A stretch of 64,000 bases of DNA from Candidatus Obscuribacterales bacterium. GTDB taxonomy: Bacteria; Cyanobacteriota; Vampirovibrionia; Obscuribacterales; Obscuribacteraceae. The position numbers were made by a program, and so were the translations under genes. A model generated the notes under the pieces. The model was given only the letters and a program-made list of their open reading frames with translations. It was not told the origin of the DNA and made no database searches. Below are positions 1 through 64,000 of this stretch, piece by piece (within the stretch, counting starts at the first letter, position 1; each line of letters starts with the position of its first letter). The stretch is taken from contig CBDDIJ010000005.1 in the NCBI GenBank assembly GCA_965228855.1, positions 1,216,001 to 1,280,000 on the forward strand. The letters are read 5' to 3'.

Positions 1-1
1 G

Positions 2-1885
2 TTCGCACTGAGCGAACGCTTATGCCTTTTTCTCTCGGCGCCCACAACTGCACCAGCCCTGCAAGCGACTTTGCCCTTCTTCTTTCAAATGTACAATGTT
101 TCAAAACCGTACATATGGAGCAATCCGCAAAACGTCATTTCAGTTCATTGGTTGACCTGGGTTTTACTATTCGACGGGATCGTCATTTTTGTTCTAACAG
201 TCCAGAAGCGACTTACCAGCGCAGCACTCGTTCGCCTGTTGTTTCTCACCGCCTTCGCTGCGCTACTGATCTGGGAATACGTTTTTCAAATGACGTCATT
301 TATCAGAGCGCCAGGGCATTCGGTAACAGCATTGTTCTTCTTTGCAATCTGGCTGCTGTGGCTAATGCACACAGTGGGCTGGGGAGTTAGTTCGAAATCC
401 TCGCCATGCTGGCCCTCAGCAGGCAGGCTGGCGATTTACAGCGGAATCGCCACGATTGCTCTTCTCGATATTCACGCTCGCTCTGCCTGCAAGGACTTCA
501 AGCTCATGAACGAGCTCTTCCTGACGATGTTTCGTGGCGTCATTGATGTGGGTTTGCCATACTATTTTCTAGTTTGGACTTCTAAAAAAGTCGAGAACAT
601 TCCTGTCAAAATCTCTACTTTACTTGGGCTCTTTTCGCTTGGTGCACTGGCTTCTTTCCTGTTCAACGCGCTTGAAAAGCTTGCCGCCGCAAGTTGGAAT
701 GTTCCCGGAATGTTGCGCCTGGTCAATCTGCAATATGAACAGCTGAAGAACACAGGTTCTCCGAACATTGACATAATCGTGCCACCTGAATGGTTCTTTA
801 TTCGCGCCCTTCTCTACATCGCGTTGCTCGCGCTCGTTTACCTTATCGCGCGCATCAGAGTGGAGGGCACCGCCCGCGGTTCGCAAACGATATTGTTTGT
901 CCTCGTTGCTTTTGCAAGTGGCATTGCCTCGTTTTCAAAAACGCTTTTAGAGCTGCCGATCCCGGGCGAGGCGAGGGCACTTATTGCTCCGAGTTCGCAG
1001 GAGCTGCTGTTCAACTGCAATTTGTTTCAGTCTTACGCTTCTTATTGGATCCCCGCGCTTATACTGGGCGCAGCACAAATCGGCAAAGAAAGCAGAACTC
1101 TGCTGTTCGCTATTCTGACACCGGTGGCGGTGGCTGCTCATTTTGCAATTTCCTGGCTTTATGGAGAACAAGAAGTCTACCTGCGAGCCTGTGATTCACT
1201 CTACCTTGTGACAGCAGCCGTCGCGGGCATTTTTGTGATTCTAGTCGTCATTGCGCTCGAAAGACTCAAGCCTTCCGAATTTGATGAGACGAAGCCTGAA
1301 TTTGTTTCACAATCAACGCTTCTGACGCCAAAAACCTTTGCGGCTCTGGTTCTCACGGCCGGATTGATCGTTGGAAGCATGGCTATTGTCAAAACTAACA
1401 TAAGTCTCGAAGACCGGCAGCTGGCGGCTCTGGATCATCTTGTTGCCATGCCGCCATCCTGGCAAGACCAGGCGAAAACTGGAGCCCCTTCGGACCAATC
1501 CATTGCAACTTTCATGCGCCCGTCCGAATCCACGGGCGTCTCGCTGATGCAAATCGGCACCGTGCCTAGCGACCCGGCAGGAACACAAGCTCTTTTGAAA
1601 CAACTGCTCCTGAAAGCTGTTCAAAGTGGAATGTATCCAAACTTCGCAGTACTGGGCATCGAGTCATGGGGCAGATATTGCCCCAATGCCCTGTCATGCT
1701 CATTCTCATACGACACTCTCCAAGCACCGGTGTCTCCCCGCTCGGGAATTTCGATTCTCATTCCGCGAGACGGAGGCAAGACGGAGTTTTACACAGTACA
1801 CACGAATCCGTCAGACATAGCGATTGAACAAGCTCAGCTTGCCCTGATGATTAGAAAAGTGCGCGATAAATTGCAGCACCGATAA
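2..1885 (+). CDS. Polytopic membrane protein with C-terminal extracytoplasmic domain, 5'-truncated by window edge
   Basis: Frame is open from base 2 with no stop before the TTG at 71. More than 10 hydrophobic segments, then a soluble tail. Confidence 0.75.
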   Translation, partial: FALSERLCLFLSAPTTAPALQATLPFFFQMYNVSKPYIWSNPQNVISVHWLTWVLLFDGIVIFVLTVQKRLTSAALVRLLFLTAFAALLIWEYVFQMTSFIRAPGHSVTALFFFAIWLLWLMHTVGWGVSSKSSPCWPSAGRLAIYSGIATIALLDIHARSACKDFKLMNELFLTMFRGVIDVGLPYYFLVWTSKKVENIPVKISTLLGLFSLGALASFLFNALEKLAAASWNVPGMLRLVNLQYEQLKNTGSPNIDIIVPPEWFFIRALLYIALLALVYLIARIRVEGTARGSQTILFVLVAFASGIASFSKTLLELPIPGEARALIAPSSQELLFNCNLFQSYASYWIPALILGAAQIGKESRTLLFAILTPVAVAAHFAISWLYGEQEVYLRACDSLYLVTAAVAGIFVILVVIALERLKPSEFDETKPEFVSQSTLLTPKTFAALVLTAGLIVGSMAIVKTNISLEDRQLAALDHLVAMPPSWQDQAKTGAPSDQSIATFMRPSESTGVSLMQIGTVPSDPAGTQALLKQLLLKAVQSGMYPNFAVLGIESWGRYCPNALSCSFSYDTLQAPVSPRSGISILIPRDGGKTEFYTVHTNPSDIAIEQAQLALMIRKVRDKLQHR

Positions 1886-2181
1886 GAGAAGCGACACTTA
1901 CATTGAAGATAGTCGCAGTTATTGCATCGCTTTCCGACCTCTATAACTTGCAAAACAAAAACGAGACTAGAGTGGCGATTTGGGTACAAGACTTATATGA
2001 GGAATCCAGGTATCAATTCTCAGCGGTATCTGTAAAGCCGACTGCTTGTCGACTTTGGAGTCAAAGTTCAAAACGTTATTTGTGCCTCGCGCCGAAAACA
2101 ACGTCAGGTATGCGTTGCGGTTGTGGCACTAGACGCGGTGGCACGACTACAGTATGCTTAATCCCAAGGAATCGTCAGAGA

Positions 2182-2571
2182 GTGGATGATTTGAATTTGA
2201 GCGCAGAAACGCCGGACGTACAGACAAAACCGGTAGACCTGGATGTGCTTTTCGCCACATTTGGAAAACAACTTATTGCAGACTTGCTCGCGGATTACGT
2301 ATTGGAAGCCGACGAGCGCATGGTGCAGCTTTCCGGTGCAATCAGAGACCGGGATATCGAAGCCGTCAATCAGTATGTCCATGATTTAAAAGGCTCCAGT
2401 GCCACCATATACGCTACCGAGCTTACCGAGCTAAGCACCTCTATGGAAGCTTATGCCCGCGGTCAGGAATACACATGGGAAAACATGAGAGAGCGACTCG
2501 ACGCTATCGAGACTGCCTGGAAAGTTACCCGTGAGTTTCTGGCTGTGAATGGCTATTGTGATCCGAAATAG
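2182..2571 (+). CDS. Hpt (histidine phosphotransfer) domain protein
   Basis: HDLKGSSATI Hpt motif. Start moved from 1903 to GTG 2182 (AAGGA upstream); TTG 2191 or 2197 also possible. Confidence 0.8.
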   Translation: MDDLNLSAETPDVQTKPVDLDVLFATFGKQLIADLLADYVLEADERMVQLSGAIRDRDIEAVNQYVHDLKGSSATIYATELTELSTSMEAYARGQEYTWENMRERLDAIETAWKVTREFLAVNGYCDPK

Positions 2572-2596
2572 TTTCACTTTCGAGTAGAAACACTTC

Positions 2597-3202
2597 TCAA
2601 AACAGCTTTGCGGGCGGGCAGATCCAAAGCACATTCCCACCAAGTTCGACTGCGACCGGTAACCTGGTATCAGGGTCTACGAAACCAGAAACTGTTGTAG
2701 TCTCATTGACTATCGGCTCAGGCTCGACGGTCTGCGAGTTCTCATCGCCGGCCGGAACCAACGGAAGCTCCGGCAACTCACTCACACAACTTTTGATAGA
2801 CTCGATAGGAATGACCTCGAACCTCTCCACTCCGTCGCCGACAGCAAGGTCTAAAACACAATTCGTACCGCCGCCTTTCTGACTGACCCTGTATGCTCCC
2901 GTCATCAGCAGGTCTTGCTTGGCACCGGATTTAACCAGATCCGATGATCGCTGCAAAAACTTCATTCGTTTCACAGCAAGGAAATAGGCCATCACGAGGA
3001 AAAGCGGTATTTGCAAAATAAAAGCCGTCATCGCCTTCAATAACAACTGATTTTTTGCCAGGTGGGCCAAGCCCGACGGTGAGCCGTAAAATGCAAAAAA
3101 TGTTAAAGCCGGAAGAACGGAGGTAAGGACAAGACCCGTCGCTAGAAACATGTAGCGCAGATAGAGATCCTTCAAATCTGAATGTACGGTTTCGCCTATC
3201 AT
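2597..3202 (-). CDS. Hypothetical membrane protein (2 N-terminal TM helices)
   Basis: 201-aa ORF with two hydrophobic segments, filling the gap between genes. Confidence 0.6.
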   Translation of the reverse strand: MIGETVHSDLKDLYLRYMFLATGLVLTSVLPALTFFAFYGSPSGLAHLAKNQLLLKAMTAFILQIPLFLVMAYFLAVKRMKFLQRSSDLVKSGAKQDLLMTGAYRVSQKGGGTNCVLDLAVGDGVERFEVIPIESIKSCVSELPELPLVPAGDENSQTVEPEPIVNETTTVSGFVDPDTRLPVAVELGGNVLWICPPAKLF

Positions 3203-3297
3203 CCAAGCAATTCCATTCGGCTAATTCATTCACCCATGATACTACGGCCAAAACCAACCTCCTCAAGAAGTGGTTATCGAACGATTACAACGCAGAT

Positions 3298-6240
3298 TTA
3301 TTGGACTAAGTTGTTCAGCAGACGCGCATGTTTTTCAAGATCGTACGCAGCCGACGCTGATAGTGTTGTCAGCTTGGAATGGGCACCTATCACTTCGACC
3401 TCGAATTCTTGCTGTGTCGCATCAAGCAACTCAAGCCCGGATGAAACCATTCCAGGAAGTCGCAACTCAGAGGAAAGCTCACGATCCATTCGATGAAATC
3501 CCTTTTGACTTATGGTCACACCTGCAGACGAATTGGTTAAAAGAACACCCATATCAAACGAGTTCAAATCATAGAGTTTCGCCACAATCAAATCCGCAAG
3601 AACCCGTCTCTGCTGCCGTTTTAAAACAGCCTTATCCGCCGCTTGGAACACCTCCAGGGACAACCCCATCGCCAACAATTCACGACAATAACGCAGATCA
3701 TTTAACGCCAACTCGCCCGCCAGGACCGCGAGCCGTCTCCATAGCGAAGCATTCTCCTCGTTTAAAACGGGAATTGGGCACTCTTCGATAACAAAGTAAT
3801 TAAGGTTGTTGCCGGCCATTTTTCTGCGGATTACATAATCAAATACAAAGCTATTCAGACACGCGCAAAGAGCCAGCGAGTATTCGAGCGGCGAGAGCAA
3901 ATTGTTATAAGAGCTACCGGCTTGCAGTTTTAAGACCGGTACCGAGTTGCCGCACGCCACCGCTGACAGTGCTGATGCAATCATGGTCCTGGCATTAGTC
4001 GCACTCCCGACCGCCAGAAAACCAATCTTAAGATCCGTTGGTGAGCAGCGCTGCAAGAAATTGTCCTTGCTGACCAAATATTGTGGTCCCAGACCGCACG
4101 GGAAAGCGGCATCGTTTTCGATGCGACAGCCAGCGCCCTGTCCTGCACCACCTGTCTTAATCCAAACCGCCCGCCTGCCTCGTCCGGATATCCAGCGCTT
4201 TTCGTTCGAATTGAACTGTCCAAGCATTCGCCCCTCATACAGCGGCATGAATACGCTTTCCACATCGTTGAGGTGAATGAATCGCTCCCGACTCGATGAA
4301 ACAACGAGTTGCTCCTCATCGGGCACGAACTCCGCTTGCGAGCAGGTTGAAGTACACTGGCGCCACCCACCGGAAAGCCAGTTTCCATAGCAATCTTGCA
4401 AATAACCCAGCTCCTCTAAGTGGTCGCGTTCGCGAAACAAGTGCGAGTCCAACGTCATGTCGAATTCCCGCTTGTACTCCAGTTGGAAGCCACCATTTAT
4501 GGTGCTACCGAGTAAATCCGCAGAGCTGTAAATCTTTTCAATCAGGCTGAACGCAGCGAGATTTTCCACCTCCGGCAACACTGACCACTTCGGGCTTAAC
4601 GCTTCGATTGTCGAGGCATCCTGTCTGCAAATCGCTCCGCCGAATTCAGTTTCGACAAAACTGGTTTTGCCACCTCTAGTGGCGACAAAAAAACAATATT
4701 TGAACGATCGATGAATATCGAATGTACGATCGGAATTTTCAAATCCTACTAATTTCGTCCAAACATTTCGCTCGATCAGCAAACGCCGCAGGTCGCGCGC
4801 TCCACAATCAGAATAGATTCCGGACGGCACAACCAGAGCGACGCAACCTCCGGGGCGGGCGAGGTAGAACGCTTGCTCACAGAAGAGCTTGTACAAATTT
4901 GTATCGCCTGCACCCTGGCAGAGAAACGGATGAACTTCATCGGTGCATTGAACCGGGGCTTTCCGTACCCATTGCGCAAACCGTTTGTGCTCTTCTTGCC
5001 GATCGCGCCAGTCCGCCGCCAGTTCCGGATCGCCGCTCAACAATTGCTCTTGCGCGGTAATCGCCTCCTGTTTTCCCAAGGTCCAGTAATCCGGCAAAAC
5101 AGCGCCGAAAAATTCTCGGGAATTCGGTTTCTCGATCTCCCAGGGTGGATTACCGATCACCAGGTCGAAACCGGAATGAGAGCTGGTCTTTGAGAAAACT
5201 TCCGGGAATTCGAATTCCCAGTGGAAAAATTTTTGACGCTTAGTTACGGCACCATCGCTTCCGTTTCCACTCGCCACACCAGCGCTTTTTCTATCCAGGT
5301 TTTGAAACCAGGACGCGCACCATGAATCAAGTTTATCCTTTGTGACGCCGGAGCCTTTCTCATCATGCACCTGATCGATTCGACAGCCGATCAGACTGTT
5401 TCCGACTCGCAGATTCGGGAAATCCACGGATGGATTAAGCGCGTAATTGGCCACCTCCGTCCAAAGACTGAGCCGTGCCGCCTCAACTGCCAGCGGGTCC
5501 AGGTCGACACCATAGAGTACATTCCGCGCAATTGTTTCCGCTTCGATGTCCGAGTGCCTGTTCAAAAACTTCAGCGCCTGAATGAGAAACACTCCGGCGC
5601 CCATCGCCGGATCCACGATTCGCAACCTCGCAACATCGCAATGCTCAGAACCAAAAAAGTTTCCATTTCGCGTAGCAGTTTTCGCGACAGACCCAAGAGC
5701 CTCTTCGACAACACGTGACACTAGATGCGGTGGCGAATAGAATGAACCGCCTCGTTTTTTCGAACGATCTCGAATGCGCGCTCGAAGTTTTAAACCTGAG
5801 TGAGCAGAGTTTTCAAAAGCCGGCACCATAGTCAGTACCGCTTCATAGAGACGCGCTATTTCCTGAGCGATATTCACAGGAGGAGCATCCGTAGCCGCAC
5901 TAATGCTCGACAGTCCCAACAAAACAGCATCTACCGCTCGCGCAATAGCCGAATCGAGAAGCTGTCCTGTTTTCGCCAGACTCTCCGTATTTAGTGTAGT
6001 TGGGGCGCTCAGAAGATCTGAGAATTCAGATGATAATCTCCCCCAATCATGTTGCGGATGCGTCAGACGAATCGCGCAAACCCGAAGCAAAGTCGTCACG
6101 GATTGGTGCCAGGCGAGTTCCATGTCCTGCCAGCGCCCATCTGGTGCCATCCGCTCGCCCAGTAACTCAATCAGCGCTGCTAGCGCCTGGATCTTAGGCG
6201 CTGCAGTCCTTTTCCTTGTGGTCTCACTATTAAGCTTCAC
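3298..6240 (-). CDS. N6-adenine DNA methyltransferase, Eco57I/type IIG-like (DrmMI/PglX-like family), apparently without nuclease domain
   Basis: GSFYSP (motif X), IVDPAMGAGVFL (motif I), YGVDLDP, GNPPW (motif IV), and C-terminal PLYEGRM and TNARTM motifs of the TRD region. Confidence 0.85.
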   Translation of the reverse strand: MKLNSETTRKRTAAPKIQALAALIELLGERMAPDGRWQDMELAWHQSVTTLLRVCAIRLTHPQHDWGRLSSEFSDLLSAPTTLNTESLAKTGQLLDSAIARAVDAVLLGLSSISAATDAPPVNIAQEIARLYEAVLTMVPAFENSAHSGLKLRARIRDRSKKRGGSFYSPPHLVSRVVEEALGSVAKTATRNGNFFGSEHCDVARLRIVDPAMGAGVFLIQALKFLNRHSDIEAETIARNVLYGVDLDPLAVEAARLSLWTEVANYALNPSVDFPNLRVGNSLIGCRIDQVHDEKGSGVTKDKLDSWCASWFQNLDRKSAGVASGNGSDGAVTKRQKFFHWEFEFPEVFSKTSSHSGFDLVIGNPPWEIEKPNSREFFGAVLPDYWTLGKQEAITAQEQLLSGDPELAADWRDRQEEHKRFAQWVRKAPVQCTDEVHPFLCQGAGDTNLYKLFCEQAFYLARPGGCVALVVPSGIYSDCGARDLRRLLIERNVWTKLVGFENSDRTFDIHRSFKYCFFVATRGGKTSFVETEFGGAICRQDASTIEALSPKWSVLPEVENLAAFSLIEKIYSSADLLGSTINGGFQLEYKREFDMTLDSHLFRERDHLEELGYLQDCYGNWLSGGWRQCTSTCSQAEFVPDEEQLVVSSSRERFIHLNDVESVFMPLYEGRMLGQFNSNEKRWISGRGRRAVWIKTGGAGQGAGCRIENDAAFPCGLGPQYLVSKDNFLQRCSPTDLKIGFLAVGSATNARTMIASALSAVACGNSVPVLKLQAGSSYNNLLSPLEYSLALCACLNSFVFDYVIRRKMAGNNLNYFVIEECPIPVLNEENASLWRRLAVLAGELALNDLRYCRELLAMGLSLEVFQAADKAVLKRQQRRVLADLIVAKLYDLNSFDMGVLLTNSSAGVTISQKGFHRMDRELSSELRLPGMVSSGLELLDATQQEFEVEVIGAHSKLTTLSASAAYDLEKHARLLNNLVQ

Positions 6241-6417
6241 AAAACCCGCTCACAACCATTCGATTTTAAATCTTCTGACCGGAAAGAAACACCCGTCGGG
6301 TCAACCGGCAATTGCGCAGGAATCGGCTACCTGCTAAATTGGCAGAGTGAGCGCATATTTTTGCGCTCGACAACCGATTGTCATACCCGTTCGGAACCGC
6401 AGAGGCGCATATCAAGC

Positions 6418-6795
6418 ATGGCTATCAGAAAAGTTTTGATTGTCGACGACGATCCGGACATCCGCAAAATCGGACGCCTGAGCCTGACCGGGCTCGGTCG
6501 CTGGGACGTCTGCCTCGCATCCTCAGGCAAAGAAGCGCTGCAACTGGCTCCCATCGAACGTCCTGACGTCATCCTGCTGGACATCACCATGGCGGACATG
6601 GACGGTATCGAGACACTCAATAAGCTCAAAGAGCACCCTTCGACAAAAACCACGGCAGTAATCATGACGGCTACGCGCTTCGACCAGAAAGAGATCGACA
6701 TTTGCGTCCAGCAAGGAGCCGTCGGAATTCTCGGCAAGCCCTTCAACCCGATGACCCTGCCCGCCGAAATTACCCAGATGGTCGAAAGTAACTAG
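6418..6795 (+). CDS. Single-domain response regulator (CheY-like)
   Basis: KVLIVDDD, ILLD, MTA, KPF receiver motifs. ATG 6418. Confidence 0.9.
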   Translation: MAIRKVLIVDDDPDIRKIGRLSLTGLGRWDVCLASSGKEALQLAPIERPDVILLDITMADMDGIETLNKLKEHPSTKTTAVIMTATRFDQKEIDICVQQGAVGILGKPFNPMTLPAEITQMVESN

Positions 6796-6805
6796 CTGCC
6801 AGAAA

Positions 6806-9800
6806 CTACTTTTCGCTAGCTTCCAGAGTTCTGGAAGATGGCGTCAATGGCGGTTTTTTACGAAACTTTCGCTGCGCTGCGTCAAGCGCGATGTATACGA
6901 CCGGCGTGATATACAGCGTCAATACCTGCGACACCAGAAGTCCTCCGACTACAACCAGACCAAGAGACCGCCGCGCATCAGCTCCGGCGCCAAAACCAAT
7001 CGCAATCGGCAGCGTGCCCATCAACGCCGCCATCGTGGTCATCATAATCGGGCGAAAACGCACAAGGCATGCCTGATAGATTGCATCAGCAGGTGCCATA
7101 CCTTCATCTCGCTCCTTCTCAAGCGAGTAGTCGATCATCATAATCGCGTTTTTCTTCACGATACCAATCAACAAAATCAGACCGAGAAAACCATAAACAT
7201 CCAGCTCTTTTCCAAATATCAGGAGCATGCCCAGACCGCCAAGACCAGCGGCCGGCAAGCCCGAGAGGATTGTGACCGGATGCACGAAACTCTCGTATAA
7301 CATACCGAGAATGACGTAGATGATTACTGTGGCAAGAAACAGTAAGAATCCCATGTTTGAAAACGACTGCTGGAACGCTTGAGCCTGTCCCTGGAAGCTT
7401 ACCGAAACCTGAGCCGGAACGGTCTTCTTCGCAATCGCGTCAACAACCTCGACTGCCTGGCCGATTGAAAATCCCGGTCTCAAATTAAACGACACAGTCG
7501 CAGACGGAAACTGCCCCAGATGGTTGACCACAAGCGGTCCTACACCAGGAGTAAGTTCGGCGACCTCATTTAACGGAACCATTTTGCCATTGACGGAGCG
7601 CACATATAATTTGGCAAGCTGAACAGGGTCGCGCTGATACCTGGGCGCTAAACCCATCACGACGCGATACTGATTGGATGGCGCATAGATAGTGGAAATT
7701 TGTCGCTGACCATAAGCGTTGGCGAGCGTCTGTTCAACCTGGTCTTGGGTTATGCCGAGAGTAGCGGCAAGATCTCGATTGACCTTAATATCGATCTGCG
7801 GCGTTCCGGTAAGGACATCGGTCGTCACATCCTGCAAGTCCGGCACGTCCTTCAACTTATCGACAAGCGCATCTGTAGCCGCATACAGAGCTTTGGTGTC
7901 CGGTGACATCAGCGTCACTTGATAGGTGCTCTTCGAAGACTGACCGCCAATTCTAATACTGGGTGGAATTTGTAAAAACGACTTTATTCCAGGAATTTTA
8001 GCCAGTTGAGGCCGAAGCTCTTTGGCAATCTCGTCAGCTTTCTTTGTTCTCTCGTGAAAGGGCTTTAGAGAAACAATCATGCGACCCGCGTTAGCGGCAG
8101 AACCTCCGACACTGGACATCACGCCCTCGACATCGGGATGAGCAGCCACTATCGCAGCAACCGCCTTTTGATGTGTGCTCATAGAATCAAAAGAAATGTC
8201 CTGAGCCGCTTCGGTAGAGCCCTGGATCATTCCGACATCTTCAGTCGGCATGAAGCCTTTGGGTACGAGCGTGAAAAGGTAAGCAGTCGCTCCTATAGCG
8301 ATCACCAGAGTCGACAACGTCATAATCGGATGCCGCAGCGAAACCTTCAATGACTCCTCGTATCGGCGCGCCAACCAGTCCCAGAGTCGCTCCATTCCGG
8401 CTAAGAACCCATGCTGTGCATCGTGAGCTCCCGGCTTCAACCAGCGACTCGAAAGCATCGCAGTCAGAGACAAAGAGACAAACCCGGATACGAGAATTGC
8501 CACAGACATAGTGACGGCAAACTCGTTGAATAACCTTCCGACAATACCTTGCATGAGTAGAACCGGCAAGAATACCGCCACCAGGGACAGTGTCATACTG
8601 ATAACGGTAAAACCGATTTCGCGAGTCGCATTTATAGCGGCTTGAAAGGGAGGCTCACCCATCTCGATGTGCCGAACGATGTTCTCCAGAACGACTACAG
8701 CGTCGTCAACTACGAATCCAACCGACAGAGTCAACGCCATCAAGGTAAGGTTGTTTAAACTGAAACCAAGCAAGTACATCGCTGCAAATGTGCCGACAAG
8801 CGATGTCGGAAGTGCAAGACTGGGAATGATCGTCGCCGGCAAATTTCTCAAGAAGATGAAAATGACCGCTACTACGAGCCCAATTGTCAGTGCCAGTGTA
8901 AATTCAACATCCTCGATCGACGCCCGAATCGAGGTCGTTCTATCGTAAAGGACGTCCATACTTACAGAGCCTGGAATTTGATTCCGCAGTTCCGGCAAAA
9001 CGTCTTTTATCTTATCGACGATCTGAACCGTGTTTGTACCAGGCTGCCGCATGATAGCTAAAACAATGGCACGCTTACCGCTGTACCAACTCGCGACTTT
9101 GTCGTTCTCCACACTGTCCGTAATGCTGCCTAATTCGGAAAGGCGAACGGGCGAGCCATTGCGATATGCCACTACCAGCGATGCAAACTGCTTCGCATCC
9201 GTGAGCTGTCCATTAGTTTTAAGCATGAATGCCGAGTGAGGCCCGTACAACGTTCCGGCAGGAACGTTCACATTTCCAGTTTCAATCGCCTGTCTTATTT
9301 CATCGAAGCTGACGTTCCTCGAAGTAAGCGCATCAGGATCGAGCTCAACGCGCACGGCATATTTTTGAGAACCGAAAACATTTACCTGCGCCACACCGCC
9401 AATCATAGAAAGACGCTGCCCTACAGTGGTTTCCGCATACTCACTGACCTGATAAAGCGGCAAAGAGTCAGAACTTAGAGAGAGAAACAAAATCGGCGAA
9501 TCTGCCGGATTCACTTTCTTGTAGGACGGTGGAGTCGGCATCGGAGGCAATATACGCGAAGCCGTGGCAATTGCGGTTTGAACATCTTGCGCAGCTGCGT
9601 CGATATCACGCGTCAGATCGAACTGCAAAGTAATCGACGTACTGCCAAGCGTGCTGCTCGAATTCATCGATGAAATGCCGGATATTGAGGAGAACTGGCG
9701 CTCAAGTGGTGCAGCGACAGCGTTCGCCATTGTTTCCGGATTTCCGCCAGGCAGTGAGGCCGTAACTGAGATGGTAGGGAAATCGATACTGGGAAGATCG

Positions 9801-9904
9801 TTTACAGGCAACTGCGTGAAGCCGATCATACCGAAGAAAACTATGCCCAGCATGGACAGCGTAGTCATAACCGGTCGCCGAATAAAGAGGTCCGAAAAGC
9901 TCAT
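6806..9904 (-). CDS. RND efflux permease, MdtB/MdtC-like (HAE1)
   Basis: FIRRPV start, GFVVDDAVVVLENI, GIVKKNAIMMID, RFRPIMMTT. 1032 aa. Confidence 0.95.
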   Translation of the reverse strand: MSFSDLFIRRPVMTTLSMLGIVFFGMIGFTQLPVNDLPSIDFPTISVTASLPGGNPETMANAVAAPLERQFSSISGISSMNSSSTLGSTSITLQFDLTRDIDAAAQDVQTAIATASRILPPMPTPPSYKKVNPADSPILFLSLSSDSLPLYQVSEYAETTVGQRLSMIGGVAQVNVFGSQKYAVRVELDPDALTSRNVSFDEIRQAIETGNVNVPAGTLYGPHSAFMLKTNGQLTDAKQFASLVVAYRNGSPVRLSELGSITDSVENDKVASWYSGKRAIVLAIMRQPGTNTVQIVDKIKDVLPELRNQIPGSVSMDVLYDRTTSIRASIEDVEFTLALTIGLVVAVIFIFLRNLPATIIPSLALPTSLVGTFAAMYLLGFSLNNLTLMALTLSVGFVVDDAVVVLENIVRHIEMGEPPFQAAINATREIGFTVISMTLSLVAVFLPVLLMQGIVGRLFNEFAVTMSVAILVSGFVSLSLTAMLSSRWLKPGAHDAQHGFLAGMERLWDWLARRYEESLKVSLRHPIMTLSTLVIAIGATAYLFTLVPKGFMPTEDVGMIQGSTEAAQDISFDSMSTHQKAVAAIVAAHPDVEGVMSSVGGSAANAGRMIVSLKPFHERTKKADEIAKELRPQLAKIPGIKSFLQIPPSIRIGGQSSKSTYQVTLMSPDTKALYAATDALVDKLKDVPDLQDVTTDVLTGTPQIDIKVNRDLAATLGITQDQVEQTLANAYGQRQISTIYAPSNQYRVVMGLAPRYQRDPVQLAKLYVRSVNGKMVPLNEVAELTPGVGPLVVNHLGQFPSATVSFNLRPGFSIGQAVEVVDAIAKKTVPAQVSVSFQGQAQAFQQSFSNMGFLLFLATVIIYVILGMLYESFVHPVTILSGLPAAGLGGLGMLLIFGKELDVYGFLGLILLIGIVKKNAIMMIDYSLEKERDEGMAPADAIYQACLVRFRPIMMTTMAALMGTLPIAIGFGAGADARRSLGLVVVGGLLVSQVLTLYITPVVYIALDAAQRKFRKKPPLTPSSRTLEASEK

Positions 9905-11307
9905 TGCGGTCGACCAGACATCGTTTGTATCGGTTCAGTGTGCTTGGCACTGGCTTCTGAGGCGTCTTCGCGGCCGGAGATTTCAACTCTCCCACCCTCG
10001 GCCAACTGAATCTGACCATCCGTGACCACTGTGTCACCATTAGTGATACCAGATTCAATTGCAGTCAACCCGTCAACGCTCGGACCAGCTTTAACGGGCT
10101 GCATATGAGCGGTTTTTCCGTTTTTCAAAACCCAGACAAACTGCCCGGACTGTCCGGTTTGAACGGCCTGGGTCGGGATAGCGATCGCATCCTTCAAGGT
10201 TGTCAGAGTTAGTAAAACATCCACATATTTTCCGGGCCACAGCATCGAATCTGAATTATCGAATTCAGCCTTCAATTTAACCGTACCAGTGGTATTGTCC
10301 ACGGTATTGTCGGTAAACGTAACCTTGCCCAGACGCTCGGCGTCATGCCCCTTGAGCAGAACCGCAACACGAAGGTTGTCTTGTTTATATTTCTGAACCA
10401 GCTCAAATTGATCGGCGGGTACGGAAAACTCCACGTAAATTGGGGAAATCTGGTTGATTGTGACAAGAACATCTTCATCAGCACGAACATTGTTGCCTTG
10501 AAGAACCAATATCTTACCTGTTCGTCCCGAGATCGGAGAATTTACGGTCGTAAAATTCAGCTGCACACGAGCGTTCTCCAATACCGCTTTAGCGGAGGCT
10601 AGTTGCGCGTATGCATTCTGAAGATTGGCTTTATCAGCGACGATCTGCGCTTCTGCGTTTTGTATATTTGCTTGTCCGGCCACCACGGTCGCCGCTGTCG
10701 ATTCCATATCTGTTTCACGTCGTTCTGCTTCAACCTCGGATACGGCGCCGGCTTTCGCCAGCGCACCAAAGCGCTGAGCGTTTACCTGAGCCAGATGAGC
10801 CAGAGCCTGATTTTTCGTCTGGTCGGCCTTGACTTGCGCAAGAACCGCCTTGTCCTTATCAATCGCCGCTCTGGCCTGAGCAATCACAGCCTCTTGCTTC
10901 GCGACGTCAGACTCAGCTTTCAAATAATCAGCGCGAGCAGGACGCGGATCGATTGTGAACAGTAATTGCCTGCGCTCGACTGTATCACCTTCCTTGAAAT
11001 GAATAGAGACGATGCGACCACCGATTCTAGCTTTGACGGAAACGGCATTCATCGGGGTGACAGCGCCGATGCTCCTCAAATGAATCGGAATGTCCGCAGT
11101 TTTAGCGGTTGCCACCGTCACCGGTGCCGGAGGTTTTTGAGTTTTTTTCTTCTCTTCATGCCTGGTCAGGAAAACGGTCGCGCAGGCAATAGCGATTACG
11201 AGAATAATCAGAAATACGGCGCGACCGTTGCCGGACTTCTGTTTCTCTTCGACGGATGAAAATGATGGTTGGGTCCCTAGACTCATTCTGTAACTTTTCG
11301 ACCACAT
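9901..11307 (-). CDS. RND efflux membrane-fusion (periplasmic adaptor) protein, MdtA-like
   Basis: N-terminal TM, lipoyl halves, alpha-hairpin, SPISGRTG, DNTTGT. 4-nt overlap with the permease. Confidence 0.93.
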   Translation of the reverse strand: MWSKSYRMSLGTQPSFSSVEEKQKSGNGRAVFLIILVIAIACATVFLTRHEEKKKTQKPPAPVTVATAKTADIPIHLRSIGAVTPMNAVSVKARIGGRIVSIHFKEGDTVERRQLLFTIDPRPARADYLKAESDVAKQEAVIAQARAAIDKDKAVLAQVKADQTKNQALAHLAQVNAQRFGALAKAGAVSEVEAERRETDMESTAATVVAGQANIQNAEAQIVADKANLQNAYAQLASAKAVLENARVQLNFTTVNSPISGRTGKILVLQGNNVRADEDVLVTINQISPIYVEFSVPADQFELVQKYKQDNLRVAVLLKGHDAERLGKVTFTDNTVDNTTGTVKLKAEFDNSDSMLWPGKYVDVLLTLTTLKDAIAIPTQAVQTGQSGQFVWVLKNGKTAHMQPVKAGPSVDGLTAIESGITNGDTVVTDGQIQLAEGGRVEISGREDASEASAKHTEPIQTMSGRPQ

Positions 11308-11517
11308 GTAATCGACACGAAAGTCGACGAAATAGTCATAGCATAGTTCCTAATAATAGAACAGACGCTGATCACAACTGAGCGCCTGGTGTGCGGCGTC
11401 TCACTGGCTTCTGCTCGCGCGGCGGCACTGATGTGCAGACAGTCTGCTAAATCAAGAATGGAAACTGAGCGGCGATGGGGTGACCTTTGTCTCTCCACGT
11501 CGATTGGCGCTTAAATC

Positions 11518-12381
11518 ATGACGACAGCTAAACGAAAGAAAGAACCTTATTACTCTGCGATACCATCGGTAAGCAGTCTTCTGAACCCGATTCTCCACGC
11601 GCTTCGAGAGCGCGGTGGGAATGGACCGACTGACAAAGTCACATCAGAACTCGAAAATAAATTTCTCCAGGACGCGACGGTAAACCGCTTCCCTTCGGCA
11701 CGACTTGAAATACACAGCCGACTCAACCGCGCCCTGGAATTGTTGAGTAGAGCAGGTCTTGTCTGTCGCAAAGGTTTGTATTCACTGAAACTTACACCGA
11801 AGGCCCTTGTTGTCCCGGAATCGGCAGTAGAGAAACTCAGCGAAGCGACATTGAGAGAAAAACACTCTGTCGACATTGTGGTGGAGTCAGAGAAGACTCT
11901 TCCGTTACCCGATGAAATCAGCTTAGACATACTGGACTTCTTGTCTCAAGAACCGAAAATGTCTGCTCTGCAAATCGAGGAAAGAGTCCTCCAGAGATAC
12001 GCTTATGACCACGGCATCCTGGAGGCTGAGGAACTGGAGCAAGTGAGCCGAAGAGCTCTCACAGCCAGAAGAATTATAGAGTCAAAACACTTGATAGCTC
12101 AAGATTCCGACGGCATGTTCCAACTGACAAACCGCGGTCGTTCGGTCAATCCGGTGCAAGCGCAGCGGATCGCGAGATTATCGATCGGCACCTACCTTCG
12201 CCATCAACTTTTGAAATTGCGCCTCTTTGTTGAAGAGCAAGCACAGGTTGAAACTAGACGGCACATCGTTGAAGAAATCAGCGCATTCCTGTTCGGTGTA
12301 GGGAGATACTTCACAAAGCCGAAGAATCGCGAACCGCAAGTTGAGTTAATAAGAGAAAAGCAAGCTACTTACAGTGACTAA
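11518..12381 (+). CDS. Protein with two tandem Mrr-N-terminal-like winged-helix domains
   Basis: IPSVSSLLNPILHAL...RALELLSRAGLV...LTPKA and LPLPDEISLDILDFL...LIAQDSDGMFQLTNRG resemble Mrr_N wHTH. No PD-(D/E)xK domain seen. Confidence 0.6.
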   Translation: MTTAKRKKEPYYSAIPSVSSLLNPILHALRERGGNGPTDKVTSELENKFLQDATVNRFPSARLEIHSRLNRALELLSRAGLVCRKGLYSLKLTPKALVVPESAVEKLSEATLREKHSVDIVVESEKTLPLPDEISLDILDFLSQEPKMSALQIEERVLQRYAYDHGILEAEELEQVSRRALTARRIIESKHLIAQDSDGMFQLTNRGRSVNPVQAQRIARLSIGTYLRHQLLKLRLFVEEQAQVETRRHIVEEISAFLFGVGRYFTKPKNREPQVELIREKQATYSD

Positions 12382-12447
12382 TGCGCTACATAAGAGCAAG
12401 AAAGAGATCATTCACTACCTGTTCCAGACTAGCTGAGGAGAGACAAC

Positions 12448-12552
12448 ATGAACAGACATGCAATTACTACTTACAAACTTGAAGCGCAAGATGTCATCGC
12501 AGCAACCATGTACAGCATGTTGTTGGTTTGCCTGCTTTTCAGATTGGCGTAA
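12448..12552 (+). CDS. Small hydrophobic protein, 34 aa (MNRHAITTYKLEAQDVIAATMYSMLLVCLLFRLA)
   Basis: GAGGAG at 12435-12440, ATG 12448, TAA 12550-12552. C-terminal hydrophobic helix. Below the ORF-track cutoff. Confidence 0.55.
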   Translation: MNRHAITTYKLEAQDVIAATMYSMLLVCLLFRLA

Positions 12553-12603
12553 CTAAACCAACCGACACCACCTGCGATACCGCCAGAACCAGAGGATAAT
12601 ATT

Positions 12604-12900
12604 ATGAATCGCATTGAATACAGATTGATGCAAGTAGCGGAGTCAGTCTCCGGAGCCGTCTCTAACGCCAGCGACACGGCCTTCACTATCGTGGCCGGTC
12701 AGGTTGCAGGAGTCGGTGCAGATTGGATCGACAAAATGTTCCTCACCGAGGAGGACGGCTCTCATTACAAGCAGGAGCTAGATGGTGACGGAGAGCAAGA
12801 AGGAGATGGGCAAGTGCGATCTCTAGACAGGAAGCGCGCCGCACGAATGGCAAAGAAACTATCTAAAAACGTTTCAACACCTCCTGACCTCATAATCTAG
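12604..12900 (+). CDS. Hypothetical protein, 98 aa
   Basis: AGAGGA RBS upstream, followed by a terminator hairpin. Confidence 0.6.
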   Translation: MNRIEYRLMQVAESVSGAVSNASDTAFTIVAGQVAGVGADWIDKMFLTEEDGSHYKQELDGDGEQEGDGQVRSLDRKRAARMAKKLSKNVSTPPDLII

Positions 12901-12928
12901 AAATTTTAACGCGACAAACGACCAACGA

Positions 12929-12953
12929 AAACGCGAGTCACCGACTCGCGTTT
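12929..12953. terminator. Bidirectional intrinsic terminator-like hairpin
   Basis: AAACGCGAGTC-acc-GACTCGCGTTT perfect 11-bp inverted repeat between convergent genes. Confidence 0.75.
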
Positions 12954-13111
12954 CTTCGTAACGCGAACCACCACCCACGGTGCTCAGGTGGGAAGCTGGC
13001 ATCACGAGTGTGACAGACGAGAGAGAGGGAGAGGTGAAAGGGACCTAAGATCGCCAGCACGTCACCGCTGGCGATACCAGCGACAGCCTTGAATAAATCA
13101 AAGCGAGGCTC

Positions 13112-14797
13112 TTAGTTAGGCTTGCCCCAGTACCAACCTTGCCCGTATGTCACGCCCATGTCGATAAGCAGTTCCAACTCCTCACGACACTCAATGCCTT
13201 CGGCGACGAGATCTGAGCCCAGCGCATTCACGACCTTAACGAGGCGGCGCAACAACCGTTCCTTCGTTGGTTCCTGAGCTATGCCTGAGACATACTTGCG
13301 ATCGATTTTGACGATGTCCGGCTCAAGGATTATCAGACTTTCGAGCGAACTTCTGCCGAAACCGACGTCGTCGATTGCAACATGAACGCCCCTGCGTTTG
13401 AGCTCTTGAACGTGATCTCGTAAGTAAGTGGGGTCACCTATAAACTGCTGTTCACTGATTTCAATACAGAATTTGCCCTCTTCCGGGTCAGCCGGAAACA
13501 GCGTCATCAGCCTGTCTATGGGCGTGTCGATAATCGTGGATGGGAATAAATTGACGTGCAGACGTGAATCATTGTTGAACTTCGGATCGGTGCTTGCTGC
13601 AGTCAGACAAGTTTTCAAACAGCGTAAATCAACAATAGTAAGAAGGTTGTACTCAACGCTCACTCGGAAAAGATCGACAGGCATCTCGAAAGCACCTTCC
13701 GGTCCGCGGCTGAGAATCTCATACCCAACGAGTTTTTCGTCAGCAAGATGCAGAATCGGCATAGAAACCGCTCTGAAGCAATCCCCCTTGCGCAACTTCT
13801 CCGTCAACTCTTCAAGAGCGTCTCGGTCGGGTTGACCCTGGCGCTTGTGTTTTTCTCCGGAAGAAACACGGTTTTTGCCCAACAATTTCGACTCACGAAC
13901 GGCCAATCGCACTAACGACAGGACTTCCTCAATCGAGCAGAACTCGTAAGGTAGGGCAAGCACGCCCAAGCTGGCAGTAACACGAATGGTCTCAGACGCA
14001 AGCCGCAACGGACTTTCCGCGACGGACAGACGAATTTTTTCCGCCACCAGCATGCCTTCTGCAAAACGTGTATCCGGCAATAAGAGGAGGAACTCGTCAC
14101 TGCCGATCCTGGCGATGTGATCGGTCGGTCGGACCGTTTCCTTCATGCGCTTGGATATTTCCTTGAGCACGACATCACCGACGCCATGCCCTAGCTGGGC
14201 GTTGATGCGGTCGAAATCATCACAGTCGAGTAGCACTGCGACCAGATTCCAGCCGCCTCGTCTCGCTCTTTCGAATTCGTGTTGGAGAGCTCGTTCGAGA
14301 CCGGCTATGTTTAAACACTCGGTGAGCGGGTCGTGATTGGCTAAAGCCTCCAATCTCGTCGTCGCTGCCTCCAGCCGATCCGATGCTTCCTTCAGTGCCT
14401 CTTCGGCACGTTTTAAATCAATTGCGTATCTCATTGACTGCACAAGCCTCTTGGCGTCGATGGACTCTTTTACTAGAAAATCCTGCGCACCGTTTTGCAC
14501 GGCCTCGTCAACATCCTGGTCGCGTGTGTCGCTAAGGACTACGACAGGTACCGTTGTATGTAACTCTCTCAGTTCGTTTAAAACTTCCAGCCCCTTCTTG
14601 TTCGGCATAGAAAGACTGAGAAGGACTACATCAAAACCCTCTTTCTCGAGGCGCTCCATCCCGTGAGCGAACTTATCAGTCCACTCCATATTGAAATCCG
14701 AACCGGTTGCAGCCTCATCTAGTACGTCGCGAAGAGCCTTTGCCTGGCCCTCATTGTGTTCTATAAGTAGAACTCGCGTTTTTTTGTCGTCACCCAT
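13112..14797 (-). CDS. REC-GGDEF-EAL c-di-GMP signalling protein (atypical motifs)
   Basis: HDPLT, RPTD I-site + GSDEF, GYEILSR, EISE, IDDVGFGRSSL, KIDR, AEGIE, GQGW. Receiver has LLSL where the phospho-Asp is expected. Confidence 0.9.
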   Translation of the reverse strand: MGDDKKTRVLLIEHNEGQAKALRDVLDEAATGSDFNMEWTDKFAHGMERLEKEGFDVVLLSLSMPNKKGLEVLNELRELHTTVPVVVLSDTRDQDVDEAVQNGAQDFLVKESIDAKRLVQSMRYAIDLKRAEEALKEASDRLEAATTRLEALANHDPLTECLNIAGLERALQHEFERARRGGWNLVAVLLDCDDFDRINAQLGHGVGDVVLKEISKRMKETVRPTDHIARIGSDEFLLLLPDTRFAEGMLVAEKIRLSVAESPLRLASETIRVTASLGVLALPYEFCSIEEVLSLVRLAVRESKLLGKNRVSSGEKHKRQGQPDRDALEELTEKLRKGDCFRAVSMPILHLADEKLVGYEILSRGPEGAFEMPVDLFRVSVEYNLLTIVDLRCLKTCLTAASTDPKFNNDSRLHVNLFPSTIIDTPIDRLMTLFPADPEEGKFCIEISEQQFIGDPTYLRDHVQELKRRGVHVAIDDVGFGRSSLESLIILEPDIVKIDRKYVSGIAQEPTKERLLRRLVKVVNALGSDLVAEGIECREELELLIDMGVTYGQGWYWGKPN

Positions 14798-15048
14798 TCA
14801 ATGTCACCAAAAAATTCCGATTGCGTTGCACAAAAACCTCGTCAAACCTGTTTATCAGTCGCTTGCGCCCCCTTCCCACATCCTTGTGCCCAATCAAACC
14901 AATCTTTACCCTGCCCCGATTTGCAAACGCAATCAGCCCTGTTCATGTACTATGGAGCCGGCGTAGGTGGCCCCAATGGTCATTAATGCCCAGATCGTCC
15001 TTGTATGAAACTACAGACCTCACTTACTAATTTCAAGACTCTTCTTAT

Positions 15049-16077
15049 ATGACAAATCAAGCACAGCCTGCCGAGCCTGTAAAACAAGGCAAACAACCAG
15101 TCTGGAAACTGCTTGTCGCTATTTTGTTAGGCGCCGGTCTGCTCTATTTCGCTTTTCGCGGCATAGACGTGCAAAAGATGATGCAGTATATGCAGGAGAT
15201 CAACCCGTTCTACGTTTTCCTCATATTTGCTGTCGGTATATTGAGCCACTTCCTGCGAGCCCTTCGCTGGATTATCCTTTTGAAACCGGTAGCAGAGCGC
15301 AACGTCAGTCTCTGGAATTCGTTTTACGCAGTCATTCTGGGATATGCAGTCAACGTCGTGATTCCCAAAGGCGGGGAGGTTGTTCGCCTGGTCGAGATGA
15401 GTCGGCTGGAGAAATTACCGTGGGCAGCAGTTGCACCGACCCTGCTTATCGACCGATTGCTCGATGTCGCACTGCTGGCGTTGCTGGTCGGCGTGACCCT
15501 GACTGTACTGCCGCAATCCGTGCTTGAAACCGTGCCGTGGCTTGTGCCAGGAGGTATCGGCATGGTGGTGGCAGCTACCGTTGGAATGCTTCTTTTGCCT
15601 AAGCTGTCAGCGATTGTTCGCTGGTTCATGAATCACAAAATTATCAAGAAGGCTCTTCCTGACAAGATTTCGACTATCTTGACGGAAAAGCTCGCTGAAT
15701 TTGAAGTCGGCACCAAGTGTCTAACCAACCCCGTCACGTTTCCAATAATCGCGCTATTGAGCGTGGCGATCTGGGCGTGTTATTGGGTTAGTTTCTACCT
15801 GATGCTCTTCGCGTTCAATATGCAGTCTATGGTGAGCGCAACCGACTGTTTGATCACTTTTACAATTGGAACTCTCAGCAATTTCGTTCCCACACCGGGT
15901 GCCGCCGGTGGTTTCCATCTTTTGGTCCAGCAGGGTCTTATGATTAACGGTCAGGTGAACAAGGAACAAGCACTCGCTTATGCCACCGTTTTGCATATCA
16001 TGAATTACATTGTTGTAAGTTGCGTTACCGCTGCGGTTTGCGTGCTAATACAATCATTCAAGAAGAAATCCGACTGA
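15049..16077 (+). CDS. Lysylphosphatidylglycerol synthase TM-region / flippase-like protein (UPF0104)
   Basis: LRALRW, N..IP.GGEVVR, DRLLD, PTPGAAG motifs. Multi-TM. Confidence 0.85.
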   Translation: MTNQAQPAEPVKQGKQPVWKLLVAILLGAGLLYFAFRGIDVQKMMQYMQEINPFYVFLIFAVGILSHFLRALRWIILLKPVAERNVSLWNSFYAVILGYAVNVVIPKGGEVVRLVEMSRLEKLPWAAVAPTLLIDRLLDVALLALLVGVTLTVLPQSVLETVPWLVPGGIGMVVAATVGMLLLPKLSAIVRWFMNHKIIKKALPDKISTILTEKLAEFEVGTKCLTNPVTFPIIALLSVAIWACYWVSFYLMLFAFNMQSMVSATDCLITFTIGTLSNFVPTPGAAGGFHLLVQQGLMINGQVNKEQALAYATVLHIMNYIVVSCVTAAVCVLIQSFKKKSD

Positions 16078-16093
16078 CACCGCCAGCGGTGCT

Positions 16094-17101
16094 CTATTTC
16101 TTTCGACGTTCTGTAGACTCTGATGGTTTTGCAGTGGCATTACGCTTAATTTTTCTCTTTGCCGCGGCCAACTTCAGCTCCCGCGCTTCCACCCGTGATT
16201 CCTTCAACGCCGCGGCGGCCGCATCATGCGCTTTGCGTATCGCCGGACTGATCGGCTGGCACTTCGGACAGAAGTGAGAGCTACGACCGGCAAGTTTGAC
16301 ACGCTCGATCCTGGTACCACATGCGGAGCACTTCTCGTTGGTGCGTCCGTAAACATGCGCAGCATTCTGATAGTCGCCGTTGACGCCGGACAGATTCGAG
16401 TAATCTCTCAAAGTTGTTCCGCCAAGCTCGATCGAACGAGACAATACTTCAATTATTTTTTTGCTCAAGACGACAAGCTGTTGCAGTTTCAATTTGCCTG
16501 CTGGCTGAAGAGGATTGATATTAGCCAGGAACAACGATTCGTCGGCATAGATGTTACCAATGCCCGCGATGATTCGTTGATCGAGCAAAGCATTTTTAAC
16601 GGGCTGATTTTTACCGCGAAAGGCGTCGAGCATATACTCGGCCGTCAGGTGCGACAGCGGTTCCACACCCAGAGATGCAATGCCGCTAACAACGTCTTCC
16701 ACGGAGGTTCCGCTGGGTACGTACCAGAGCCGGCCGAACACGCGCATGTCTTCGTAGTGTAACTCCTTGCCACTAACCAGAATGATCCGGACGCGCAAAA
16801 AGTTTTTCGCCACAGACGCATTGATGTCCTTCTCAGTCTGGGGTTTTTCTTTGAGAACCAATCGCCCGGACATGCGAAGATGTACAACCAGCGCCGCACC
16901 CGACGACAAACCGACTATTATGTACTTCCCTCGTCGGGTGGTAGCTTCAAACGTATGCCCTTTCAAAAGCCGCCTGAATGCGTCGACTTCAGGATAGCCA
17001 ATTGAGTCTTTGCGCAGAACTTCGACCGACTTTATCTTCTCGCCGACGATAAATTTGTTTAGCCCACGGGCGACTGTTTCTACTTCCGGAAGTTCTGGCA
17101 T
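16094..17101 (-). CDS. mutM: Formamidopyrimidine-DNA glycosylase/AP lyase (Fpg)
   Basis: MPELPEVETV, RRGKY, HLRMSG, GIGNIYADE, C-terminal CxxC...CxxCQ zinc finger. Confidence 0.97.
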   Translation of the reverse strand: MPELPEVETVARGLNKFIVGEKIKSVEVLRKDSIGYPEVDAFRRLLKGHTFEATTRRGKYIIVGLSSGAALVVHLRMSGRLVLKEKPQTEKDINASVAKNFLRVRIILVSGKELHYEDMRVFGRLWYVPSGTSVEDVVSGIASLGVEPLSHLTAEYMLDAFRGKNQPVKNALLDQRIIAGIGNIYADESLFLANINPLQPAGKLKLQQLVVLSKKIIEVLSRSIELGGTTLRDYSNLSGVNGDYQNAAHVYGRTNEKCSACGTRIERVKLAGRSSHFCPKCQPISPAIRKAHDAAAAALKESRVEARELKLAAAKRKIKRNATAKPSESTERRKK

Positions 17102-17177
17102 ACAACCTCAAAGCTATTTTTCGGCCACACTTTATCAAACAGGGACTTCTGGAAAACGATTCGTTCCATTCAAGTTT

Positions 17178-18272
17178 CTAGATGAAGAAGAACGTCGCTC
17201 CAAGAATGAGATACACGGCCAGGAGCTGCACGCCTTCCATCCAGTTGCACTCACCGTCAAAAGTAATGAACGGAAGAATGATGACTGATACCACTACCGC
17301 CATCACTTCGAAGCCGGAGAAACACAGATCCATGGGGCGACCTATGATAAAACTCGCGAAAACAATCACTGGAGCGACAAACAGAGCGATCTGCGTGGAT
17401 GAGCCCAGTGCGATATTTATGCTCAAGTCCATCTTGTTCTTCAGCGCCATCAAGATCGCGGTGCTGTGTTCGGCAGCGTTACCGATGATCGCGACTACGA
17501 TCACGCCGATGAACATATGCGTCATTCCAATAGCCTGGGCTGTCGCTTCCACCTGTTTAACGAGCAATTCAGCAAGCAGCGCGACGAGCACCGTCGAGGC
17601 ACTCAAAACAATAATGCTGTTTCGCACGCCCCAATGTTCGGTTCCAATCGCCTCTTCGACCTCTACGTCGACCTGTCGCACGTAGAGATTTCTGTGCGTT
17701 TTTAAACTGAAAAACAAACTGAGCAGATAGACAACGAATTGAATGATTGCAATCGCCAGAGCCAAACGGAGTTCTTCACCGGGCGTGACCTCGCCGACCT
17801 GTCTGCCGTAGAAGTGGAATACCGCGGGCACCACCAGACATATCGCAGCCAGGGCGAGCAGAGTAGATGAAGTGGTAGCGGCAGTACGATTGAACTCCTG
17901 GGTTTTATATTTGAGGCCACCAGTGAGCATCGACAATCCCATTACCAGTAGAACGTTTCCGATGATCGAGCCGGTGATAGAGGCTTTGACGACATCAATC
18001 AAACCCGCTTTGAGAGCCGAGAGGGCTATCAAAAGTTCACAGGCGTTTCCAAACGTCGCGTTCAGAAGTCCGCCCATACCGGTGCCGAGTTTGTCGGCAA
18101 GAACTTCAGTAGAACGCCCCATCAAACCGGCCAGAGGCGTAATTGCCAGACACGCCATTAGAAACAGAACGGGAGGCGCCCAATGCATATATTCGCCCAC
18201 AAACGCCAGTGGCACGAAAATCAGCAATAGCTGAAGGAAAGTCTGCGGCGTAACTTTTAGCATCTTATGCAT
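17178..18272 (-). CDS. cax: Ca2+/H+ antiporter (CAX/ChaA family)
   Basis: [31 protein letters not shown] alpha-repeats. Confidence 0.93.
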
Positions 18273-18678
18273 CGAAAACTAACCAGAGATTGCGCGGGCT
18301 GGAGCCGCAAACTGCTCGAACAGAGCGATGTCAGAAGACGCGCATGCCCTTCCGACAGAGCGATGATCATACTCGTTAGAGCGATTGGCGCCATTAACTC
18401 ATAGCAAAATCGGAACGCTTGGCAGCACCGCAATTAGTGGCAGCCCGATCACAACGTTTTCATCAAACCGACATCGGCGTATGGTCGAGCCAGAGTCTGA
18501 AAGCCAAGCGGCGAGGGGTTTCGCGCAACTAGTCTCCCGGTAAAACCGTTCGCCGGTAAACGTTTGAAAATTCTTATCTGAAGATTAGCGGGATATTTTT
18601 ATAGATTCAGTACGAACAGGCCTTAACATATGAATTCAAGATCTAAATAAGTCCAGATCTACTTTTGGAGGGTGCCTC

Positions 18679-19962
18679 ATGGTGGCCACGATGCCTAGCT
18701 CGGTTCCGACGATGGAATGTGAAAGTCCGCACTTCCTGATGGCCCAACGCCAACTCGATGAAATCGCCGCTGAAATGGGATTACCCTCACAGTTGCACGA
18801 GCGCCTTCGCTACCCGAAGCGCTCGATGGTAGTGACAATCCCGGTTCGCATGGACGACGGTCTGGTAAAAACCTTTACGGGCTATCGCGTTCACCACGAT
18901 GTGGCTCTGGGACCGGCCAAGGGTGGTATCCGTTTTCACCCTGAGGTGAATCTGGGCGAAGTCGCGTCGCTCGCGATGCTGATGACCTGGAAATGCGCGC
19001 TTATGGGCTTGCCTTACGGGGGCGCCAAGGGCGGCATCAGATGCAAGCCCTGGCAAATGTCGCTCGGCGAACAAGAGCGTCTCACCCGCCGCTACACCTC
19101 TGAAATTATCAATCTTCTCGGACCTGACAAAGACATTCCGGCACCGGACATGTATACGAACGAGCAGACCATGGCGTGGATCATGGACACCTATTCAATC
19201 AACGTCGGTCATACCGTACCTTCTGTAGTAACAGGAAAACCGGTTTCCATCGGAGGTTCGCTCGGACGTCACGAAGCGACCGGTCGAGGTGTCGCCTATT
19301 GCGCCCGTCGAGCCGTTAAGCATCACAATCTCAACGTCGAACAACCGACCGTAGTCGTTCAAGGTTTCGGCAACGTAGGTTCAATCGCAGCCAAGCAACT
19401 CTATTCATCGGGCTACAAGATCGTCGCTGTATCCGATGTACACGGCGGCATCCGCAACGAGGAAGGTCTCGATATTCCGCGCCTGATGGCCTATATGTCG
19501 GAATTCGGTCGAGTCGCCGGCTTCCCGAACTCAACGACAATCAGCAACGCCGAGTTGCTTTCCACCAAGTGCGACATCCTTATCCCAGCCGCGCTAGGAA
19601 ACCAGCTCAAAGAAGACAATATGGAATCGCTCGATTGCAAAATCGTAGTGGAAGGGGCTAACGGTCCGACCAGCCCAGAAGCCGACATTTACTTGCATGA
19701 GAAAGGCGTCCTGGTTGTTCCCGACATTCTCGCGAACGCAGGCGGCGTGACCGTCAGCTATTTCGAGTGGGTTCAGGGACTGATGCAGCTGTTCTGGACC
19801 GAACAAGAAGTCAACGAACGTCTCGAGCAGATTATGGGACGCGCTTGCGATCGAGTATTTGCGCTTTCGCAAGAACGCAATCTCAGACCGAGAATGGCGG
19901 CACTGAGACTTGGTGTATCGACAATCGCTGAAGCAAAACGCCTCCGCGGTTTATATCCATAA
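18679..19962 (+). CDS. gdhA: Glu/Leu/Phe/Val dehydrogenase (glutamate dehydrogenase)
   Basis: GPAKGGIRFHP, GGAKGG, DIPAPD, QGFGNVG, EGANGP, PDILANAGGVTVSYFEW. GGAGG RBS. Confidence 0.93.
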   Translation: MVATMPSSVPTMECESPHFLMAQRQLDEIAAEMGLPSQLHERLRYPKRSMVVTIPVRMDDGLVKTFTGYRVHHDVALGPAKGGIRFHPEVNLGEVASLAMLMTWKCALMGLPYGGAKGGIRCKPWQMSLGEQERLTRRYTSEIINLLGPDKDIPAPDMYTNEQTMAWIMDTYSINVGHTVPSVVTGKPVSIGGSLGRHEATGRGVAYCARRAVKHHNLNVEQPTVVVQGFGNVGSIAAKQLYSSGYKIVAVSDVHGGIRNEEGLDIPRLMAYMSEFGRVAGFPNSTTISNAELLSTKCDILIPAALGNQLKEDNMESLDCKIVVEGANGPTSPEADIYLHEKGVLVVPDILANAGGVTVSYFEWVQGLMQLFWTEQEVNERLEQIMGRACDRVFALSQERNLRPRMAALRLGVSTIAEAKRLRGLYP

Positions 19963-20160
19963 ACCGAGCGTCCGAGAATAAATCGGCGCAAGACCGCATA
20001 CGTTCGCAAAACCCCGTTCTCATCGAAGCTCTGCGAAAAAGGCTGACGGTAGCGGTACATATTGATTCAACCTGGGAACAAAAGTTTGGAGGTCTCTCAA
20101 GTCCTTTGAGCGCCTTTCTCTGGTAGCCTTAGTAATACTGCTCTCAATACTGGAATTCAG

Positions 20161-21864
20161 ATGTTCGGCGGCAACAAACCCCAAAGTGGTCCTGGTCACG
20201 CACAACAAAAAACGGTTCGTCTGCCAAAACAGATGGCGATCCCGAGTTACGGCGACGTCCAGTTTCTGATGCAGGAAGCGCAGAAAATGGCAGGGCGCAT
20301 TGTTGAGCTTCCCTTTTCGAGCGCTGACAAGAAAACTGATTTCGTATTGTCCGTTCGATATGAGCCACGCGAAATAGATCCCGACCAGTCGATGGATCCG
20401 GAATGGCTTCTCTGGCAGTATTCAGGTGGTCCCGGCAAGATCATGTGGAAGCACCCCTGCCGCGACTTGAGTTTGATTTGTAATTTAATTTTGCAGGCTG
20501 GTGGCGGCGACGCGCTTCAAGACGTAATCCCGTCCAGTGCCATGATGACCGCCGGCGGAACCGGTGACACGCAGGCTAATTCGACGGGCGCATACAATCC
20601 GGTGGCCACGACGAGCGGTTTAGCACCTACGCGCATGACCCTCCCAGGTGCGCCGGCGATGCCGGACAACACCACCATCATGTTCGATCCCCCGAGATTG
20701 GGAGCCAAAGCCACTCTTGAAGGTGACCTGAATAAACTTCAGGTTCCAAACCTTTTGCAATCTATAAATCTGGCCAAGATGACAGGCCGACTCGATATTA
20801 AAACCAAAGTCGATGCCTGCCAGGTGTTTTTCCAGGAAGGAATTCCTCTGCACTGTCAGGTAGCTGACAACCAGGGCGACTCGGCGCTTGCTGAATTGAT
20901 AACCTGGACATCAGGTGAGTTTCGTTTCTGGCCGGACGAAAAAAACAACGACCGTACAGTCAACAAAAGGCTGGACGCTATTCTCATGGAAGGCGTCACG
21001 CTTCTCGACCAGTGGAAGTACCTGGAGACCGCAGGTCTCAAGCAAGAGTCCTGCCTGGTTCGCAAAAATGCGATGATGTCCGAGCAAGAGCTGAGCGCAC
21101 GTCTCGAGAAAGGCGCGCCACTGCCGCTTGAACAACAAATTGAATTCTATGACATGGTCGACAATCGCAACACGCTCTCCGACCTGTTGCGCAAACGCCC
21201 AATGCAAAAGACGCAGTGGGTGCCACTTTTGTTTAACCTGGTCAGCTGCGGTCTCGTCCAGATCACAGACCAGGCGCCGACCCAAAACCGCCTGGCGCGA
21301 CTGAAGTCGATCGGCGTCGATGAGAACCAATTCCAGAGCGTAATTAAAACTCTTACTCGCTCGGAAACAGGAATCTTCAACTACTACGCTTTCATCTATT
21401 TCCTCGAGCAGGAATATCTGCGATACGAGTATTTCAACTTGCCGTTCTCGCTGATTGTTTTCAGCCTTGGAATTCGCAAGGGTGGAGATGATAGCCCGGT
21501 TGTCGAAGCTCTGCAAATGATTGCTATCCGACGGGCCATGCAACGGATTGGCCTGGTCAAACGGCAAATCGATACGCTCGGTCATTATGAGACTTTTGAT
21601 TATGCGCTACTGTTGCCAAACACAAACGCCGCAGCTGCAGCAGCTCTTGCAAATAGAATCAGCGACGTACTACGAGAAGCACCATTATCATCCGATATGG
21701 ACTCCCGAGCTCTGGCACTCGCTTTTGGCGTAGCCACCGTTCCAGAGGACTCGGTTGACCTGGACCGCCTGATTCAAGCAGCAAAACGCGCGCGAGACGA
21801 AGCGAAAAACGGCAAACGCCGTGTGGTGCTCGCTCGCGACCTAGCCCTGCCGAAAGATCAGTAA
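20161..21864 (+). CDS. DUF4388 (PatA-N-like) domain + degenerate GGDEF domain protein
   Basis: LEGDLNKLQVPNLLQSINLAKMTGRL...W.SGEFRF (DUF4388). C-terminal GGDEF fold with HYETFDY at the signature position. Confidence 0.75.
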   Translation: MFGGNKPQSGPGHAQQKTVRLPKQMAIPSYGDVQFLMQEAQKMAGRIVELPFSSADKKTDFVLSVRYEPREIDPDQSMDPEWLLWQYSGGPGKIMWKHPCRDLSLICNLILQAGGGDALQDVIPSSAMMTAGGTGDTQANSTGAYNPVATTSGLAPTRMTLPGAPAMPDNTTIMFDPPRLGAKATLEGDLNKLQVPNLLQSINLAKMTGRLDIKTKVDACQVFFQEGIPLHCQVADNQGDSALAELITWTSGEFRFWPDEKNNDRTVNKRLDAILMEGVTLLDQWKYLETAGLKQESCLVRKNAMMSEQELSARLEKGAPLPLEQQIEFYDMVDNRNTLSDLLRKRPMQKTQWVPLLFNLVSCGLVQITDQAPTQNRLARLKSIGVDENQFQSVIKTLTRSETGIFNYYAFIYFLEQEYLRYEYFNLPFSLIVFSLGIRKGGDDSPVVEALQMIAIRRAMQRIGLVKRQIDTLGHYETFDYALLLPNTNAAAAAALANRISDVLREAPLSSDMDSRALALAFGVATVPEDSVDLDRLIQAAKRARDEAKNGKRRVVLARDLALPKDQ

Positions 21865-22092
21865 TTTAAAAGAGACCGAGCACAGAATGCAACCGCTGTG
21901 AGCATTCGCAGGCGGAGCAGTGGATTTTTGTTTCTACTGAGCCAGAATGGTTTTGATAAATTCCGAAAGGCTGATTGGTGCGGCATCCCCAGAGATTAAA
22001 TGTCCTTGACATCGAAACTGATTCAACTAATATAGGAGTTGCAGTTTATGTGCCTCGTTTAATCTTTGACCACATCGCTCTAATACTCGGGA

Positions 22093-23322
22093 ATGGCATT
22101 TTTTAACCACAACCATTCCGGCAGCTGGCCCGAAGTCGGACTCACTGGACCAAATCTAGATAGCACCGCTGGTTCTTCAACCGAATCGCTCAGCTGGACG
22201 GACATACAAAGAGCACTTGATCCAGCATCAAGTCTCAATAAGCTTGACTCCGCCTCAAGCTTGAATGCCATGAATTACGGCAAAGGCGCCTTCGCGCGTT
22301 CCGGAGCCGACTTCCCGAATAATAACTATGATGGCAAGACTGACGCGACACCTGCCGTTCCTTCACTCGGTATCCAGGAATCGCCCACACGCATGCACTC
22401 AAATGACATAACCACTCAATACGGAGAGGGACTCGGTCTCGCTCCAGCCGGCGTTTCGCCCTTCCGCGGGATCGTCGACCAAAATGATTTTTTCAACAGC
22501 GGAAGAAACAAATCAGCTGAACTACGGAGCACCGAAGTCCTGACCGGCGACAATCGGCGGGAAATTGCGATGGATTCAAGCCTGGCTCCTCAACCGGTTC
22601 TTGAAGGACCGGCACGCGTAGTTCTGCCACGACTCAACTCATCGCTTTTACGCGTCATCGGCAATATGCAGAAGCAAAACGCCGACGGAGCTCAACGTGA
22701 GTTGCCGAAAGCATTGACTAATGCCAACGAAACGCCGGACGCTAAACTGGCGATCGGACTGGCGATCGCTCCCGGCGCAGAAGTGCATGACAAGGCACTC
22801 GTAGCCCGAGCAAAGGTTCGCCTGGAGCCGTCCGTCAGGCACGACGCCGAACCGAAGGCGGACGTCGCCGAGGGCAAGCTCAATGCGGAAGAAACAGTTC
22901 AGGCTCGCATCGAGCAGGAAGAAACCAGACCGCTCGCCGACCCTTTCCGGCACGTCTTCGAGCAGCATGCCAAGATCGCAGAAAAGTTCGACGGCAGCAA
23001 TTGCAAGTACGGACGCACCACGCTTCTTCCTGACGGACGCACCGTGACGAGTTCGACAGCATCGGACAATACAACCCTCACCAAAACGACCGGCGAGAAT
23101 GGCGCCAATTCAATGGTTGTGCACGATCGGTATCGCAGACCGACCACCGAGCAGGAGACTATGCCTGACGGAACATGGAAGTTCTCAGAACTCTCCTATG
23201 ATGATTCCAAAGGTATCAAGCCATTCTGCTCGCAAAAGATAACGGTAAATTCCGACGGCACGATGGAACTCTCCAAGTACAACAAAATCGGACAACTCGC
23301 ATCCAAGCAGATATTCGCCTGA
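22093..23322 (+). CDS. Hypothetical protein (low-complexity N-terminus, beta-rich C-terminus)
   Basis: 409-aa ORF with no recognised motif. Confidence 0.65.
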   Translation: MAFFNHNHSGSWPEVGLTGPNLDSTAGSSTESLSWTDIQRALDPASSLNKLDSASSLNAMNYGKGAFARSGADFPNNNYDGKTDATPAVPSLGIQESPTRMHSNDITTQYGEGLGLAPAGVSPFRGIVDQNDFFNSGRNKSAELRSTEVLTGDNRREIAMDSSLAPQPVLEGPARVVLPRLNSSLLRVIGNMQKQNADGAQRELPKALTNANETPDAKLAIGLAIAPGAEVHDKALVARAKVRLEPSVRHDAEPKADVAEGKLNAEETVQARIEQEETRPLADPFRHVFEQHAKIAEKFDGSNCKYGRTTLLPDGRTVTSSTASDNTTLTKTTGENGANSMVVHDRYRRPTTEQETMPDGTWKFSELSYDDSKGIKPFCSQKITVNSDGTMELSKYNKIGQLASKQIFA

Positions 23323-23513
23323 CGCTCCTTAGCTGAAAACATCGCCGCGTGCCGTTCCTGAACTGGGCGCGGGATCAGAAAACTTGATGCAAGTTCGTGA
23401 TTACAAGTGCATCGGCGCGATTCGCATCGGTTAAGATAACTGCGCGCGGGAATCTTGTTCACGCGCGTAGTTACGCGTCGAATTAAACTAAAACTTCAAC
23501 AGGTCCGATAACG

Positions 23514-24062
23514 ATGACCTCTAATCACAGTTGTAAAGCCAATGCAACGACAATTTCGCTTGTCCGCGGCGACATCACCAGACAGGAAGTGGACGCAATC
23601 GTAAACGCGGCCAACTCCGGTCTTATGGGAGGCGGCGGCGTTGACGGCGCCATCCACCGCGCCGGCGGACCGGACATCCTCAAAGAATGCAAAGAAATCG
23701 TCGCAGTCCAGGGTAAGTGTCCGGCGGGGCAGGCTGTAATCACAGGTGGTGGCAAGCTGCCTGCGAAGTACGTTATCCATGCGGTCGGTCCTATCTGGCG
23801 TGGCGGCAGTAGCAGCGAAGAAGAGAAACTGGCAAGCGCGTACCGAGAATGCCTCAAGCTGGCAGTTCAATATGAAGCTAAAACTGTCGCCTTTCCGTCA
23901 ATTTCGACCGGCGCCTATGGTTTTCCTACTGATAAAGCTTCTCAGATTGCAATCTCCGAAGCGCGGGAGTTCTGCGCGGGGAATAACAATTTAGAGGAGA
24001 TCAGATTCGTCCTCTTTGACGAACGCACATATGATTTTTTCAAAAGTGCGTTGGATCAATGA
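23514..24062 (+). CDS. ymdB: Macrodomain O-acetyl-ADP-ribose deacetylase (YmdB-like)
   Basis: GDIT, AIVNAAN, GGGGVDGAIH, VIHAVGP, FPSISTGAYGFP. Confidence 0.92.
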   Translation: MTSNHSCKANATTISLVRGDITRQEVDAIVNAANSGLMGGGGVDGAIHRAGGPDILKECKEIVAVQGKCPAGQAVITGGGKLPAKYVIHAVGPIWRGGSSSEEEKLASAYRECLKLAVQYEAKTVAFPSISTGAYGFPTDKASQIAISEAREFCAGNNNLEEIRFVLFDERTYDFFKSALDQ

Positions 24063-24181
24063 AAAGTATCGCGTTCGGGGCACAACCAAATGTGTGTGCG
24101 TTTTTTGACTCGAAGCTAGTCGACGGGTCAATCGGAATCCATTTTTAGCCAGGCTGGGCTGGGGAGCATTTGTAAGAGCTA

Positions 24182-27100
24182 GTGTCGTCATCTATCTTTC
24201 GAAGATTTTCGAGTAGCGCCAGGCTTGGTGACCTTTTGGTGCAGGCAGGCATTCTGACGCCTGCGCAGTTGCAGGAGGCGATGCGTTCATCGCGTTCGAA
24301 GAAGCTGCAAATCGGTCAAGTACTGGTAATGTCGGGCTATATGACCGCCCGCGACCTGCAGATTGTGCTTGAAGCGCAATCCATGTTGCGAGACCGTACT
24401 ATCGACCTCAACCTCGCTATTCAATGTATAAAAGTCGCCCGCAAAATCGGCGGTAATTTCTCGGATGTACTCGAGGATTACGACCAGAACGCCGCTCAGC
24501 GAGCGCGAACCGGCAAGCTCGGAGAGCTGCTGTTCGAAGCTGGTCTGGTAAGCGAAGAAGATTTATCAGAAGCGATGGAACGCAGTGTCAACACGGGCAT
24601 GCCCCTGGGGAGGATGCTTGTTTTAAACCGCATATTGCCCAGCGAAGTTCTTCAAAAAGCGCTTGAAGTACAAGTTCGTCTGCGCGATGAAGTTGTTTCA
24701 CGAGAAGAAGCAATACTGGAGTTACGTCAGGCAGCCGGTCTCGAAGGTGCACCTGCCGAACAACCCAAAGCCGAAGAGAAGAAAAAACCGCTTGTGCGGC
24801 TCGGCGAACTTCTGGTTATGGCAGGCATTCTGACTGAAACCGACGTCATGGATGCGCTTGAATGGGGGCTTGCCAATCAACAGCCGATTGGAGTCGTCCT
24901 GGTTTCGCAGGAGCTTATTTCGAAGGAACTTCTGGACGCAGCGTTGTTTTTCCAGGAAGCTGTTCGCGACGGAAAAATCGACGCTATGAAAGCGTGCGAA
25001 CTGTTGTCGGAAGTTTTCTCTACCGGTGTCAGCCCTGAAGAAGCTCTAGCCGAGGCGGCTCCCAGCAACAAACGCGAAGAACCGGAAGTTCCGCCTATTA
25101 CATATCAGCAATTGCTCACACTCTCGCGTGTTTGCACTGATGAAGATATTGAAAGCGCTTTTGAGTTGAAACGACACGGCGCCGCCCTGATTGGAAAAGT
25201 GCTGGTACTGACGGGCTTAATGGATGTGCCAACACTTCAAGCTACGCTGCGATGCTATCAAATGGTCGCGAAAGGTTGGCTCAATCCTGACGATGCAATT
25301 GCAACGCTCGATTACTGCCTTCACAAGGGTGACCAGATCATTTCATTCGAGCAAGGCTTGCGCGATCTGAAGTGGACGCCGGAAAGCGGGCTCAAGATGC
25401 GTGGCGAAGCCGGCACCGAAAGTAGTACCACTACGCCGAAAGTCTCCGAATCGAAAGCTCAAACCCCTGAAGAAAAGGAAGCCGCTCGCAAGGCGCTCAA
25501 AGAGTCGATTCGCAAAGTCACTGCTGAGGCACTGGGAGAGAGCGCATTGAGTCCAGCATCACCGGCGGAAGCGACAGTAGAAGAGCCGGCTCTCGCAGAT
25601 TCAGATGAAGACGATGATGATGACGAAGAATTCGTTCTGACAAATGTTTTGGAAAGAACGCTCGCCGAATCCGAGGCCGCCTCAAACGATCAGGTAGAAC
25701 AGGCAGAGTCAAAAGCCGCTGGTAAAGCGGCGGCAGAAAAAGCGGCAGCAAGCCTCTCGGAAAAGATTGCGGCGGAACGAGAACGCTCAGAAGCAGCTCA
25801 AGAGTCGGTAGCCGCGAAGAAGTCCGTCGAACCCTCCGCGGCTAAGTCAAAAAGAGGTAAGGACGCGGAGCATGCAGAAGCCGATGCAGAGCCGAAGTCT
25901 GATTTAGGCGCTCCAGCCGAAAGTAAAGCTGAAGCAGAATCGCAGCCGGCGGACGAAGACGACGCAAACGCTAAACCGACTCAAGAAGATAACGCAGACG
26001 AAGACGACGCTAAAGCTGCTGACGATGCTAAAGCCGCAGAAGAAGCCAAAGCTGCGGAAGAATCAAAATTGGCCGAAGAAGCCAGAGCTAAAGAAGAGGC
26101 CAAAGCTGCCGAAGAGGCCAGAGCTGCTGAAGAAGCCAGAGCTGCTGAAGAAGCCAGAGCTGCTGAAGAAGCCAGAGCCGCTGAAGAAGCCAGAGCCGCT
26201 GAAGAAGCCAGAGCCGCTGAAGAAGCCAAAGCTGCTGAAGAAGCTAAAGCAGCTGAAGAAGCTAAAGCAGCTGAAGAAGCTAAAGCTGCAACCGCTGCTA
26301 GCGAGGCCAAGGCAGCAGAGGAGGCTAAAGCGGCAGCCGAGCAAGCGGCTGCTGAGAAAGCAGCCGCCGAGAAAGCACCCTCAGAAGCTTCCTCTTCGCC
26401 AGAACCGGCTTCGGAGCTCGCTCCTGCAGCTAAATCAAGTCGCAAGAAGATGCCGGTTGACATGGATGAAGATGACGATAACGACACCAGAGTCGTCGCT
26501 TCCAGCGAACCATCATTGGCACGAGCATTAAACTCGTTATTTGACAACGGCTTCGACGATGATGAACCACCACTCTCATCGAACAACGACAAACTCACCG
26601 AGCCGCAAGAACGTGAAGCGGCCGAGCCTGCAGAAGAAAACTCTGCTGGTGGCCTCAAAAATCTCCTCCGAGGATTGATCGGTGACGAAGAAGACGACGA
26701 AGAACCCGCTGAGAAGCCGGCGGAAACCGCCAAAGCAGAAGTTTTTGCCGGCAGTACTGCCGCTAAAAAGGCAGCGAACGCAGCATCAAGTGGTAGCGCC
26801 GGTGGTTCTTCCGGCAAAGAAGTAATCGCAAAATCAGACGATGCCGAACCAACATCGACTAACGGCGAGTCCAAGCCGGATTCAGAGCTCAGTGAGATCG
26901 AGCGCGCAGAAGTGAAACTGGAAGAGACTGAGGCGAAAAATGACGCGATAAAAGATGAGGCGGACTCGGCAGAACCTGTAACCGAGCCGACCCCGGACGA
27001 AGTTGCAATTGAAGATATTGCAAAACTGTCCGCAGAACAGCTCCTCGTCGAAATCATGAAAACGGCCCAAAATCCGGAAATCAAAGTCACGTCCAAACGC

Positions 27101-27733
27101 GGCGGCAGATTCTCAGAAACAATCCTGCCCGAAGACGCCAAGGCAAGACAGCTGGCTAAGCTCGTCGGTAAGGAAGCCTCAAAAGATCTTGCTGAAAAAC
27201 TATCATTCGACCAGGCAGGTGAAAAGAGTGAAGAACCAGTAGACACCGCATTCGGACGCCTGGCTGAGACTTACTTTGAACAGGGCAACTACAAGGAAGC
27301 TCAAGTCATTTACGAACGTATGCTCGTCAACCGGCTCAACGAGCTGGGTCCAGACAACCCGGCCCTCGTCGAAGACTACAATAACCTGGCGATGACGCTT
27401 TGTGTTCAGGGTCGCTTTGATAAAGCGGAGCCGTTCATGAAACGAGCTGTCCACCTGTACGAAAGCGCCCCAACCCAAGATCAGATAGAGTTTGCAGACT
27501 ACCTGCACTCACTCGGCACCATCGAATATAAGCTTGAAAAACACAAAGATGCCGAAGAAATAATGCTACGCGTTGTGAGTATCCGACGAGAATCTCTGGA
27601 AGAGGATCACGAGGACATCGGCCGCGCACTGGCAGATTACGCCAAAGTTTTGAAAAAGCTCGGCAAAGACGAATCGGCTGAGTCCATATACAAAAAGGCT
27701 CGCGAAATTTTAAAGAAGCACCGCGATAAGTGA
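24182..27733 (+). CDS. Tandem MshEN-like (c-di-GMP-binding) domains + acidic/Ala-rich linker + C-terminal TPR domain
   Basis: RLGDLLVQAGIL, KLGELLFEAGLV, RLGELLVMAGIL, each paired with a second xLGxxLV...Q half-motif. Kinesin-light-chain-type TPRs at the C-terminus. Confidence 0.8.
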   Translation: MSSSIFRRFSSSARLGDLLVQAGILTPAQLQEAMRSSRSKKLQIGQVLVMSGYMTARDLQIVLEAQSMLRDRTIDLNLAIQCIKVARKIGGNFSDVLEDYDQNAAQRARTGKLGELLFEAGLVSEEDLSEAMERSVNTGMPLGRMLVLNRILPSEVLQKALEVQVRLRDEVVSREEAILELRQAAGLEGAPAEQPKAEEKKKPLVRLGELLVMAGILTETDVMDALEWGLANQQPIGVVLVSQELISKELLDAALFFQEAVRDGKIDAMKACELLSEVFSTGVSPEEALAEAAPSNKREEPEVPPITYQQLLTLSRVCTDEDIESAFELKRHGAALIGKVLVLTGLMDVPTLQATLRCYQMVAKGWLNPDDAIATLDYCLHKGDQIISFEQGLRDLKWTPESGLKMRGEAGTESSTTTPKVSESKAQTPEEKEAARKALKESIRKVTAEALGESALSPASPAEATVEEPALADSDEDDDDDEEFVLTNVLERTLAESEAASNDQVEQAESKAAGKAAAEKAAASLSEKIAAERERSEAAQESVAAKKSVEPSAAKSKRGKDAEHAEADAEPKSDLGAPAESKAEAESQPADEDDANAKPTQEDNADEDDAKAADDAKAAEEAKAAEESKLAEEARAKEEAKAAEEARAAEEARAAEEARAAEEARAAEEARAAEEARAAEEAKAAEEAKAAEEAKAAEEAKAATAASEAKAAEEAKAAAEQAAAEKAAAEKAPSEASSSPEPASELAPAAKSSRKKMPVDMDEDDDNDTRVVASSEPSLARALNSLFDNGFDDDEPPLSSNNDKLTEPQEREAAEPAEENSAGGLKNLLRGLIGDEEDDEEPAEKPAETAKAEVFAGSTAAKKAANAASSGSAGGSSGKEVIAKSDDAEPTSTNGESKPDSELSEIERAEVKLEETEAKNDAIKDEADSAEPVTEPTPDEVAIEDIAKLSAEQLLVEIMKTAQNPEIKVTSKRGGRFSETILPEDAKARQLAKLVGKEASKDLAEKLSFDQAGEKSEEPVDTAFGRLAETYFEQGNYKEAQVIYERMLVNRLNELGPDNPALVEDYNNLAMTLCVQGRFDKAEPFMKRAVHLYESAPTQDQIEFADYLHSLGTIEYKLEKHKDAEEIMLRVVSIRRESLEEDHEDIGRALADYAKVLKKLGKDESAESIYKKAREILKKHRDK
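26015..26284 (+). repeat. In-frame 18-bp tandem repeat encoding AAEEA(R/K)
   Basis: 10 near-perfect GCnGCnGAAGAAGCnA(G/A)A units at 26105-26284 (6x AAEEAR, 4x AAEEAK), plus 5 degenerate units upstream. Confidence 0.95.
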
Positions 27734-27997
27734 TGGGCTGTGGGTCTTAAGGTCGGAAACGGCAAGCCACTGAGTATCATCGCAATTTCGCTCTGCTTAA
27801 TAGGAAGCGTTCTATTGTTGGCAATCGCGATCGAAAAGATTCCTCTGGGCACAGCATATGCGGTCTGGACCGGCATCGGCATAATTGGTACATTCGTTGT
27901 CGGCTGTGTTTGGTTAAACGAACCGGTCAATGGAGCTAGAATCGCATGGGCTGCGGTGATAGCCATCGGTGTTATCGGAATGGAATTGAGCCACTAA
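27734..27997 (+). pseudogene. sugE: SMR family (SugE/Gdx-like) transporter lacking most of TM1
   Basis: WAVGLK...IPLGTAYAVWTGIG..GT...EP is typical SugE. The ~15 N-terminal residues, including the essential Glu, are absent. W begins immediately after the upstream TGA. Confidence 0.65.
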
Positions 27998-28626
27998 TGG
28001 AAAGAATTGAAAGATGGATAGCTGTTCGCGGTCGCCAATTTCGAGACATCAGGGAAGCACTACGCGCTAGCTCTGCCAGGCAACTTACTTCTCTCAAAGA
28101 ATACTTCGAGGAACGTTCAGACACCAGACGAAACGCGGCGGGAGCAGTCGTCGACGGGCGTGTATATGGCTTCCAGAACGACGACTGGTACATCTTGCTC
28201 ATGGGAAGAAACAACTGGCATTCAGTCGCCGGTGGCGATGCAGTCTCGCTCAGACTATCCGAAGAAAACGGTGAGGTCGTGAATACCGGTGTCGGACTCG
28301 ATTACGAGTGTAGCGATGCACGATTTTATCGCAACAACGAAAAACTCTGGTCGATAATTCACGATGCGAATAAGGGGCAATATCATCTTCAAACTTCAGG
28401 GAAGCTCCCTGATTGCTACGAGCGCATAAAAAATATCGTTCTAGATCCCTCACTTCCCGAACCACCGAAGGATGATTTCAGGTCGCTTGGACGAAAACAC
28501 GACCGTAAAAAATACAGAGAGAGCGCCGTTGAAGTTCCACTTCGCGTGAGCAGAGCGCTGACTGATTACACGTGGTCGATGGGAGTTACCGAGAACGACA
28601 TCATTCACTGTTTCGAACTCGGATAA
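27997..28626 (+). CDS. Hypothetical protein, ~209 aa
   Basis: ATG 27997 overlaps the SMR stop (TAATG). Globular composition. Confidence 0.65.
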   Translation: MERIERWIAVRGRQFRDIREALRASSARQLTSLKEYFEERSDTRRNAAGAVVDGRVYGFQNDDWYILLMGRNNWHSVAGGDAVSLRLSEENGEVVNTGVGLDYECSDARFYRNNEKLWSIIHDANKGQYHLQTSGKLPDCYERIKNIVLDPSLPEPPKDDFRSLGRKHDRKKYRESAVEVPLRVSRALTDYTWSMGVTENDIIHCFELG

Positions 28627-28809
28627 CAGAACGGCTTCGAATAGCAGAAAGCAGCTTGGATATGCTCGAGGATTTGCATCGATCTCGCCGTGATTCGTAA
28701 TGAATCTGCTCGCTTTCTCAATTGCCGTGAATTGAATTATCTTGTCAACGCGCTAATGGCGCGGCTTTGCGCATCGTCTGAATGGGTATCACCATAATGG
28801 GGGAGGATG

Positions 28810-28827
28810 ATCACCCTCTAGGGTGAT
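28810..28827. promoter_or_regulatory. Palindromic putative operator ATCACCCT-ct-AGGGTGAT
   Basis: 8-2-8 perfect inverted repeat in the long non-coding region upstream of the Rhs locus. Confidence 0.4.
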
Positions 28828-29295
28828 AGTGCTTAATTGCGCTAACTGAAGTTTGAAAAAAATGAGCATTCATGCGTTATTTCACAGATCGAATCATTTC
28901 CGGCTGAAATGAGACTCACGGAAAGGGACGGCAAAAGCCGCTTTCGCAAGCCGCACATCGCAAGACGGCTACGCTGTGCGCTAATCCTTAGATAGAGCGA
29001 AAAAAATTTCTCAATCGGCGGCAAAAAGTCAGGACGAGCTCAGGGTTCCGTCAACGAAACGACGCGGACAGTTTCACCGTGCAAACATGGGCGTTTCGCG
29101 CGTCTTCCAGAATTAGAATCGCGAATCCCAGCCGGTAGCACGGGGTTTAGTAATCTTTCGTTACCTGAATAGCATCCGAGGGCGCCAATTCGTAAAGGTC
29201 AAGTTGCTCAATTCCCGACCGCTATACAGGAGCCAGCGCACCTCAGATACAAGTTTCCTGCCCACTTTCTCAACCGGAATAAACCAGTTATAAGA

Positions 29296-29323
29296 CATCG
29301 AGAACGCAATACAATTCTCGATG
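29296..29323 (+). promoter_or_regulatory. 9-10-9 inverted repeat overlapping a TACAAT -10 hexamer
   Basis: CATCGAGAA-cgcaatacaa-TTCTCGATG, with TACAAT at 29310-29315, ~200 nt before the mini-YD gene. Confidence 0.4.
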
Positions 29324-29513
29324 ATACTACTACTGGTATCACACCGCGCAGATGTGACGGTGGAGACCTGGAACTATCTGATCAGTTACATCGCTGGATC
29401 GCTGCCTGTGTGCGATTCGAGAGTGAGCCCATACTGCGGCTCGCGCTAGGCAAAACACCTTTGCAAGCGCAGCTGCGCAACCCGATGCACCAAGCCAAAC
29501 AAGGAACGAAAAA

Positions 29514-29660
29514 ATGAGCGACTCCGCAACCTACGAGTACGACACAAGAGGTCGTCTCAAGAAGATCACCTACCTCAACGGTACGACCATCCAGTACAAC
29601 TATGACAACGCGGGCAACCGCACGTCCGTGGTGACGACCTGCAGCGGCAGCGGATGCTGA
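29514..29660 (+). CDS. Stand-alone mini YD/Rhs-repeat protein, 48 aa (MSDSATYEYDTRGRLKKITYLNGTTIQYNYDNAGNRTSVVTTCSGSGC)
   Basis: Two textbook YD repeats (YEYDxxGRL, YNYDxAGNRT), AAGGA RBS at 29501-29505, C-ending codon bias like the Rhs gene. Missed by the ORF track. Confidence 0.85.
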   Translation: MSDSATYEYDTRGRLKKITYLNGTTIQYNYDNAGNRTSVVTTCSGSGC

Positions 29661-29888
29661 GCTTGCTGGTACACCTGATGTTTGTTTAGTGACGTAATCG
29701 CCTCAGCGGTTTCGTCACACCATAGTAGTTGCTGCGATTTCAATACAGCTGTTTGGTCAGAACTTCAGTAATCGCTGAGGTCCTCCGCAGCTGTTGACGT
29801 TCGCGCTTAGCGGCGCGCAAATCAAAACATCCTCAACCGGCCGCTCGAAAAGTTCTCGAAGAAAATTCCTTATAGCGATTCGCGCCGA

Positions 29889-29914
29889 GCCGCATCCATT
29901 GAATTGGATGCGGC
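29889..29914 (+). terminator. Hairpin between mini-YD gene and Rhs (attenuator/processing site candidate)
   Basis: GCCGCATCCA-ttgaat-TGGATGCGGC 10-bp stem with a weak U-tail. Confidence 0.4.
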
Positions 29915-29920
29915 GTCTTC

Positions 29921-32900
29921 GTGCGCCCGCATGAGGAGCGAGATTGGAGCGGCCATCAACCGAAAGATGGAATCACCAATATGCCGACAAAAGACAAGCC
30001 GAAGCGTTCCGAAGTCCAGACTCCCGGACTTTACGCCACCCCCAAGCAGCGCTCAGTGAGCCCGAGCGCGGCTCGTCCGATGATCGAAGGACGAACAATG
30101 CCAGGCAACATTTATGTTCCAGGCAAAACCCCCTCTCCCAGAGCAGCGATTTCGGGAGTCTCGGACACGGCGATCGTTTTGAATACGACCGCAAATGCCC
30201 TGGATATTCCCGGCGGACAGGTCGACTTGCTCAACGGACAAGACAATTTGCTCGACGGGCAGGTCGACTTGCTCGAAGGCAAGCAGAACAAACCCGAGAT
30301 TCTGGCGGCGACTTCGCCGGGTTTTGCGAGCAACCGTTCCAGCGGTCCGGAGAGCATCACCGAAATGGCCCGTGCTCTCAAAAACGACGTTGATCTGATC
30401 TTCAACTTCGTCCACGACAACATCGAATTCATCCCGACTTTCGGCAGCCAGAAGGGCGCGCTGGGCACGCTCATCGACGGCTTCGGCAACGCCTTCGATC
30501 AGTCCGAATTGATGATCGCGCTCCTGCGCGAAAGTGGTGCCTATACGTGCAGCTTCCAGTTCGGCGAACTCCAGCTTACCGCAGCACAGGCCGCCGCATG
30601 GCTCGGTAACGACCCGGGCAGCATCTGGGCGGCATCGAACCTGCTGGGTAACCTCGGCGTCCCCAACGAGACGAGCTGGACCGGCACCGAATGGGTTCTG
30701 CGCCTCAGCCACTGCTGGGTGAAGGTTCTCATCGCCGGCACTTACTACCACTTCGACCCGGCGATGAAGGCCTACACGAAGATTGACGGCATCGACCTCG
30801 CCACGGCGATCGGTTACAACGCCACGACCTTCATGTCGAGTGCCACCAGCGGCGCCACCATCACCTCCAACTACGCCCAGAACCTGAATCGCACGAATGT
30901 GCGAAACAACCTGGCGACGATGGCGAACACGCTGGTCACCTACATCAATACGAACGCACCGACCGCGACGACCGACGATATCCTCGGCGGTCGCACCATC
31001 GACAAGCAGACCACCCAGCTGCGCCAGACCGCCCTGCCGTATCTGCGCCCAAGCACGACGCCGACCACCTGGACGGACATCCCGAACAGCTACAAGGCAA
31101 CACTCGGGGTGCTCTATGACACCATCAACGTGAGTTTCTACTCAAAGGACATCCACGGCAAGCGACTCACGCTGTTCTTCAACGCCTCGCATCAGGCTGA
31201 GCTGCGTCTCGATGGCACGCTGATCGCAACCAGCAGCGCTCAGACGCCGGGCAGCTGGAACTCAGTCCTGCTCTCGATAACGCATCCCTATCCCTACACG
31301 TGGTGGGACCAGAGCTTCTGGCAAACGGTTTGGGAAGGCAAGCCCTACCTGATCGCGCAAGCCTGGGGTAATGCCGGTCGCAACATGACCGAGATTCACC
31401 GCGAGAGACTCAACCAGGCGATCTACAACGGCTCGGCGTCCGACTCTGAAGTGGTGCTCGGCGAAGCTCTCTCCGTGCGCTGGCACACCTGGAACTCACA
31501 GAAGAGCTGGACGTGCGACGTCTTCAATCGCATGACCCAGTGCACGACGGTACTCCAGCACCAGGTCGGTATGGTCGGCTGGTACGACACTCCGATTATG
31601 GACCTCGGCGGCATCGAATGGTCGAGCGGCGCCCTCGATAACAACTACGATAACGTCAATACCAACGACACCGCGCTCGCCATGCACGGCATCGCCTTCG
31701 AAGCCGGCACCATCGAGCAGATCTGCGGCATCGGCGGCATCAGCTCAACGACGATCCTCGACAAGGCCGTCCAGGACGGCAAGAAGATCTACCACGGACG
31801 CAGCGACAACTGGTCCGCAAGCGTTCGACCGAACCTGACCAACTACGATAGCCAGACTCTCGATGACATCGAAAACTGGTACCTCAACTATGGTTGGAAG
31901 GTTGCGATTCCTGAGGACGGAAATGTCGCCGTTCAGGACTTCCGAGGTTTCGGCTACTACGCAATCAGTCCCTGGCAGGGCGCAATCGGCATCTTCAGCG
32001 GCTACCTGAAGGGCGGCATGGGCGCCGTCGGTCAAACCATCAACATTATGGTTCCGAAGACCGGTGGCGCCAGCGTCAATCCGAGCTCTGATACGCAGCC
32101 GCATTGCACCAACAACGTATCGGCCGACCCGATCGACATGTACCGCGGCGCGTACCTCTATCGCAATACCGATGTCACCGTAGGTAGTGGCAGCAATCCT
32201 TACAGCCTGAGCTTCGAGCGCTTCTACAACTCGGGCGCACGCCTGGCGAACGGTCCTCTGGGTCTGGGTTGGAACCACAACTGGAACCACAGCCTGGCGG
32301 TAAACAGCGACGGTCTGCTTGCCATGGCGAACGCCTCGCCCCTTGCCGGCGCCTCCGGTCTGGTGGCCATGTTCGTCACAGTCGACCTCTACCGCGACCT
32401 GAACAAGCCCATCGACAAGTGGGTAACGGTCGCTCTCACGAATCGCTGGTTGCTCGATCAATCGCGCGACAACACGGTCGTCGTCAGCACGCCCGGCGAC
32501 ACCCAGTTCTTCGTCAAGCGAGCCAACGGCTCCTACATCGCGCCTGCAGGCGAGCCGATTTCGCTCGTCAAAAACGTCGGCGGCGATTGGACCTACACCA
32601 ACTCGCATCAGGTGAAGACCAACTACGACTCTTCCGGGAAGATCACTTCGATGGTCTATCCGCAAGGTGTGACGCTCACCTTCACGTACACGAGCGGCAA
32701 GCTCACGAAGGTCGCGAACGGTTTGACCCGCGAGCTCAACTTCACCTACACCGGAAGCAAGCTCACGGGCGTGACGGCCGGGTCGAGTTCGGTTTCATTC
32801 GCGTACTCGGGCGACAACCTGGTCACTGCGACCGACCCGGACAGCAAGAACACCACCTACGTCTACGACATTCCCGGTCGCATGACGCAGATGTTCCGCC

Positions 32901-35764
32901 CGGCCAATCCTTCAAGCGCGATCATGACCAACGTCTACGATACGCTTGGACGCGTTCAGACGCAGACCGACGGGTCCGGCAACGTCTGGACTTACTACTT
33001 CGCAGGCTGGCGGTCGGAAGAGAAGAACCCGACGAATGCCAGTCGCGTTCAGTATTTCGACGGCGACGGTAACGTCACGATCGAAACAGACGCACTCGGC
33101 AACGACACAAAAATGTCGTACGACGGGCTTGGCAGGCTGATTGAGAAAACATTCGACGAAGGCAATCGTCGGTTGTTCACCTACGACGCCAACCACAACA
33201 TCCTGACGGTGACCGACAAACCGAAGCCCGGCTCGCTGGATCCGGACATCGTCAAAACGTACACGTACAACGCCACCTTCTCCAAGGTAGCAACGGAAAC
33301 CGACGGGCTCGGCAACGTCACGACTTACCAGTACAACGCCACGACCGGCACGCTCACCAAGAAGATTTTCCCGACGGTCGACGGCGTCGCCGCGGAGCTT
33401 AACTTCACCTACAACGCCCGCGGTCAGGTTTTGACCATCACGGACCAGACCGGCATGGTCACCGCGTTCGTCTACAGCGGCACAAACGAAACGCTCACCT
33501 CGGTGAAGAAAGACTCGGGCACGGGCAAGCTCAATCTGCTGACCCAGTTCGCGTATAGCACCGCCGGCGATGTCACAAGCATTACCGACCCGCGCGGATA
33601 TGCGACTTCGTTCACCTACGACAACGTGCGACGCCTCAAGCAGATTACGCCACCCTCGCCGTTCGCCGCGAACATCACGAAGTACACGTATGACGCCAAC
33701 GGCAACCGCACCAAGGTCGAGCGCTACGCGGGCGCCGGTCCGGTCTACCAGACGATTAACGCAAGCTACACGGTCGACAACCTGCTTGCCACTATGACCG
33801 ACCCGTCCAGCAACGTCACCACGATGACGTACAACAGCTTGCGTCAGCTCTGGAAACGAACCGACGCTCTGAGCCGCATCACGACCTTCACCTACGACCA
33901 GGTCGGCCGGCTCGCCACCGTCACGGACTCGTCCGGCACGCTGGCAGAAACGCGCTCCTACACGGCGAACGGTCTGCTCGCATCGCTGTTGGACCAGCGC
34001 AGCAAAACGACCACATTCGAATACGACGGCTTTGATCGGTTGAAGAAGCGCACGTTCGCGGACGCGACCTTCGAGTCGTTCACCCACGATAAGAACGGAA
34101 ACGTCCTGACCAAGGTCACTCGCAAGGGCGACACGATCACGAACACGTACGACGGTCTCAACCGTTTGCGCACCAAAGCGCCGGCGGGCATGGCGACTGT
34201 GACATATGCCTACGACCGCGCCAATCGACTCCTGAGCGCTCAAACGCCGGTGGTCTCGGGCGATCCGTCGACCGGCAAGATCGAGTTCACCTACGATGCT
34301 GCTGGACGGCGCCTGACCGAAAAGTATCCGGACGCGAAGACCGTCACCTACAAGCTCGATGCCAACGGCAACGTGACGAAGCTGACCTACCCGGGCGGAT
34401 ACTACGTCTCGCGTACGTACGACCAGCTCAACCGTTTGACGCAGATCAAACTGAACGGAGCGGGCAGTGCGGCTCTCACCTTCAGCTACGACGTGCTCGG
34501 TCGGCGAACCGCGCTCGGATACGGAAACGGAACCAGCACGACCTACACGTATTCGCTCGACGACATGCTGACCGCTCTGACGCAAACATTCTCCGGCTCC
34601 TCCGTCGCCTACTCCTATGGGTACGACGCAGCCCACGAACTGACCAGTCAGGGTGTCACCGACAGCAACTACATGCGTCATCCGTCCGGCGGTGGAACCG
34701 TCAACTATGGTACCGCCAATGATGTCAACGAATACCCGACGGTCGCAGGTGTCAGTCAGACCTACAATGCCAACGGCTGCCTCACCGGCGACGGCGTCTG
34801 GACTTTCGGCTACGACAACGAGAGCCACCTGACCTCCGCTGTCAAAACCGGCGTCAACGTCGCGTTCAGCTATGACGCCCTCGGTCGTCAGACCCAGAAG
34901 GATGTCGGCGGAACCAAGACGCGCTACATCTACAGCGGCTTCCAGCGCCTGGCCGAATACAACACCGCCGGGTCTCTGACCTCGCGATTTGTCTACGGCG
35001 ATGGCATGGACGAACCGTTGATTGTGTTGAACGCGAGCAACGTGATCACTGCTTACCTGCACCACGACAGCCTCGGCAGCATCGTCGCCACCTCCAACAC
35101 GAGCGGCACGGTGACCAACAAGAACAAATACATGCCGTGGGGCGAGGGCACCGTGTCCGGTACCACCTTCGGGTTTACCGGACAGCGCTATGACTCGGAA
35201 ACGGACTTGTACTACTTCAAGAACCGTTACTACTCGCCCGCGCTCGGCCGCTTCCTGCAGCCGGACCCGGTGTTGTACGACGACTCGCTGAACACGTATC
35301 AGTACGCACGCAACAACCCGCTCTCGCTGGCGGACCCCTATGGTCTGTCTGCTGAATCTATCAATTCAAGCGTAAACGTCGGCAGTTCGAGCGTGGTCGG
35401 TGCCATCGGAACCGGCGGCGCAACGGGTCTGTCGGGCAACACTTCAGTCGGCTCCGCCTCGCTGGGCTATGGCAACGCCGGCGGCTGCACCTGCGCCTGC
35501 GGCGACGGCGGTGGCTCCGGAGGTGGAAGCACCGACGGAAATAGCGTCGGCAACGGCAACACCGGCAATGGCACCAATGGCGGTGGCGCCAGCATCTACG
35601 GCAACTACGGGAATGGAAACGGCAACTCCGACGACGGCTCCGGCGACACCATCTACTTCGACGGACTCGACGTCTACAACCGGATCGCACCATGTGTTGG
35701 GAAATGCGTCCTAGAAGGGGGCAAACTGCAAGATTGTATTTTCATATGTTTCCATGGAGGATAG
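29921..35764 (+). CDS. Rhs/YD-repeat protein with N-terminal transglutaminase-like domain, DUF6531, Rhs core and short Cys-rich C-terminal cargo
   Basis: IFNFVHDNI..KGALGTL..GNAFDQ..HCWV..FDP; ADPIDMYRG..FERFYNS..GPLGLGWNH; many YD repeats; FTGQRYD..RYYSP..GRFLQPDP..YARNNP..DPYGL. True start is probably ATG 29981 or ATG 30098 (AAGGA RBS). Confidence 0.92.
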   Translation: MRPHEERDWSGHQPKDGITNMPTKDKPKRSEVQTPGLYATPKQRSVSPSAARPMIEGRTMPGNIYVPGKTPSPRAAISGVSDTAIVLNTTANALDIPGGQVDLLNGQDNLLDGQVDLLEGKQNKPEILAATSPGFASNRSSGPESITEMARALKNDVDLIFNFVHDNIEFIPTFGSQKGALGTLIDGFGNAFDQSELMIALLRESGAYTCSFQFGELQLTAAQAAAWLGNDPGSIWAASNLLGNLGVPNETSWTGTEWVLRLSHCWVKVLIAGTYYHFDPAMKAYTKIDGIDLATAIGYNATTFMSSATSGATITSNYAQNLNRTNVRNNLATMANTLVTYINTNAPTATTDDILGGRTIDKQTTQLRQTALPYLRPSTTPTTWTDIPNSYKATLGVLYDTINVSFYSKDIHGKRLTLFFNASHQAELRLDGTLIATSSAQTPGSWNSVLLSITHPYPYTWWDQSFWQTVWEGKPYLIAQAWGNAGRNMTEIHRERLNQAIYNGSASDSEVVLGEALSVRWHTWNSQKSWTCDVFNRMTQCTTVLQHQVGMVGWYDTPIMDLGGIEWSSGALDNNYDNVNTNDTALAMHGIAFEAGTIEQICGIGGISSTTILDKAVQDGKKIYHGRSDNWSASVRPNLTNYDSQTLDDIENWYLNYGWKVAIPEDGNVAVQDFRGFGYYAISPWQGAIGIFSGYLKGGMGAVGQTINIMVPKTGGASVNPSSDTQPHCTNNVSADPIDMYRGAYLYRNTDVTVGSGSNPYSLSFERFYNSGARLANGPLGLGWNHNWNHSLAVNSDGLLAMANASPLAGASGLVAMFVTVDLYRDLNKPIDKWVTVALTNRWLLDQSRDNTVVVSTPGDTQFFVKRANGSYIAPAGEPISLVKNVGGDWTYTNSHQVKTNYDSSGKITSMVYPQGVTLTFTYTSGKLTKVANGLTRELNFTYTGSKLTGVTAGSSSVSFAYSGDNLVTATDPDSKNTTYVYDIPGRMTQMFRPANPSSAIMTNVYDTLGRVQTQTDGSGNVWTYYFAGWRSEEKNPTNASRVQYFDGDGNVTIETDALGNDTKMSYDGLGRLIEKTFDEGNRRLFTYDANHNILTVTDKPKPGSLDPDIVKTYTYNATFSKVATETDGLGNVTTYQYNATTGTLTKKIFPTVDGVAAELNFTYNARGQVLTITDQTGMVTAFVYSGTNETLTSVKKDSGTGKLNLLTQFAYSTAGDVTSITDPRGYATSFTYDNVRRLKQITPPSPFAANITKYTYDANGNRTKVERYAGAGPVYQTINASYTVDNLLATMTDPSSNVTTMTYNSLRQLWKRTDALSRITTFTYDQVGRLATVTDSSGTLAETRSYTANGLLASLLDQRSKTTTFEYDGFDRLKKRTFADATFESFTHDKNGNVLTKVTRKGDTITNTYDGLNRLRTKAPAGMATVTYAYDRANRLLSAQTPVVSGDPSTGKIEFTYDAAGRRLTEKYPDAKTVTYKLDANGNVTKLTYPGGYYVSRTYDQLNRLTQIKLNGAGSAALTFSYDVLGRRTALGYGNGTSTTYTYSLDDMLTALTQTFSGSSVAYSYGYDAAHELTSQGVTDSNYMRHPSGGGTVNYGTANDVNEYPTVAGVSQTYNANGCLTGDGVWTFGYDNESHLTSAVKTGVNVAFSYDALGRQTQKDVGGTKTRYIYSGFQRLAEYNTAGSLTSRFVYGDGMDEPLIVLNASNVITAYLHHDSLGSIVATSNTSGTVTNKNKYMPWGEGTVSGTTFGFTGQRYDSETDLYYFKNRYYSPALGRFLQPDPVLYDDSLNTYQYARNNPLSLADPYGLSAESINSSVNVGSSSVVGAIGTGGATGLSGNTSVGSASLGYGNAGGCTCACGDGGGSGGGSTDGNSVGNGNTGNGTNGGGASIYGNYGNGNGNSDDGSGDTIYFDGLDVYNRIAPCVGKCVLEGGKLQDCIFICFHGG

Positions 35765-35826
35765 AGCAGACTCGGAGGTAATAAGCGGCGCCACAAATTC
35801 CGCTGCTTGAGGGGAAATTAGCCATT

Positions 35827-35857
35827 GGTAGGCGAGCAGAAGTGGTGCTCGCCTACC
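35827..35857 (+). terminator. Strong hairpin downstream of Rhs
   Basis: GGTAGGCGAGCA-gaagtgg-TGCTCGCCTACC perfect 12-bp stem, no long U tract. Confidence 0.55.
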
Positions 35858-35962
35858 CTCTCCACACGAAATCTGATTCAAATCTCCTAACTTGGTGTGT
35901 TGTGACAGTTAAGTACAGTGCGACTGGGTACAATAGCTACGTCACCACTCAAGTTGAAGAGC

Positions 35963-36685
35963 ATGGACGCGAAACAAATCATTGACGCGATGCGAGAAAA
36001 CTATCTTCGGTGCACATCCTACGAAGACCGCGGTTCGATCAGCAGTGTAAGTCGAACTCTCGCTAAAGACAAAGTACTCACCGGAAATTTCACAACCACT
36101 TTCATTCGTCCGAATTTACTCAAATTTGAGCTGAGCACAGATGAGGATGGACTGAAACGGCACTTCATACTTCAGGCTGATGGCGACTCGGTGCGGGCGT
36201 TCAAAGAGTATTCTCCAGAGGTGAAGCCTGTAAATACGACGGTGTTTGATTCTTTCAAAGGTGCGCTCCAAACCGTTGGCGGGATCACCGAAAACGTCAC
36301 CAACACAGTATTTTCGCTTCTGGGTGAAATCAATCCTAAATACTCCCTCTTAAATGCGAGCACACTGCAACGAGCCGATGATGAAATTATAGAGGCAGTT
36401 CCCTGTTATAAAATTGAGTTTGTTATAGACCCATTCGTCGCAAGCGAGGGAACTGCCTGGGTATCAATTGATTCATTCTCACTACGGAGATTAGAAGAGA
36501 GAACGGTTTACACGCAGGAGTTTAATGCCTTCGCGATAGAACAAACAAAACCTTTTCTTGAGGCAGAGGAAATATCCTTTAACGAAGAGGATCTGCACAT
36601 CAGCCTTACCCGCATCTTCAGTTTCGCAGAGGTCACTTTCAACAACAGCATTAGTATCGACAAAATTACAGACCGCAATTTCTGA
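35963..36685 (+). CDS. LolA/DUF2092-like fold protein, paralogue 1 (putative immunity)
   Basis: 240 aa. Family motifs Y..C.SYED.G, F.RP.L..F, LQ.DG.S, CY.I, AW.S, FNNSI. No signal peptide. Confidence 0.75.
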   Translation: MDAKQIIDAMRENYLRCTSYEDRGSISSVSRTLAKDKVLTGNFTTTFIRPNLLKFELSTDEDGLKRHFILQADGDSVRAFKEYSPEVKPVNTTVFDSFKGALQTVGGITENVTNTVFSLLGEINPKYSLLNASTLQRADDEIIEAVPCYKIEFVIDPFVASEGTAWVSIDSFSLRRLEERTVYTQEFNAFAIEQTKPFLEAEEISFNEEDLHISLTRIFSFAEVTFNNSISIDKITDRNF

Positions 36686-36764
36686 AGTGATCGACAATTC
36701 GAAATCGACCTGCACTAACCAACCTAGATTGAACGCATTATTTAAGAGGCACGAGACAAAACAG

Positions 36765-37490
36765 TTGGAAGCAAAAAATATTCTTGACGTAATGCTCGAA
36801 AATTACGTTCGCTGCTCTTCCTATGAGGATGTTGGGAATGTGGTTGACGTTGAAGAGACGACATTGGGCGAGAGAGTAACAACTGGTAAATTCCGCACTA
36901 CGTTTATTCGCCCTGACTTGCTGGCATTCAATTTGGAAAGTGAAAATACGTTTGGTAATCATCGATTTCTTTTGCAGTCTGATGGAGAATCAATTAGAGC
37001 AATGAACTCGAGAATTTCAACGGATGGTGAGCAGAAACTGGTTACACAGGCTTACCCGTCACTGCCAGAAGCACTTTATACACAAGCTGGCTCTACGTTA
37101 GGAATAACTTCTCTGACATTCGGCTTGCTCAACGTCATCAATATGCTCTACGACATCCGAAATGCGGAAAATATTGAGCGCTTAGATGATGAAGCGCTCG
37201 ATGGGATAAGCTGCTATCGTCTGGCGGCGCTTATAAATCCGTTCGTCCGATATGAATCAGACGCCTGGATTGCAACAGACACGTTTCACCTCGTTAGATA
37301 CGAGCTCCGAACCGTTTTGACGGAGGAATTTCGAGAGTCCATAAAAGCTCTTGAGAAGACCGTTTCGCAGGCAGAGGGTATCACGGACGATGGGGTCGAA
37401 GCAATTGGTCGAACCCAAACCACTCACTATGAACGAGTAGTTTTCAATAATAGCATCACGATCGATAGGATTGTCGACAATCATTTTTAG
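36765..37490 (+). CDS. LolA/DUF2092-like fold protein, paralogue 2
   Basis: Start set at TTG 36765 by alignment to paralogue 3 (same leader GAGGCA..GACAAAACA.TTG). 241 aa. Confidence 0.75.
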   Translation: MEAKNILDVMLENYVRCSSYEDVGNVVDVEETTLGERVTTGKFRTTFIRPDLLAFNLESENTFGNHRFLLQSDGESIRAMNSRISTDGEQKLVTQAYPSLPEALYTQAGSTLGITSLTFGLLNVINMLYDIRNAENIERLDDEALDGISCYRLAALINPFVRYESDAWIATDTFHLVRYELRTVLTEEFRESIKALEKTVSQAEGITDDGVEAIGRTQTTHYERVVFNNSITIDRIVDNHF

Positions 37491-37679
37491 AAGAAGAGAA
37501 ACGCCGCTCCCATTGCTATGACCTATAATCGAGACTATCATACCGTTCTTCATAGATCGCGCCTCAACCATCTAGCATCAAATATGGTGCCCACTCCCCC
37601 GCAGAAGCATTCAGCCTTAATCAATAGCGGAAGACGCAATTCACGAGCGTGCCACCAGGCATAGAGGCAGACAAAACAC

Positions 37680-38405
37680 TTGGAAGCAAAAAATATTCTT
37701 GACGCAACGCTTGAAAATTACGTTCGATGCAATTCTTATGAGGATGAAGGTCGAGTAGTTGAGGTGAGCAAAACAACTGCGAGCGAACGAGTTGTTAAAG
37801 GAGCGTTCTCGACCATCTTTATTCGTCCAGACCTAGCGCGCTTCGACCTACGATGTTCGACCGATCCCGGTCGACATAGCCTGATTCTTCAAGCTGATGG
37901 GGATTCGACGAGAGCGATGTATACCATTGAAAAATCTACCGCCGAAAGCACAACATCTACACAAGCCTATCCATCGCTTCGGGACGCACTTCTAACATAT
38001 GCCGGTTTCACTTCTGGAGTTACGCCAACCACATTCGGCCTGCTGAGCGAGATAAAGATGGCTTACGACATCAGGAATGCAAAAGACATCCACAGATTGC
38101 CAAACGAAACCGTCAGCGATATTGAATGCTACAGACTATCTGCGGTGATTGATCCAGAGATCCGATATGATGCAGACGCATGGATTTCGATTGACACTTT
38201 CTGCGTCGTAAAGTACGAAAAGAGGACGACGATGACAGAGAAAACTCGGGACGCCACGCGAAAGCTAGCGGAGCAATTCCGGAAGTCCGAGGAAATCCCA
38301 GACAATGGAGCAGAGTTCCTCTATTCTAGTGCAACAATTTGGTACGACCGAGTTGTTTTCAACAACAGCATAACAATCGACAAGATCATATCCAATCAGC
38401 TTTAA
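37680..38405 (+). CDS. LolA/DUF2092-like fold protein, paralogue 3
   Basis: 241 aa, same family motifs. Confidence 0.75.
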   Translation: MEAKNILDATLENYVRCNSYEDEGRVVEVSKTTASERVVKGAFSTIFIRPDLARFDLRCSTDPGRHSLILQADGDSTRAMYTIEKSTAESTTSTQAYPSLRDALLTYAGFTSGVTPTTFGLLSEIKMAYDIRNAKDIHRLPNETVSDIECYRLSAVIDPEIRYDADAWISIDTFCVVKYEKRTTMTEKTRDATRKLAEQFRKSEEIPDNGAEFLYSSATIWYDRVVFNNSITIDKIISNQL

Positions 38406-38433
38406 GCTCGAAGTTCCCAGCAGGATTACGAAG

Positions 38434-39168
38434 TTGAACGCAACGCAAATTATCGAGGCAGTTCGTGCCAATTATATTAAGTGCGCTTCTTACGAGGATA
38501 AGGGTACAATCAAGGTCACAAACAAAACCCGCATCAAAGAAAGCGTCACCAGGGGAACCTTCTCACATTTATTCGTTCGCCCCAACCTTCTTAAGTTTCA
38601 GCTAAACACGGAAGATGATGTACTTAAGCGGCGTTTTCAACTTCAGTCGGACGGAGATTCTGTTAGAGCAATTGAAGATTTTGAGCCAGATGGGATAAAG
38701 CCAACCAGAACTGAAGCATATAGCTCATTACACACGGCACTGAGAACGGTAGCCGGAGTTACGTTTGGAGTGACGAATGCAGTATTCTCACTTCTTGGAG
38801 AAGCAAATCCAAAATATTCTTTGGTCAACGCACTCGAGGTGCGAAGGGCAGAGGACGACACAATCAACAACCTGCCCAGCTATAAAATCGAATGCATGCT
38901 TGACCCGCTCGTATCAATCGAAGCAACAGCCTGGATTTCGATTGACACGTTCTCATTGCTGCAATATGAGCAACGTTCATCCTACACAGCGGAGTACCTG
39001 AGATTCGTTAAAGAACAGACTAAGATTTTTTTTGAAGCCGAGGGACTGCCAAGTTTAAGCGAGGAAAGCGAGTCTCTCAGCAGTGTTTACAAAATCAGAT
39101 TTGGTGAAGTCACGTTCAACAACAGTATCAACGTTGACAGAGTGCTAAACAACAGCCCTCTAGAATGA
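38434..39168 (+). CDS. LolA/DUF2092-like fold protein, paralogue 4
   Basis: 244 aa, same family motifs. Confidence 0.75.
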   Translation: MNATQIIEAVRANYIKCASYEDKGTIKVTNKTRIKESVTRGTFSHLFVRPNLLKFQLNTEDDVLKRRFQLQSDGDSVRAIEDFEPDGIKPTRTEAYSSLHTALRTVAGVTFGVTNAVFSLLGEANPKYSLVNALEVRRAEDDTINNLPSYKIECMLDPLVSIEATAWISIDTFSLLQYEQRSSYTAEYLRFVKEQTKIFFEAEGLPSLSEESESLSSVYKIRFGEVTFNNSINVDRVLNNSPLE

Positions 39169-39341
39169 GAATTTGACACACAAACTTAACGAGACTACTG
39201 AGGCGTTGTAGTTTCCGTACATCGTCGATTCAATGCGGTAAATTTGAGCTACTTTTGCAGCCGAAGAAGGTTGGCGAGCCATCGCCTTCCATTCTATAAA
39301 AACAGCTGTCGAGATTTGGAAGGAGACTTCAGGCTTCCTAA

Positions 39342-39370
39342 TTGACACTACCTACGGTGCTTACTATAAC
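39342..39370 (+). promoter_or_regulatory. Near-consensus sigma70 promoter inside the paralogue array
   Basis: TTGACA (39342-39347), 17-nt spacer, TATAAC (39365-39370). Confidence 0.65.
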
Positions 39371-39596
39371 GCAAAGTATAAGAGCTACGTATACATTCTA
39401 CGTAACCAATGAGACTGAACGTCTGAGCGAAACGTTTTATGACAGTTAGAAGAAGCCAGCAAGCCACAAACGTACCGAAATTTCGCAGACATTTTTACAC
39501 CGTCGAGTGTCGGCCATTTTTCATAGCTGCAAATCGGCCGCTGCGCCCGGGGTACAATATTTTCATCACCAGTTCTTTCAGTAAACAAAAGAGACC

Positions 39597-40313
39597 ATGG
39601 AAGCAAACCAGATAATTGATGCAATGCGAGCAAACTATATACATTGCTCGTCCTATGAAGACGTCGGCTCCGTGCGCATTGTTACTCAGACTCAAGCTTC
39701 GGAAAAATTACTCATTGGAAATTTTGCCCACGTTTTTTTACGACCAGATCTCTTAAAGTTGGAGCTTTTCACAAAGGAACAGGAAGTTGAACGACGATTC
39801 GTTATCCAATGCGATGGAGACTCCGTCCGTTCATTCGAGGAACATAGTACTCAGGGGACGAATACATTTGCATACGACTCGTTTGCATCGGCACTCAAGA
39901 CTACAGCCGGGATCACGGCCGGAGTTACTAATGTTGTGTTCTCGCTTCTCGGTGAAATCGATCACGGATATTCGATGTTAAATGCAAATCAAATGAAGAG
40001 AACTGATGACCAAGTCCTAGATGGACAAGTTTGTTTCACTATTGACTTTGTTATAGATCCCACAGTTTCAATTGAGGCAACGGCTTGGATATCCGCTGAC
40101 AACTTCTCACTGATGAAATTTGAACAGAGATCAAATTTCACTGCCTCCTACCGAGATTCCATACGAGAGTATGCCCGGATGTTTTACGAAGCCGAAGGAA
40201 TACCAATGAAGGACTCGGACGAGGCAATCACCAGAGAAATGATAATCAAGTTCGACAATATTACTTTCAACAACAGCATAAACGTCGATAAGCTGATAAG
40301 CCATGTCTTCTAG
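39597..40313 (+). CDS. LolA/DUF2092-like fold protein, paralogue 5
   Basis: 238 aa, same family motifs. Confidence 0.75.
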   Translation: MEANQIIDAMRANYIHCSSYEDVGSVRIVTQTQASEKLLIGNFAHVFLRPDLLKLELFTKEQEVERRFVIQCDGDSVRSFEEHSTQGTNTFAYDSFASALKTTAGITAGVTNVVFSLLGEIDHGYSMLNANQMKRTDDQVLDGQVCFTIDFVIDPTVSIEATAWISADNFSLMKFEQRSNFTASYRDSIREYARMFYEAEGIPMKDSDEAITREMIIKFDNITFNNSINVDKLISHVF

Positions 40314-40453
40314 CTACTTTCGCTTGCAACCAGCGCACATGCAGGGCCTAGCTGGAGTTGCCCAAGCGAGAACACCAGCGCGCGAGAAGGGAGGAAAACC
40401 AGGTCAAACGATACCTCTCTGCAAAGACTTTGACAAAGCGCTAACAGGTTCTG

Positions 40454-41182
40454 ATGGACGCCAAACTAATTATCGATGCGATGTTGCAGAATTACCGGCG
40501 GTGTACTTCATACGAAGATACCGGAGAGGTCCTTGAGTTGATTAAGTATGGTGACCGTGAGCAAGTAAACGTTGGTCATTTCTCAACGACATTCGTTCGA
40601 CCCGACCTGCTGAAATTTGAACTGCGAATGCGAGAGTTTGATAATCAGCGTCGTTTCGTATTACAATCAGACGGAGAGGCGATACGTTCACTGGAGGTCA
40701 TTAGCGGACCTTCTCGAGACGATACCACGTCAGTCAGAGCTTACGATAACTTCGAGGCTTCGCTACAAACTGTAGCTGGTCAAACCAAAGGAATCACCGC
40801 CCTGAACTTCTCGCTGATAGGAGCGCTTCCAAAGTCCCGCCAGTTCCACGAAGTGAACACGATTATCCGGAACGATGACGATACAGTCGACGGAATTCTC
40901 TGCTATAAGATTGAGTCTCAAATAGACCCACTTGCGGGAGTCGTGGCAACCGCTTGGATTTCTGCGAGCGACTTTTCCATACGAAAATATCAACTCGACA
41001 CAGTTTTCAGCGAGCAATTCCTGGTCGCTGCCAAACACTCAGCCCGACAATTAGCCAAGGCGGAGGGATATGAATATGACGGAAAGAACGAGTGCGTCGG
41101 GTTTGTTCACACTTTCAATTTCCTGGAGACGACATTTAACAACAGCACCAACATAGATAGGATCACCACTGAGTTTTCGTAG
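40454..41182 (+). CDS. LolA/DUF2092-like fold protein, paralogue 6
   Basis: 242 aa, same family motifs. Confidence 0.75.
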   Translation: MDAKLIIDAMLQNYRRCTSYEDTGEVLELIKYGDREQVNVGHFSTTFVRPDLLKFELRMREFDNQRRFVLQSDGEAIRSLEVISGPSRDDTTSVRAYDNFEASLQTVAGQTKGITALNFSLIGALPKSRQFHEVNTIIRNDDDTVDGILCYKIESQIDPLAGVVATAWISASDFSIRKYQLDTVFSEQFLVAAKHSARQLAKAEGYEYDGKNECVGFVHTFNFLETTFNNSTNIDRITTEFS

Positions 41183-41256
41183 CCCCAGAACAAAAACACG
41201 TGATCGCTTCGGAATGAAAGTACAACGTTAGCCAGACTCACCGCAAGATTAAGAAA

Positions 41257-41979
41257 ATGGACGCGAAACAAATCATTGACGCGATGCGAGAAAACTATCT
41301 TCGGTGCATATCCTACGAAGACCGTGGCTCGATCAGCCGTGTAGGTCGAACTCTCGCTGAAGACAAAATACTTAGCGGAAAATTTACCAACACCTTCATC
41401 CGTCCGAATTTACTCAAATTTGACCTGACTACGGATGAGGACGGGCTGAAACGGCACTTCATGCTTCAGGCTGATGGCGACTCGGTACGGGCGTTCGACG
41501 AACACAGCCCAGACGTAAGACCTGTACAAACGCTTGCGTTTGATTCTTTCAAAGGTGCGCTCCAGACCGTTGGCGGGATCACCGAAGGCGTCACAAACAC
41601 AGTGCTTTCACTTCTGGGTGAAATCAATCCTAAATACTCCCTCTTAAATGCGAGCACACTGCAACGAGCCGATGACGAGATTATCGAGGCAGTTCCCTGC
41701 TATAAAATTGAGTTTGTAATAGACCCATTCGTCGCAATCGAGGGAACTGCCTGGGTATCCATTGATTCATTCACGCTGCGGAGACTAGAAGAACGAACGG
41801 TTTACACGCAGGAGTTTGGTGCCTTCGCGATAGAACAAACAAAAATTTTCCTTGAGGCCGAGGGAATATCCCACAACGAAGAGGACCAACCTATCAGCCT
41901 TACCCGCATTTTCAGTTTCGCAGAGGTCACTTTTAATAACAGCATTAGTATCGACAAAATTACAGACCACAGATTCTGA
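41257..41979 (+). CDS. LolA/DUF2092-like fold protein, paralogue 7 (close copy of paralogue 1)
   Basis: 240 aa. About 30 substitutions versus paralogue 1 by manual alignment, no indels. Confidence 0.75.
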   Translation: MDAKQIIDAMRENYLRCISYEDRGSISRVGRTLAEDKILSGKFTNTFIRPNLLKFDLTTDEDGLKRHFMLQADGDSVRAFDEHSPDVRPVQTLAFDSFKGALQTVGGITEGVTNTVLSLLGEINPKYSLLNASTLQRADDEIIEAVPCYKIEFVIDPFVAIEGTAWVSIDSFTLRRLEERTVYTQEFGAFAIEQTKIFLEAEGISHNEEDQPISLTRIFSFAEVTFNNSISIDKITDHRF

Positions 41980-42239
41980 CACCCCCATGCATATCCATCA
42001 CTGCTGTTCGATTCTTAGTCGGCGATACAACAGCATAGCGCTAGAGCCAGGTCAGCCGGATTAGACCTCCAGGGCGGGATGCGATTGATACTACAGGCGG
42101 TGCCTACGGTTAACGTCTAGTAAAATCTCCAAAGAGCCTGATGGAAAAGTAATTAACAGCAACGAACCAATGCGTGGAGAATGACTGCGAATCGGGCAGA
42201 ATATTTTCAGGCAAACTCTACTTTCATTTGGAGAACAGA

Positions 42240-42932
42240 ATGCTACCGAAATCATTGCTCGGCGTGCTCGCAGGATTATTGTTAGTTGCCCCTGCATTCT
42301 CTCAACCCAGCCCGGAAGAGTCTCTTCAGCGACTGAAGGAAGGGAACAAGAGCTACTTGAACGGGATTCAGCGGTTTCCAAAGATCGATCCGATCCGACG
42401 GCTAAAGACCGCTGTTGAAGGCCAGAGGCCAATCGCAACAGTGCTTGGATGTTCCGACGCGAGGGTGCCGGTAGAGGTAGCTTTCGATAAAGCGTTCGGC
42501 GATCTCTTCATCGTCCGCGTGGCAGGGAACGTCTGCCAGATGGCGGAGTTGGCATCAGTGGAGTACGGCGTTAATTATTTGAAGACGCCGCTAGTAGTGG
42601 TGCTCGGGCACACCAAGTGAGGTGCCGTGCATGCGGCAGCGCAAGGCACTGAGTTAAGCGGCAGCTTGCCGAAGCTCATGGCGGAGATTCGTCCGGCGAT
42701 AGACGCTACGCGGCGCAAACATCCTGAGCTCAAAGGCGAAGCGCTGGCCGAGGCTGCTGTTGACGAAAACGTCTGGAAATCGATTGAAGATCTTCTGGGC
42801 GGTAGCGAACCCATCAGAAAAGCCGTCCATGAAAAACGTGTCCTTATTGTCGGTGGTGTCCGTGATATAAAGACGGGCAAGATTACTTGGTTGGGCGAAC
42901 ATCCTGAGCAAGCGCGCCTGGTTGCGCAATAA
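42240..42932 (+). CDS. Secreted beta-class carbonic anhydrase with in-frame TGA at the HxxC Zn ligand (possible selenoprotein or pseudogene)
   Basis: GGAGA RBS, signal peptide (..APAFS/Q), LKEGN, GQRP, GCSDARV, GDLFIVRVAGN, VLGHTK-TGA(42618-42620)-GAVHAA. The same frame continues to TAA 42930-42932. Confidence 0.85.
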
Positions 42933-43225
42933 ATCAATGGAATTGGGGAGGCTGATGCGGCGTTTCGGCTTATGGCAGGATAGCGCCAATGGGTCAGGGT
43001 TCAGACTGCCGCGGGCAAATCGCGTACCTCTTTTAAAATTCGCGCCTTTTGACCTGAGTACTCGAGCATTGCCACATCATGAGGAATTCAACAGCAGCAG
43101 ACTAAACAACTTTGTAATATCTCCGCAGTATTCTGATTTCATCGAACCGATTCCTGAATGAATCGACTGCTAACAAGCGCTCTAGCGTCTTCCCAGCAAG
43201 TTTTTATTCTCTGAAGGTATTTACT

Positions 43226-43513
43226 ATGATGAAATCACTCCCGGCCGTTTTCCTCTCTATCGTCCTCATGCAGTCAGCAGCACAGGCATGCGAAGGTGCG
43301 CACACCGAATGCCTCAACGTTCAAAAGTATTCGACCGTCGAAGCCTGCAATGAAGCGATAGCGAGAGACAAAACCGATGTTCACGCGTGGCTTGATCGCG
43401 GGGTTCATTACTCCAGGAAGGGACTCGAACTTGCAGCAGCAGCGGACTTTGACGAAGCCGGTAGGTTGATGGAGAGCGCAGAACCAAAAGTGAAGGTTGC
43501 ATCTAACAATTAA
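43226..43513 (+). CDS. Small secreted protein with TPR-like helix pair
   Basis: Signal peptide (..SAAQA/C); ACNEAI..AWLDRG..AAADFDEA. Confidence 0.65.
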   Translation: MMKSLPAVFLSIVLMQSAAQACEGAHTECLNVQKYSTVEACNEAIARDKTDVHAWLDRGVHYSRKGLELAAAADFDEAGRLMESAEPKVKVASNN

Positions 43514-43525
43514 GCGAGGATCGAA

Positions 43526-44314
43526 CTACCCTTCCTCATCCAAGAGGTCCAGAAGTGGTGTCCGCGACAATAGCTGCTTGATCTGTTTTTCGTGATCGTT
43601 CAAAAAATTCCTGGTCACCTGATAGTGTTCGGTTTCGGTGTAATCAACCTCTCGAATTCCAGAATCATCGAATAGATAGATTCTCGCATTGGGATAAGCC
43701 ATCAGGATTGGGGAGTGGGTCGCAATGATGAATTGTGATTCGTTCAAGATCAACTGATTGATTCGAGCCAACGCTTCAAGTTGACGTGTTGGAGATAATG
43801 CCGCCTCTGGTTCATCCAGAAGGTAGAGACCATTGCCTTGAATAGACTCATTTAGGATGGTCAAAAACGATTCACCGTGAGACCGATGATGAAGTGACTT
43901 TCCGCCGTAACGACCGTAGACTATTCCCGCTGGAGCGATTCCCTCTTTCACCATATCCTCGAAATAGGTGCCGACATTGAAAAAGGTTTCGGCTCGCAAG
44001 AAAAATTTGTCGCGCGGCCGTTGAAAACTTCGACGCGGGCGCATGAAGTTGTGAAGCTTAGAAAGACCGCTATCGTCAGAGATTTCGAAGTTGCCGGTTC
44101 CGCCCTGTGCACCGAAGTCCATTACTGTAGCTATCGCCTCAAGCAGCGTCGATTTGCCCGATCCGTTCTCGCCAATAAAAAAGGTCAGATCCCTGTCAAA
44201 CTCGATTTCGTCGATGTGCCGAAGAGCAGGTATGCAAAAAGGATAGGAGAAACCAGCATCACCTTCCGGTCGGCGAATCGTAACAGCCTTGAGATACGGA
44301 CGAGGATGCAGCAT
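43526..44314 (-). CDS. Stand-alone ABC/AAA-type ATPase (COG3910-like)
   Basis: GENGSGKST Walker A, SHGESF signature, LLDEPE Walker B, ATHSP. Confidence 0.88.
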   Translation of the reverse strand: MLHPRPYLKAVTIRRPEGDAGFSYPFCIPALRHIDEIEFDRDLTFFIGENGSGKSTLLEAIATVMDFGAQGGTGNFEISDDSGLSKLHNFMRPRRSFQRPRDKFFLRAETFFNVGTYFEDMVKEGIAPAGIVYGRYGGKSLHHRSHGESFLTILNESIQGNGLYLLDEPEAALSPTRQLEALARINQLILNESQFIIATHSPILMAYPNARIYLFDDSGIREVDYTETEHYQVTRNFLNDHEKQIKQLLSRTPLLDLLDEEG

Positions 44315-44320
44315 TGAGGA

Positions 44321-46276
44321 CTAGCCCGCGACACTGTGTGAATCAGGTTCGTTCTTTTCGATGATGTTGAAGTTAACGCGCAACTCGGTGATACCGCTGG
44401 AGGTGCTCTGGCAATCGATGCTAGCGCTGTGCGCCTCAATTATTTTGCGACACAGATACAATCCAAGTCCCGACCCATGTCGAATCGGAACCCCATCCAC
44501 AACACTGCGGAAGAGCGAGCGCATTTTCTCTGCCGCGATCGGACTTCCCGAGTTCTTAATCCGAAGTGATACAAATGTCGGACCAATAGCGTAAAGTCGC
44601 ACCTCGATTTTCGTGCCGGGTGAGCAATACTTGATCGCGTTGTGCAACAAATTCATCAGCAACCTGCGAATTGAATTGATATCGCCAGGAACTTCCGGGA
44701 TGTTTTCAGCGATATTCTCTTCAATCTCTACGTCAATTGTGCTTGCAACGTGCCGCACTTCCTGAATTTGCTCGCGCACAAGCTCCGGAAGATTGAGCTT
44801 TCTGAACTGCAGATTCATAGAAGACGTTTCATACTTATAAACGTCTATCAAGTTGCTCAGCATAAGCAACAGGGACTGATTGCTTTTATTAAGGGCGATG
44901 ATGAGCTGCTTCGCGCGCGGTGGCTCGACCTCTCCATGCTTGCCGCTCAAAATAGAGTCGATGACGCGCTGTCCACCGACGAGCGGATTGCGAATGTCAT
45001 GCGCAAGTGCGGCGACAAACCGCTCGCGTTGCAGTTCCAGCTCGACACGCCCGGAAACATCCGATGCAATCAACATCGCCTCTTGTCCGGAAATAATCGA
45101 CTTCCTGATTGACCAAACGTGAAAATCCCAGTAAGTCGTCGCGGTATGTGTTTGACCGATTGTTTTCATGCGGAAACTATCGCGACTGTACGGAAGGCGT
45201 TCTTCGAGAACCGATATCATCGGCAGCACTTCGAGATCCGGCAAGATGTCGAAAATGTGCTTGCCGACCAGAGAATGGCGAAGTGACTTGCACGCGCTAG
45301 CGAAACTCTCGTTGCAATCCTTTATCGAGAATGCTTCATCGATTCGCACCATCATTAGTGGCGCTCTTTCGATAACATCTCGGAGCATTTCCTTATCGGC
45401 GTCGTTTGCTCTATTTATAAGTATCTCCAAACGTCGACGCTCGACCATATTCACCAGCATCTCGTTCAAGATCGCCAGGTAGTTTCCGGAATCGCGAACG
45501 ACAAAAAGTTTCGCGCCGGCAAGAACAGCAGCTTTTCCAAGATGCTCATTACCAGGATCCACAATGGCTATAACGGGAGTGCTTTTATGCTCCTCCGAAC
45601 TGGTGAGCAATTCCACCATCTTGTCAGAGTCGGATTCTTCAACAGCCAGAATCACTGCGCTGTAGTTGTCGCCCTTAAACTTTCGCTTGCCCACGCTCCA
45701 ACTTGTGGCAAAATCGAAAGTAATCAAACCACCATGATTCAAACCTTTAAGCATGCGCTTGCGTTCTGCGGCGGAACCTTCGATTACAAGTACTTGCCGA
45801 AACTCAGAATCGAGAACTCGAATTTTTGGCTGCCTGTAAGGGGTCGCGCCACTGCTACTGCTCGCTGGCTCATCATCTTCGATATCAGTTTCACCAGAAG
45901 CGGCTTCCAAAGTTTCCTGAACTTTTTGATGGTCGATCGGCGCCTCTACCACATAATCGATATCCAATTTCTCAAACCGCTGCGCGTCAGGTTCGCTGAG
46001 CGGCGAAGTAAAAACCGCGACCTGCATTCCCTGAATTTTCAAGTCGGTAGTGACACGCTGAATCAGGTAAAGTCCATTGGTCTCAGGCGAATCGAGATCG
46101 ATTATTGTGAGAGCCGGAATCAAATCAAGCTGCGAGTTGAGAGACTTATTTAGATACTCGATACCATCATTCGCGTTGCGTGCGATAAAAAGCCGGTCTC
46201 CAGGAGAGTATTTCTTCAGAGTATGCTTGACAGTCGAAATCAGCGACGTGTTTGGGGTAATGAGTAGGATGTTCAC
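44321..46276 (-). CDS. Hybrid sensor histidine kinase (two atypical receiver domains, PAS, HisKA, HATPase)
   Basis: AHDIRNPL H-box, NLLHNAIKY N-box, GSGLGL. PAS segment N..FA..LVGK. Overlaps the upstream regulator by 4 nt. Confidence 0.88.
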   Translation of the reverse strand: MNILLITPNTSLISTVKHTLKKYSPGDRLFIARNANDGIEYLNKSLNSQLDLIPALTIIDLDSPETNGLYLIQRVTTDLKIQGMQVAVFTSPLSEPDAQRFEKLDIDYVVEAPIDHQKVQETLEAASGETDIEDDEPASSSSGATPYRQPKIRVLDSEFRQVLVIEGSAAERKRMLKGLNHGGLITFDFATSWSVGKRKFKGDNYSAVILAVEESDSDKMVELLTSSEEHKSTPVIAIVDPGNEHLGKAAVLAGAKLFVVRDSGNYLAILNEMLVNMVERRRLEILINRANDADKEMLRDVIERAPLMMVRIDEAFSIKDCNESFASACKSLRHSLVGKHIFDILPDLEVLPMISVLEERLPYSRDSFRMKTIGQTHTATTYWDFHVWSIRKSIISGQEAMLIASDVSGRVELELQRERFVAALAHDIRNPLVGGQRVIDSILSGKHGEVEPPRAKQLIIALNKSNQSLLLMLSNLIDVYKYETSSMNLQFRKLNLPELVREQIQEVRHVASTIDVEIEENIAENIPEVPGDINSIRRLLMNLLHNAIKYCSPGTKIEVRLYAIGPTFVSLRIKNSGSPIAAEKMRSLFRSVVDGVPIRHGSGLGLYLCRKIIEAHSASIDCQSTSSGITELRVNFNIIEKNEPDSHSVAG

Positions 46277-46995
46277 CGTTGCACGAGCCCCTCACGCAAA
46301 GCCTTCACCGCGGCTTGCGTGCGGTCGCAGGCGGAAAGTTTTCGGAGGATGTGGCTGACGTGGGTTTTGACAGTGTCTTTAGTTACGAAGATTCTTTCAG
46401 CTATCTCCGCGTTCGAAAGACCTTTGACTATCAAGTCGAGAATCTCGAGTTCACGAGCACTCAAGTTGATATCTGAGATCGGCGCATCTTCGGACTTTTT
46501 AGGCGGCCGACGGCCCTTTGGTTTAAACTTGAATCCGGTGCTGGAGATGATATCGGATATGGTGGCAGCCACTTCCTGATCCAACCACAGATCTCCAAGT
46601 CGAACACATGAAACCCCAGCATGAAGACGCTCAGCAGAGATCTCTTTCAAACAGTATCCCTGCGCGCCGGATGCCAGACAAGCAAACACCGTGTCAGGTG
46701 CACGGTCGGCTGTTAGCATCACTACGCGTACGTTCTCATGTTCGCGCTTAATCACGTGGGTTGCTTCTATGCCATCCATTACAGGCATTGCGACGTCCAT
46801 GAAAACAATGTCGGGTTTGTGCTGCGCGGTCTCCGCCACAGCCTGTTTTCCGTTTGCGGCTTCGCCGACGACTTCATAGTCGCCCCATTCCTCAATGATC
46901 AGCCGCAAGCCGACACGAACTATCTCATGATCGTCAGCAATTAATATGCGACCTGGTTCGCTACTATCGCTCATAGGATCAGTGACTTCTACCAT
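46273..46995 (-). CDS. NarL/FixJ-family response regulator (REC + LuxR HTH)
   Basis: ILIADDHEIVRVGL, FMDVAMP, LSARELEIL..GLSNAEIA..TVKTHVS. Start probably ATG 46995 or 46974. Confidence 0.93.
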   Translation of the reverse strand: MVEVTDPMSDSSEPGRILIADDHEIVRVGLRLIIEEWGDYEVVGEAANGKQAVAETAQHKPDIVFMDVAMPVMDGIEATHVIKREHENVRVVMLTADRAPDTVFACLASGAQGYCLKEISAERLHAGVSCVRLGDLWLDQEVAATISDIISSTGFKFKPKGRRPPKKSEDAPISDINLSARELEILDLIVKGLSNAEIAERIFVTKDTVKTHVSHILRKLSACDRTQAAVKALREGLVQR

Positions 46996-47287
46996 ACCAA
47001 ATGCTTGACTCTCCTTCGAAGTTACCACACGAATATTCGCACGTCTTCGACCCAGGCAGATAATTTCTGCCAATCTAATGCAAATCCCGCAAATTTAATC
47101 TAGCCGGGCATTTGGAGTCCGGTCACGAACAGAAGAAACGTTCTGGAGTTATTGCCTGAAAGCTCGTCTCTTTCCATTTTGACCGGGCTGCGAGTTGCCC
47201 GCAATCCCACCAGAGGGTTATCACCCGAAGGTGCGATTTTTCACCGGGGTGATCGTCAGGGTGAATTTCACGAATTCGCAAATAGTC

Positions 47288-50200
47288 TCACTTGACATCA
47301 CTCGGCTTTACTGCGCGATATTCGGTCCGCAAAGCGGTCATATAACCGGATCCGTGGACACGAACCTCGTAAAACTTGCCGTCCCCGTCGCGGTAAATTG
47401 TCCGATTCGTGCCGCTATCCTTTCCTACTTCTTGCAGTTTCAACTTATCGAACAGCTTAGCATTGTAAAACTGCTCTTTCGGCTGAGTGGGTTTACCGGA
47501 CCGGACTATGGCCTCTCCCGTTCCAGCATCCGCGGCGATGAAGATGGCGTCCTTTCCATCAACTTTGATTTTCTGTCCGTGTTTGAGTGATGAGATGTCA
47601 CGGATCGTTTGAGACGAAGCTTCCTTCTCTGTTGCCGTTCGTTGCAGCTCGGTCGCGGAACGCTCTGTCTCCGTGCCCGGTCGTTCCAGCTCGGTTGCTG
47701 GGCGCTCAGAGGCTGCCGAAAGGCGCTCGGCTGGTTGCGCCTGCTCCGGCGTGACAACCGTTTCAGACACCACTGATGGTCCCTTCTGGCTCTGAGGAAT
47801 TATGTCAGCTGGAGCAACTTGTTCAACTTCCGGTGGCTTCGCGGATGTCGTTTCCACCGGTTTCACTACTTTAGGTTGAGCCGCAACCACCGTTTCCGGA
47901 GGTCTCGGGGGCTCGGCAAGGACTTTGGCTGTTCTGGAACCGGTTTGATGGGCGACGGTCTTGTCGCCCTCAGGCTTTGGGACGTCGCGGTTCTCCCCTC
48001 TCGAATCACGACCGCCGTCGCGTCCGCCGCGACCGCCATCTCGTCCACCGTCCTTTCCACCATCTTTGCCGCCAAAATTGCGTCCGCCACCGTCGCCAAA
48101 GTCTCGCGGCGGTCTGGGGTCACGAATCTTACCAGCAATCATGTCGTTTACGATTTGTTGGGTTCTCTCGAAGTGTGGATTGCCCTGCGGAACCAGATTC
48201 TCAGCGACAGCCATTGCGAGCTGTTGATGCGCTTTCGTCAACTGACTGCCGTTGTCGGTGCGATGATTTTTGTTGCCGAAGAAAATGGCGTCGAGCAAAA
48301 TTTTGACGTCGCCAATGTTTTTTGTCGTTGGCAATACGTTTTGAAGCAACTCTTTGTACTCGGGCGCGGCCCGCTCAGGATCGAGCTTTTGCAAGATGTT
48401 GCGAAGCACGGTTTGATCTTGAGCGCCAAGGCGCAGCAGATTGTCGCGAATAATAGGGTCTTGAACCTGCATCAACTCTTCCAGTTTCGTCAGGCGGAAA
48501 CCGGCATCATTGGTTGGTGGTTTGAACTCTCTCTCAGGTTTACCGTCAGAACGTGGTCTTTTAGGTGGCTGTGTTTGTCGCGCCGCTTCCATTGCTTCGG
48601 CTAGCTCAACCGGCAATTTGCTGGAGTAGGTTGGCGCATCACCAGCAAACTTTGCATCGGTGACATATTGTCCCTTGAGACCTTCGACGTACCAGCGCGG
48701 GAGCGCTGCGTCAAGAACTTGGTGAGGTTGCGCTTCAGGACCTGCGCTGCCCTTTGCTTGTTCAAGTCGAGCGTCGACATAGAACCTTGCCCACTCGCTA
48801 AACTCTGGAGTCTCTCCAGTTTTCGGAGCGCTCAAAAATTGTCGAATTGCCTCGAGCGAGGGCGGAGGAGTAGCACCTTCAGGAGTCGTCTCGCCGAACC
48901 GATACTGCCTGTAAGCTTCGGCAACTTGTGGTGAAAGCAAGGCGTCACGGCCACCTACCCACAATGAACGCAAATTTGTGGCACTATTACTGGTGGCACC
49001 TTCCGGCTTCGCGTAAGCGTAGTCCAGCCATTTAGCAAATTGTTCGGTAGTCATATCGCCGAATTTTTCGGACAACAACATTGCTTCGATTTTCTTGCGC
49101 GAAGCGGGCGATTTTTCGAACGCTTCCATCCGCTGTTCCATCACCTTGGCGGGATTCTCAGCGCTGGCTAAACGGGCAGCCTCGGGAGTTTCCAGCTGAA
49201 GTCTGGTTCTTTCGGACTCGGGAGTGCGACCGGCAACTCCTTCGGTTTCAACAAACGGTTTAACACCACTTGCGATACCATTAACGTCGAGGTTGCCGAG
49301 TCTGGCCAGACCGTTGTTGAACTGGTCCACAACCGCTCCCTCACGAGCCTGCTCGGGAGTCAGGTCCAATCTGATTCGTGGTTGAACGGCACCGCCTTCG
49401 TTCACGACGGAGGAAGATTCTGCGGCTTTCGGTCCGACGTTCGCTGCAATCTTTCCATCGGCGACGTCTACAAACCGGCTCAGATTGCTTGTTCCGAAAT
49501 AGTAGTCCAGGGGTCCTGCTACCTTGCTGTATCGATTCTGTTCACCATATTGACGAGCCCAATCGTGTAAGTCTTTATTTTCGTTGAGCCATCTGAAGAC
49601 ATCGTGACGGAAATTGATGTAACCATCAACGTCTTGAGGCATCTCGCGTACGGTTTGCATAAATTGCGCCCAACGCTGATACTGATCCACGGTAGCGCCG
49701 GGTGTTTTCAATTTGATGTCGCCTTCGATGACGCGATGCTCGACGCCTTCCGGCGGCAAGTACGCCTCGCGGATCAAGGTCATCATACGAGGATCGTCTG
49801 CGTAACTCTTCGCGACTTGCGACATCGATTCTTTGAGCGCCTGCCCTTCGGGGCTGCGAGCGAACTCAAAAAACTGTTTCACTTGTGCAGGCGTGCAATT
49901 TGCATCCGAAGCTTCAAACGCCAGGTTCACACCTTTTTCAAGAGCCAGCTCCAGTCCTTTCGGAACAGAGATCTCGGTTTCTACAGGAGCGGCAACTTTC
50001 TCTGGCGCATCGACAGGCTTGCCGGCGCTGTCCGTTTCAGTCGGCTTCGCAACGGCTTCTGTTTCAACAGGTTTAGCAGCACCTTCGGTTTCTTTAGCGA
50101 CTCCGGCCGTTTCCTTCGGAGGCACGACGACTTCCGCCTCTGCTTTGACCTCTGCGGGCGGCTTTTCGCCTGGTGCCACTCTCTCGGGTGGAATCTCCGG

Positions 50201-51337
50201 AGTCCACCCCTCCACCTTGTCGCCGCTCGCCATGGCTCGACCAAGTGCGAGACCGCCTACAAGCCGTCTGGAGCTAGATCCCGATTCACGCGGACCGCCC
50301 AGCAAACTGCCTTTCACGGGAGCGCCATCGCCTGTGGTGCTTGGCGCCTTGCCGTCGGTCGTTGCGGTTTTCGCCCGCTCAGCGAGCATTGACTCGAGAT
50401 TAGTTTGTCCGGCTCTGCGCGACGAATACGCCTTTGCAATCTCAGAAAGCGGAACCTCAGATCCGGGTATGCGATGCATGCCACCCAGCGCGCCGCCGGC
50501 GAACGTCATGGTATACATGCCTTCGAATCGTTCCTGATTGGTAGCCCATCTGCCCTGAGTCAACCTGGCATTCACGTCGGCGTTGACGAGACCGGCCGGA
50601 ACGCCGGGCAATGCGCCATGCAAAACATCATTGGCGACCTTTACGGCGCCGGGTGCTTCTGCTATCGCGCCAGCCAACGGACGAGTGAGATGACGAAGAC
50701 CAACACTACCGGCAGTGAGCGTACCGAAGGTCGCTGCCCCGGTGATACCGTGTTTGGTGCGGGTCTCCCAGAATTTATTCATGTCTTGCTGCTCGACCGG
50801 TCTCAGCAGGAAGTCATATGCGAAGCCTGCCGCCGCGCCATCCGCTATCAAACCGGCGTTCGCGACCGACATGAGTCGGGAACTGGCAAGGACGCCTGCT
50901 TCGGTTTTCGCCGCGAAGGATAAACCGGACTTAGCTAGAAGACCTTTGGTAGCAACAAAAGGTGCAATCATACCCAGACCGCCACCGATCTGCTGCGCAT
51001 GCCAGCGAGCAGTACCGAACTTTTCATGTTCGGGAGCCGGCATTACATCAACGGCGTTGGCGATGTTGGTTTTAATATTGGCGGAATTGAGAGCCTTATC
51101 TGCAATCTGACCGAGTGACTTAACCGGAGCCTGCAGACCCTGGTAGAGTGCCGTATAGCCGGCTTCGCCTACGAGATCGACAGCATTTGCGCCGGCGCGC
51201 TGGTTGTCGTGGCGCTGCTGTGTCAGTGACAGCGTCGTCATCAAAGACTCGCGTGCTTCGTCACTGAGCTTGCCGGTCGGGGCTATGCCCTTGTCGTCGG
51301 CGGCTGGTTTTTCAGGTGTTTCAAACGGATTTGCCAT
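47288..51337 (-). CDS. Large hypothetical protein, 1349 aa (Gly/Ala-rich hydrophobic N-terminal region, RGG-like segment, 7-aa repeats)
   Basis: Long ORF with genome-like codon usage; DGGKDGGRDGGRGGRDGGR and ERPATEL-type repeats. Confidence 0.75.
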   Translation of the reverse strand: MANPFETPEKPAADDKGIAPTGKLSDEARESLMTTLSLTQQRHDNQRAGANAVDLVGEAGYTALYQGLQAPVKSLGQIADKALNSANIKTNIANAVDVMPAPEHEKFGTARWHAQQIGGGLGMIAPFVATKGLLAKSGLSFAAKTEAGVLASSRLMSVANAGLIADGAAAGFAYDFLLRPVEQQDMNKFWETRTKHGITGAATFGTLTAGSVGLRHLTRPLAGAIAEAPGAVKVANDVLHGALPGVPAGLVNADVNARLTQGRWATNQERFEGMYTMTFAGGALGGMHRIPGSEVPLSEIAKAYSSRRAGQTNLESMLAERAKTATTDGKAPSTTGDGAPVKGSLLGGPRESGSSSRRLVGGLALGRAMASGDKVEGWTPEIPPERVAPGEKPPAEVKAEAEVVVPPKETAGVAKETEGAAKPVETEAVAKPTETDSAGKPVDAPEKVAAPVETEISVPKGLELALEKGVNLAFEASDANCTPAQVKQFFEFARSPEGQALKESMSQVAKSYADDPRMMTLIREAYLPPEGVEHRVIEGDIKLKTPGATVDQYQRWAQFMQTVREMPQDVDGYINFRHDVFRWLNENKDLHDWARQYGEQNRYSKVAGPLDYYFGTSNLSRFVDVADGKIAANVGPKAAESSSVVNEGGAVQPRIRLDLTPEQAREGAVVDQFNNGLARLGNLDVNGIASGVKPFVETEGVAGRTPESERTRLQLETPEAARLASAENPAKVMEQRMEAFEKSPASRKKIEAMLLSEKFGDMTTEQFAKWLDYAYAKPEGATSNSATNLRSLWVGGRDALLSPQVAEAYRQYRFGETTPEGATPPPSLEAIRQFLSAPKTGETPEFSEWARFYVDARLEQAKGSAGPEAQPHQVLDAALPRWYVEGLKGQYVTDAKFAGDAPTYSSKLPVELAEAMEAARQTQPPKRPRSDGKPEREFKPPTNDAGFRLTKLEELMQVQDPIIRDNLLRLGAQDQTVLRNILQKLDPERAAPEYKELLQNVLPTTKNIGDVKILLDAIFFGNKNHRTDNGSQLTKAHQQLAMAVAENLVPQGNPHFERTQQIVNDMIAGKIRDPRPPRDFGDGGGRNFGGKDGGKDGGRDGGRGGRDGGRDSRGENRDVPKPEGDKTVAHQTGSRTAKVLAEPPRPPETVVAAQPKVVKPVETTSAKPPEVEQVAPADIIPQSQKGPSVVSETVVTPEQAQPAERLSAASERPATELERPGTETERSATELQRTATEKEASSQTIRDISSLKHGQKIKVDGKDAIFIAADAGTGEAIVRSGKPTQPKEQFYNAKLFDKLKLQEVGKDSGTNRTIYRDGDGKFYEVRVHGSGYMTALRTEYRAVKPSDVK

Positions 51338-51552
51338 GTATTTGCAGATAGAAACTTCTACTGGAGCGTACCCGAAGATTACGATTAAACGTGCCTGGCG
51401 GCAATGGTGGTTCTCCCATCAGTGAAACGGCGGCTATGATCATCAGCTTAGCCTTAGGGACTCTACATTTAATCTACCCATAAAGCCCGCTGGGTATGAT
51501 CGAAAGGTGCGCAAAGGCGTCCGCACTTTGTTATTTCAGTTCGGAATCGACA

Positions 51553-52230
51553 ATGGCCAAAATTCTCTTAGTCGAAGACGAGCCAGATATTTCAGACCTT
51601 ATTACAGCCTGGCTCAGAAACGACCATCACACAATTGAAGTTGCCGCCAACGGCGAAGACGCCATGACGCTTCTGAACATTTATACGTTCGAAGTAATCA
51701 TTCTCGACTGGATGCTTCCGGGCGTAAGCGGCGTGGAGGTTTGTCGCAGGTATCGAAATCGGGGCGGTACGACGCCAATCCTGATGCTAACGGCTAAAAC
51801 GCATGTCGATGAGAAGTCGGCCGGATTGGATGCCGGTGCAGATGACTATTTGACTAAACCGTTCGAGCTCAAAGAACTTTCGGCTCGTATTCGCGCACTG
51901 CTTCGCCGCCCATCGGCATTTGCCGGCACTGTGCTCAAGGTCGGTCCCATCGTCATGGACACGGCTACATATAAAGTGAGTCGGACCGACGAAAATATTC
52001 AGCTTCTTCCGAAGGAGTTTGCTCTCCTCGAATTTTTTATGCGTCACCCCAATCAGGTGTTCAGCGCAGAGGCTTTGCTGGACCGCGTCTGGACGTCGGA
52101 CTCCGAAGCATCGCCGGAAACTATCCGCACATATATAAAGAGATTGCGGAAGAAGATTGACGAGGAAGGAAAACCTTCCTTATTAGGTACTGTTCACGGC
52201 GTCGGTTACAAACTCGTCGAGCCGGAATGA
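51553..52230 (+). CDS. OmpR/PhoB-family response regulator
   Basis: KILLVEDE, ILDWMLP, GADDYLTKPF, TVHGVGY. ATG 51553. Confidence 0.93.
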   Translation: MAKILLVEDEPDISDLITAWLRNDHHTIEVAANGEDAMTLLNIYTFEVIILDWMLPGVSGVEVCRRYRNRGGTTPILMLTAKTHVDEKSAGLDAGADDYLTKPFELKELSARIRALLRRPSAFAGTVLKVGPIVMDTATYKVSRTDENIQLLPKEFALLEFFMRHPNQVFSAEALLDRVWTSDSEASPETIRTYIKRLRKKIDEEGKPSLLGTVHGVGYKLVEPE

Positions 52231-52474
52231 ATTCTCCGGGTCACGAACCACTCTCGGTCGTTTTTAGCTGAAATTTGTGAAACGGTGGCTCGAACTTCGT
52301 GCCGGTTCCGGTTTCTAACATCTCAAAACCCTACGAGCGCGGGCTGTTTGCGCTTCTGAACATTTCTTTTGAAACTCTTGCTCGCATTCCACGAATTTGT
52401 CACATCTCTTGTCTAAAGTAGAAACATCGAAACACAAGTTTTGTGATTCGGCGACGACGGGGAACTTAACGACA

Positions 52475-52723
52475 ATGCACAACGCAAAAGCCACCGCCCA
52501 GCTCGGAAGATATTACACACTCAAATCGCTCCAACCGTTAAACCTGGACGAACTGCAATATCTTCACCACGGTGGTCTGACACCTCCCAAAAAAGATTGT
52601 CAGGGTTTCTTTCATAAGTGCATCGAGTCGTTCAAAAGCAATTTCCCGAAGATGAAACAGTTTGCTGAAGAGCTTTTCTACGAACCCGTTCATCAAGCCG
52701 ACGTTTACGGCAACGCTGACTAA
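52475..52723 (+). CDS. Small hypothetical protein (~82 aa)
   Basis: ATG 52475 in the 52397 ORF, followed by a hairpin. Confidence 0.5.
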   Translation: MHNAKATAQLGRYYTLKSLQPLNLDELQYLHHGGLTPPKKDCQGFFHKCIESFKSNFPKMKQFAEELFYEPVHQADVYGNAD

Positions 52724-52754
52724 CAAAACCATCGAAAAATTTTTCTGACAAAGG

Positions 52755-52780
52755 GGCGGACTGAGGTTACTCAGTCCGTC
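52755..52780. terminator. Hairpin between convergent genes
   Basis: GGCGGACTGAG-gtta-CTCAGTCCGTC. Confidence 0.6.
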
Positions 52781-52846
52781 GGGGTTTTGGGGGTATTCTC
52801 CCGGGGCTGTTCTCGCGACAAAACAGTTTCAGAGTTCGCTGCGGAC

Positions 52847-53515
52847 TTACTGCGTTTGGGACACTACGTGCTCATTCAGCAGAATCTCTTCGACTACGGG
52901 TATGAAATCCCTATATTCATCAATTAACGATTGCATATCCCTCGATTGCAATAGCGTCAAAATTTCGCGCATGCGCATGCGTCCTGCGTCAGACAGACTC
53001 AGCATTCCCGCATCCGCGAGCGAGATAAGCTCCTGGCGATAAACTTCGACATCGTTGAGATTGGACCGAGAGTGAATTGATAAACGCGCGATACGCAACA
53101 TCGTTTTTAAATCCGCACGATGAATCTCCGAAGGTCCACCCAGCCCGAATTCTTCGACCGTGCGATCGTAAGTTCGATCTGCGTTGGCAGGATCATCAAC
53201 ATGCTCGATCGCTTCGTATATCGCTAACGCTTTTCGAAACAATCGTCCGCTGCTTAAGGAACCATCAGCATTTAGAGATGACGTACGTCCGACCGTAGGA
53301 AGAAAATCATTTCGCTCGAGATTCGCTCCCAACTTTTTCGCGACGTCAGTCTGAGCTTCGTAATCCTCTTCCAGACTCTTTACAGCCTTGAGTTTAGCCG
53401 CGACTTCACGGTCAAGTTCATCCTCCTGAGAAAACTGCAGACGCCCAACGACAATCGCGAGGAAAGCGCCGATGGATCCGAGAAAGAGTAAAAGCGTGTA
53501 CAGATCTGCGTTCAT
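52847..53515 (-). CDS. Hypothetical protein with N-terminal membrane anchor
   Basis: MNADLYTLLLFLGSIGAFLAIVVG followed by a helical soluble part. Confidence 0.65.
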   Translation of the reverse strand: MNADLYTLLLFLGSIGAFLAIVVGRLQFSQEDELDREVAAKLKAVKSLEEDYEAQTDVAKKLGANLERNDFLPTVGRTSSLNADGSLSSGRLFRKALAIYEAIEHVDDPANADRTYDRTVEEFGLGGPSEIHRADLKTMLRIARLSIHSRSNLNDVEVYRQELISLADAGMLSLSDAGRMRMREILTLLQSRDMQSLIDEYRDFIPVVEEILLNEHVVSQTQ

Positions 53516-53690
53516 TGACTCGTGGATAGTTCGATTTACTCTAACAATCATATATCGCTGCCACCAGATGAAATATCGTATTCAGAAAAAAATTTTTTCT
53601 TTTCCATATCCAGAACCTATAAGCCAATAACCATCGCAGTTTCAGTCTGGTACCACCCCTGGTTGTACTTCTCGACCGCTCATTATCAAC

Positions 53691-53719
53691 TTGACATAAT
53701 CGGAAATGCCTTGCATGCT
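53691..53719 (+). promoter_or_regulatory. Putative sigma70 promoter
   Basis: TTGACA (53691-53696), 17-nt spacer, CATGCT (53714-53719). Confidence 0.5.
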
Positions 53720-53745
53720 CTAAATATGGGTGCGCGGAGGCTACG

Positions 53746-53988
53746 ATCATCGAAGCGTTTGACTTACTAGAGTTTCAAAAGAAAGCTCGCGAGACCTGCG
53801 ACCCCAAGCGGCTTTTCGAGCTGTGGGAAGACGTCTGTAGACGCTACGACAGACGAGAGATCGGTGCGTACGAGCTGGAAGAGATGAAAGAAGTTATTCT
53901 TCCAAACTTGCAAGCTCTCGCTGGTCTTCGTCGATCGATCAATGATATCGATAAACCAATTGCTCGTCGGTTGAGGAAGCGCGCCTGA
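53746..53988 (+). CDS. Probable ~80-aa helical protein with non-canonical ATC start
   Basis: GGAGG 53736-53740, then ATC ATC GAA...; reads IIEAFDLLEFQKKARETCDPKRLFELWEDVCRRYDRREIGAYELEEMKEVILPNLQALAGLRRSINDIDKPIARRLRKRA*. Confidence 0.5.
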   Translation: MIEAFDLLEFQKKARETCDPKRLFELWEDVCRRYDRREIGAYELEEMKEVILPNLQALAGLRRSINDIDKPIARRLRKRA

Positions 53989-54068
53989 ATCCGCTGGTCT
54001 TGGAAACTATTGCCGAGCGTTACCGTCTCAGCTACAGTTGAACGCTGTAATCTACCTTGGGACTGTGA

Positions 54069-55358
54069 ATGCCGCCGAAGCTCCTTCGCGACCAAACGAA
54101 AGTGGAGAAGAAACTCTCTGTTTTTCCGCGCGTCTGCGATGCCTGCAAATCCACTCATCGGAAGCTGTTTAAATTGCTTGCAGCATGCGTTCAAACCGCT
54201 GCAATCGTTGCATTGGCGCAAACGGTTTTCTCTCATTCAAACTCGCAAACCGCTTTTGCGTCTGGTGACTCCGATTGGGTTGAGGATGGAGTGAGTGAAT
54301 TCGCAGTACCTCGAGGTCGTCCGGAAACATTGCCTCCAACCCGGAAACAAAATGAAGACCAGCAAGTATTTCAGTACCAGGCGCGTCCCGGTCAAACGAC
54401 CGAACCCACCGACGTGCCAGTCGGTGAGATTTCCGATGATGGCGTTCCCGTAGACACGATGGGCAAAACGAAAAAAGTGCGAGCACCGATTCAGGCTGGC
54501 ATCAGCACATGGCAGCAAGGATCAGGAAACGGCTTTGATCAGCGCGCGGCACGCTTGCTGCAGCAGTCGCCGGTTCTTGCGACCCCACGCATAATCAACG
54601 CCGATCCTAAAGTGTTCAAGAGTTGGCTGACCGCAACCAATCCGGGAGTGCTTGACGGTGCCACCAAAGAATCTATCATCGAGATCAAAGGCGAATGGGA
54701 CGACTGCGCGCACGCGCTCAGAACTTTCGGACTCCCGTACACGCGAGTCAATCCGAAGAAGCTTTCCGAAACGAATTTGAACAACACCAAAATCATCGTC
54801 GTGAATTGCGAAGGACATCTTCCGATGGAATCGATTTTGCAACTGCGACGATTCGTGGCGATGGGAGGTTATTTGCTCACCACGGATTGGGCACTGGAGA
54901 ACGTAGTCGACAAGGCATTTCCAGGTATCATCGAGTGGAATGAAGGTTATTACACCGACGGAAACAACAATAATGTCGTAGATGCTGTTATCGTGGCTGA
55001 TGATGCGGCACTCACCGCAGGAACCCCACCGGTGGGTCACTGGCTACTGGTGAAGAAAAGTCAGATTGTACGAATTCTGAAACCCGAGACCGTTAAGGTC
55101 CTTGCTCGCAGCCGACACATGCGCGAAGATCCTGACAATCTGGGCATTCTCGCTGTAACGTTTACCTATGGAAACGGGCGGGTCATGCACCTGGTCGGAC
55201 ACTTCGACAACAATTCAGAATTAGCTTTCAATTCCGCTATTCCAGACGCGGCTCCCGGTCTTGGTTTCAGTCTCAGACAGGCATTGGCCGCAAACTTCAT
55301 AGCGCAAGCACTCAAACAAGAAATTCCGGAAGCAGACTCTGCAAAAACCGAGAAATAG
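54069..55358 (+). CDS. Probable exported protein with class-I glutamine-amidotransferase-like fold domain
   Basis: Signal-like segment; IIVVNC..LRRFVAMGGYLLTTDWAL..GNGRVMHLVGH pattern. Confidence 0.6.
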   Translation: MPPKLLRDQTKVEKKLSVFPRVCDACKSTHRKLFKLLAACVQTAAIVALAQTVFSHSNSQTAFASGDSDWVEDGVSEFAVPRGRPETLPPTRKQNEDQQVFQYQARPGQTTEPTDVPVGEISDDGVPVDTMGKTKKVRAPIQAGISTWQQGSGNGFDQRAARLLQQSPVLATPRIINADPKVFKSWLTATNPGVLDGATKESIIEIKGEWDDCAHALRTFGLPYTRVNPKKLSETNLNNTKIIVVNCEGHLPMESILQLRRFVAMGGYLLTTDWALENVVDKAFPGIIEWNEGYYTDGNNNNVVDAVIVADDAALTAGTPPVGHWLLVKKSQIVRILKPETVKVLARSRHMREDPDNLGILAVTFTYGNGRVMHLVGHFDNNSELAFNSAIPDAAPGLGFSLRQALAANFIAQALKQEIPEADSAKTEK

Positions 55359-55465
55359 ACTCGGAAACGCAGCCTCAATATCCTGTATTCTTATGCATGC
55401 ATCGTATCTCGTCGATCACAGTTGGCGGCGAAGATAAGGTATGCGCTCGCTCTCAAACGGAATCC

Positions 55466-56728
55466 ATGGCTGAACAGAACGCAAATCCATATGCGGCGAT
55501 CAAAATCCCGGACTTCAGATTGTTGTTTCTGGGCAAGTGTTTCATCACGCTAGCGGTCCAGATTCAGGCAATAACAGTGGGCTGGCAAGTTTATGAGCTT
55601 ACGAAAAACCCACTGGCACTCGGCATGATCGGACTGACCGAGGCGGTGCCATCGATTGGGATTTCGCTGTATGCCGGTCACGTGGCAGATATCATGAATA
55701 GACGGCTGATCACGCGCACCGCAGTGTTTGTGGTCACTTGCACCATCGCATCCCTTGCCGCTTTCACTTTGTACGCTTCACCGGGAACGTCGCTTTTGAC
55801 GAGCATCTTCACAGCAATCGCCGTCTCCGGTTTCGCTCGCGGTTTCTTCAATCCAGCAATCTTCGGTTTGCTTTCCGACATCGTTCCTCGCGAACATTAC
55901 GCCAACGCCGCGGCTTGGAACAGCACCGCGTGGCAATCATGCGCGATGCTTGGACCAATCCTGGGCGGCTTTCTATACGTCGGACTCGGCGCAGGACCTA
56001 CTTATGTTGCTGCAACAGTTCTGGCATCACTATCTCTCGTCTGCTTTTTGTGCATCAAAACCGACAGCGTCATCGAACAAAAGAAACAAGCTTCGGTTTC
56101 AGAAAACATACGCGAGGGTTTGCGCTTCGTATTCTCGAACCAGGTTATTCTTGCCGCCATGGCAATGGATCTGTTCGCAGTGCTATTCGGCGGCGCTGTC
56201 GCCCTGCTGCCCATCTTCACCAACGAAATCTTCCACATGGGGCCTCAAGCTCTTGGCACTCTGCGCGCCGCAACTCCTGTCGGTGCTTTTTTCACGGCAA
56301 CATATTTGATGCACAATCCGATTACGACAAACGCCGGCAAAATTTTTCTGTTCGCTGTCGCCGGATTCGGAATTTGCATGATAGGTTTTGGTCTCTCAAC
56401 AAATTTCTACATCTCACTGGTGTTGCTTGTGATTAGTGGAGTGCTTGACGGCATAAGCGTTTACTTGCGCTCAACGATTTACCAACTGCTCACTCCCAAC
56501 GACATGAAAGGACGAGTCGCTGCCGTTAACAGCATCTTCATCGGCTCCTCGAATGAGATTGGCGAATTCGAATCCGGAGTCGCTTGTAAATTCCTCGGGC
56601 TGGTTCCATCGGTTGTCTTCGGTGGTTGCATGACACTACTTGTGGTGCTAATTGCGGGCTTCAAAGCGCCGAAGCTCCGCCGTCTAAATATTCAAGATTT
56701 ATACGCGGACGAAGCCACATCGCGCTAG
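55466..56728 (+). CDS. MFS transporter (DHA3/EntS-like)
   Basis: AGHVADIMNRR motif A, ~12 TM, MDLFAVLFGGAVALLP, GRVAAVNSIF. Confidence 0.9.
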   Translation: MAEQNANPYAAIKIPDFRLLFLGKCFITLAVQIQAITVGWQVYELTKNPLALGMIGLTEAVPSIGISLYAGHVADIMNRRLITRTAVFVVTCTIASLAAFTLYASPGTSLLTSIFTAIAVSGFARGFFNPAIFGLLSDIVPREHYANAAAWNSTAWQSCAMLGPILGGFLYVGLGAGPTYVAATVLASLSLVCFLCIKTDSVIEQKKQASVSENIREGLRFVFSNQVILAAMAMDLFAVLFGGAVALLPIFTNEIFHMGPQALGTLRAATPVGAFFTATYLMHNPITTNAGKIFLFAVAGFGICMIGFGLSTNFYISLVLLVISGVLDGISVYLRSTIYQLLTPNDMKGRVAAVNSIFIGSSNEIGEFESGVACKFLGLVPSVVFGGCMTLLVVLIAGFKAPKLRRLNIQDLYADEATSR

Positions 56729-56831
56729 TGGCACTGTTCTTCCTCTCGCCAGCTAATTGCCGACATCAATTGATATTTTGTGCGACAATCGACGGAAAGT
56801 TTGCTAGCGACGAACAGCGAGGACAGATCTA

Positions 56832-57395
56832 ATGACCAAATCATTGACGGGGAACACTCGCCTTTCAGAAGCACTTGACGCACACGAGGCTGTACTTGAA
56901 TACATAATCAGCTTGAATCCCCACGACTTTGACCGGCTGAGGACACCCCTACTACGAAAAGTAATGCCACCACGGATAACACTACGTCGCGTAGCTGCAA
57001 TTGCGGGCATTTCAGAACAACAACTGCTCAGGACGGTCAATGAAATAGCCGGACGTCCCTATATCGATAAGCCTGATACGGACGAGAACAAAACGCTACC
57101 TGTCTCCGCAAAGGAAGCGCCGCCCTGGATGACCGATGTAAAACAAGACGAAATTGTTTGGGTCGATTGTTTGCCGATCGACGAGGAATTCGGAGATCCG
57201 ATGCCTCCAATCAACATCGCCGTCAATCAAAGCAAACCGGGAGATGTAATCGGAATCAAGCACAAATGGGAGCCACAGCCATTGTTCGACATCTGGAATT
57301 TACGCGGCTTTGAATTCTGGACGGAACAGCAAGCCAATGGCACATGGCACATCTTTGTGCATAAACCCAAATCGCAAGAACCTCATATTTGCTGA
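56832..57395 (+). CDS. DUF1858 + DUF2249 (SirA/TusA-like) domain protein
   Basis: L..P.LRK.M..RITL..VA.IAG (DUF1858-like); DP...I..KPGD..H.WEPQPL..RGF (DUF2249-like). Confidence 0.7.
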   Translation: MTKSLTGNTRLSEALDAHEAVLEYIISLNPHDFDRLRTPLLRKVMPPRITLRRVAAIAGISEQQLLRTVNEIAGRPYIDKPDTDENKTLPVSAKEAPPWMTDVKQDEIVWVDCLPIDEEFGDPMPPINIAVNQSKPGDVIGIKHKWEPQPLFDIWNLRGFEFWTEQQANGTWHIFVHKPKSQEPHIC

Positions 57396-57435
57396 ATAGA
57401 ACTGACCGCACCAACCTGGCGCTATTCAGGCGCAA

Positions 57436-58374
57436 TCAAGTGAATTTTACGACCGCCAGGTCCCCACGCAACCGCGATGCTTCCTCGGCCGGTGAAGTGC
57501 CGAACAGACGCTTGAATTCGCGACTAAACTGAGAGGCGCTTTCGTAGCCAACCCTGCCAGCCGCAGTATTCGCATTCATTCCCTCGTGAACCATCAGAAT
57601 GCGCGCTTTATGCAAGCGCACTGACTTGATGTACTGCAGGGGCGCCGTGGACGTCACGACCTTAAAGTTATAGTAAAACGACGAAACACTCATGTCGGCT
57701 TCTCTTGCGAGTGTTTCAACGTCCAACTTGCGTTTGTACTCAGCGTGAATTCGCCTCAAAGTTTTAGCGATTTGAGCGAATTTACTCCGCCTTGTAACGA
57801 GTGCCTTCAGCGCATCACCTTGTTCGCCGCACAAGACTCTATATATGATTTCACGAACAATCTGTGGTCCTAAAATGCGAGCGTCAGAGCTGGATGAGAG
57901 AGACTTCAATAATCGCTCCGCTGCATTCAATAAACCGTCGTCGAGACGAACTGTGCTGAACCCTCGCGTTATTTCTCCGGCGCCCTTGTACTTGTCGTCC
58001 ATCTCCAGCAACAGCTCAGCGATCACAGTCGGCTCAATCCGGACGGCCATGCCATAAAGGGGCTGTTGATCCGCGCTAGTTGTTGTTTGACACTCGAACG
58101 GCAACGGGATCGACATAACAAGATAGTTATTAGAATCAAATACGAAACTCGACTCGCCGACGAAACCTCTTTTCTGTCCCTGAGCGATTATCACGATTGT
58201 CGGGTCGTATATCACAGGCACAGGCGGAGAAGAATGGCTCGCTTTCATAAAAAAGACGGACGGCAACAGCGAGTTTGAATAGCCTTCAGAACTGGCAAGC
58301 TTTTCAATCAAACCCGCCAGCCGCGTGTTTACTCTTTGTGGAAAAGTCGATGTCACCTGGGATTCCTCGTACAT
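57436..58374 (-). CDS. AraC-family transcriptional regulator (AraC_N, YqhC-like)
   Basis: IIAQGQK, REIIYRVL, LAREADMS..F, VGYESASQFSREFKRLFG. Confidence 0.92.
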   Translation of the reverse strand: MYEESQVTSTFPQRVNTRLAGLIEKLASSEGYSNSLLPSVFFMKASHSSPPVPVIYDPTIVIIAQGQKRGFVGESSFVFDSNNYLVMSIPLPFECQTTTSADQQPLYGMAVRIEPTVIAELLLEMDDKYKGAGEITRGFSTVRLDDGLLNAAERLLKSLSSSSDARILGPQIVREIIYRVLCGEQGDALKALVTRRSKFAQIAKTLRRIHAEYKRKLDVETLAREADMSVSSFYYNFKVVTSTAPLQYIKSVRLHKARILMVHEGMNANTAAGRVGYESASQFSREFKRLFGTSPAEEASRLRGDLAVVKFT

Positions 58375-58755
58375 GCCTGAGTTACCATTTCTTGCTTCTT
58401 TGGTGTTTCGAGTTTCATTGATCTGGGATGCAATTGCGAAATGCGGTTTTCAGGCGTTGTTGTGATCGTCGCGTGATCGAGACTGACAGCCCATATCTGT
58501 CATCCTAGAGGATCAGGCAAGATTTTGGCAAACGCACAGCGCAATTTGTTTTTTGTCGGAGTATCAGGCAACCTGGCAGCACCAAGTCTGGCGAGTGGTA
58601 CCACTCACCCGCGCCCCTTGCACCGCAAATGCAAATATATCGCAAATAGCTCAAAACTACTGACAAGCCCCCCCTGCCTTCCGCATCATTATTAGCGCCA
58701 CGTAACAAAACGTCTCGAAAACTGGATGCTCTAGATTAACTCATGCTGCCAAGAG

Positions 58756-58811
58756 TTGAATTCGAACGTCTATCTCTTACACTGAGAGACTAATTTGCGA
58801 ATGTTTCTCAA
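58756..58811 (+). promoter_or_regulatory. Putative promoter with Fur-box-like operator
   Basis: TTGAAT, 16-nt spacer, TACACT (58756-58783); then TTGCGAAT-g-TTTCTCAA (58795-58811), resembling the 7-1-7 TGAGAAT-n-ATTCTCA Fur-type site. Confidence 0.5.
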
Positions 58812-58859
58812 TAAGCAAATTTCTAAGACAGGACGAAGTTCGTCTTGAAGAAGGTAACT

Positions 58860-59993
58860 ATGGATAACGATCAAGACCAATTTGGTTTTGGAATTGAAAC
58901 AGAACATCTGCTGCTGGATAGCGCAACATTTAAACCGTTGTTTTATGAGGACCTCAACTTCGAGCGGCTTCTGGAGCTAGTTGACGCAATTCCAGTCGCT
59001 GATTTTTCTACCGACGGATTCAACGTAAAGCCACTTCACAAAATTGCAAATCCATATTTGATAGAAGGCTATTATTTAACCGATGCAAATATGAGACCGC
59101 AGGCGCTTTTGCCCAAAGGCATAGAAATCCGTACCCCGATTGCATCTACAATCGGTGCTACTATCTCCAACTTGAGAGAAATTACGGATCGACTGAGAAT
59201 CTACGCGGCGACTGCAGGATACTCTTTAGCCACGCTCTCACATCATCCGACCGAATTCAACTTTCACGCCGCTCCTAACTACCGCCGTCATGACTACTGG
59301 CAGTGGGCACTCACAGCCATGACCACGTACGGCCCGGACATGAACATAAGTGTGCCTGAATCAATGCGCGACGATATCGATCGCGAATCACTCGGTCAGA
59401 AAATAAACTACTACCTACCGTCTGTGGTGGCACTGTCTTTCAACTCGCCCCTTGTAAATGGCTCCCTCTGGCAAGTTGATGGCAAAAACGGCAAGTCCTT
59501 CCGCACCTTCAAGCGCTCTCTCTGGGCACCCTTGTATTACATTCATACAGAACCGTCGCTACGCTTCGAGTTTAAAGGATTCGAAATGGCAGGCGACATG
59601 AGAGACTATCAGGCTTACTTCCTATGCGGTTTAAGCATGCTGCTCGACAACTCCTTGACTGGACGTGAGTCGGATGAAGTACGGTTGAAACGTTTGCAGA
59701 ACCTCGCAATTCACGGGCTCCAATCCAGCGATGACAAAGAACGCGCTGGTGCTGTAATCGAGAGTGCGGAAAAAATTGCATACTGGTTCGACATTGACGC
59801 AAGCAGTTTGAGGATACTACGGACCCGATTAGAGAATGGAAGTTGTCCCTCTGACCGCATCATACAGACATTTTTAGAAACCAACAGCATTGAGGAAACT
59901 CTCAAAACCCTCTTAGTTCAACCGATTCATTCCGACCTGACTGCGTCGACAATGAACCTCAATCAACTGCCGGCACACTCCGCACGAGTTTGA
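58860..59993 (+). CDS. Glutamate--cysteine ligase family 2 (GCS2/carboxylate-amine ligase)-like protein
   Basis: FGFGIETEHLL, GIEIRTP, ALSFNSPL, KSFR, RFEFK motifs of the GS/GCL fold. ATG 58860. Confidence 0.75.
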   Translation: MDNDQDQFGFGIETEHLLLDSATFKPLFYEDLNFERLLELVDAIPVADFSTDGFNVKPLHKIANPYLIEGYYLTDANMRPQALLPKGIEIRTPIASTIGATISNLREITDRLRIYAATAGYSLATLSHHPTEFNFHAAPNYRRHDYWQWALTAMTTYGPDMNISVPESMRDDIDRESLGQKINYYLPSVVALSFNSPLVNGSLWQVDGKNGKSFRTFKRSLWAPLYYIHTEPSLRFEFKGFEMAGDMRDYQAYFLCGLSMLLDNSLTGRESDEVRLKRLQNLAIHGLQSSDDKERAGAVIESAEKIAYWFDIDASSLRILRTRLENGSCPSDRIIQTFLETNSIEETLKTLLVQPIHSDLTASTMNLNQLPAHSARV

Positions 59994-60003
59994 GGCGGAC
60001 AAA

Positions 60004-61395
60004 GTGCAAAGTCATATTCTCCTGAACAACCGACGAATGCTTTCTAAGGCAATAAGTTCGTTTTCAAACGGCTCCTGCAATCTTCTTCTCCTCTGTATTG
60101 CTAAGACAATCAGAACGATGGGCTTCGGCGCCATATCTATTGTATTGGCGCTCTTTCTTCTCAACAGAGGCTTTTCCAACACCGAAGTGGGCTTGCTGCT
60201 ATCCGCCACGCTGCTCGAAGACGCGTTAATTACAACACTTGCAGCATCCGTAGCAAATCGAATAGGCGTGCGCAAAGTCTTGTTAATCGCATGCGCGGTC
60301 ATCGTATGTGGTGGCATTGTTCTCGCGACAGCCGAGGCAAAATGGATACTCATTCTGGCGGTCACCTGCGGAATTGTCAGCCCCGCCGGCTATGAAGGAG
60401 GTCCCTTCGCACCTCTTGAGCAAACAATCATTTCAAATTCGACAAAAACTCAAAAACTTACAGCTGCATACTCGTGGTATAACATGGTAGGGTTTGCCGG
60501 AGCGGCACTCGGCGCTTTACTTGCCGGGATCTGCGTGGCGGCTATGAAATTTGCACCGCCGGTAGTTGCATACCAGACTATATTTTATTCATACTCGATA
60601 GGTGGATTGGTTCTTGGTCTGATCTATGCGCTGGTTAATTTAAAACCGGCTGAAACTGCTAAGCAGACAGAAGAAGAAAACATTCGGCAGACAGCAGGTC
60701 AGGAGCAGGTAGAAGACCAGCGGCGTTCAGTGTCATTCGAGACTTCCAGCCGGAAGCACATCTGGCAACTGGCGGGGCTCCAGAGTGTTGATGCATTCGG
60801 CGGCGGTTTCGTCGTGCAGTCCCTGCTAACGCTATGGTTCTATCAACGCTACCACGTCGATGCAACCTTCATCGGTCCCGTTTACTTCTGGTGCAACATC
60901 ATCGCAGCCCTATCATTTCTATTTGCACCACTGGTAGTGCGGCGGGTCGGTCTGCTCAACACGATGGTGTTTACACATCTGCCTTGCAGTCTGGCGCTTT
61001 GCCTCATGCCCTTCCTTCCGTCAGCGGCTTGGGCTGCAGGACTTTTACTGCTGCGCAGCGGTTTCTCCTCAATGGATATTCCTGTTCGACAAGCGTATAC
61101 AATGCTAATCGTTCCGGAAAAGGACCGTGCGTTTGCAGCCGGACTGACTACATCATCACGAGCCATCGCCCAGGGCATTGCTCCGACGATAACAGGAGCA
61201 TTGATGCAGAATGTAATGTCCGGTGCACCGCTCATTTTTGCAGGCGCGCTCAAGAGCGTATATGACCTTAGCCTCTATTTCTGTTTCAAGCATGTACCGA
61301 TGCACTCGGAAAACGCAAACCGCGAATCAAACAGTTCAGCATGCCTGAGAGAAACGGGAAAGACTGCTGACGAGGCGGTGACGAGTGGTCGTTGA
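60004..61395 (+). CDS. MFS transporter
   Basis: ANRIGVRK motif A, SP.G.EGGPF.PLEQ, DAFGGG, MVFTHLP, MDIPVRQAY. Confidence 0.9.
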   Translation: MQSHILLNNRRMLSKAISSFSNGSCNLLLLCIAKTIRTMGFGAISIVLALFLLNRGFSNTEVGLLLSATLLEDALITTLAASVANRIGVRKVLLIACAVIVCGGIVLATAEAKWILILAVTCGIVSPAGYEGGPFAPLEQTIISNSTKTQKLTAAYSWYNMVGFAGAALGALLAGICVAAMKFAPPVVAYQTIFYSYSIGGLVLGLIYALVNLKPAETAKQTEEENIRQTAGQEQVEDQRRSVSFETSSRKHIWQLAGLQSVDAFGGGFVVQSLLTLWFYQRYHVDATFIGPVYFWCNIIAALSFLFAPLVVRRVGLLNTMVFTHLPCSLALCLMPFLPSAAWAAGLLLLRSGFSSMDIPVRQAYTMLIVPEKDRAFAAGLTTSSRAIAQGIAPTITGALMQNVMSGAPLIFAGALKSVYDLSLYFCFKHVPMHSENANRESNSSACLRETGKTADEAVTSGR

Positions 61396-62629
61396 ACCGC
61401 AGCTGGTCGAAACAATGGAAGACAGGAGAACGCAATCGGAGTGGACGCGACTTTTACGCTCGCCGATGCAATCGCGACTGAGAGAAATTTGCTTCTTTGT
61501 ACACAGGTGGGTGGGTGCAGTACTCGCCCTCTACATGCTCGTTATTAGTTTGTCCGGAGTCTCCCTGGTCTTCCACGATGAATTGAGCGAATGGGCCTGC
61601 CCATCGCCTGCCGTTAAGGTTCTATCAACAAAGATTAGCTTCGCTAAAATCATCGAGAGCTCAGAAGCAGCTTATCCCGGTTACAAGGTTACGGGACTGA
61701 TAGTACCAGACGAAGAGTCGCAGCCAACCGATGTCTTCGCTCTTAAAGGCGACAATGAAAGAATTAACTGCCAGGTCGATCCTTACTCGGGCACAGTTCT
61801 CGGTTTAAAAAGCAAGAATGCGTTTCTCGAAACACTGCGCGATCTACATTTCAATCTGTTCGCCGGAAAGACAGGTCGCATGGTCAACGGCGCAGGTGGA
61901 TTGTTGCTTGCAGTGCTCTCGCTCACAGGCGTCGTCGTCTGGTGGCGAGGCGTCGCAAAATGGCTCAACGGATTCAAGATGTCCTTTCGAGGAAGCATGA
62001 AGCGCGTCAACTGGAGCATTCATAGCGCGCTCGGTATCTGGGCTTTACCGTTTCTCATGCTGCAGGCGACCAGTGCCTTCTATTTCGGATTTCCAAATTT
62101 CTTCGAACAAAATTTGAATGCAATTGCGCCTGTTTCCAACCAGAAGAAAATGAAGGAACCAACAACCAGCGAGCTTACAAGCGCGGGAATCAGCTCCGAG
62201 CCCAGTTACTCTGGCCCGAGAAGATCGGAACCTGATATAGACAAACTCATTTCAATAGCTCGGCAAAAGGCTGGTTTCAACTCGGCCGTGTTCCGCATCG
62301 CATTTCCGGACAAACGCAGAAACTCAGTTCGCATCTGGTTGAAAAATTCTGCAGAAACAAATGAGAACGCACCGACCACGCAGGTTTTCATGGAGCCAAA
62401 GTCCGGTCAAGTGCTGGCGGTTTCAACAGCTGAAGCGCCTCCTGCCGGCGATCAAATTATCACGTGGTTGATCAAACTGCACTTCGGCACCTTCGCTGGC
62501 ACAACCTCCAAATGCGCATGGATATTCGTAGGTCTGACGCCGGCAATCTTATCGCTTACCGGACTTTTTCTCTTTGCTCACGGTATCGCAGCCCGGAGAG
62601 AGAGAAAATCCCAGTCTCGTGGACTATAA
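61385..62629 (+). CDS. PepSY-associated TM-helix protein (iron-regulated membrane protein family)
   Basis: VHRWVG..SLSG, VDPYSG, DLHFNL, LTG..WW, IHSALG, KLHFG conserved His pattern. Confidence 0.9.
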   Translation: MVVEPQLVETMEDRRTQSEWTRLLRSPMQSRLREICFFVHRWVGAVLALYMLVISLSGVSLVFHDELSEWACPSPAVKVLSTKISFAKIIESSEAAYPGYKVTGLIVPDEESQPTDVFALKGDNERINCQVDPYSGTVLGLKSKNAFLETLRDLHFNLFAGKTGRMVNGAGGLLLAVLSLTGVVVWWRGVAKWLNGFKMSFRGSMKRVNWSIHSALGIWALPFLMLQATSAFYFGFPNFFEQNLNAIAPVSNQKKMKEPTTSELTSAGISSEPSYSGPRRSEPDIDKLISIARQKAGFNSAVFRIAFPDKRRNSVRIWLKNSAETNENAPTTQVFMEPKSGQVLAVSTAEAPPAGDQIITWLIKLHFGTFAGTTSKCAWIFVGLTPAILSLTGLFLFAHGIAARRERKSQSRGL

Positions 62630-62737
62630 AATCTCAAGACCGGCGAGCCCGGAAATCCTCCACCAAGCTTGCAAGGATTGGTTTGCCCGTTTCGAATTCA
62701 TGCGACAATATGCCTTTCCTAACCTCGGGCAGGCTCC

Positions 62738-63934
62738 ATGAATCCGCGCCGACAATCCACTGTGAAACTTACAACACTCGTTAGTCTAACCGCGATCGGC
62801 ATTTCGCTGACTTCGTGCACATCCGGATCGTCAGACGATGCCTGGCTCTCGCACCAGAACGCAGGGCGCGCAGCACTATCCAAGAATGACTTTCCAAAAG
62901 CAGAATCCGAGTTCAAAGAAACGATCGATTTGCTTAATGGTGCTAAGGACCATTCCTTAGAAAAAGCTGTCACTCTCGGTATGCTTGGTACTGTATACAA
63001 CCAGACTGGACGGCTGAAAGAGGCTGAACAAACGCAAAAGCAATCGCTGGAAATGTACGAAACCAGTTCGCAGGCGACCAAAGCGCAGCTAGCCTCGGCA
63101 TACAACAACCTTTCGAACGTTTACTACAGCCTGGGACGATATGAATATGCCTCCGAACTCAATCAGAAGGCTCTCAAGCTAACTGAAGAGGCAGACGGGA
63201 GCGATTCTCTTGCGATGGCGACAACCCTCAACAATGAAGGTCTCGTCCAAATGCAATTAGGGAAATCAGAGACGGCAAAGGAGCTTTTTGAAAAGGCGCT
63301 ATCCATTTGCGAGAAGCATGCAGGCGACCCAGGCTTCAAAAACGAGATGATAAAGAGCTTGATTAACCTTGCACAATATTGGTCTGCCAGGGATGCCGAC
63401 AAGTCGATCCCACTCTGCGAAAAAGCAATCAAGATTGCAGAAGGACTCTATGCCGAAAATCATATCGAGTTGGCCGACGCTCTGAGAATTCAAGGCGTCG
63501 CGTATACGAAAGGAAAGCAATTCGACAACGCAACGACTTCGTTCAAACGCGCAAAGTCAATCTACGATGATAAGCTTGGCGAACATAGTGTTAGCGCAGC
63601 ATACTGCTTGATGGGACTGAGCACGTTGTACTTGAAACAGCAGCAGTATGATAAAGCGCAGCCACTGGCCGAGCAGGCCGTAAAGATCTTTGACACATCA
63701 GAGGTTGGCGACGTGGAGTCGACGGTAAACGCGATGTGTATCCTGGCCGAAGCGAACATGAAGCAAGGCAATACTTCAGAAGCGAAGAAACTTCTGGCTC
63801 GCTGCAAAGTAACACTCGATGAAGCGCCGAGTGTGAGTACTGAATACAAGAAGAACTTTCTCAAAGGCTACGCAAAGCGACTGCGAGAGATGTCTGATGC
63901 TAAAGAGGCTGAGCACATCGAGTCCTTGATATAG
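62738..63934 (+). CDS. TPR-repeat lipoprotein
   Basis: Lipobox LTSC; multiple 42-aa TPRs (YNNLSNVYYSLGRY, LNNEGLV..LGK). Confidence 0.85.
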   Translation: MNPRRQSTVKLTTLVSLTAIGISLTSCTSGSSDDAWLSHQNAGRAALSKNDFPKAESEFKETIDLLNGAKDHSLEKAVTLGMLGTVYNQTGRLKEAEQTQKQSLEMYETSSQATKAQLASAYNNLSNVYYSLGRYEYASELNQKALKLTEEADGSDSLAMATTLNNEGLVQMQLGKSETAKELFEKALSICEKHAGDPGFKNEMIKSLINLAQYWSARDADKSIPLCEKAIKIAEGLYAENHIELADALRIQGVAYTKGKQFDNATTSFKRAKSIYDDKLGEHSVSAAYCLMGLSTLYLKQQQYDKAQPLAEQAVKIFDTSEVGDVESTVNAMCILAEANMKQGNTSEAKKLLARCKVTLDEAPSVSTEYKKNFLKGYAKRLREMSDAKEAEHIESLI

Positions 63935-64000
63935 CACTCTTCTACTTTCGATCGTCCAGAATCAAAAATCGTTCGGCACCAGATACGGTATCGAACGAAA

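Follow-up and report, generated by a model that had tools for sequence, protein, structure and literature searches.

Organization of the locus

The window analyzed here is a 64,000-nucleotide stretch of a Candidatus Obscuribacterales contig. Within it, a 48-aa YD gene, a gene for a large Rhs protein with an intact DPYGL motif, and seven related genes (p1 to p7) lie on the same strand (Table 1), which confirmed the co-oriented cluster described in an earlier sequence-only reading. No orphan tips were found between the paralogues; the downstream genes form one family, as that reading had stated, rather than an alternation of orphan C termini and immunity genes. Promoter and terminator scans of the locus gave results at chance level only.

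Table 1. Genes and features of the Rhs locus (positions in the window)
Feature	Position	Strand	Basis
Separate gene for a 48-aa YD/RHS beta-hairpin with TCxGxxC at its end	29514..29660	+	Pfam RHS_repeat, E 1.6e-10
Rhs carrier; 1927 aa when started at 29981, the likely ATG	29981..35764	+	Domain matches, motif; 1927-aa form present in protein collection
Rhs ORF, full extent from GTG 29921	29921..35764	+	1947 aa
Transglutaminase-like domain	30356..30760	+	Pfam PF01841, aa 146-280
DPYGL autoproteolysis motif (PLSLADPYGL), aa 1805-1809	35333..35347	+	Motif PxxxxDPxGL as in PMC3150448
Cargo linker, Gly/Ser/Asn-rich, with CxCxC cluster	35348..35667	+	Sequence; strain comparison
Exchangeable tip, CX3C-X9-CX3C helix-turn-helix peptide	35668..35764	+	Motif; strain comparison; predicted helices
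p1, LolA-fold (DUF2092-like), without signal peptide; candidate cognate tip partner	35963..36685	+	Model; strain comparison
p2, paralogue; the leading copy in G043, where the tip differs	36765..37490	+	Strain comparison
p3, paralogue	37680..38405	+	
p4, paralogue; split into two pieces in G043	38434..39168	+	Strain comparison
p5, paralogue	39597..40313	+	
p6, paralogue; shorter in G043; heads the array in run X6, after different tip-region letters	40454..41182	+	
p7, paralogue, 88% identical to p1	41257..41979	+	Sequence identity

The Rhs carrier and its YD partner gene

By Pfam, the Rhs protein matched DUF6531, RHS repeats, and the Rhs-associated core, and Transglut_core with a score under the cut-off (E 3e-4), in the order low-complexity leader, transglutaminase (TGase)-like domain, DUF6531, YD shell, Rhs core, DPYGL, and cargo. 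It thus carries the marks of the Rhs/YD polymorphic toxins, namely, YD repeats, the Rhs-associated core, and the PxxxxDPxGL boundary. The place of the TGase catalytic cysteine reads G-N-A-F-D-Q-S, and the histidine motif HCWV is retained. The cysteine was counted as absent by the pattern GxCxDxA, which we take to mark an intact site; in a motif tally, A, S, P, or Q occupied the position in this Rhs protein and its relatives. The TGase-like domain is therefore predicted to be inactive.

A YD-hairpin gene preceded 64 of the 71 long Rhs cores checked, and the 48-aa gene was matched in 66/107 genomes of the order, matches within Rhs genes included. In sister loci, it accompanied the carrier regardless of the cargo: sister Rhs proteins of the same carrier family have long, unrelated C termini, some of them enzyme-like, and other downstream genes. 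Judged from these sequences, the YD gene and the inactive-TGase Rhs protein form a general carrier, used for many cargoes besides this one, and the proposal that YD gene, Rhs protein, and paralogues make up a new three-part system found no support.

No hydrophobic signal or transmembrane stretch was detected in any of the nine locus proteins (YD, Rhs, and p1 to p7). Within the order, a signal peptide or transmembrane helix preceded the TGase domain in 3/56 relatives, with one further match read as an ORF-extension artifact; inspection by eye showed one in betaproteobacterial relatives as well. In the 95%-complete genome, PAAR, VgrG, EagR/DcrB, and phage sheath families gave no matches, with control families matching, and the SpvB/TcB-type family PF03534 gave none either. 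Hence, the absence of PAAR, VgrG, EagR, and a TcB partner noted in the earlier reading was borne out genome-wide, and that of a signal peptide was borne out for the locus proteins. Type III (PF00771) and VirB4-type (PF03135) routes were rejected, with no matches in the genome. Three secretins are present, but the carrier lacks a signal peptide. The membrane-protein and lipoprotein genes upstream of other loci were considered as holin-like, an idea dropped because they have no Pfam match and are absent here.

A four-cysteine tip at the end of the cargo

The C terminus that would be released behind DPYGL comprises 138 aa, 39 of them glycine. The cysteine hairpin, CX3C-X9-CX3C, is confined to the last ~30 aa, so that the "micro-peptide cargo" suggested previously is more accurately a Gly/Ser/Asn linker plus a ~30-aa hairpin; one relative has a cargo of just 37 aa. 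The GC3 value was 0.59 in the tip versus 0.80 in the Rhs shell. Among tips, the four cysteines are invariant and the remaining residues vary, with a predicted helix-loop-helix form. Because the charge ranges from -6 to +4 among relatives, a common cationic membrane mechanism is unlikely. The strict motif was observed 12 times versus 0.175 expected in 108 shuffled C termini.

Searched as sequences against Pfam and PDB, the tips matched nothing significantly; the best Pfam E value, in the comparison with the plant alpha-hairpinin family, was 0.19 and came from one of nine tips. Fold searches with a model of the 35-aa tip gave no significant structure match. A Cys motif near locus L075 was a wrong-frame match and was discarded.

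A family of LolA-fold paralogues

The seven paralogues are intact, are 238 to 244 aa long, and share 37 to 88% identity. The LolA fold assigned to them previously was corroborated by the p1 model (pLDDT 96), which matched LolA (4mxt) with a Z score of 15.3, an rmsd of 3.1, and 168 aligned residues (Foldseek E 5e-8). Further fold relatives of p1 include lipid carriers and RseB/MucB, the latter solved with a partner peptide. No Pfam family matched p1 itself, and 41 of the 128 aligned relatives matched DUF2092. Since the paralogues lack signal peptides, they are predicted to be cytoplasmic. Distant domains of the family were found within longer multidomain proteins.

The family was present in 71/107 genomes, and the genome studied carries six further copies away from Rhs genes. 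An Rhs core lay upstream in 3/37 family loci not preselected for adjacency, locus L087 being a fourth, broken case. The wider family is therefore mostly unlinked to Rhs genes, a finding named in advance as unfavorable to the proposed role and counting in part against it. In a quick family tree, several solo clades looked vertically inherited and, with long branches, Rhs-linked copies fell in more than one part; rows from L115 appear there as solo although its contig begins inside an array. Among the genomes examined, the multicopy array was restricted to this lineage; elsewhere, G043 excepted, a single copy stands behind the tip.

Co-occurrence and exchange of the tip and the first gene

A census covered 108 Rhs C termini, mostly from the order Obscuribacterales. 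A LolA-like gene followed 12/12 C termini with the strict motif (all within 2.2 kb and 11 within 400 bp) versus 3/96 without it, where the motif was defined after the first loci had been seen and loci from kin are not independent. When only loci picked regardless of tip or neighbor were counted, the family stood behind 6/6 motif-bearing and 1/92 other C termini. The tip and LolA-like pair was present in seven genera. Three adjacencies were forecast to bear the motif; one had the strict form and two had Cys-hairpin variants. Locus L156, with the family behind a Cys-free tail, is an exception, L095 also departs from the pattern, and L036 keeps the tip and neighbor and has lost DPxG.

Four tip alleles were found on Rhs shells that are 94 to 100% identical, with the exchange point at ~35667 and a different paralogue then coming first. 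Over the Rhs gene, the sister strain G043 shows 95 to 99% identity, but the tip sequence diverges and p1 is missing; the G043 tip was also read at the same joint (35667) in run X5. In run X6, position 35667 was joined to p6 via 461 other letters, and the array was shuffled. Run X4 was discarded, since half its pieces continue in unrelated letters and its open end, at 35668, runs into a stop codon. The tip of this locus is accompanied by p1 in L114 and L116; in L116, the shell is ~85% identical, and identity reaches 99 to 100% just behind the tip and over the start of p1. The first ~40 codons of the linker also differ between strains (joint at 35358 to 35481). In G043, the spare paralogues p4 and p6 are decaying.

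The tip is thus variable, and the first paralogue changes with it. The expected covariation of YD gene, tip, and paralogue family held for the tip and the family; the YD gene follows the carrier and not the cargo. As read from the strain comparisons, exchange of the tip together with the first gene is the behavior of a polymorphic toxin/immunity pair, and the swapping of a hairpin tip together with the first paralogue points to a peptide toxin and its antidote. Tip polymorphism, family co-occurrence, and the change of first gene fit a cognate antidote accompanied by further copies directed at the variants of kin.

Proposed function and alternatives

We consider that the locus probably encodes a polymorphic Rhs toxin with a small, nonenzymatic peptide warhead and LolA-fold antidotes. 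The Rhs chain would fold as a YD shell around its own C terminus and, as in its family, cut at the DPYGL motif present here; the co-occurring 48-aa YD protein may bind as a detached piece or lid of the shell. The active part would be the four-Cys hairpin, predicted to be helical, on its flexible linker, probably with two nested disulfides once oxidized and presumably toxic. Given the observed pairing, the first LolA-fold protein may bind the hairpin in the cytoplasm and sequester it, with the pocket of the protein as the probable binding site. The six other paralogues would cover tip alleles of kin strains, and recombination at the linker end would exchange the tip and the first gene. Release by lysis or another route is a guess, as no signal peptide, type VI secretion system (T6SS), or Tc partner was found.

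Alternatively, the LolA-fold protein could be a maturation or loading factor that holds, helps fold, or modifies a hydrophobic hairpin before packaging, a part that LanC-LanB appear to play at sister loci. At three such loci (C2 of the same genome, G086, and G030), genes for the biosynthetic enzymes LanC and LanB occupy the "immunity" slot behind Rhs tails containing Cys, Ser, and Thr, which speaks against the antidote reading and suggests that Rhs shells may also carry enzyme-modified peptides; the biosynthetic protein VioE shares the fold (Z 12.8), and C17 is invariant across the seven paralogues. However, in the alignment of 128 members, C17 is not among the columns that are nearly invariant, and maturation explains neither six extra divergent copies without a substrate gene, there being no orphan tips, nor the shuffling and decay of these copies; it also leaves the locus with no other candidate self-protection gene. 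We therefore regard it as unlikely.

Rather improbable is a role of the tip as an identity or signaling peptide for kin recognition, with the paralogues as intracellular receptors for own and foreign variants. Small, nonenzymatic, highly variable tips of mixed charge, the regulatory RseB/MucB proteins of the same fold, and the distant multidomain relatives would suit such a role, but the paralogues are single-domain proteins without an output domain or linked regulator, and the other cargoes of the carrier include long enzyme-like tails. Very improbable is a tip that is an inert remnant in front of a chance local expansion of an unrelated small-ligand-binding family: the mostly solo members, the single-lineage array, and the exceptions L156 and L095 are in its favor, but the four Cys stay invariant amid variation, the motif far exceeds its expected count, Rhs-linked copies occupy more than one part of the long-branched quick tree, and the first gene changes along with the tip.

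Extending the toxin/antidote reading, the YD and TGase-Rhs proteins of Obscuribacterales may possibly, though we hold this tentatively, form a leaderless two-chain nanocontainer for bacteriocin-like peptides: disulfide hairpins, each guarded by a cytoplasmic LolA-fold antidote specific for its allele, and, at sister loci, lanthipeptides that LanB/LanC would build directly on the tail of a 1,900-aa protein. If true, peptide antibiotics and polymorphic toxin delivery would be combined in one system.

Relation to known systems

Known Rhs cargoes are mostly enzyme domains; a ~30-residue four-Cys peptide would rank with the smallest of them, and immunity proteins would gain a new kind in the cytoplasmic LolA fold. 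Polymorphic toxins that combine RHS repeats with an inactive TGase domain at the N terminus are already known (Zhang et al., 2012, PMC3482391) and share with this locus the variable C terminus and the dedicated downstream gene. The TGase domain is there said always to follow a signal peptide or transmembrane helix, whereas here, as in 53/56 relatives, neither is present, and a separate YD gene and a ~30-aa four-Cys tip are added. Homogeneous polyimmunity loci, such as tandem SUKH genes, are also described in that paper; they too contain tandem divergent paralogues of one family whose number and order vary by strain. Carriers of this type and immunity arrays made up of one family were thus both known before. 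The family here differs in being LolA/DUF2092-like, with an immunity role suggested by gene order; "LolA" does not occur in 300,000 of the 357,715 characters of that text. Literature searches turned up no account of a LolA-fold antidote, of LanC-LanB behind this carrier, or of the hairpin tip; comparable neighborhoods may be listed in the additional file of PMC3482391.

The Rhs-CT/RhsI modules of Poole et al. (2011, PMC3150448) share the PxxxxDPxGL boundary and the exchange of the C terminus and first downstream gene between close strains. In contrast, exchange here occurs mainly where the linker ends, ~107 codons past DPYGL, and, unlike in Rhs orphan arrays, the partner genes are kept without orphan tips. 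T6SS- and Tc-associated Rhs containers, as described in bioRxiv 10.1101/2024.02.26.582050, likewise enclose a C-terminal cargo cut at DPxG[LWF] in a YD shell, whereas this genome has no PAAR, VgrG, EagR, sheath, or SpvB match. The paralogues share the fold of the LolA superfamily (LolA, LprG/LppX, RseB/MucB, and VioE; Pfam DUF2092) at Z scores of 12 to 15, but with ~10% identity and a variable helix at 185 to 201; LolA proper has a Sec signal peptide and is periplasmic, whereas the paralogues lack such a peptide and are predicted to be cytoplasmic. Plant alpha-hairpinins (PMC11591084) share the C-X3-C-X4-20-C-X3-C motif and the predicted helix-loop-helix, but the tip is bacterial and fused to an Rhs shell. 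As there was no significant sequence or fold match, the likeness is taken here as one of form only.

Because the host group was seen here as uncultured assemblies only, the locus may also give a first look at how it competes. Natural strains offer three matched combinations, in which p1 goes with the tip of this locus, p2 with that of G043, and p6 with a third, and tip specificity is therefore testable in E. coli by a small cross matrix.

Organization of the Rhs locus

The cluster drawn by the sequence-only reading was recovered in the window: an Rhs gene preceded by a YD gene of 48 aa and followed by seven paralogues. The Rhs product (1927-1947 aa) contained DUF6531, YD repeats and an Rhs core, with a weak Transglut_core match. 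All seven paralogues (p1 to p7, in order) were intact, at 238-244 aa and 37-88% identity. The supposed micro-peptide cargo turned out longer: the segment after the autoproteolysis motif DPYGL was 138 aa, a Gly/Ser/Asn linker plus a tip of ~30 aa with the pattern CX3C-X9-CX3C. No signal or membrane stretch was found in the YD, Rhs or paralogue proteins of the cluster, and no orphan tips between p1 and p7. Profiles for PAAR, VgrG, sheath, SpvB, EagR/DcrB, type III and VirB4 gave 0 matches in the host genome (8.2 Mb, 95% complete), and a profile search found three secretins. GC3 of the tip and paralogues was below that of the shell (the YD-repeat part).

The tip was modeled as a helix-turn-helix (pLDDT 78), and a structural search with this model returned no significant match. 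Its motif is identical to that of plant alpha-hairpinins (PMC11591084), a resemblance taken as one of form only.

Coordinates of features in the window, elsewhere in its genome (G000; contigs C2 and C5) and in fetched loci (L-numbers)
Feature	Location	Description
Paralogues p1 to p7	window 35963..41979 (+)	downstream of Rhs gene
980-aa ORF	window 3298-6240	resembles a restriction-modification-type DNA methyltransferase, judged by its motifs
1183-aa protein	window 24182-27733	long Ala/Glu/Lys repeat tract, TPR-like end; two relatives also conserve it upstream of the locus
Carbonic anhydrase gene	window 42174-42932	interrupted by in-frame TGA; Cys codon there in two relatives
Second YD-Rhs locus	C2:585082-590776	LanC and LanB genes lie behind it
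Same locus from YD gene	G000:C2:580648-590776 (L001:4649-14777)	YD gene, TGase-Rhs, directly LanC and full LanB; also L042, L102
Small membrane protein and lipoprotein	L001:15405-16492	YFEKLxKYIP motif in membrane protein
Rhs fragment	G000:C5:1616939-1619089 (L002)	716 aa; 176-aa enzyme-like tail, without hairpin
Short Rhs-core proteins	L078:2188-3609; L083:6293-7648	450-470 aa; hydrophobic N terminus, Rhs core, hairpin tip; adjoin TPR-metallopeptidase gene and paralogue family
YD gene, then paralogue-family gene	L095:18109-19087	no Rhs gene in between

The tip motif predicts the neighboring gene family

The suggested co-occurrence of short Cys tips and paralogues was supported in related Rhs loci. 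Among 108 distinct Rhs C-termini (two open-ended rows left out), the strict motif occurred in 12, and the paralogue family lay within 2.2 kb of 12/12, against 3/96 C-termini without it; the motif was fixed only once initial loci had been inspected, and related loci are not independent, so a P value does not amount to a test here. For the 98 C-termini picked solely via the YD gene or Rhs core, the neighbor was present in 6/6 with the motif and 1/92 without. Two of the three motif-less cases bear Cys-hairpin variants, and L156 is a real exception. L036, having tip and neighbor, fell outside the census for want of DPxG. The weak neighbors of L060 and L096 were still matched by a profile from which they had been left out (E 4e-15 and 1e-6). 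When the motif was forecast in advance for three new adjacencies, it was strict in one and variant in two. The tip motif thus predicts the neighboring family, and the pair was found in seven genera, also on short Rhs-core proteins (L078, L083). The shortest cargo was 37 aa (L059).

Joint exchange of the tip and the first gene

The Rhs gene of the sister strain G043 was 95-99% identical to that of the window, with a different tip; in its array p1 is missing, p2 comes first, p4 is split and p6 shortened. L114 and L116 carry the window's tip, then p1; the L116 shell is ~85% identical to the window's despite the same tip and may be an assembly chimera. In one sequence run from other strains (X6), a contig departs from the window at 35667 and rejoins after 461 letters at the p6 start, with a different array order; in another (X5), the G043 tip stands at 35667. 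The 90% cluster of the window Rhs comprised 12 members, of which 9 had a complete C-terminal end; it held four tip alleles, each retaining the four Cys. The first paralogue stays with the tip in L114 and L116 and changes along with it in G043 and X6: the two are exchanged as one cassette.

A general carrier with many cargoes

YD protein matches were present in 66/107 genomes of the Obscuribacterales, a count including matches inside Rhs genes. For 71 long Rhs cores, drawn from 150 listed among 462 Rhs-core matches, a YD-hairpin gene lay 4.8-8.6 kb upstream in 64, as a short frame in 57 of these (among the matches listed). The C-termini were many and unrelated to each other; the YD + TGase-Rhs pair is a general carrier. 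It extends to Azoarcus, Variovorax, Burkholderia and Paraburkholderia; judged by eye, the two proteins there appear to carry signal peptides. Within the order, 3/56 carriers have one; in all three the YD protein does too, so the two signals travel together. The TGase domain lacks the catalytic Cys, judged by the GxCxDxA pattern. The window carrier falls in the inactive-transglutaminase RHS toxin class outlined in PMC3482391, but lacks the signal peptide.

Some YD genes (L055, L058, L061, L064, L072, L100 and others) have an N-terminal YQAAPF-type repeat extension, and further ones are fused to 330-750-aa proteins. Many YD-Rhs loci are preceded by the membrane protein and lipoprotein, with similar genes upstream in L179-L181, L184, L186, L189, L191 and L193; neither of the two proteins had a Pfam match or occurs at the window locus.

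Fold, distribution and possible role of the paralogues

The p1 model (pLDDT 96) matched LolA (Z 15.3, rmsd 3.1, 168 residues), bearing out the proposed fold, and also LprG, VioE, MucB and RseB. DUF2092 was matched in 41/128 aligned relatives. On a quick tree, p1 to p7, the G043 copies and two unplaced proteins grouped in a single clade (SH-aLRT 98), whose neighbors were single-copy members of the same genus; the array is therefore a lineage-specific expansion. The family is present in 71/107 genomes. Linkage to Rhs is the exception in the wider family: an Rhs core lay upstream in just 6/40 fetched family loci, 3 of them selected for that reason. The window's genome has six more, unlinked copies. 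These observations argue against a pure immunity role.

Rhs shells encapsulate cargo and cut it at DPxGL (bioRxiv 10.1101/2024.02.26.582050). By analogy with this family, the shell would enclose its own C-terminus and cleave at DPYGL. Given the anatomy, motif, fold, co-occurrence and cassette exchange established here, we consider it rather likely that the hairpin acts as a toxin, that it is held in check by binding to p1 within the cytoplasm and that spare paralogues cover tip alleles of kin.

Alternatively, the paralogue could be a maturation factor for the tip, which seems unlikely. LanC-LanB stand behind the carrier in C2 and, after Cys/Ser/Thr-rich tails, in G086 and G030 (LanC genes scored by profile); biosynthetic enzymes can thus occupy the equivalent slot, which keeps maturation alive. 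The Rhs tails there may be lanthipeptide precursors. An S41-type peptidase gene follows LanC-LanB in L001, and a similar-looking gene occurs in L102. A signaling role of tip and paralogues is more doubtful still, and a chance neighborhood is very improbable.

The carrier, single-family arrays (PMC3482391) and tip exchange, likewise seen in Rhs-CT modules (PMC3150448), are already known. The literature covered, mostly main texts of non-subscription papers, yielded no description of hairpin tips, of immunity through a LolA fold or of lanthipeptides fused to Rhs.

Beside the array, the TGA in the carbonic anhydrase gene is more likely a single-base error or nonsense change than selenocysteine; SelA and tRNA-Sec are encoded in the genome.

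Follow-up and report, generated by a model that had tools for sequence, protein, structure and literature searches.

In the Rhs-CT/RhsI systems of Enterobacteria and the Rhs effectors of type VI secretion systems (T6SS) (PMC3150448, Poole et al. 2011; PMC11461821, Tse15), a shell of YD repeats and a core ending in DPxGL are followed by a variable C-terminal region whose composition is unlike that of the GC-rich core. A partner gene lies immediately downstream, and tips are recombined between strains at the end of the conserved segment. As far as the relevant parts of those papers describe them, these features are shared with an Rhs locus that we analyzed in a window of 64,000 nt from Candidatus Obscuribacterales bacterium (GCA_965228855.1; contig CBDDIJ010000005.1, positions 1,216,001 to 1,280,000 of the forward strand; positions below are those of the window). 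Compared with the same parts, the present locus differs in several respects: its variable unit begins 107 codons after DPYGL rather than at DPYGL, comprises only about 30 residues without an enzyme domain, and occurs in a genome in which PAAR and TssC genes were not found. The host, an uncultured Obscuribacteraceae bacterium, is a non-photosynthetic relative of cyanobacteria. In contrast to the orphan modules of classical Rhs and CDI loci, no orphan tip fragments were found here between the downstream genes.

Arrays of immunity genes that arose by effector displacement have been described for the T6SS of Vibrio cholerae (PMC5361080) and for Rhs in Serratia (PMC10539506). In the portions of those reports compared here, as at the present locus, a single effector is trailed by an array of divergent partner genes, the first of these corresponds to the tip now present, and a close strain with another tip lacks that first gene but retains the rest. 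Two differences from these portions are that the displaced part of the effector here is so short that no remnant is left and that the seven array genes are all members of the same protein family. The latter suggests that the array expands as a single fold diversifies.

Two further comparisons concern the proteins themselves. The tip shares a cysteine motif and a predicted helix-loop-helix with the alpha-hairpinins, plant antimicrobial and inhibitor peptides, as presented in part of PMC11591084. Unlike them, it is bacterial, forms the C-terminal end of a 1,927-aa Rhs protein rather than a secreted plant precursor, and is near-neutral and hydrophobic rather than cationic; the resemblance, drawn from motif and model, is one of analogy and not of homology. 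The downstream proteins, named W1 to W7 here, have the predicted fold of the LolA/LolB/LprG/RseB/MucB superfamily, in which RseB and MucB demonstrate that such a fold is able to bind part of a partner protein (MucB with MucA, entries 6in9 and 6jau). They differ from the superfamily in that they have no signal peptide or lipobox, resemble it only marginally in sequence, and are encoded by tandemly diversified genes linked to an Rhs tail. A literature search found no paper tying a LolA-like protein to immunity.

Glycine-rich class II microcins such as microcin V and microcin L carry C-terminal disulfides, are exported by dedicated ABC transporters, and are paired with small membrane immunity proteins. 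Like the cargo described below, they are Gly/Ser-rich, largely unstructured peptides of about 90 to 140 residues with cysteines near the C terminus, and they are used in competition between bacteria. The peptide here is instead the cargo of an Rhs protein, and the protein proposed to confer immunity is a soluble barrel of 240 aa.

The Rhs protein, its cargo and the exchange of its tip

The rhs open reading frame (ORF) on the forward strand is open from a GTG at 29921 (1,947 aa from that codon) to a TAG stop at 35762-35764. The likely start is the ATG at 29981 (29981-35764, 1,927 aa), since the homologue P0002 begins at the methionine of MPTKDK. Profile searches identified YD (RHS) repeats (PF05593 RHS_repeat, E 5.2e-67, nine stretches; NCBIfam YD_repeat_2x TIGR01643, E 6.6e-42), a DUF6531 match (Pfam, E 1.6e-13), and a marginal Transglut_core match at residues 146-280 that falls below the curated cut-off (E 2.9e-4). 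The Rhs-associated core (Rhs_assc_core TIGR03696; 81.1 bits, cut-off 32.5) spans residues 1717-1789 of the 1,927-aa protein and ends at DPYGL (35333-35347), where the PxxxxDPxGL motif reads NNPLSLADPYGL. Positions D1, P2, G4 and L5 of this motif are nearly invariant in the tail alignment, and we take it to match the C-terminal autoproteolysis site of characterized Rhs proteins; one relative (L011/L017) has lost it through a deletion of about 20 residues. Profile searches of the 95%-complete genome gave no match to PF05943 (TssC/VipB) or PF05488 (PAAR), and Pfam gave none to PAAR at the Rhs N terminus.

The 138 residues that follow DPYGL (35348-35761) end in APCVGKCVLEGGKLQDCIFICFHGG and contain 39 Gly, 17 Ser and 14 Asn, or 51% G/N/S. 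Recomputation reproduced this cargo as the preliminary description had given it: 138 residues, rich in G/N/S, with a CTCAC motif and a twin-CX3C end. Neither Pfam nor NCBIfam matched a domain after DPYGL, and the ORFs overlapping the tail in other frames are short. Among 11 divergent aligned tails the only invariant columns are seven cysteines, namely C52, C54 and C56 of the CxCxC triad (CTCAC, 35486-35500) and the four of the twin CX3C. Upstream of the triad lies a variable block of about 41 codons (V1, 35359-35480), divergent from a comparison strain between near-identical flanks. The idea that the cargo before the tip is a mere linker therefore does not hold, given the invariant CxCxC and this second variable block. 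The following Gly/Ser/Asn-rich segment (35481-35668), which ends in DTIYFDGL, is about 97% identical to that strain and is predicted to be disordered (AF2, pLDDT <50); AF2 assigned no structure to cargo residues 1-108, and the whole cargo model has a mean pLDDT of 49.

The exchangeable module, tip A (DVYNRIAPCVGKCVLEGGKLQDCIFICFHGG, 35669-35761), contains a twin-CX3C core at 35693-35749, with cysteine codons at 35693, 35705, 35735 and 35747. Its sequence CVGKC-X9-CIFIC fits the pattern C1X3C2X4-20C3X3C4, as defined in the pertinent part of PMC11591084, and the loop between the cysteine pairs is 9 to 13 residues long across nine tips. We consider this four-cysteine motif to be more than chance, since it is invariant in the 11 tails and a twin CX3C occurs in 0 of 60 other Rhs tails from the same bacterial family. 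AF2 predicted the helical hairpin that had been proposed from the sequence: a helix at 111-127, a turn, and a helix at 132-141, with pLDDT 68-85. In structural comparison the cargo model came closest to vicilin-buried peptide-8, presumably an alpha-hairpinin, but without significance (E 2.9; 32 columns, rmsd 2.2). The tip cores are hydrophobic and near-neutral (net charge -2 to +1, GRAVY 0.44-1.33). Between the window and a second tip-A allele (L012), there are four synonymous and no nonsynonymous changes inside the cysteine-framed core and two nonsynonymous changes outside it; the synonymous-only differences within the core suggest that the tip is under coding constraint.

Codon style changes abruptly at the tip, as described earlier: 14 of 15 codons end in G or C and then 17 of the last 25 end in A or T. 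The resulting GC3 of 8/25 is the lowest of all 1,923 25-codon windows in the rhs ORF, so the switch is real. Whether the tip is foreign depends on the reference. The Rhs core has a GC3 of 0.80 (1438/1789) and the linker one of 86/113, and relative to the GC-rich core the tip does stand out; in its AT-richer style, however, it resembles the downstream array, where the seven genes have a GC3 of 0.45-0.52 (nine further genes in the window range from 0.49 to 0.61). Overall GC is about 0.50 in the window, 0.60 in the Rhs core and 0.44-0.47 from 36 to 42 kb. The GC-rich Rhs core is thus as much an outlier in codon style as the tip is.

Comparison with a strain (L010) whose Rhs core end is 99% identical delimited the exchanged unit. 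The two proteins are identical through DPYGLSAE, diverge in V1, and are about 97% identical from CTCAC to IYFDGL, after which the L010 protein ends in a different twin CX3C, tip B (APCVANCIIGNERVALCIAGCFAKFSAG). DNA divergence begins at about 35669, and the right-hand junction is located at the W2 start codon. Contigs from sequencing runs X4, X5 and X6 (three studies) leave the window sequence at 35667/35668. By hand translation, the loose end of the X6 contig reads ...GLWLYTKFVPC, and the X4 contig, identical over 35355-35668, continues as ...GLSRIQLGWRV-stop without a Cys tip, indicating that broken variants occur. Strains retain the Gly-rich segment, and their tips are exchanged at a single constant point, ...FDGL|; the segment at 35481-35668 is likely to serve as the left arm for recombination. 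This agrees with the expectation, set out in the preliminary description, of a conserved linker that gives way to divergence near DVYNRI, and of an exchanged unit much smaller than the whole post-DPxGL region. V1 reassorts independently of the tip: contigs from runs X5, X6 and X8 skip from 35358 to 35481, and both P0002 (L014) and L012 combine a V1 like that of L010 with the tip of the window.

Among the 14 homologues listed, the eight that cover the tail (P0002-P0009, 1,842-1,917 aa) all end in a twin CX3C and none in a long enzymatic domain. The scenario of a truncated or frameshifted copy, which the preliminary description had named as one that would refute its reading, is thus not borne out. 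These homologues share one build, in which DPYGL leads into CxCxC, then a stretch rich in Gly and Ser, and finally the C-terminal CX3C-X9-12-CX3C; the twin-CX3C end is reached within 103-160 residues of DPYGL. The same build occurs in eight metagenomic clusters and at least three genera, including other genera of the Obscuribacteraceae.

The downstream array of predicted LolA-fold genes

Seven tandem paralogues of about 240 aa (38-88% pairwise identity) follow rhs on the forward strand. This array, the main evidence on function, had gone unseen in the preliminary description. W1 (35963-36685) encodes 240 aa; W2 (36765-37490), W3 (37680-38405) and W4 (38434-39168) begin with TTG; W5 (39597-40313) has its own upstream spacer of 428 nt with a -10-like box; and W6 (40454-41182) and W7 (41257-41979, 87% identical to W1) complete the array.

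For the AF2 model of W1 (pLDDT 90, pTM 0.84), Foldseek gave 85 matches with E <= 0.001, and LolA3, LprG and LolA ranked highest. The PDB matches of the model were LolA3, LprG, LolA and RseB (E 4e-8 to 1e-5), together with LppX and VioE, and VIA Z scores were 14.3 for LprG (rmsd 3.7, 169 aligned), 14.2 for 4mxt, 13.3 for RseB and 11.5 for the MucB-MucA complex. At the sequence level, none of W1-W7 matched a LolA-clan Pfam family above its cut-off. The DUF2092 cut-off (21.2) was passed by 2 of 22 family members (22.5 bits) and by 1 of 28 more distant relatives (L025); weak sub-threshold matches to DUF2092 or LolA_like recur in several distant members, and ESM Atlas neighbors fall in DUF2092, LolA and MucB_RseB clusters. 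W1-W7 are predicted to be LolA/LprG/RseB-like half-barrels with an N-terminal helix. Judged by eye and by hydropathy, W1-W7 have no signal peptide or lipobox: each protein opens directly with its first helix, and the sequence upstream of the starts encodes no hydrophobic leader.

The first gene of the array varies with the tip. Tip A precedes a W1-type gene in 3/3 loci (the window, L012 and L014), with W1 copies that are 98% identical in L012 and 100% in L014 (over the 59 aa present). L010, with tip B, has no W1; tip B is followed by an orthologue of W2, and its array genes correspond to W2-W7 at 97, 97 (A2), 96, 99 (A4), 99 (A5) and 82% identity. Two of these copies are disrupted; that of W4 is split into two ORFs, and the profile match of A5 begins only at model position 22. 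Array order and content also vary, with W1, a W1/W7-like gene and W3 in L012 and W6, a W7-like gene and W2 in L013. Judged by gene content and identity, this behavior fits that of orphan immunity genes. W1 is likely cytoplasmic and the cognate immunity protein of tip A.

A member of the W family lies directly behind 8/8 twin-CX3C Rhs tails (the window, L010, L011/L017, L018, L019, L020, L024 and L034), a set found partly beside LolA-like genes and hence subject to ascertainment bias. A sample drawn from Rhs genes first, which corrects this bias only in part, had a family member downstream of 7/7 twin-CX3C tails and of 2/60 other tails, where both matches are weak and partial; the Fisher p of 4e-8 is descriptive only, because kin are not independent. 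In a 23-row tree the Rhs-linked members form a clade (support 96/93), with L024 outside it on a long branch. The cargo of L024 consists of DPSGL, seven residues and then the hairpin, with neither the G-rich stretch nor CxCxC, suggesting that the hairpin is the common minimum. In L020 and L034, CxCxC is replaced by two CxC pairs. The W family is not exclusively Rhs-linked, as the best members of about 21 of 29 genomes are not within 1.5 kb of an Rhs tail.

Possible functions of the tip and the array

With somewhat better than even confidence, we read the locus as an Rhs polymorphic-toxin locus in which the exchangeable module is a predicted four-cysteine hairpin of about 30 residues, probably neutralized by the adjacent LolA-fold protein. 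If so, the tip would be an unusually small Rhs warhead. Autoproteolysis at DPYGL would leave the cargo unfolded inside the Rhs cocoon, from which it would be delivered to a neighboring cell by a route for which T6SS sheath and PAAR genes were not found in this genome. Toxicity or target binding would reside in the hydrophobic, near-neutral hairpin, which either two disulfides or a metal held jointly with CxCxC would stabilize, and the cognate cytoplasmic LolA-fold protein would sequester this hairpin within a hydrophobic cavity. The remaining genes, W2-W7, would represent immunity genes retained from earlier or foreign tips, and recombination at the conserved linker on one side and at homologous array genes on the other would bring in new tip-plus-immunity cassettes.

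Several points tell against this interpretation. Disulfide stapling, membrane activity and a second cleavage, as envisaged in the preliminary description, are conjectural. A soluble cytoplasmic immunity protein is ill suited to an oxidized, membrane-active peptide acting from outside or from the periplasm, and a disulfide-stapled tip (C1-C4 and C2-C3 in alpha-hairpinins) is questionable because the partner proteins appear cytoplasmic, and cysteines in that compartment would be in the reduced state. Most antimicrobial hairpins are cationic, whereas the tips are not. The absence of orphan tips between the array genes, the W-family members that lie away from Rhs tails, the low confidence of the cargo model and the ascertainment bias in the twin-CX3C set also weigh against it. 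The invariance of CxCxC and the variability of V1 show that parts of the cargo beyond the tip are important in most relatives, and with seven cysteines, an odd number, one would be left over in a fold held together by disulfides alone.

The last two points lead to a possible but doubtful alternative, in which the whole 138-aa, seven-cysteine cargo is the functional unit, perhaps binding metal, and the tip is only the part recognized by immunity. In the cytoplasm, where the immunity candidates reside, cysteines would be in the reduced state and available for metal binding, all seven are invariant in the 11 tails, and a cousin tail (L098) with CGCGC and four more cysteines has a partial family member downstream. 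Yet L024 has the hairpin with neither CxCxC nor the G-rich stretch, the triad is replaced by CxC pairs in L020 and L034, residues 1-108 lack predicted structure, and V1 reassorts without a change of the adjacent gene, since L014 has the V1 of L010 and W1 downstream.

It is unlikely that the LolA-fold proteins act as chaperones or loading factors that hold the hydrophobic tip in solution until the Rhs cocoon takes it up. The fold's role as a carrier of hydrophobic ligands (from PDB entry titles), the absence of signal peptides and the GRAVY of the tips would suit such a role; it would leave unexplained why seven divergent, intact paralogues stand beside one such Rhs, why W2-W6 remain 96-99% identical across strains after loss of the tip, and why the array is reshuffled from strain to strain.

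Slightly less probable still is a locus without a toxin at its tip, where tip and LolA-fold partner form a lock and key for kin recognition or signaling, or where toxicity resides elsewhere, for example in the transglutaminase-like N-terminal region. The lack of an enzymatic domain after DPYGL (Pfam, NCBIfam), the sub-cut-off Transglut_core match, and a 95%-complete genome in which sheath and PAAR genes were not found are compatible with this, but a cytoplasmic partner could not meet a surface ligand, and a swapped tip with a retained partner array matches effector displacement with immunity arrays as set out in the part of PMC5361080 compared here. That the tail is the degenerate remnant of a truncated or frameshifted Rhs protein that has lost its real toxin domain is very improbable: its low complexity, its very short tip and the X4 contig would be expected of a remnant, but this is contradicted by a tail build and invariant cysteines kept across relatives in eight metagenomic clusters and at least three genera, by synonymous-only changes in the tip core, and by the finding that 0 homologues extend into a longer domain and no other frame continues.

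Elements in the spacer between rhs and W1

The spacer between rhs and W1 (folding z -2.9 over its whole length) contains a hairpin with a 12-bp stem and a 7-nt loop (35827-35857, forward strand). The stem is not followed by a U-run and is absent from the list of terminator-like elements; it is kept in L010 through two compensatory pair changes. A -10-like box, TACAAT (35929-35934, forward strand), lies within GGGTACAATAGCT, 29 nt before the W1 start codon (35963). A consensus promoter scan missed this box, which recurs before W5 (39550-39571, family D11) and before the first array gene of L010.

The Rhs gene and its C-terminal tip

One long open reading frame (ORF), at positions 29921 to 35764 on the forward strand, encodes an Rhs/YD-repeat protein, as identified with Pfam (RHS_repeat, E = 5.2e-67, and DUF6531) and NCBIfam (YD_repeat_2x and Rhs_assc_core, the latter scoring 81.1 bits and ending at residue 1789 of the 1927-amino-acid form). 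The ATG at 29981 is likely the start of the gene because the closest homolog begins at the Met of MPTKDK. The N-terminal ~700 residues (29981 to 32100), which precede DUF6531, have neither a signal peptide nor a PAAR match. A Transglut_core match at residues 146 to 280 was marginal (E = 2.9e-4, under the cutoff), and PF01841 is present in several homologs according to precomputed lists. Profile searches of the genome found no TssC or PAAR genes.

The usual cargo of an Rhs protein is an enzyme domain of 100 to 300 residues. The cargo in this gene consists of the 138 residues C-terminal of DPYGL (35333 to 35347, forward strand); it includes 39 Gly, 17 Ser, and 14 Asn residues and a CTCAC motif (35486 to 35500, forward strand), and Pfam and NCBIfam returned no match to the Rhs tail. 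The protein ends in APCVGKCVLEGGKLQDCIFICFHGG, and we refer to its last ~30 residues, with their twin CX3C motifs, as tip A. The preliminary description had reported an abrupt switch to foreign codon usage at the tip. The switch proved exact when recomputed, with 8 of the last 25 codons ending in G or C versus 14 of the preceding 15, and 8 of 25 is the lowest value among the 1923 25-codon windows of the ORF. The tip is thus distinct from the Rhs core, but "foreign" does not describe it well, as its composition matches that of the DNA 3′ of it: GC content is 0.42 to 0.49 from ~35690 to 42000, compared with ~0.50 for the whole window and 0.60 for the Rhs core (GC3, 0.80). Therefore, it is the Rhs core that is the GC-rich outlier.

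A close strain carries a locus, L010, in which the last 183 Rhs core residues are 99% identical to those in the window. DNA alignment of the two loci revealed near-identity through DPYGLSAE, divergence across a first variable block, V1 (35359 to 35480), ~97% identity from CTCAC through a Gly/Ser/Asn-rich linker ending in ...IYFDGL, and renewed divergence that begins at ~35669 and covers the tip along with most of the spacer beyond it. The conserved linker and the break that follows it bear out the earlier proposal that the swapped module is the tip alone and not the whole region after DPYGL. The corresponding tip B of L010 is APCVANCIIGNERVALCIAGCFAKFSAG. A homologous protein cluster, P0002, and two metagenome contigs, L014 and L012, have tip A with two residues substituted, neither of them within the Cys-framed core, and pair it with the V1 version of L010; V1 and the tip therefore reassort. 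A shared-word search for tip A elsewhere yielded one candidate, the P0002 cluster.

Contigs from public sequencing runs of three studies (X4, X5, and X6) matched the linker and departed from the window at 35667/35668. By hand translation, the X6 contig continues as ...GLWLYTKFVPC, which is another tip, and the X4 contig as ...GLSRIQLGWRV followed by a stop codon, with no tip. Run X4 had no coverage over 35699 to 35983, and this gap was not counted as evidence. A 421-nucleotide contig from X5, with 12 differences from the window, spans the linker, tip A, the spacer, and the start of the next gene, so the junction in the window is not an assembly artifact. A fixed recombination junction within a low-complexity coding segment makes this a clean natural case of cassette exchange. 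For positions 35300 to 37000, no RNA data sets were listed. Because the Cys cores of two tip A alleles differ only synonymously (four synonymous and no nonsynonymous differences), the tip has the hallmark of a peptide that is translated and under constraint.

Homologs of the last 188 residues of the protein were searched for; 49 proteins matched, and the tails of the best 14 were compared. Eight of these (P0002 to P0009, 1842 to 1917 amino acids) are organized alike: DPYGL is followed by a variable stretch, CxCxC, a Gly/Ser-rich run, and finally, at the C terminus, a CX3C-X9-12-CX3C peptide whose sequence is quite different from one homolog to another. The remaining six have unrelated tails. 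The preliminary description had allowed that this copy might be truncated, with a longer enzymatic domain lost. None of the homologs examined extends past the tail into such a domain, which resolves the question in favor of an intact copy. The cargo tail is present once in the genome (8.2 Mb, 6 contigs). When the window, L010, and L011 were scanned in six frames with a regular expression for twin CX3C motifs, the only genuine matches were Rhs tips; the others were Arg/Cys-rich strings in noncoding frames.

Other Rhs tails differ in several ways. The Rhs genes at two further loci of the same genome, L046 (G000:C2:583807-587400) and L048 (G000:C5:243552-246857), have short, odd tails. Among the other Rhs tails of this genome, one has 76 residues with GDD repeats and three Cys, and another carries CRCC and further Cys. 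Many Rhs tails in the bacterial family are low in complexity and rich in Pro and Gly. In one relative, represented by L011 (9140 to 9742) and L017 (G228:C72), the Rhs protein lacks NTYQY...DPYGLS, ~20 residues that include the cleavage motif, and retains CSCSC, the G-rich run, and a tip with twin CX3C motifs; a member of the W family (see below) lies downstream. The cargo of this protein would therefore stay uncut, if the assembly is right.

The W array and its association with the tip

Directly 3′ of the Rhs gene are seven tandem paralogs, W1 to W7 (35963 to 41979), of 238 to 244 codons, which share 38 to 88% pairwise identity and belong to no Pfam family. The genome has two distant relatives of these genes elsewhere. 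In an identity matrix, the L010 array consists of orthologs of W2 to W7 (97, 97, 96, 99, 99, and 82% identical, respectively), and W1 is absent, such that tip B is followed by a W2-type gene. Tip A is followed by a W1-type gene in the window, in L012 (98% identity), and in L014 (100% for the 59 residues that the contig covers). The right-hand junction is the W2 start codon, which differs between the window (TTG) and L010 (ATG), and the W2 gene of the window has lost the hairpin-plus-TACAAT spacer found 5′ of both W1 and the first gene of L010. From the absence of W1 in L010, the joint change of the tip and the next gene, and the junction at the W2 start, the difference between the two loci is, as judged from their sequences, one cassette composed of tip, spacer, and cognate gene. 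Gene order also varies in other arrays: L012 contains W1, a W1/W7-like copy, and W3, and L013 contains W6, a W7-like gene, and W2. In L010 (7299 to 8032 and 9177 to 9938), the W4 ortholog is split into two ORFs and the W6 ortholog matches the family profile only from model position 22, as would be seen if array genes without a cognate tip were decaying.

The spacer between the Rhs stop codon and W1 contains a perfect 12-bp stem with a 7-nucleotide loop (35827 to 35857). Two compensatory pair changes (T-A to C-G and C-G to T-A) preserve the stem in L010, although the flanking spacer has diverged. A canonical intrinsic terminator was rejected, as the hairpin has no U-run and is absent from the terminator scan; it may have a role in mRNA stabilization or processing.

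The association extends past this genus. Of 103 other genomes in this bacterial family, 51 have W-family members, as do none of 297 genomes of other families of the class, and a search of 5.8 billion proteins recovered 15 clusters only. A twin-CX3C Rhs tail lies directly upstream of the best W-family member in 6 of 29 genomes (L017, L018, L019, L020, L024, and L034). Starting instead from Rhs genes, we sampled another 60 Rhs core ends from the bacterial family in order of E value, down to G160:C468, among the 150 matches listed of 260. Matches stopping before query position 181 (e.g., G304:C89) and the two other Rhs genes of this genome, whose tails differ, were left out. None of the 60 tails has twin CX3C motifs, and two have a downstream W-family match, both weak and partial; one of these two, L098, has CGCGC and four Cys. 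In the same series, a W-family member adjoins all seven twin-CX3C tails (Fisher P = 4e-8, a descriptive value only because kin are not independent). In a tree of 47 W-family members, those linked to Rhs genes fall into a single clade (96/93 support, 23 rows), except for the L024 member, which lies outside it on a long branch. In another genus, three W-family members are close together on one contig (G240:C133:5275-10142) and may be a second array; the stretch viewed has no Rhs linkage.

Predicted folds of the tip and its partner

A structural model of W1, built with 22 relatives, had a pLDDT of 90 and a pTM of 0.84. With Foldseek, 85 PDB entries matched this model at E ≤ 0.001, the top ones being LolA3, LprG, LolA, RseB, LppX, and VioE. 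A second aligner ranked LprG (Z = 14.3; rmsd, 3.7 over 169 residues), a Bacteroides LolA-like protein (Z = 14.2), RseB (Z = 13.3), and MucB bound to MucA (Z = 11.5). The ESM Atlas neighbors of W1 carry the same names, of the DUF2092/LolA type, and weak DUF2092/LolA_like matches recur among W-family relatives; at the sequence level, the family profile matched no PDB entry at E ≤ 10. All members start at the first helix and have no leader, and Cys17 is nearly invariant in the W proteins. The W proteins are thus predicted to be cytoplasmic LolA-fold proteins, an unusual location for this fold.

The cargo model was poor overall (pLDDT, 49), with residues 1 to 108, including CxCxC, below 50. The tip itself was modeled as a helix (111 to 127), a turn, and a second helix (132 to 141) at a pLDDT of 68 to 85. 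Foldseek found no match to the cargo model at E ≤ 0.001; the best PDB match, a vicilin-buried peptide, was not significant (E = 2.9). Tip cores are hydrophobic (GRAVY, 0.44 to 1.33), with net charges of −2 to +1.

A candidate toxin-immunity locus

We consider it probable that the locus is an Rhs polymorphic toxin-immunity locus. The conserved Rhs shell would be the delivery part, the variable end is swapped at a fixed junction with the partner gene changing along with the tip, and the W array would represent partner genes that have been kept, some of them decaying in one strain. The novelty lies in the variable end, in both its size and its nature, and in the partner fold. The sequences point to a swappable Rhs module that is ~30 residues long, lacks an enzyme fold, and is paired with a candidate LolA-fold immunity family of which we found no description. 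Within this framework, we lean toward the view that it is the hairpin that is recognized and that most likely carries the activity, and that the cognate W barrel sequesters it.

The only invariant columns in an alignment of 11 tails are seven cysteines, and the main rival, to which we assign a lesser but appreciable likelihood, is that the unit is the full seven-Cys cargo, perhaps metal bound. The tail of L024 consists of DPSGL, seven residues, and the hairpin, and in L020 and L034 the middle part of the tail is different. A chaperone role for the W proteins, a nontoxic role for the locus, and a degenerate remnant account for the remainder. Returning to a hairpin recognized by its W partner, the preliminary description had pictured the tip as a disulfide-stapled, membrane-active peptide, which is possible but fits badly with cytoplasmic partners and neutral tips; the second cleavage it suggested found no support. 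An improbable, more specific reading is that the hairpin, which would be the smallest warhead seen so far in an Rhs protein, kills by blocking the hydrophobic cavity of a LolA-fold carrier of lipids or lipoproteins that is essential to the target cell. W1 to W7 would then be decoys copied from this carrier, which were recruited for immunity and diversified in that role. If this were true, the toxin-immunity arms race would take place wholly between a minipeptide and one carrier fold. Two other roles for the tip were rejected: a C-terminal sorting signal, because the tip is polymorphic and positioned behind the cleavage motif, and a substrate of RiPP-type modification, because no radical-SAM or other maturase family is present among the genes at 18679 to 28626 and 35918 to 42620.

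Obscuribacteraceae (Melainabacteria) inhabit sludge, soil, and freshwater. We know of no cultured representatives of this lineage and of no interbacterial weapon described in the phylum. If confirmed, the locus would be the first candidate weapon of this kind in Obscuribacteraceae, would extend the size range of Rhs cocoon deliveries down to peptides, and would provide a compact, naturally diversified peptide-binder pair for specificity studies, with at least 13 tips and 7 paralogs in one strain. Our literature searches found no reports joining Rhs with Obscuribacter, Melainabacteria, Vampirovibrionia, or Obscuribacterales and nothing relevant on LolA-like proteins in immunity against effectors or on polymorphic toxins with cysteine-rich cargo and LolA. 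Searches for hairpinins as bacterial toxins returned plant papers only, and those for Rhs with CX3C returned chemokine papers, none pertinent. Where PMC12419801 mentions LolA, it deals with other operons.

Two neighboring genes merit mention. An ORF of 1349 amino acids (47288 to 51337, reverse strand) has locally raised GC content (0.54 to 0.60) and is conserved in L010. Beyond the 3′ end of the array, a beta-carbonic anhydrase gene (42240 to 42929, forward strand) contains a TGA codon at 42618 to 42620, at the motif GHTKCGAV. The matching codon is TGC in L010, and the residue is also Cys in L013; past the TGA, the frame is open and near-identical. Possible explanations for the TGA are a nonsense mutation, an error in sequencing, and selenocysteine recoding.
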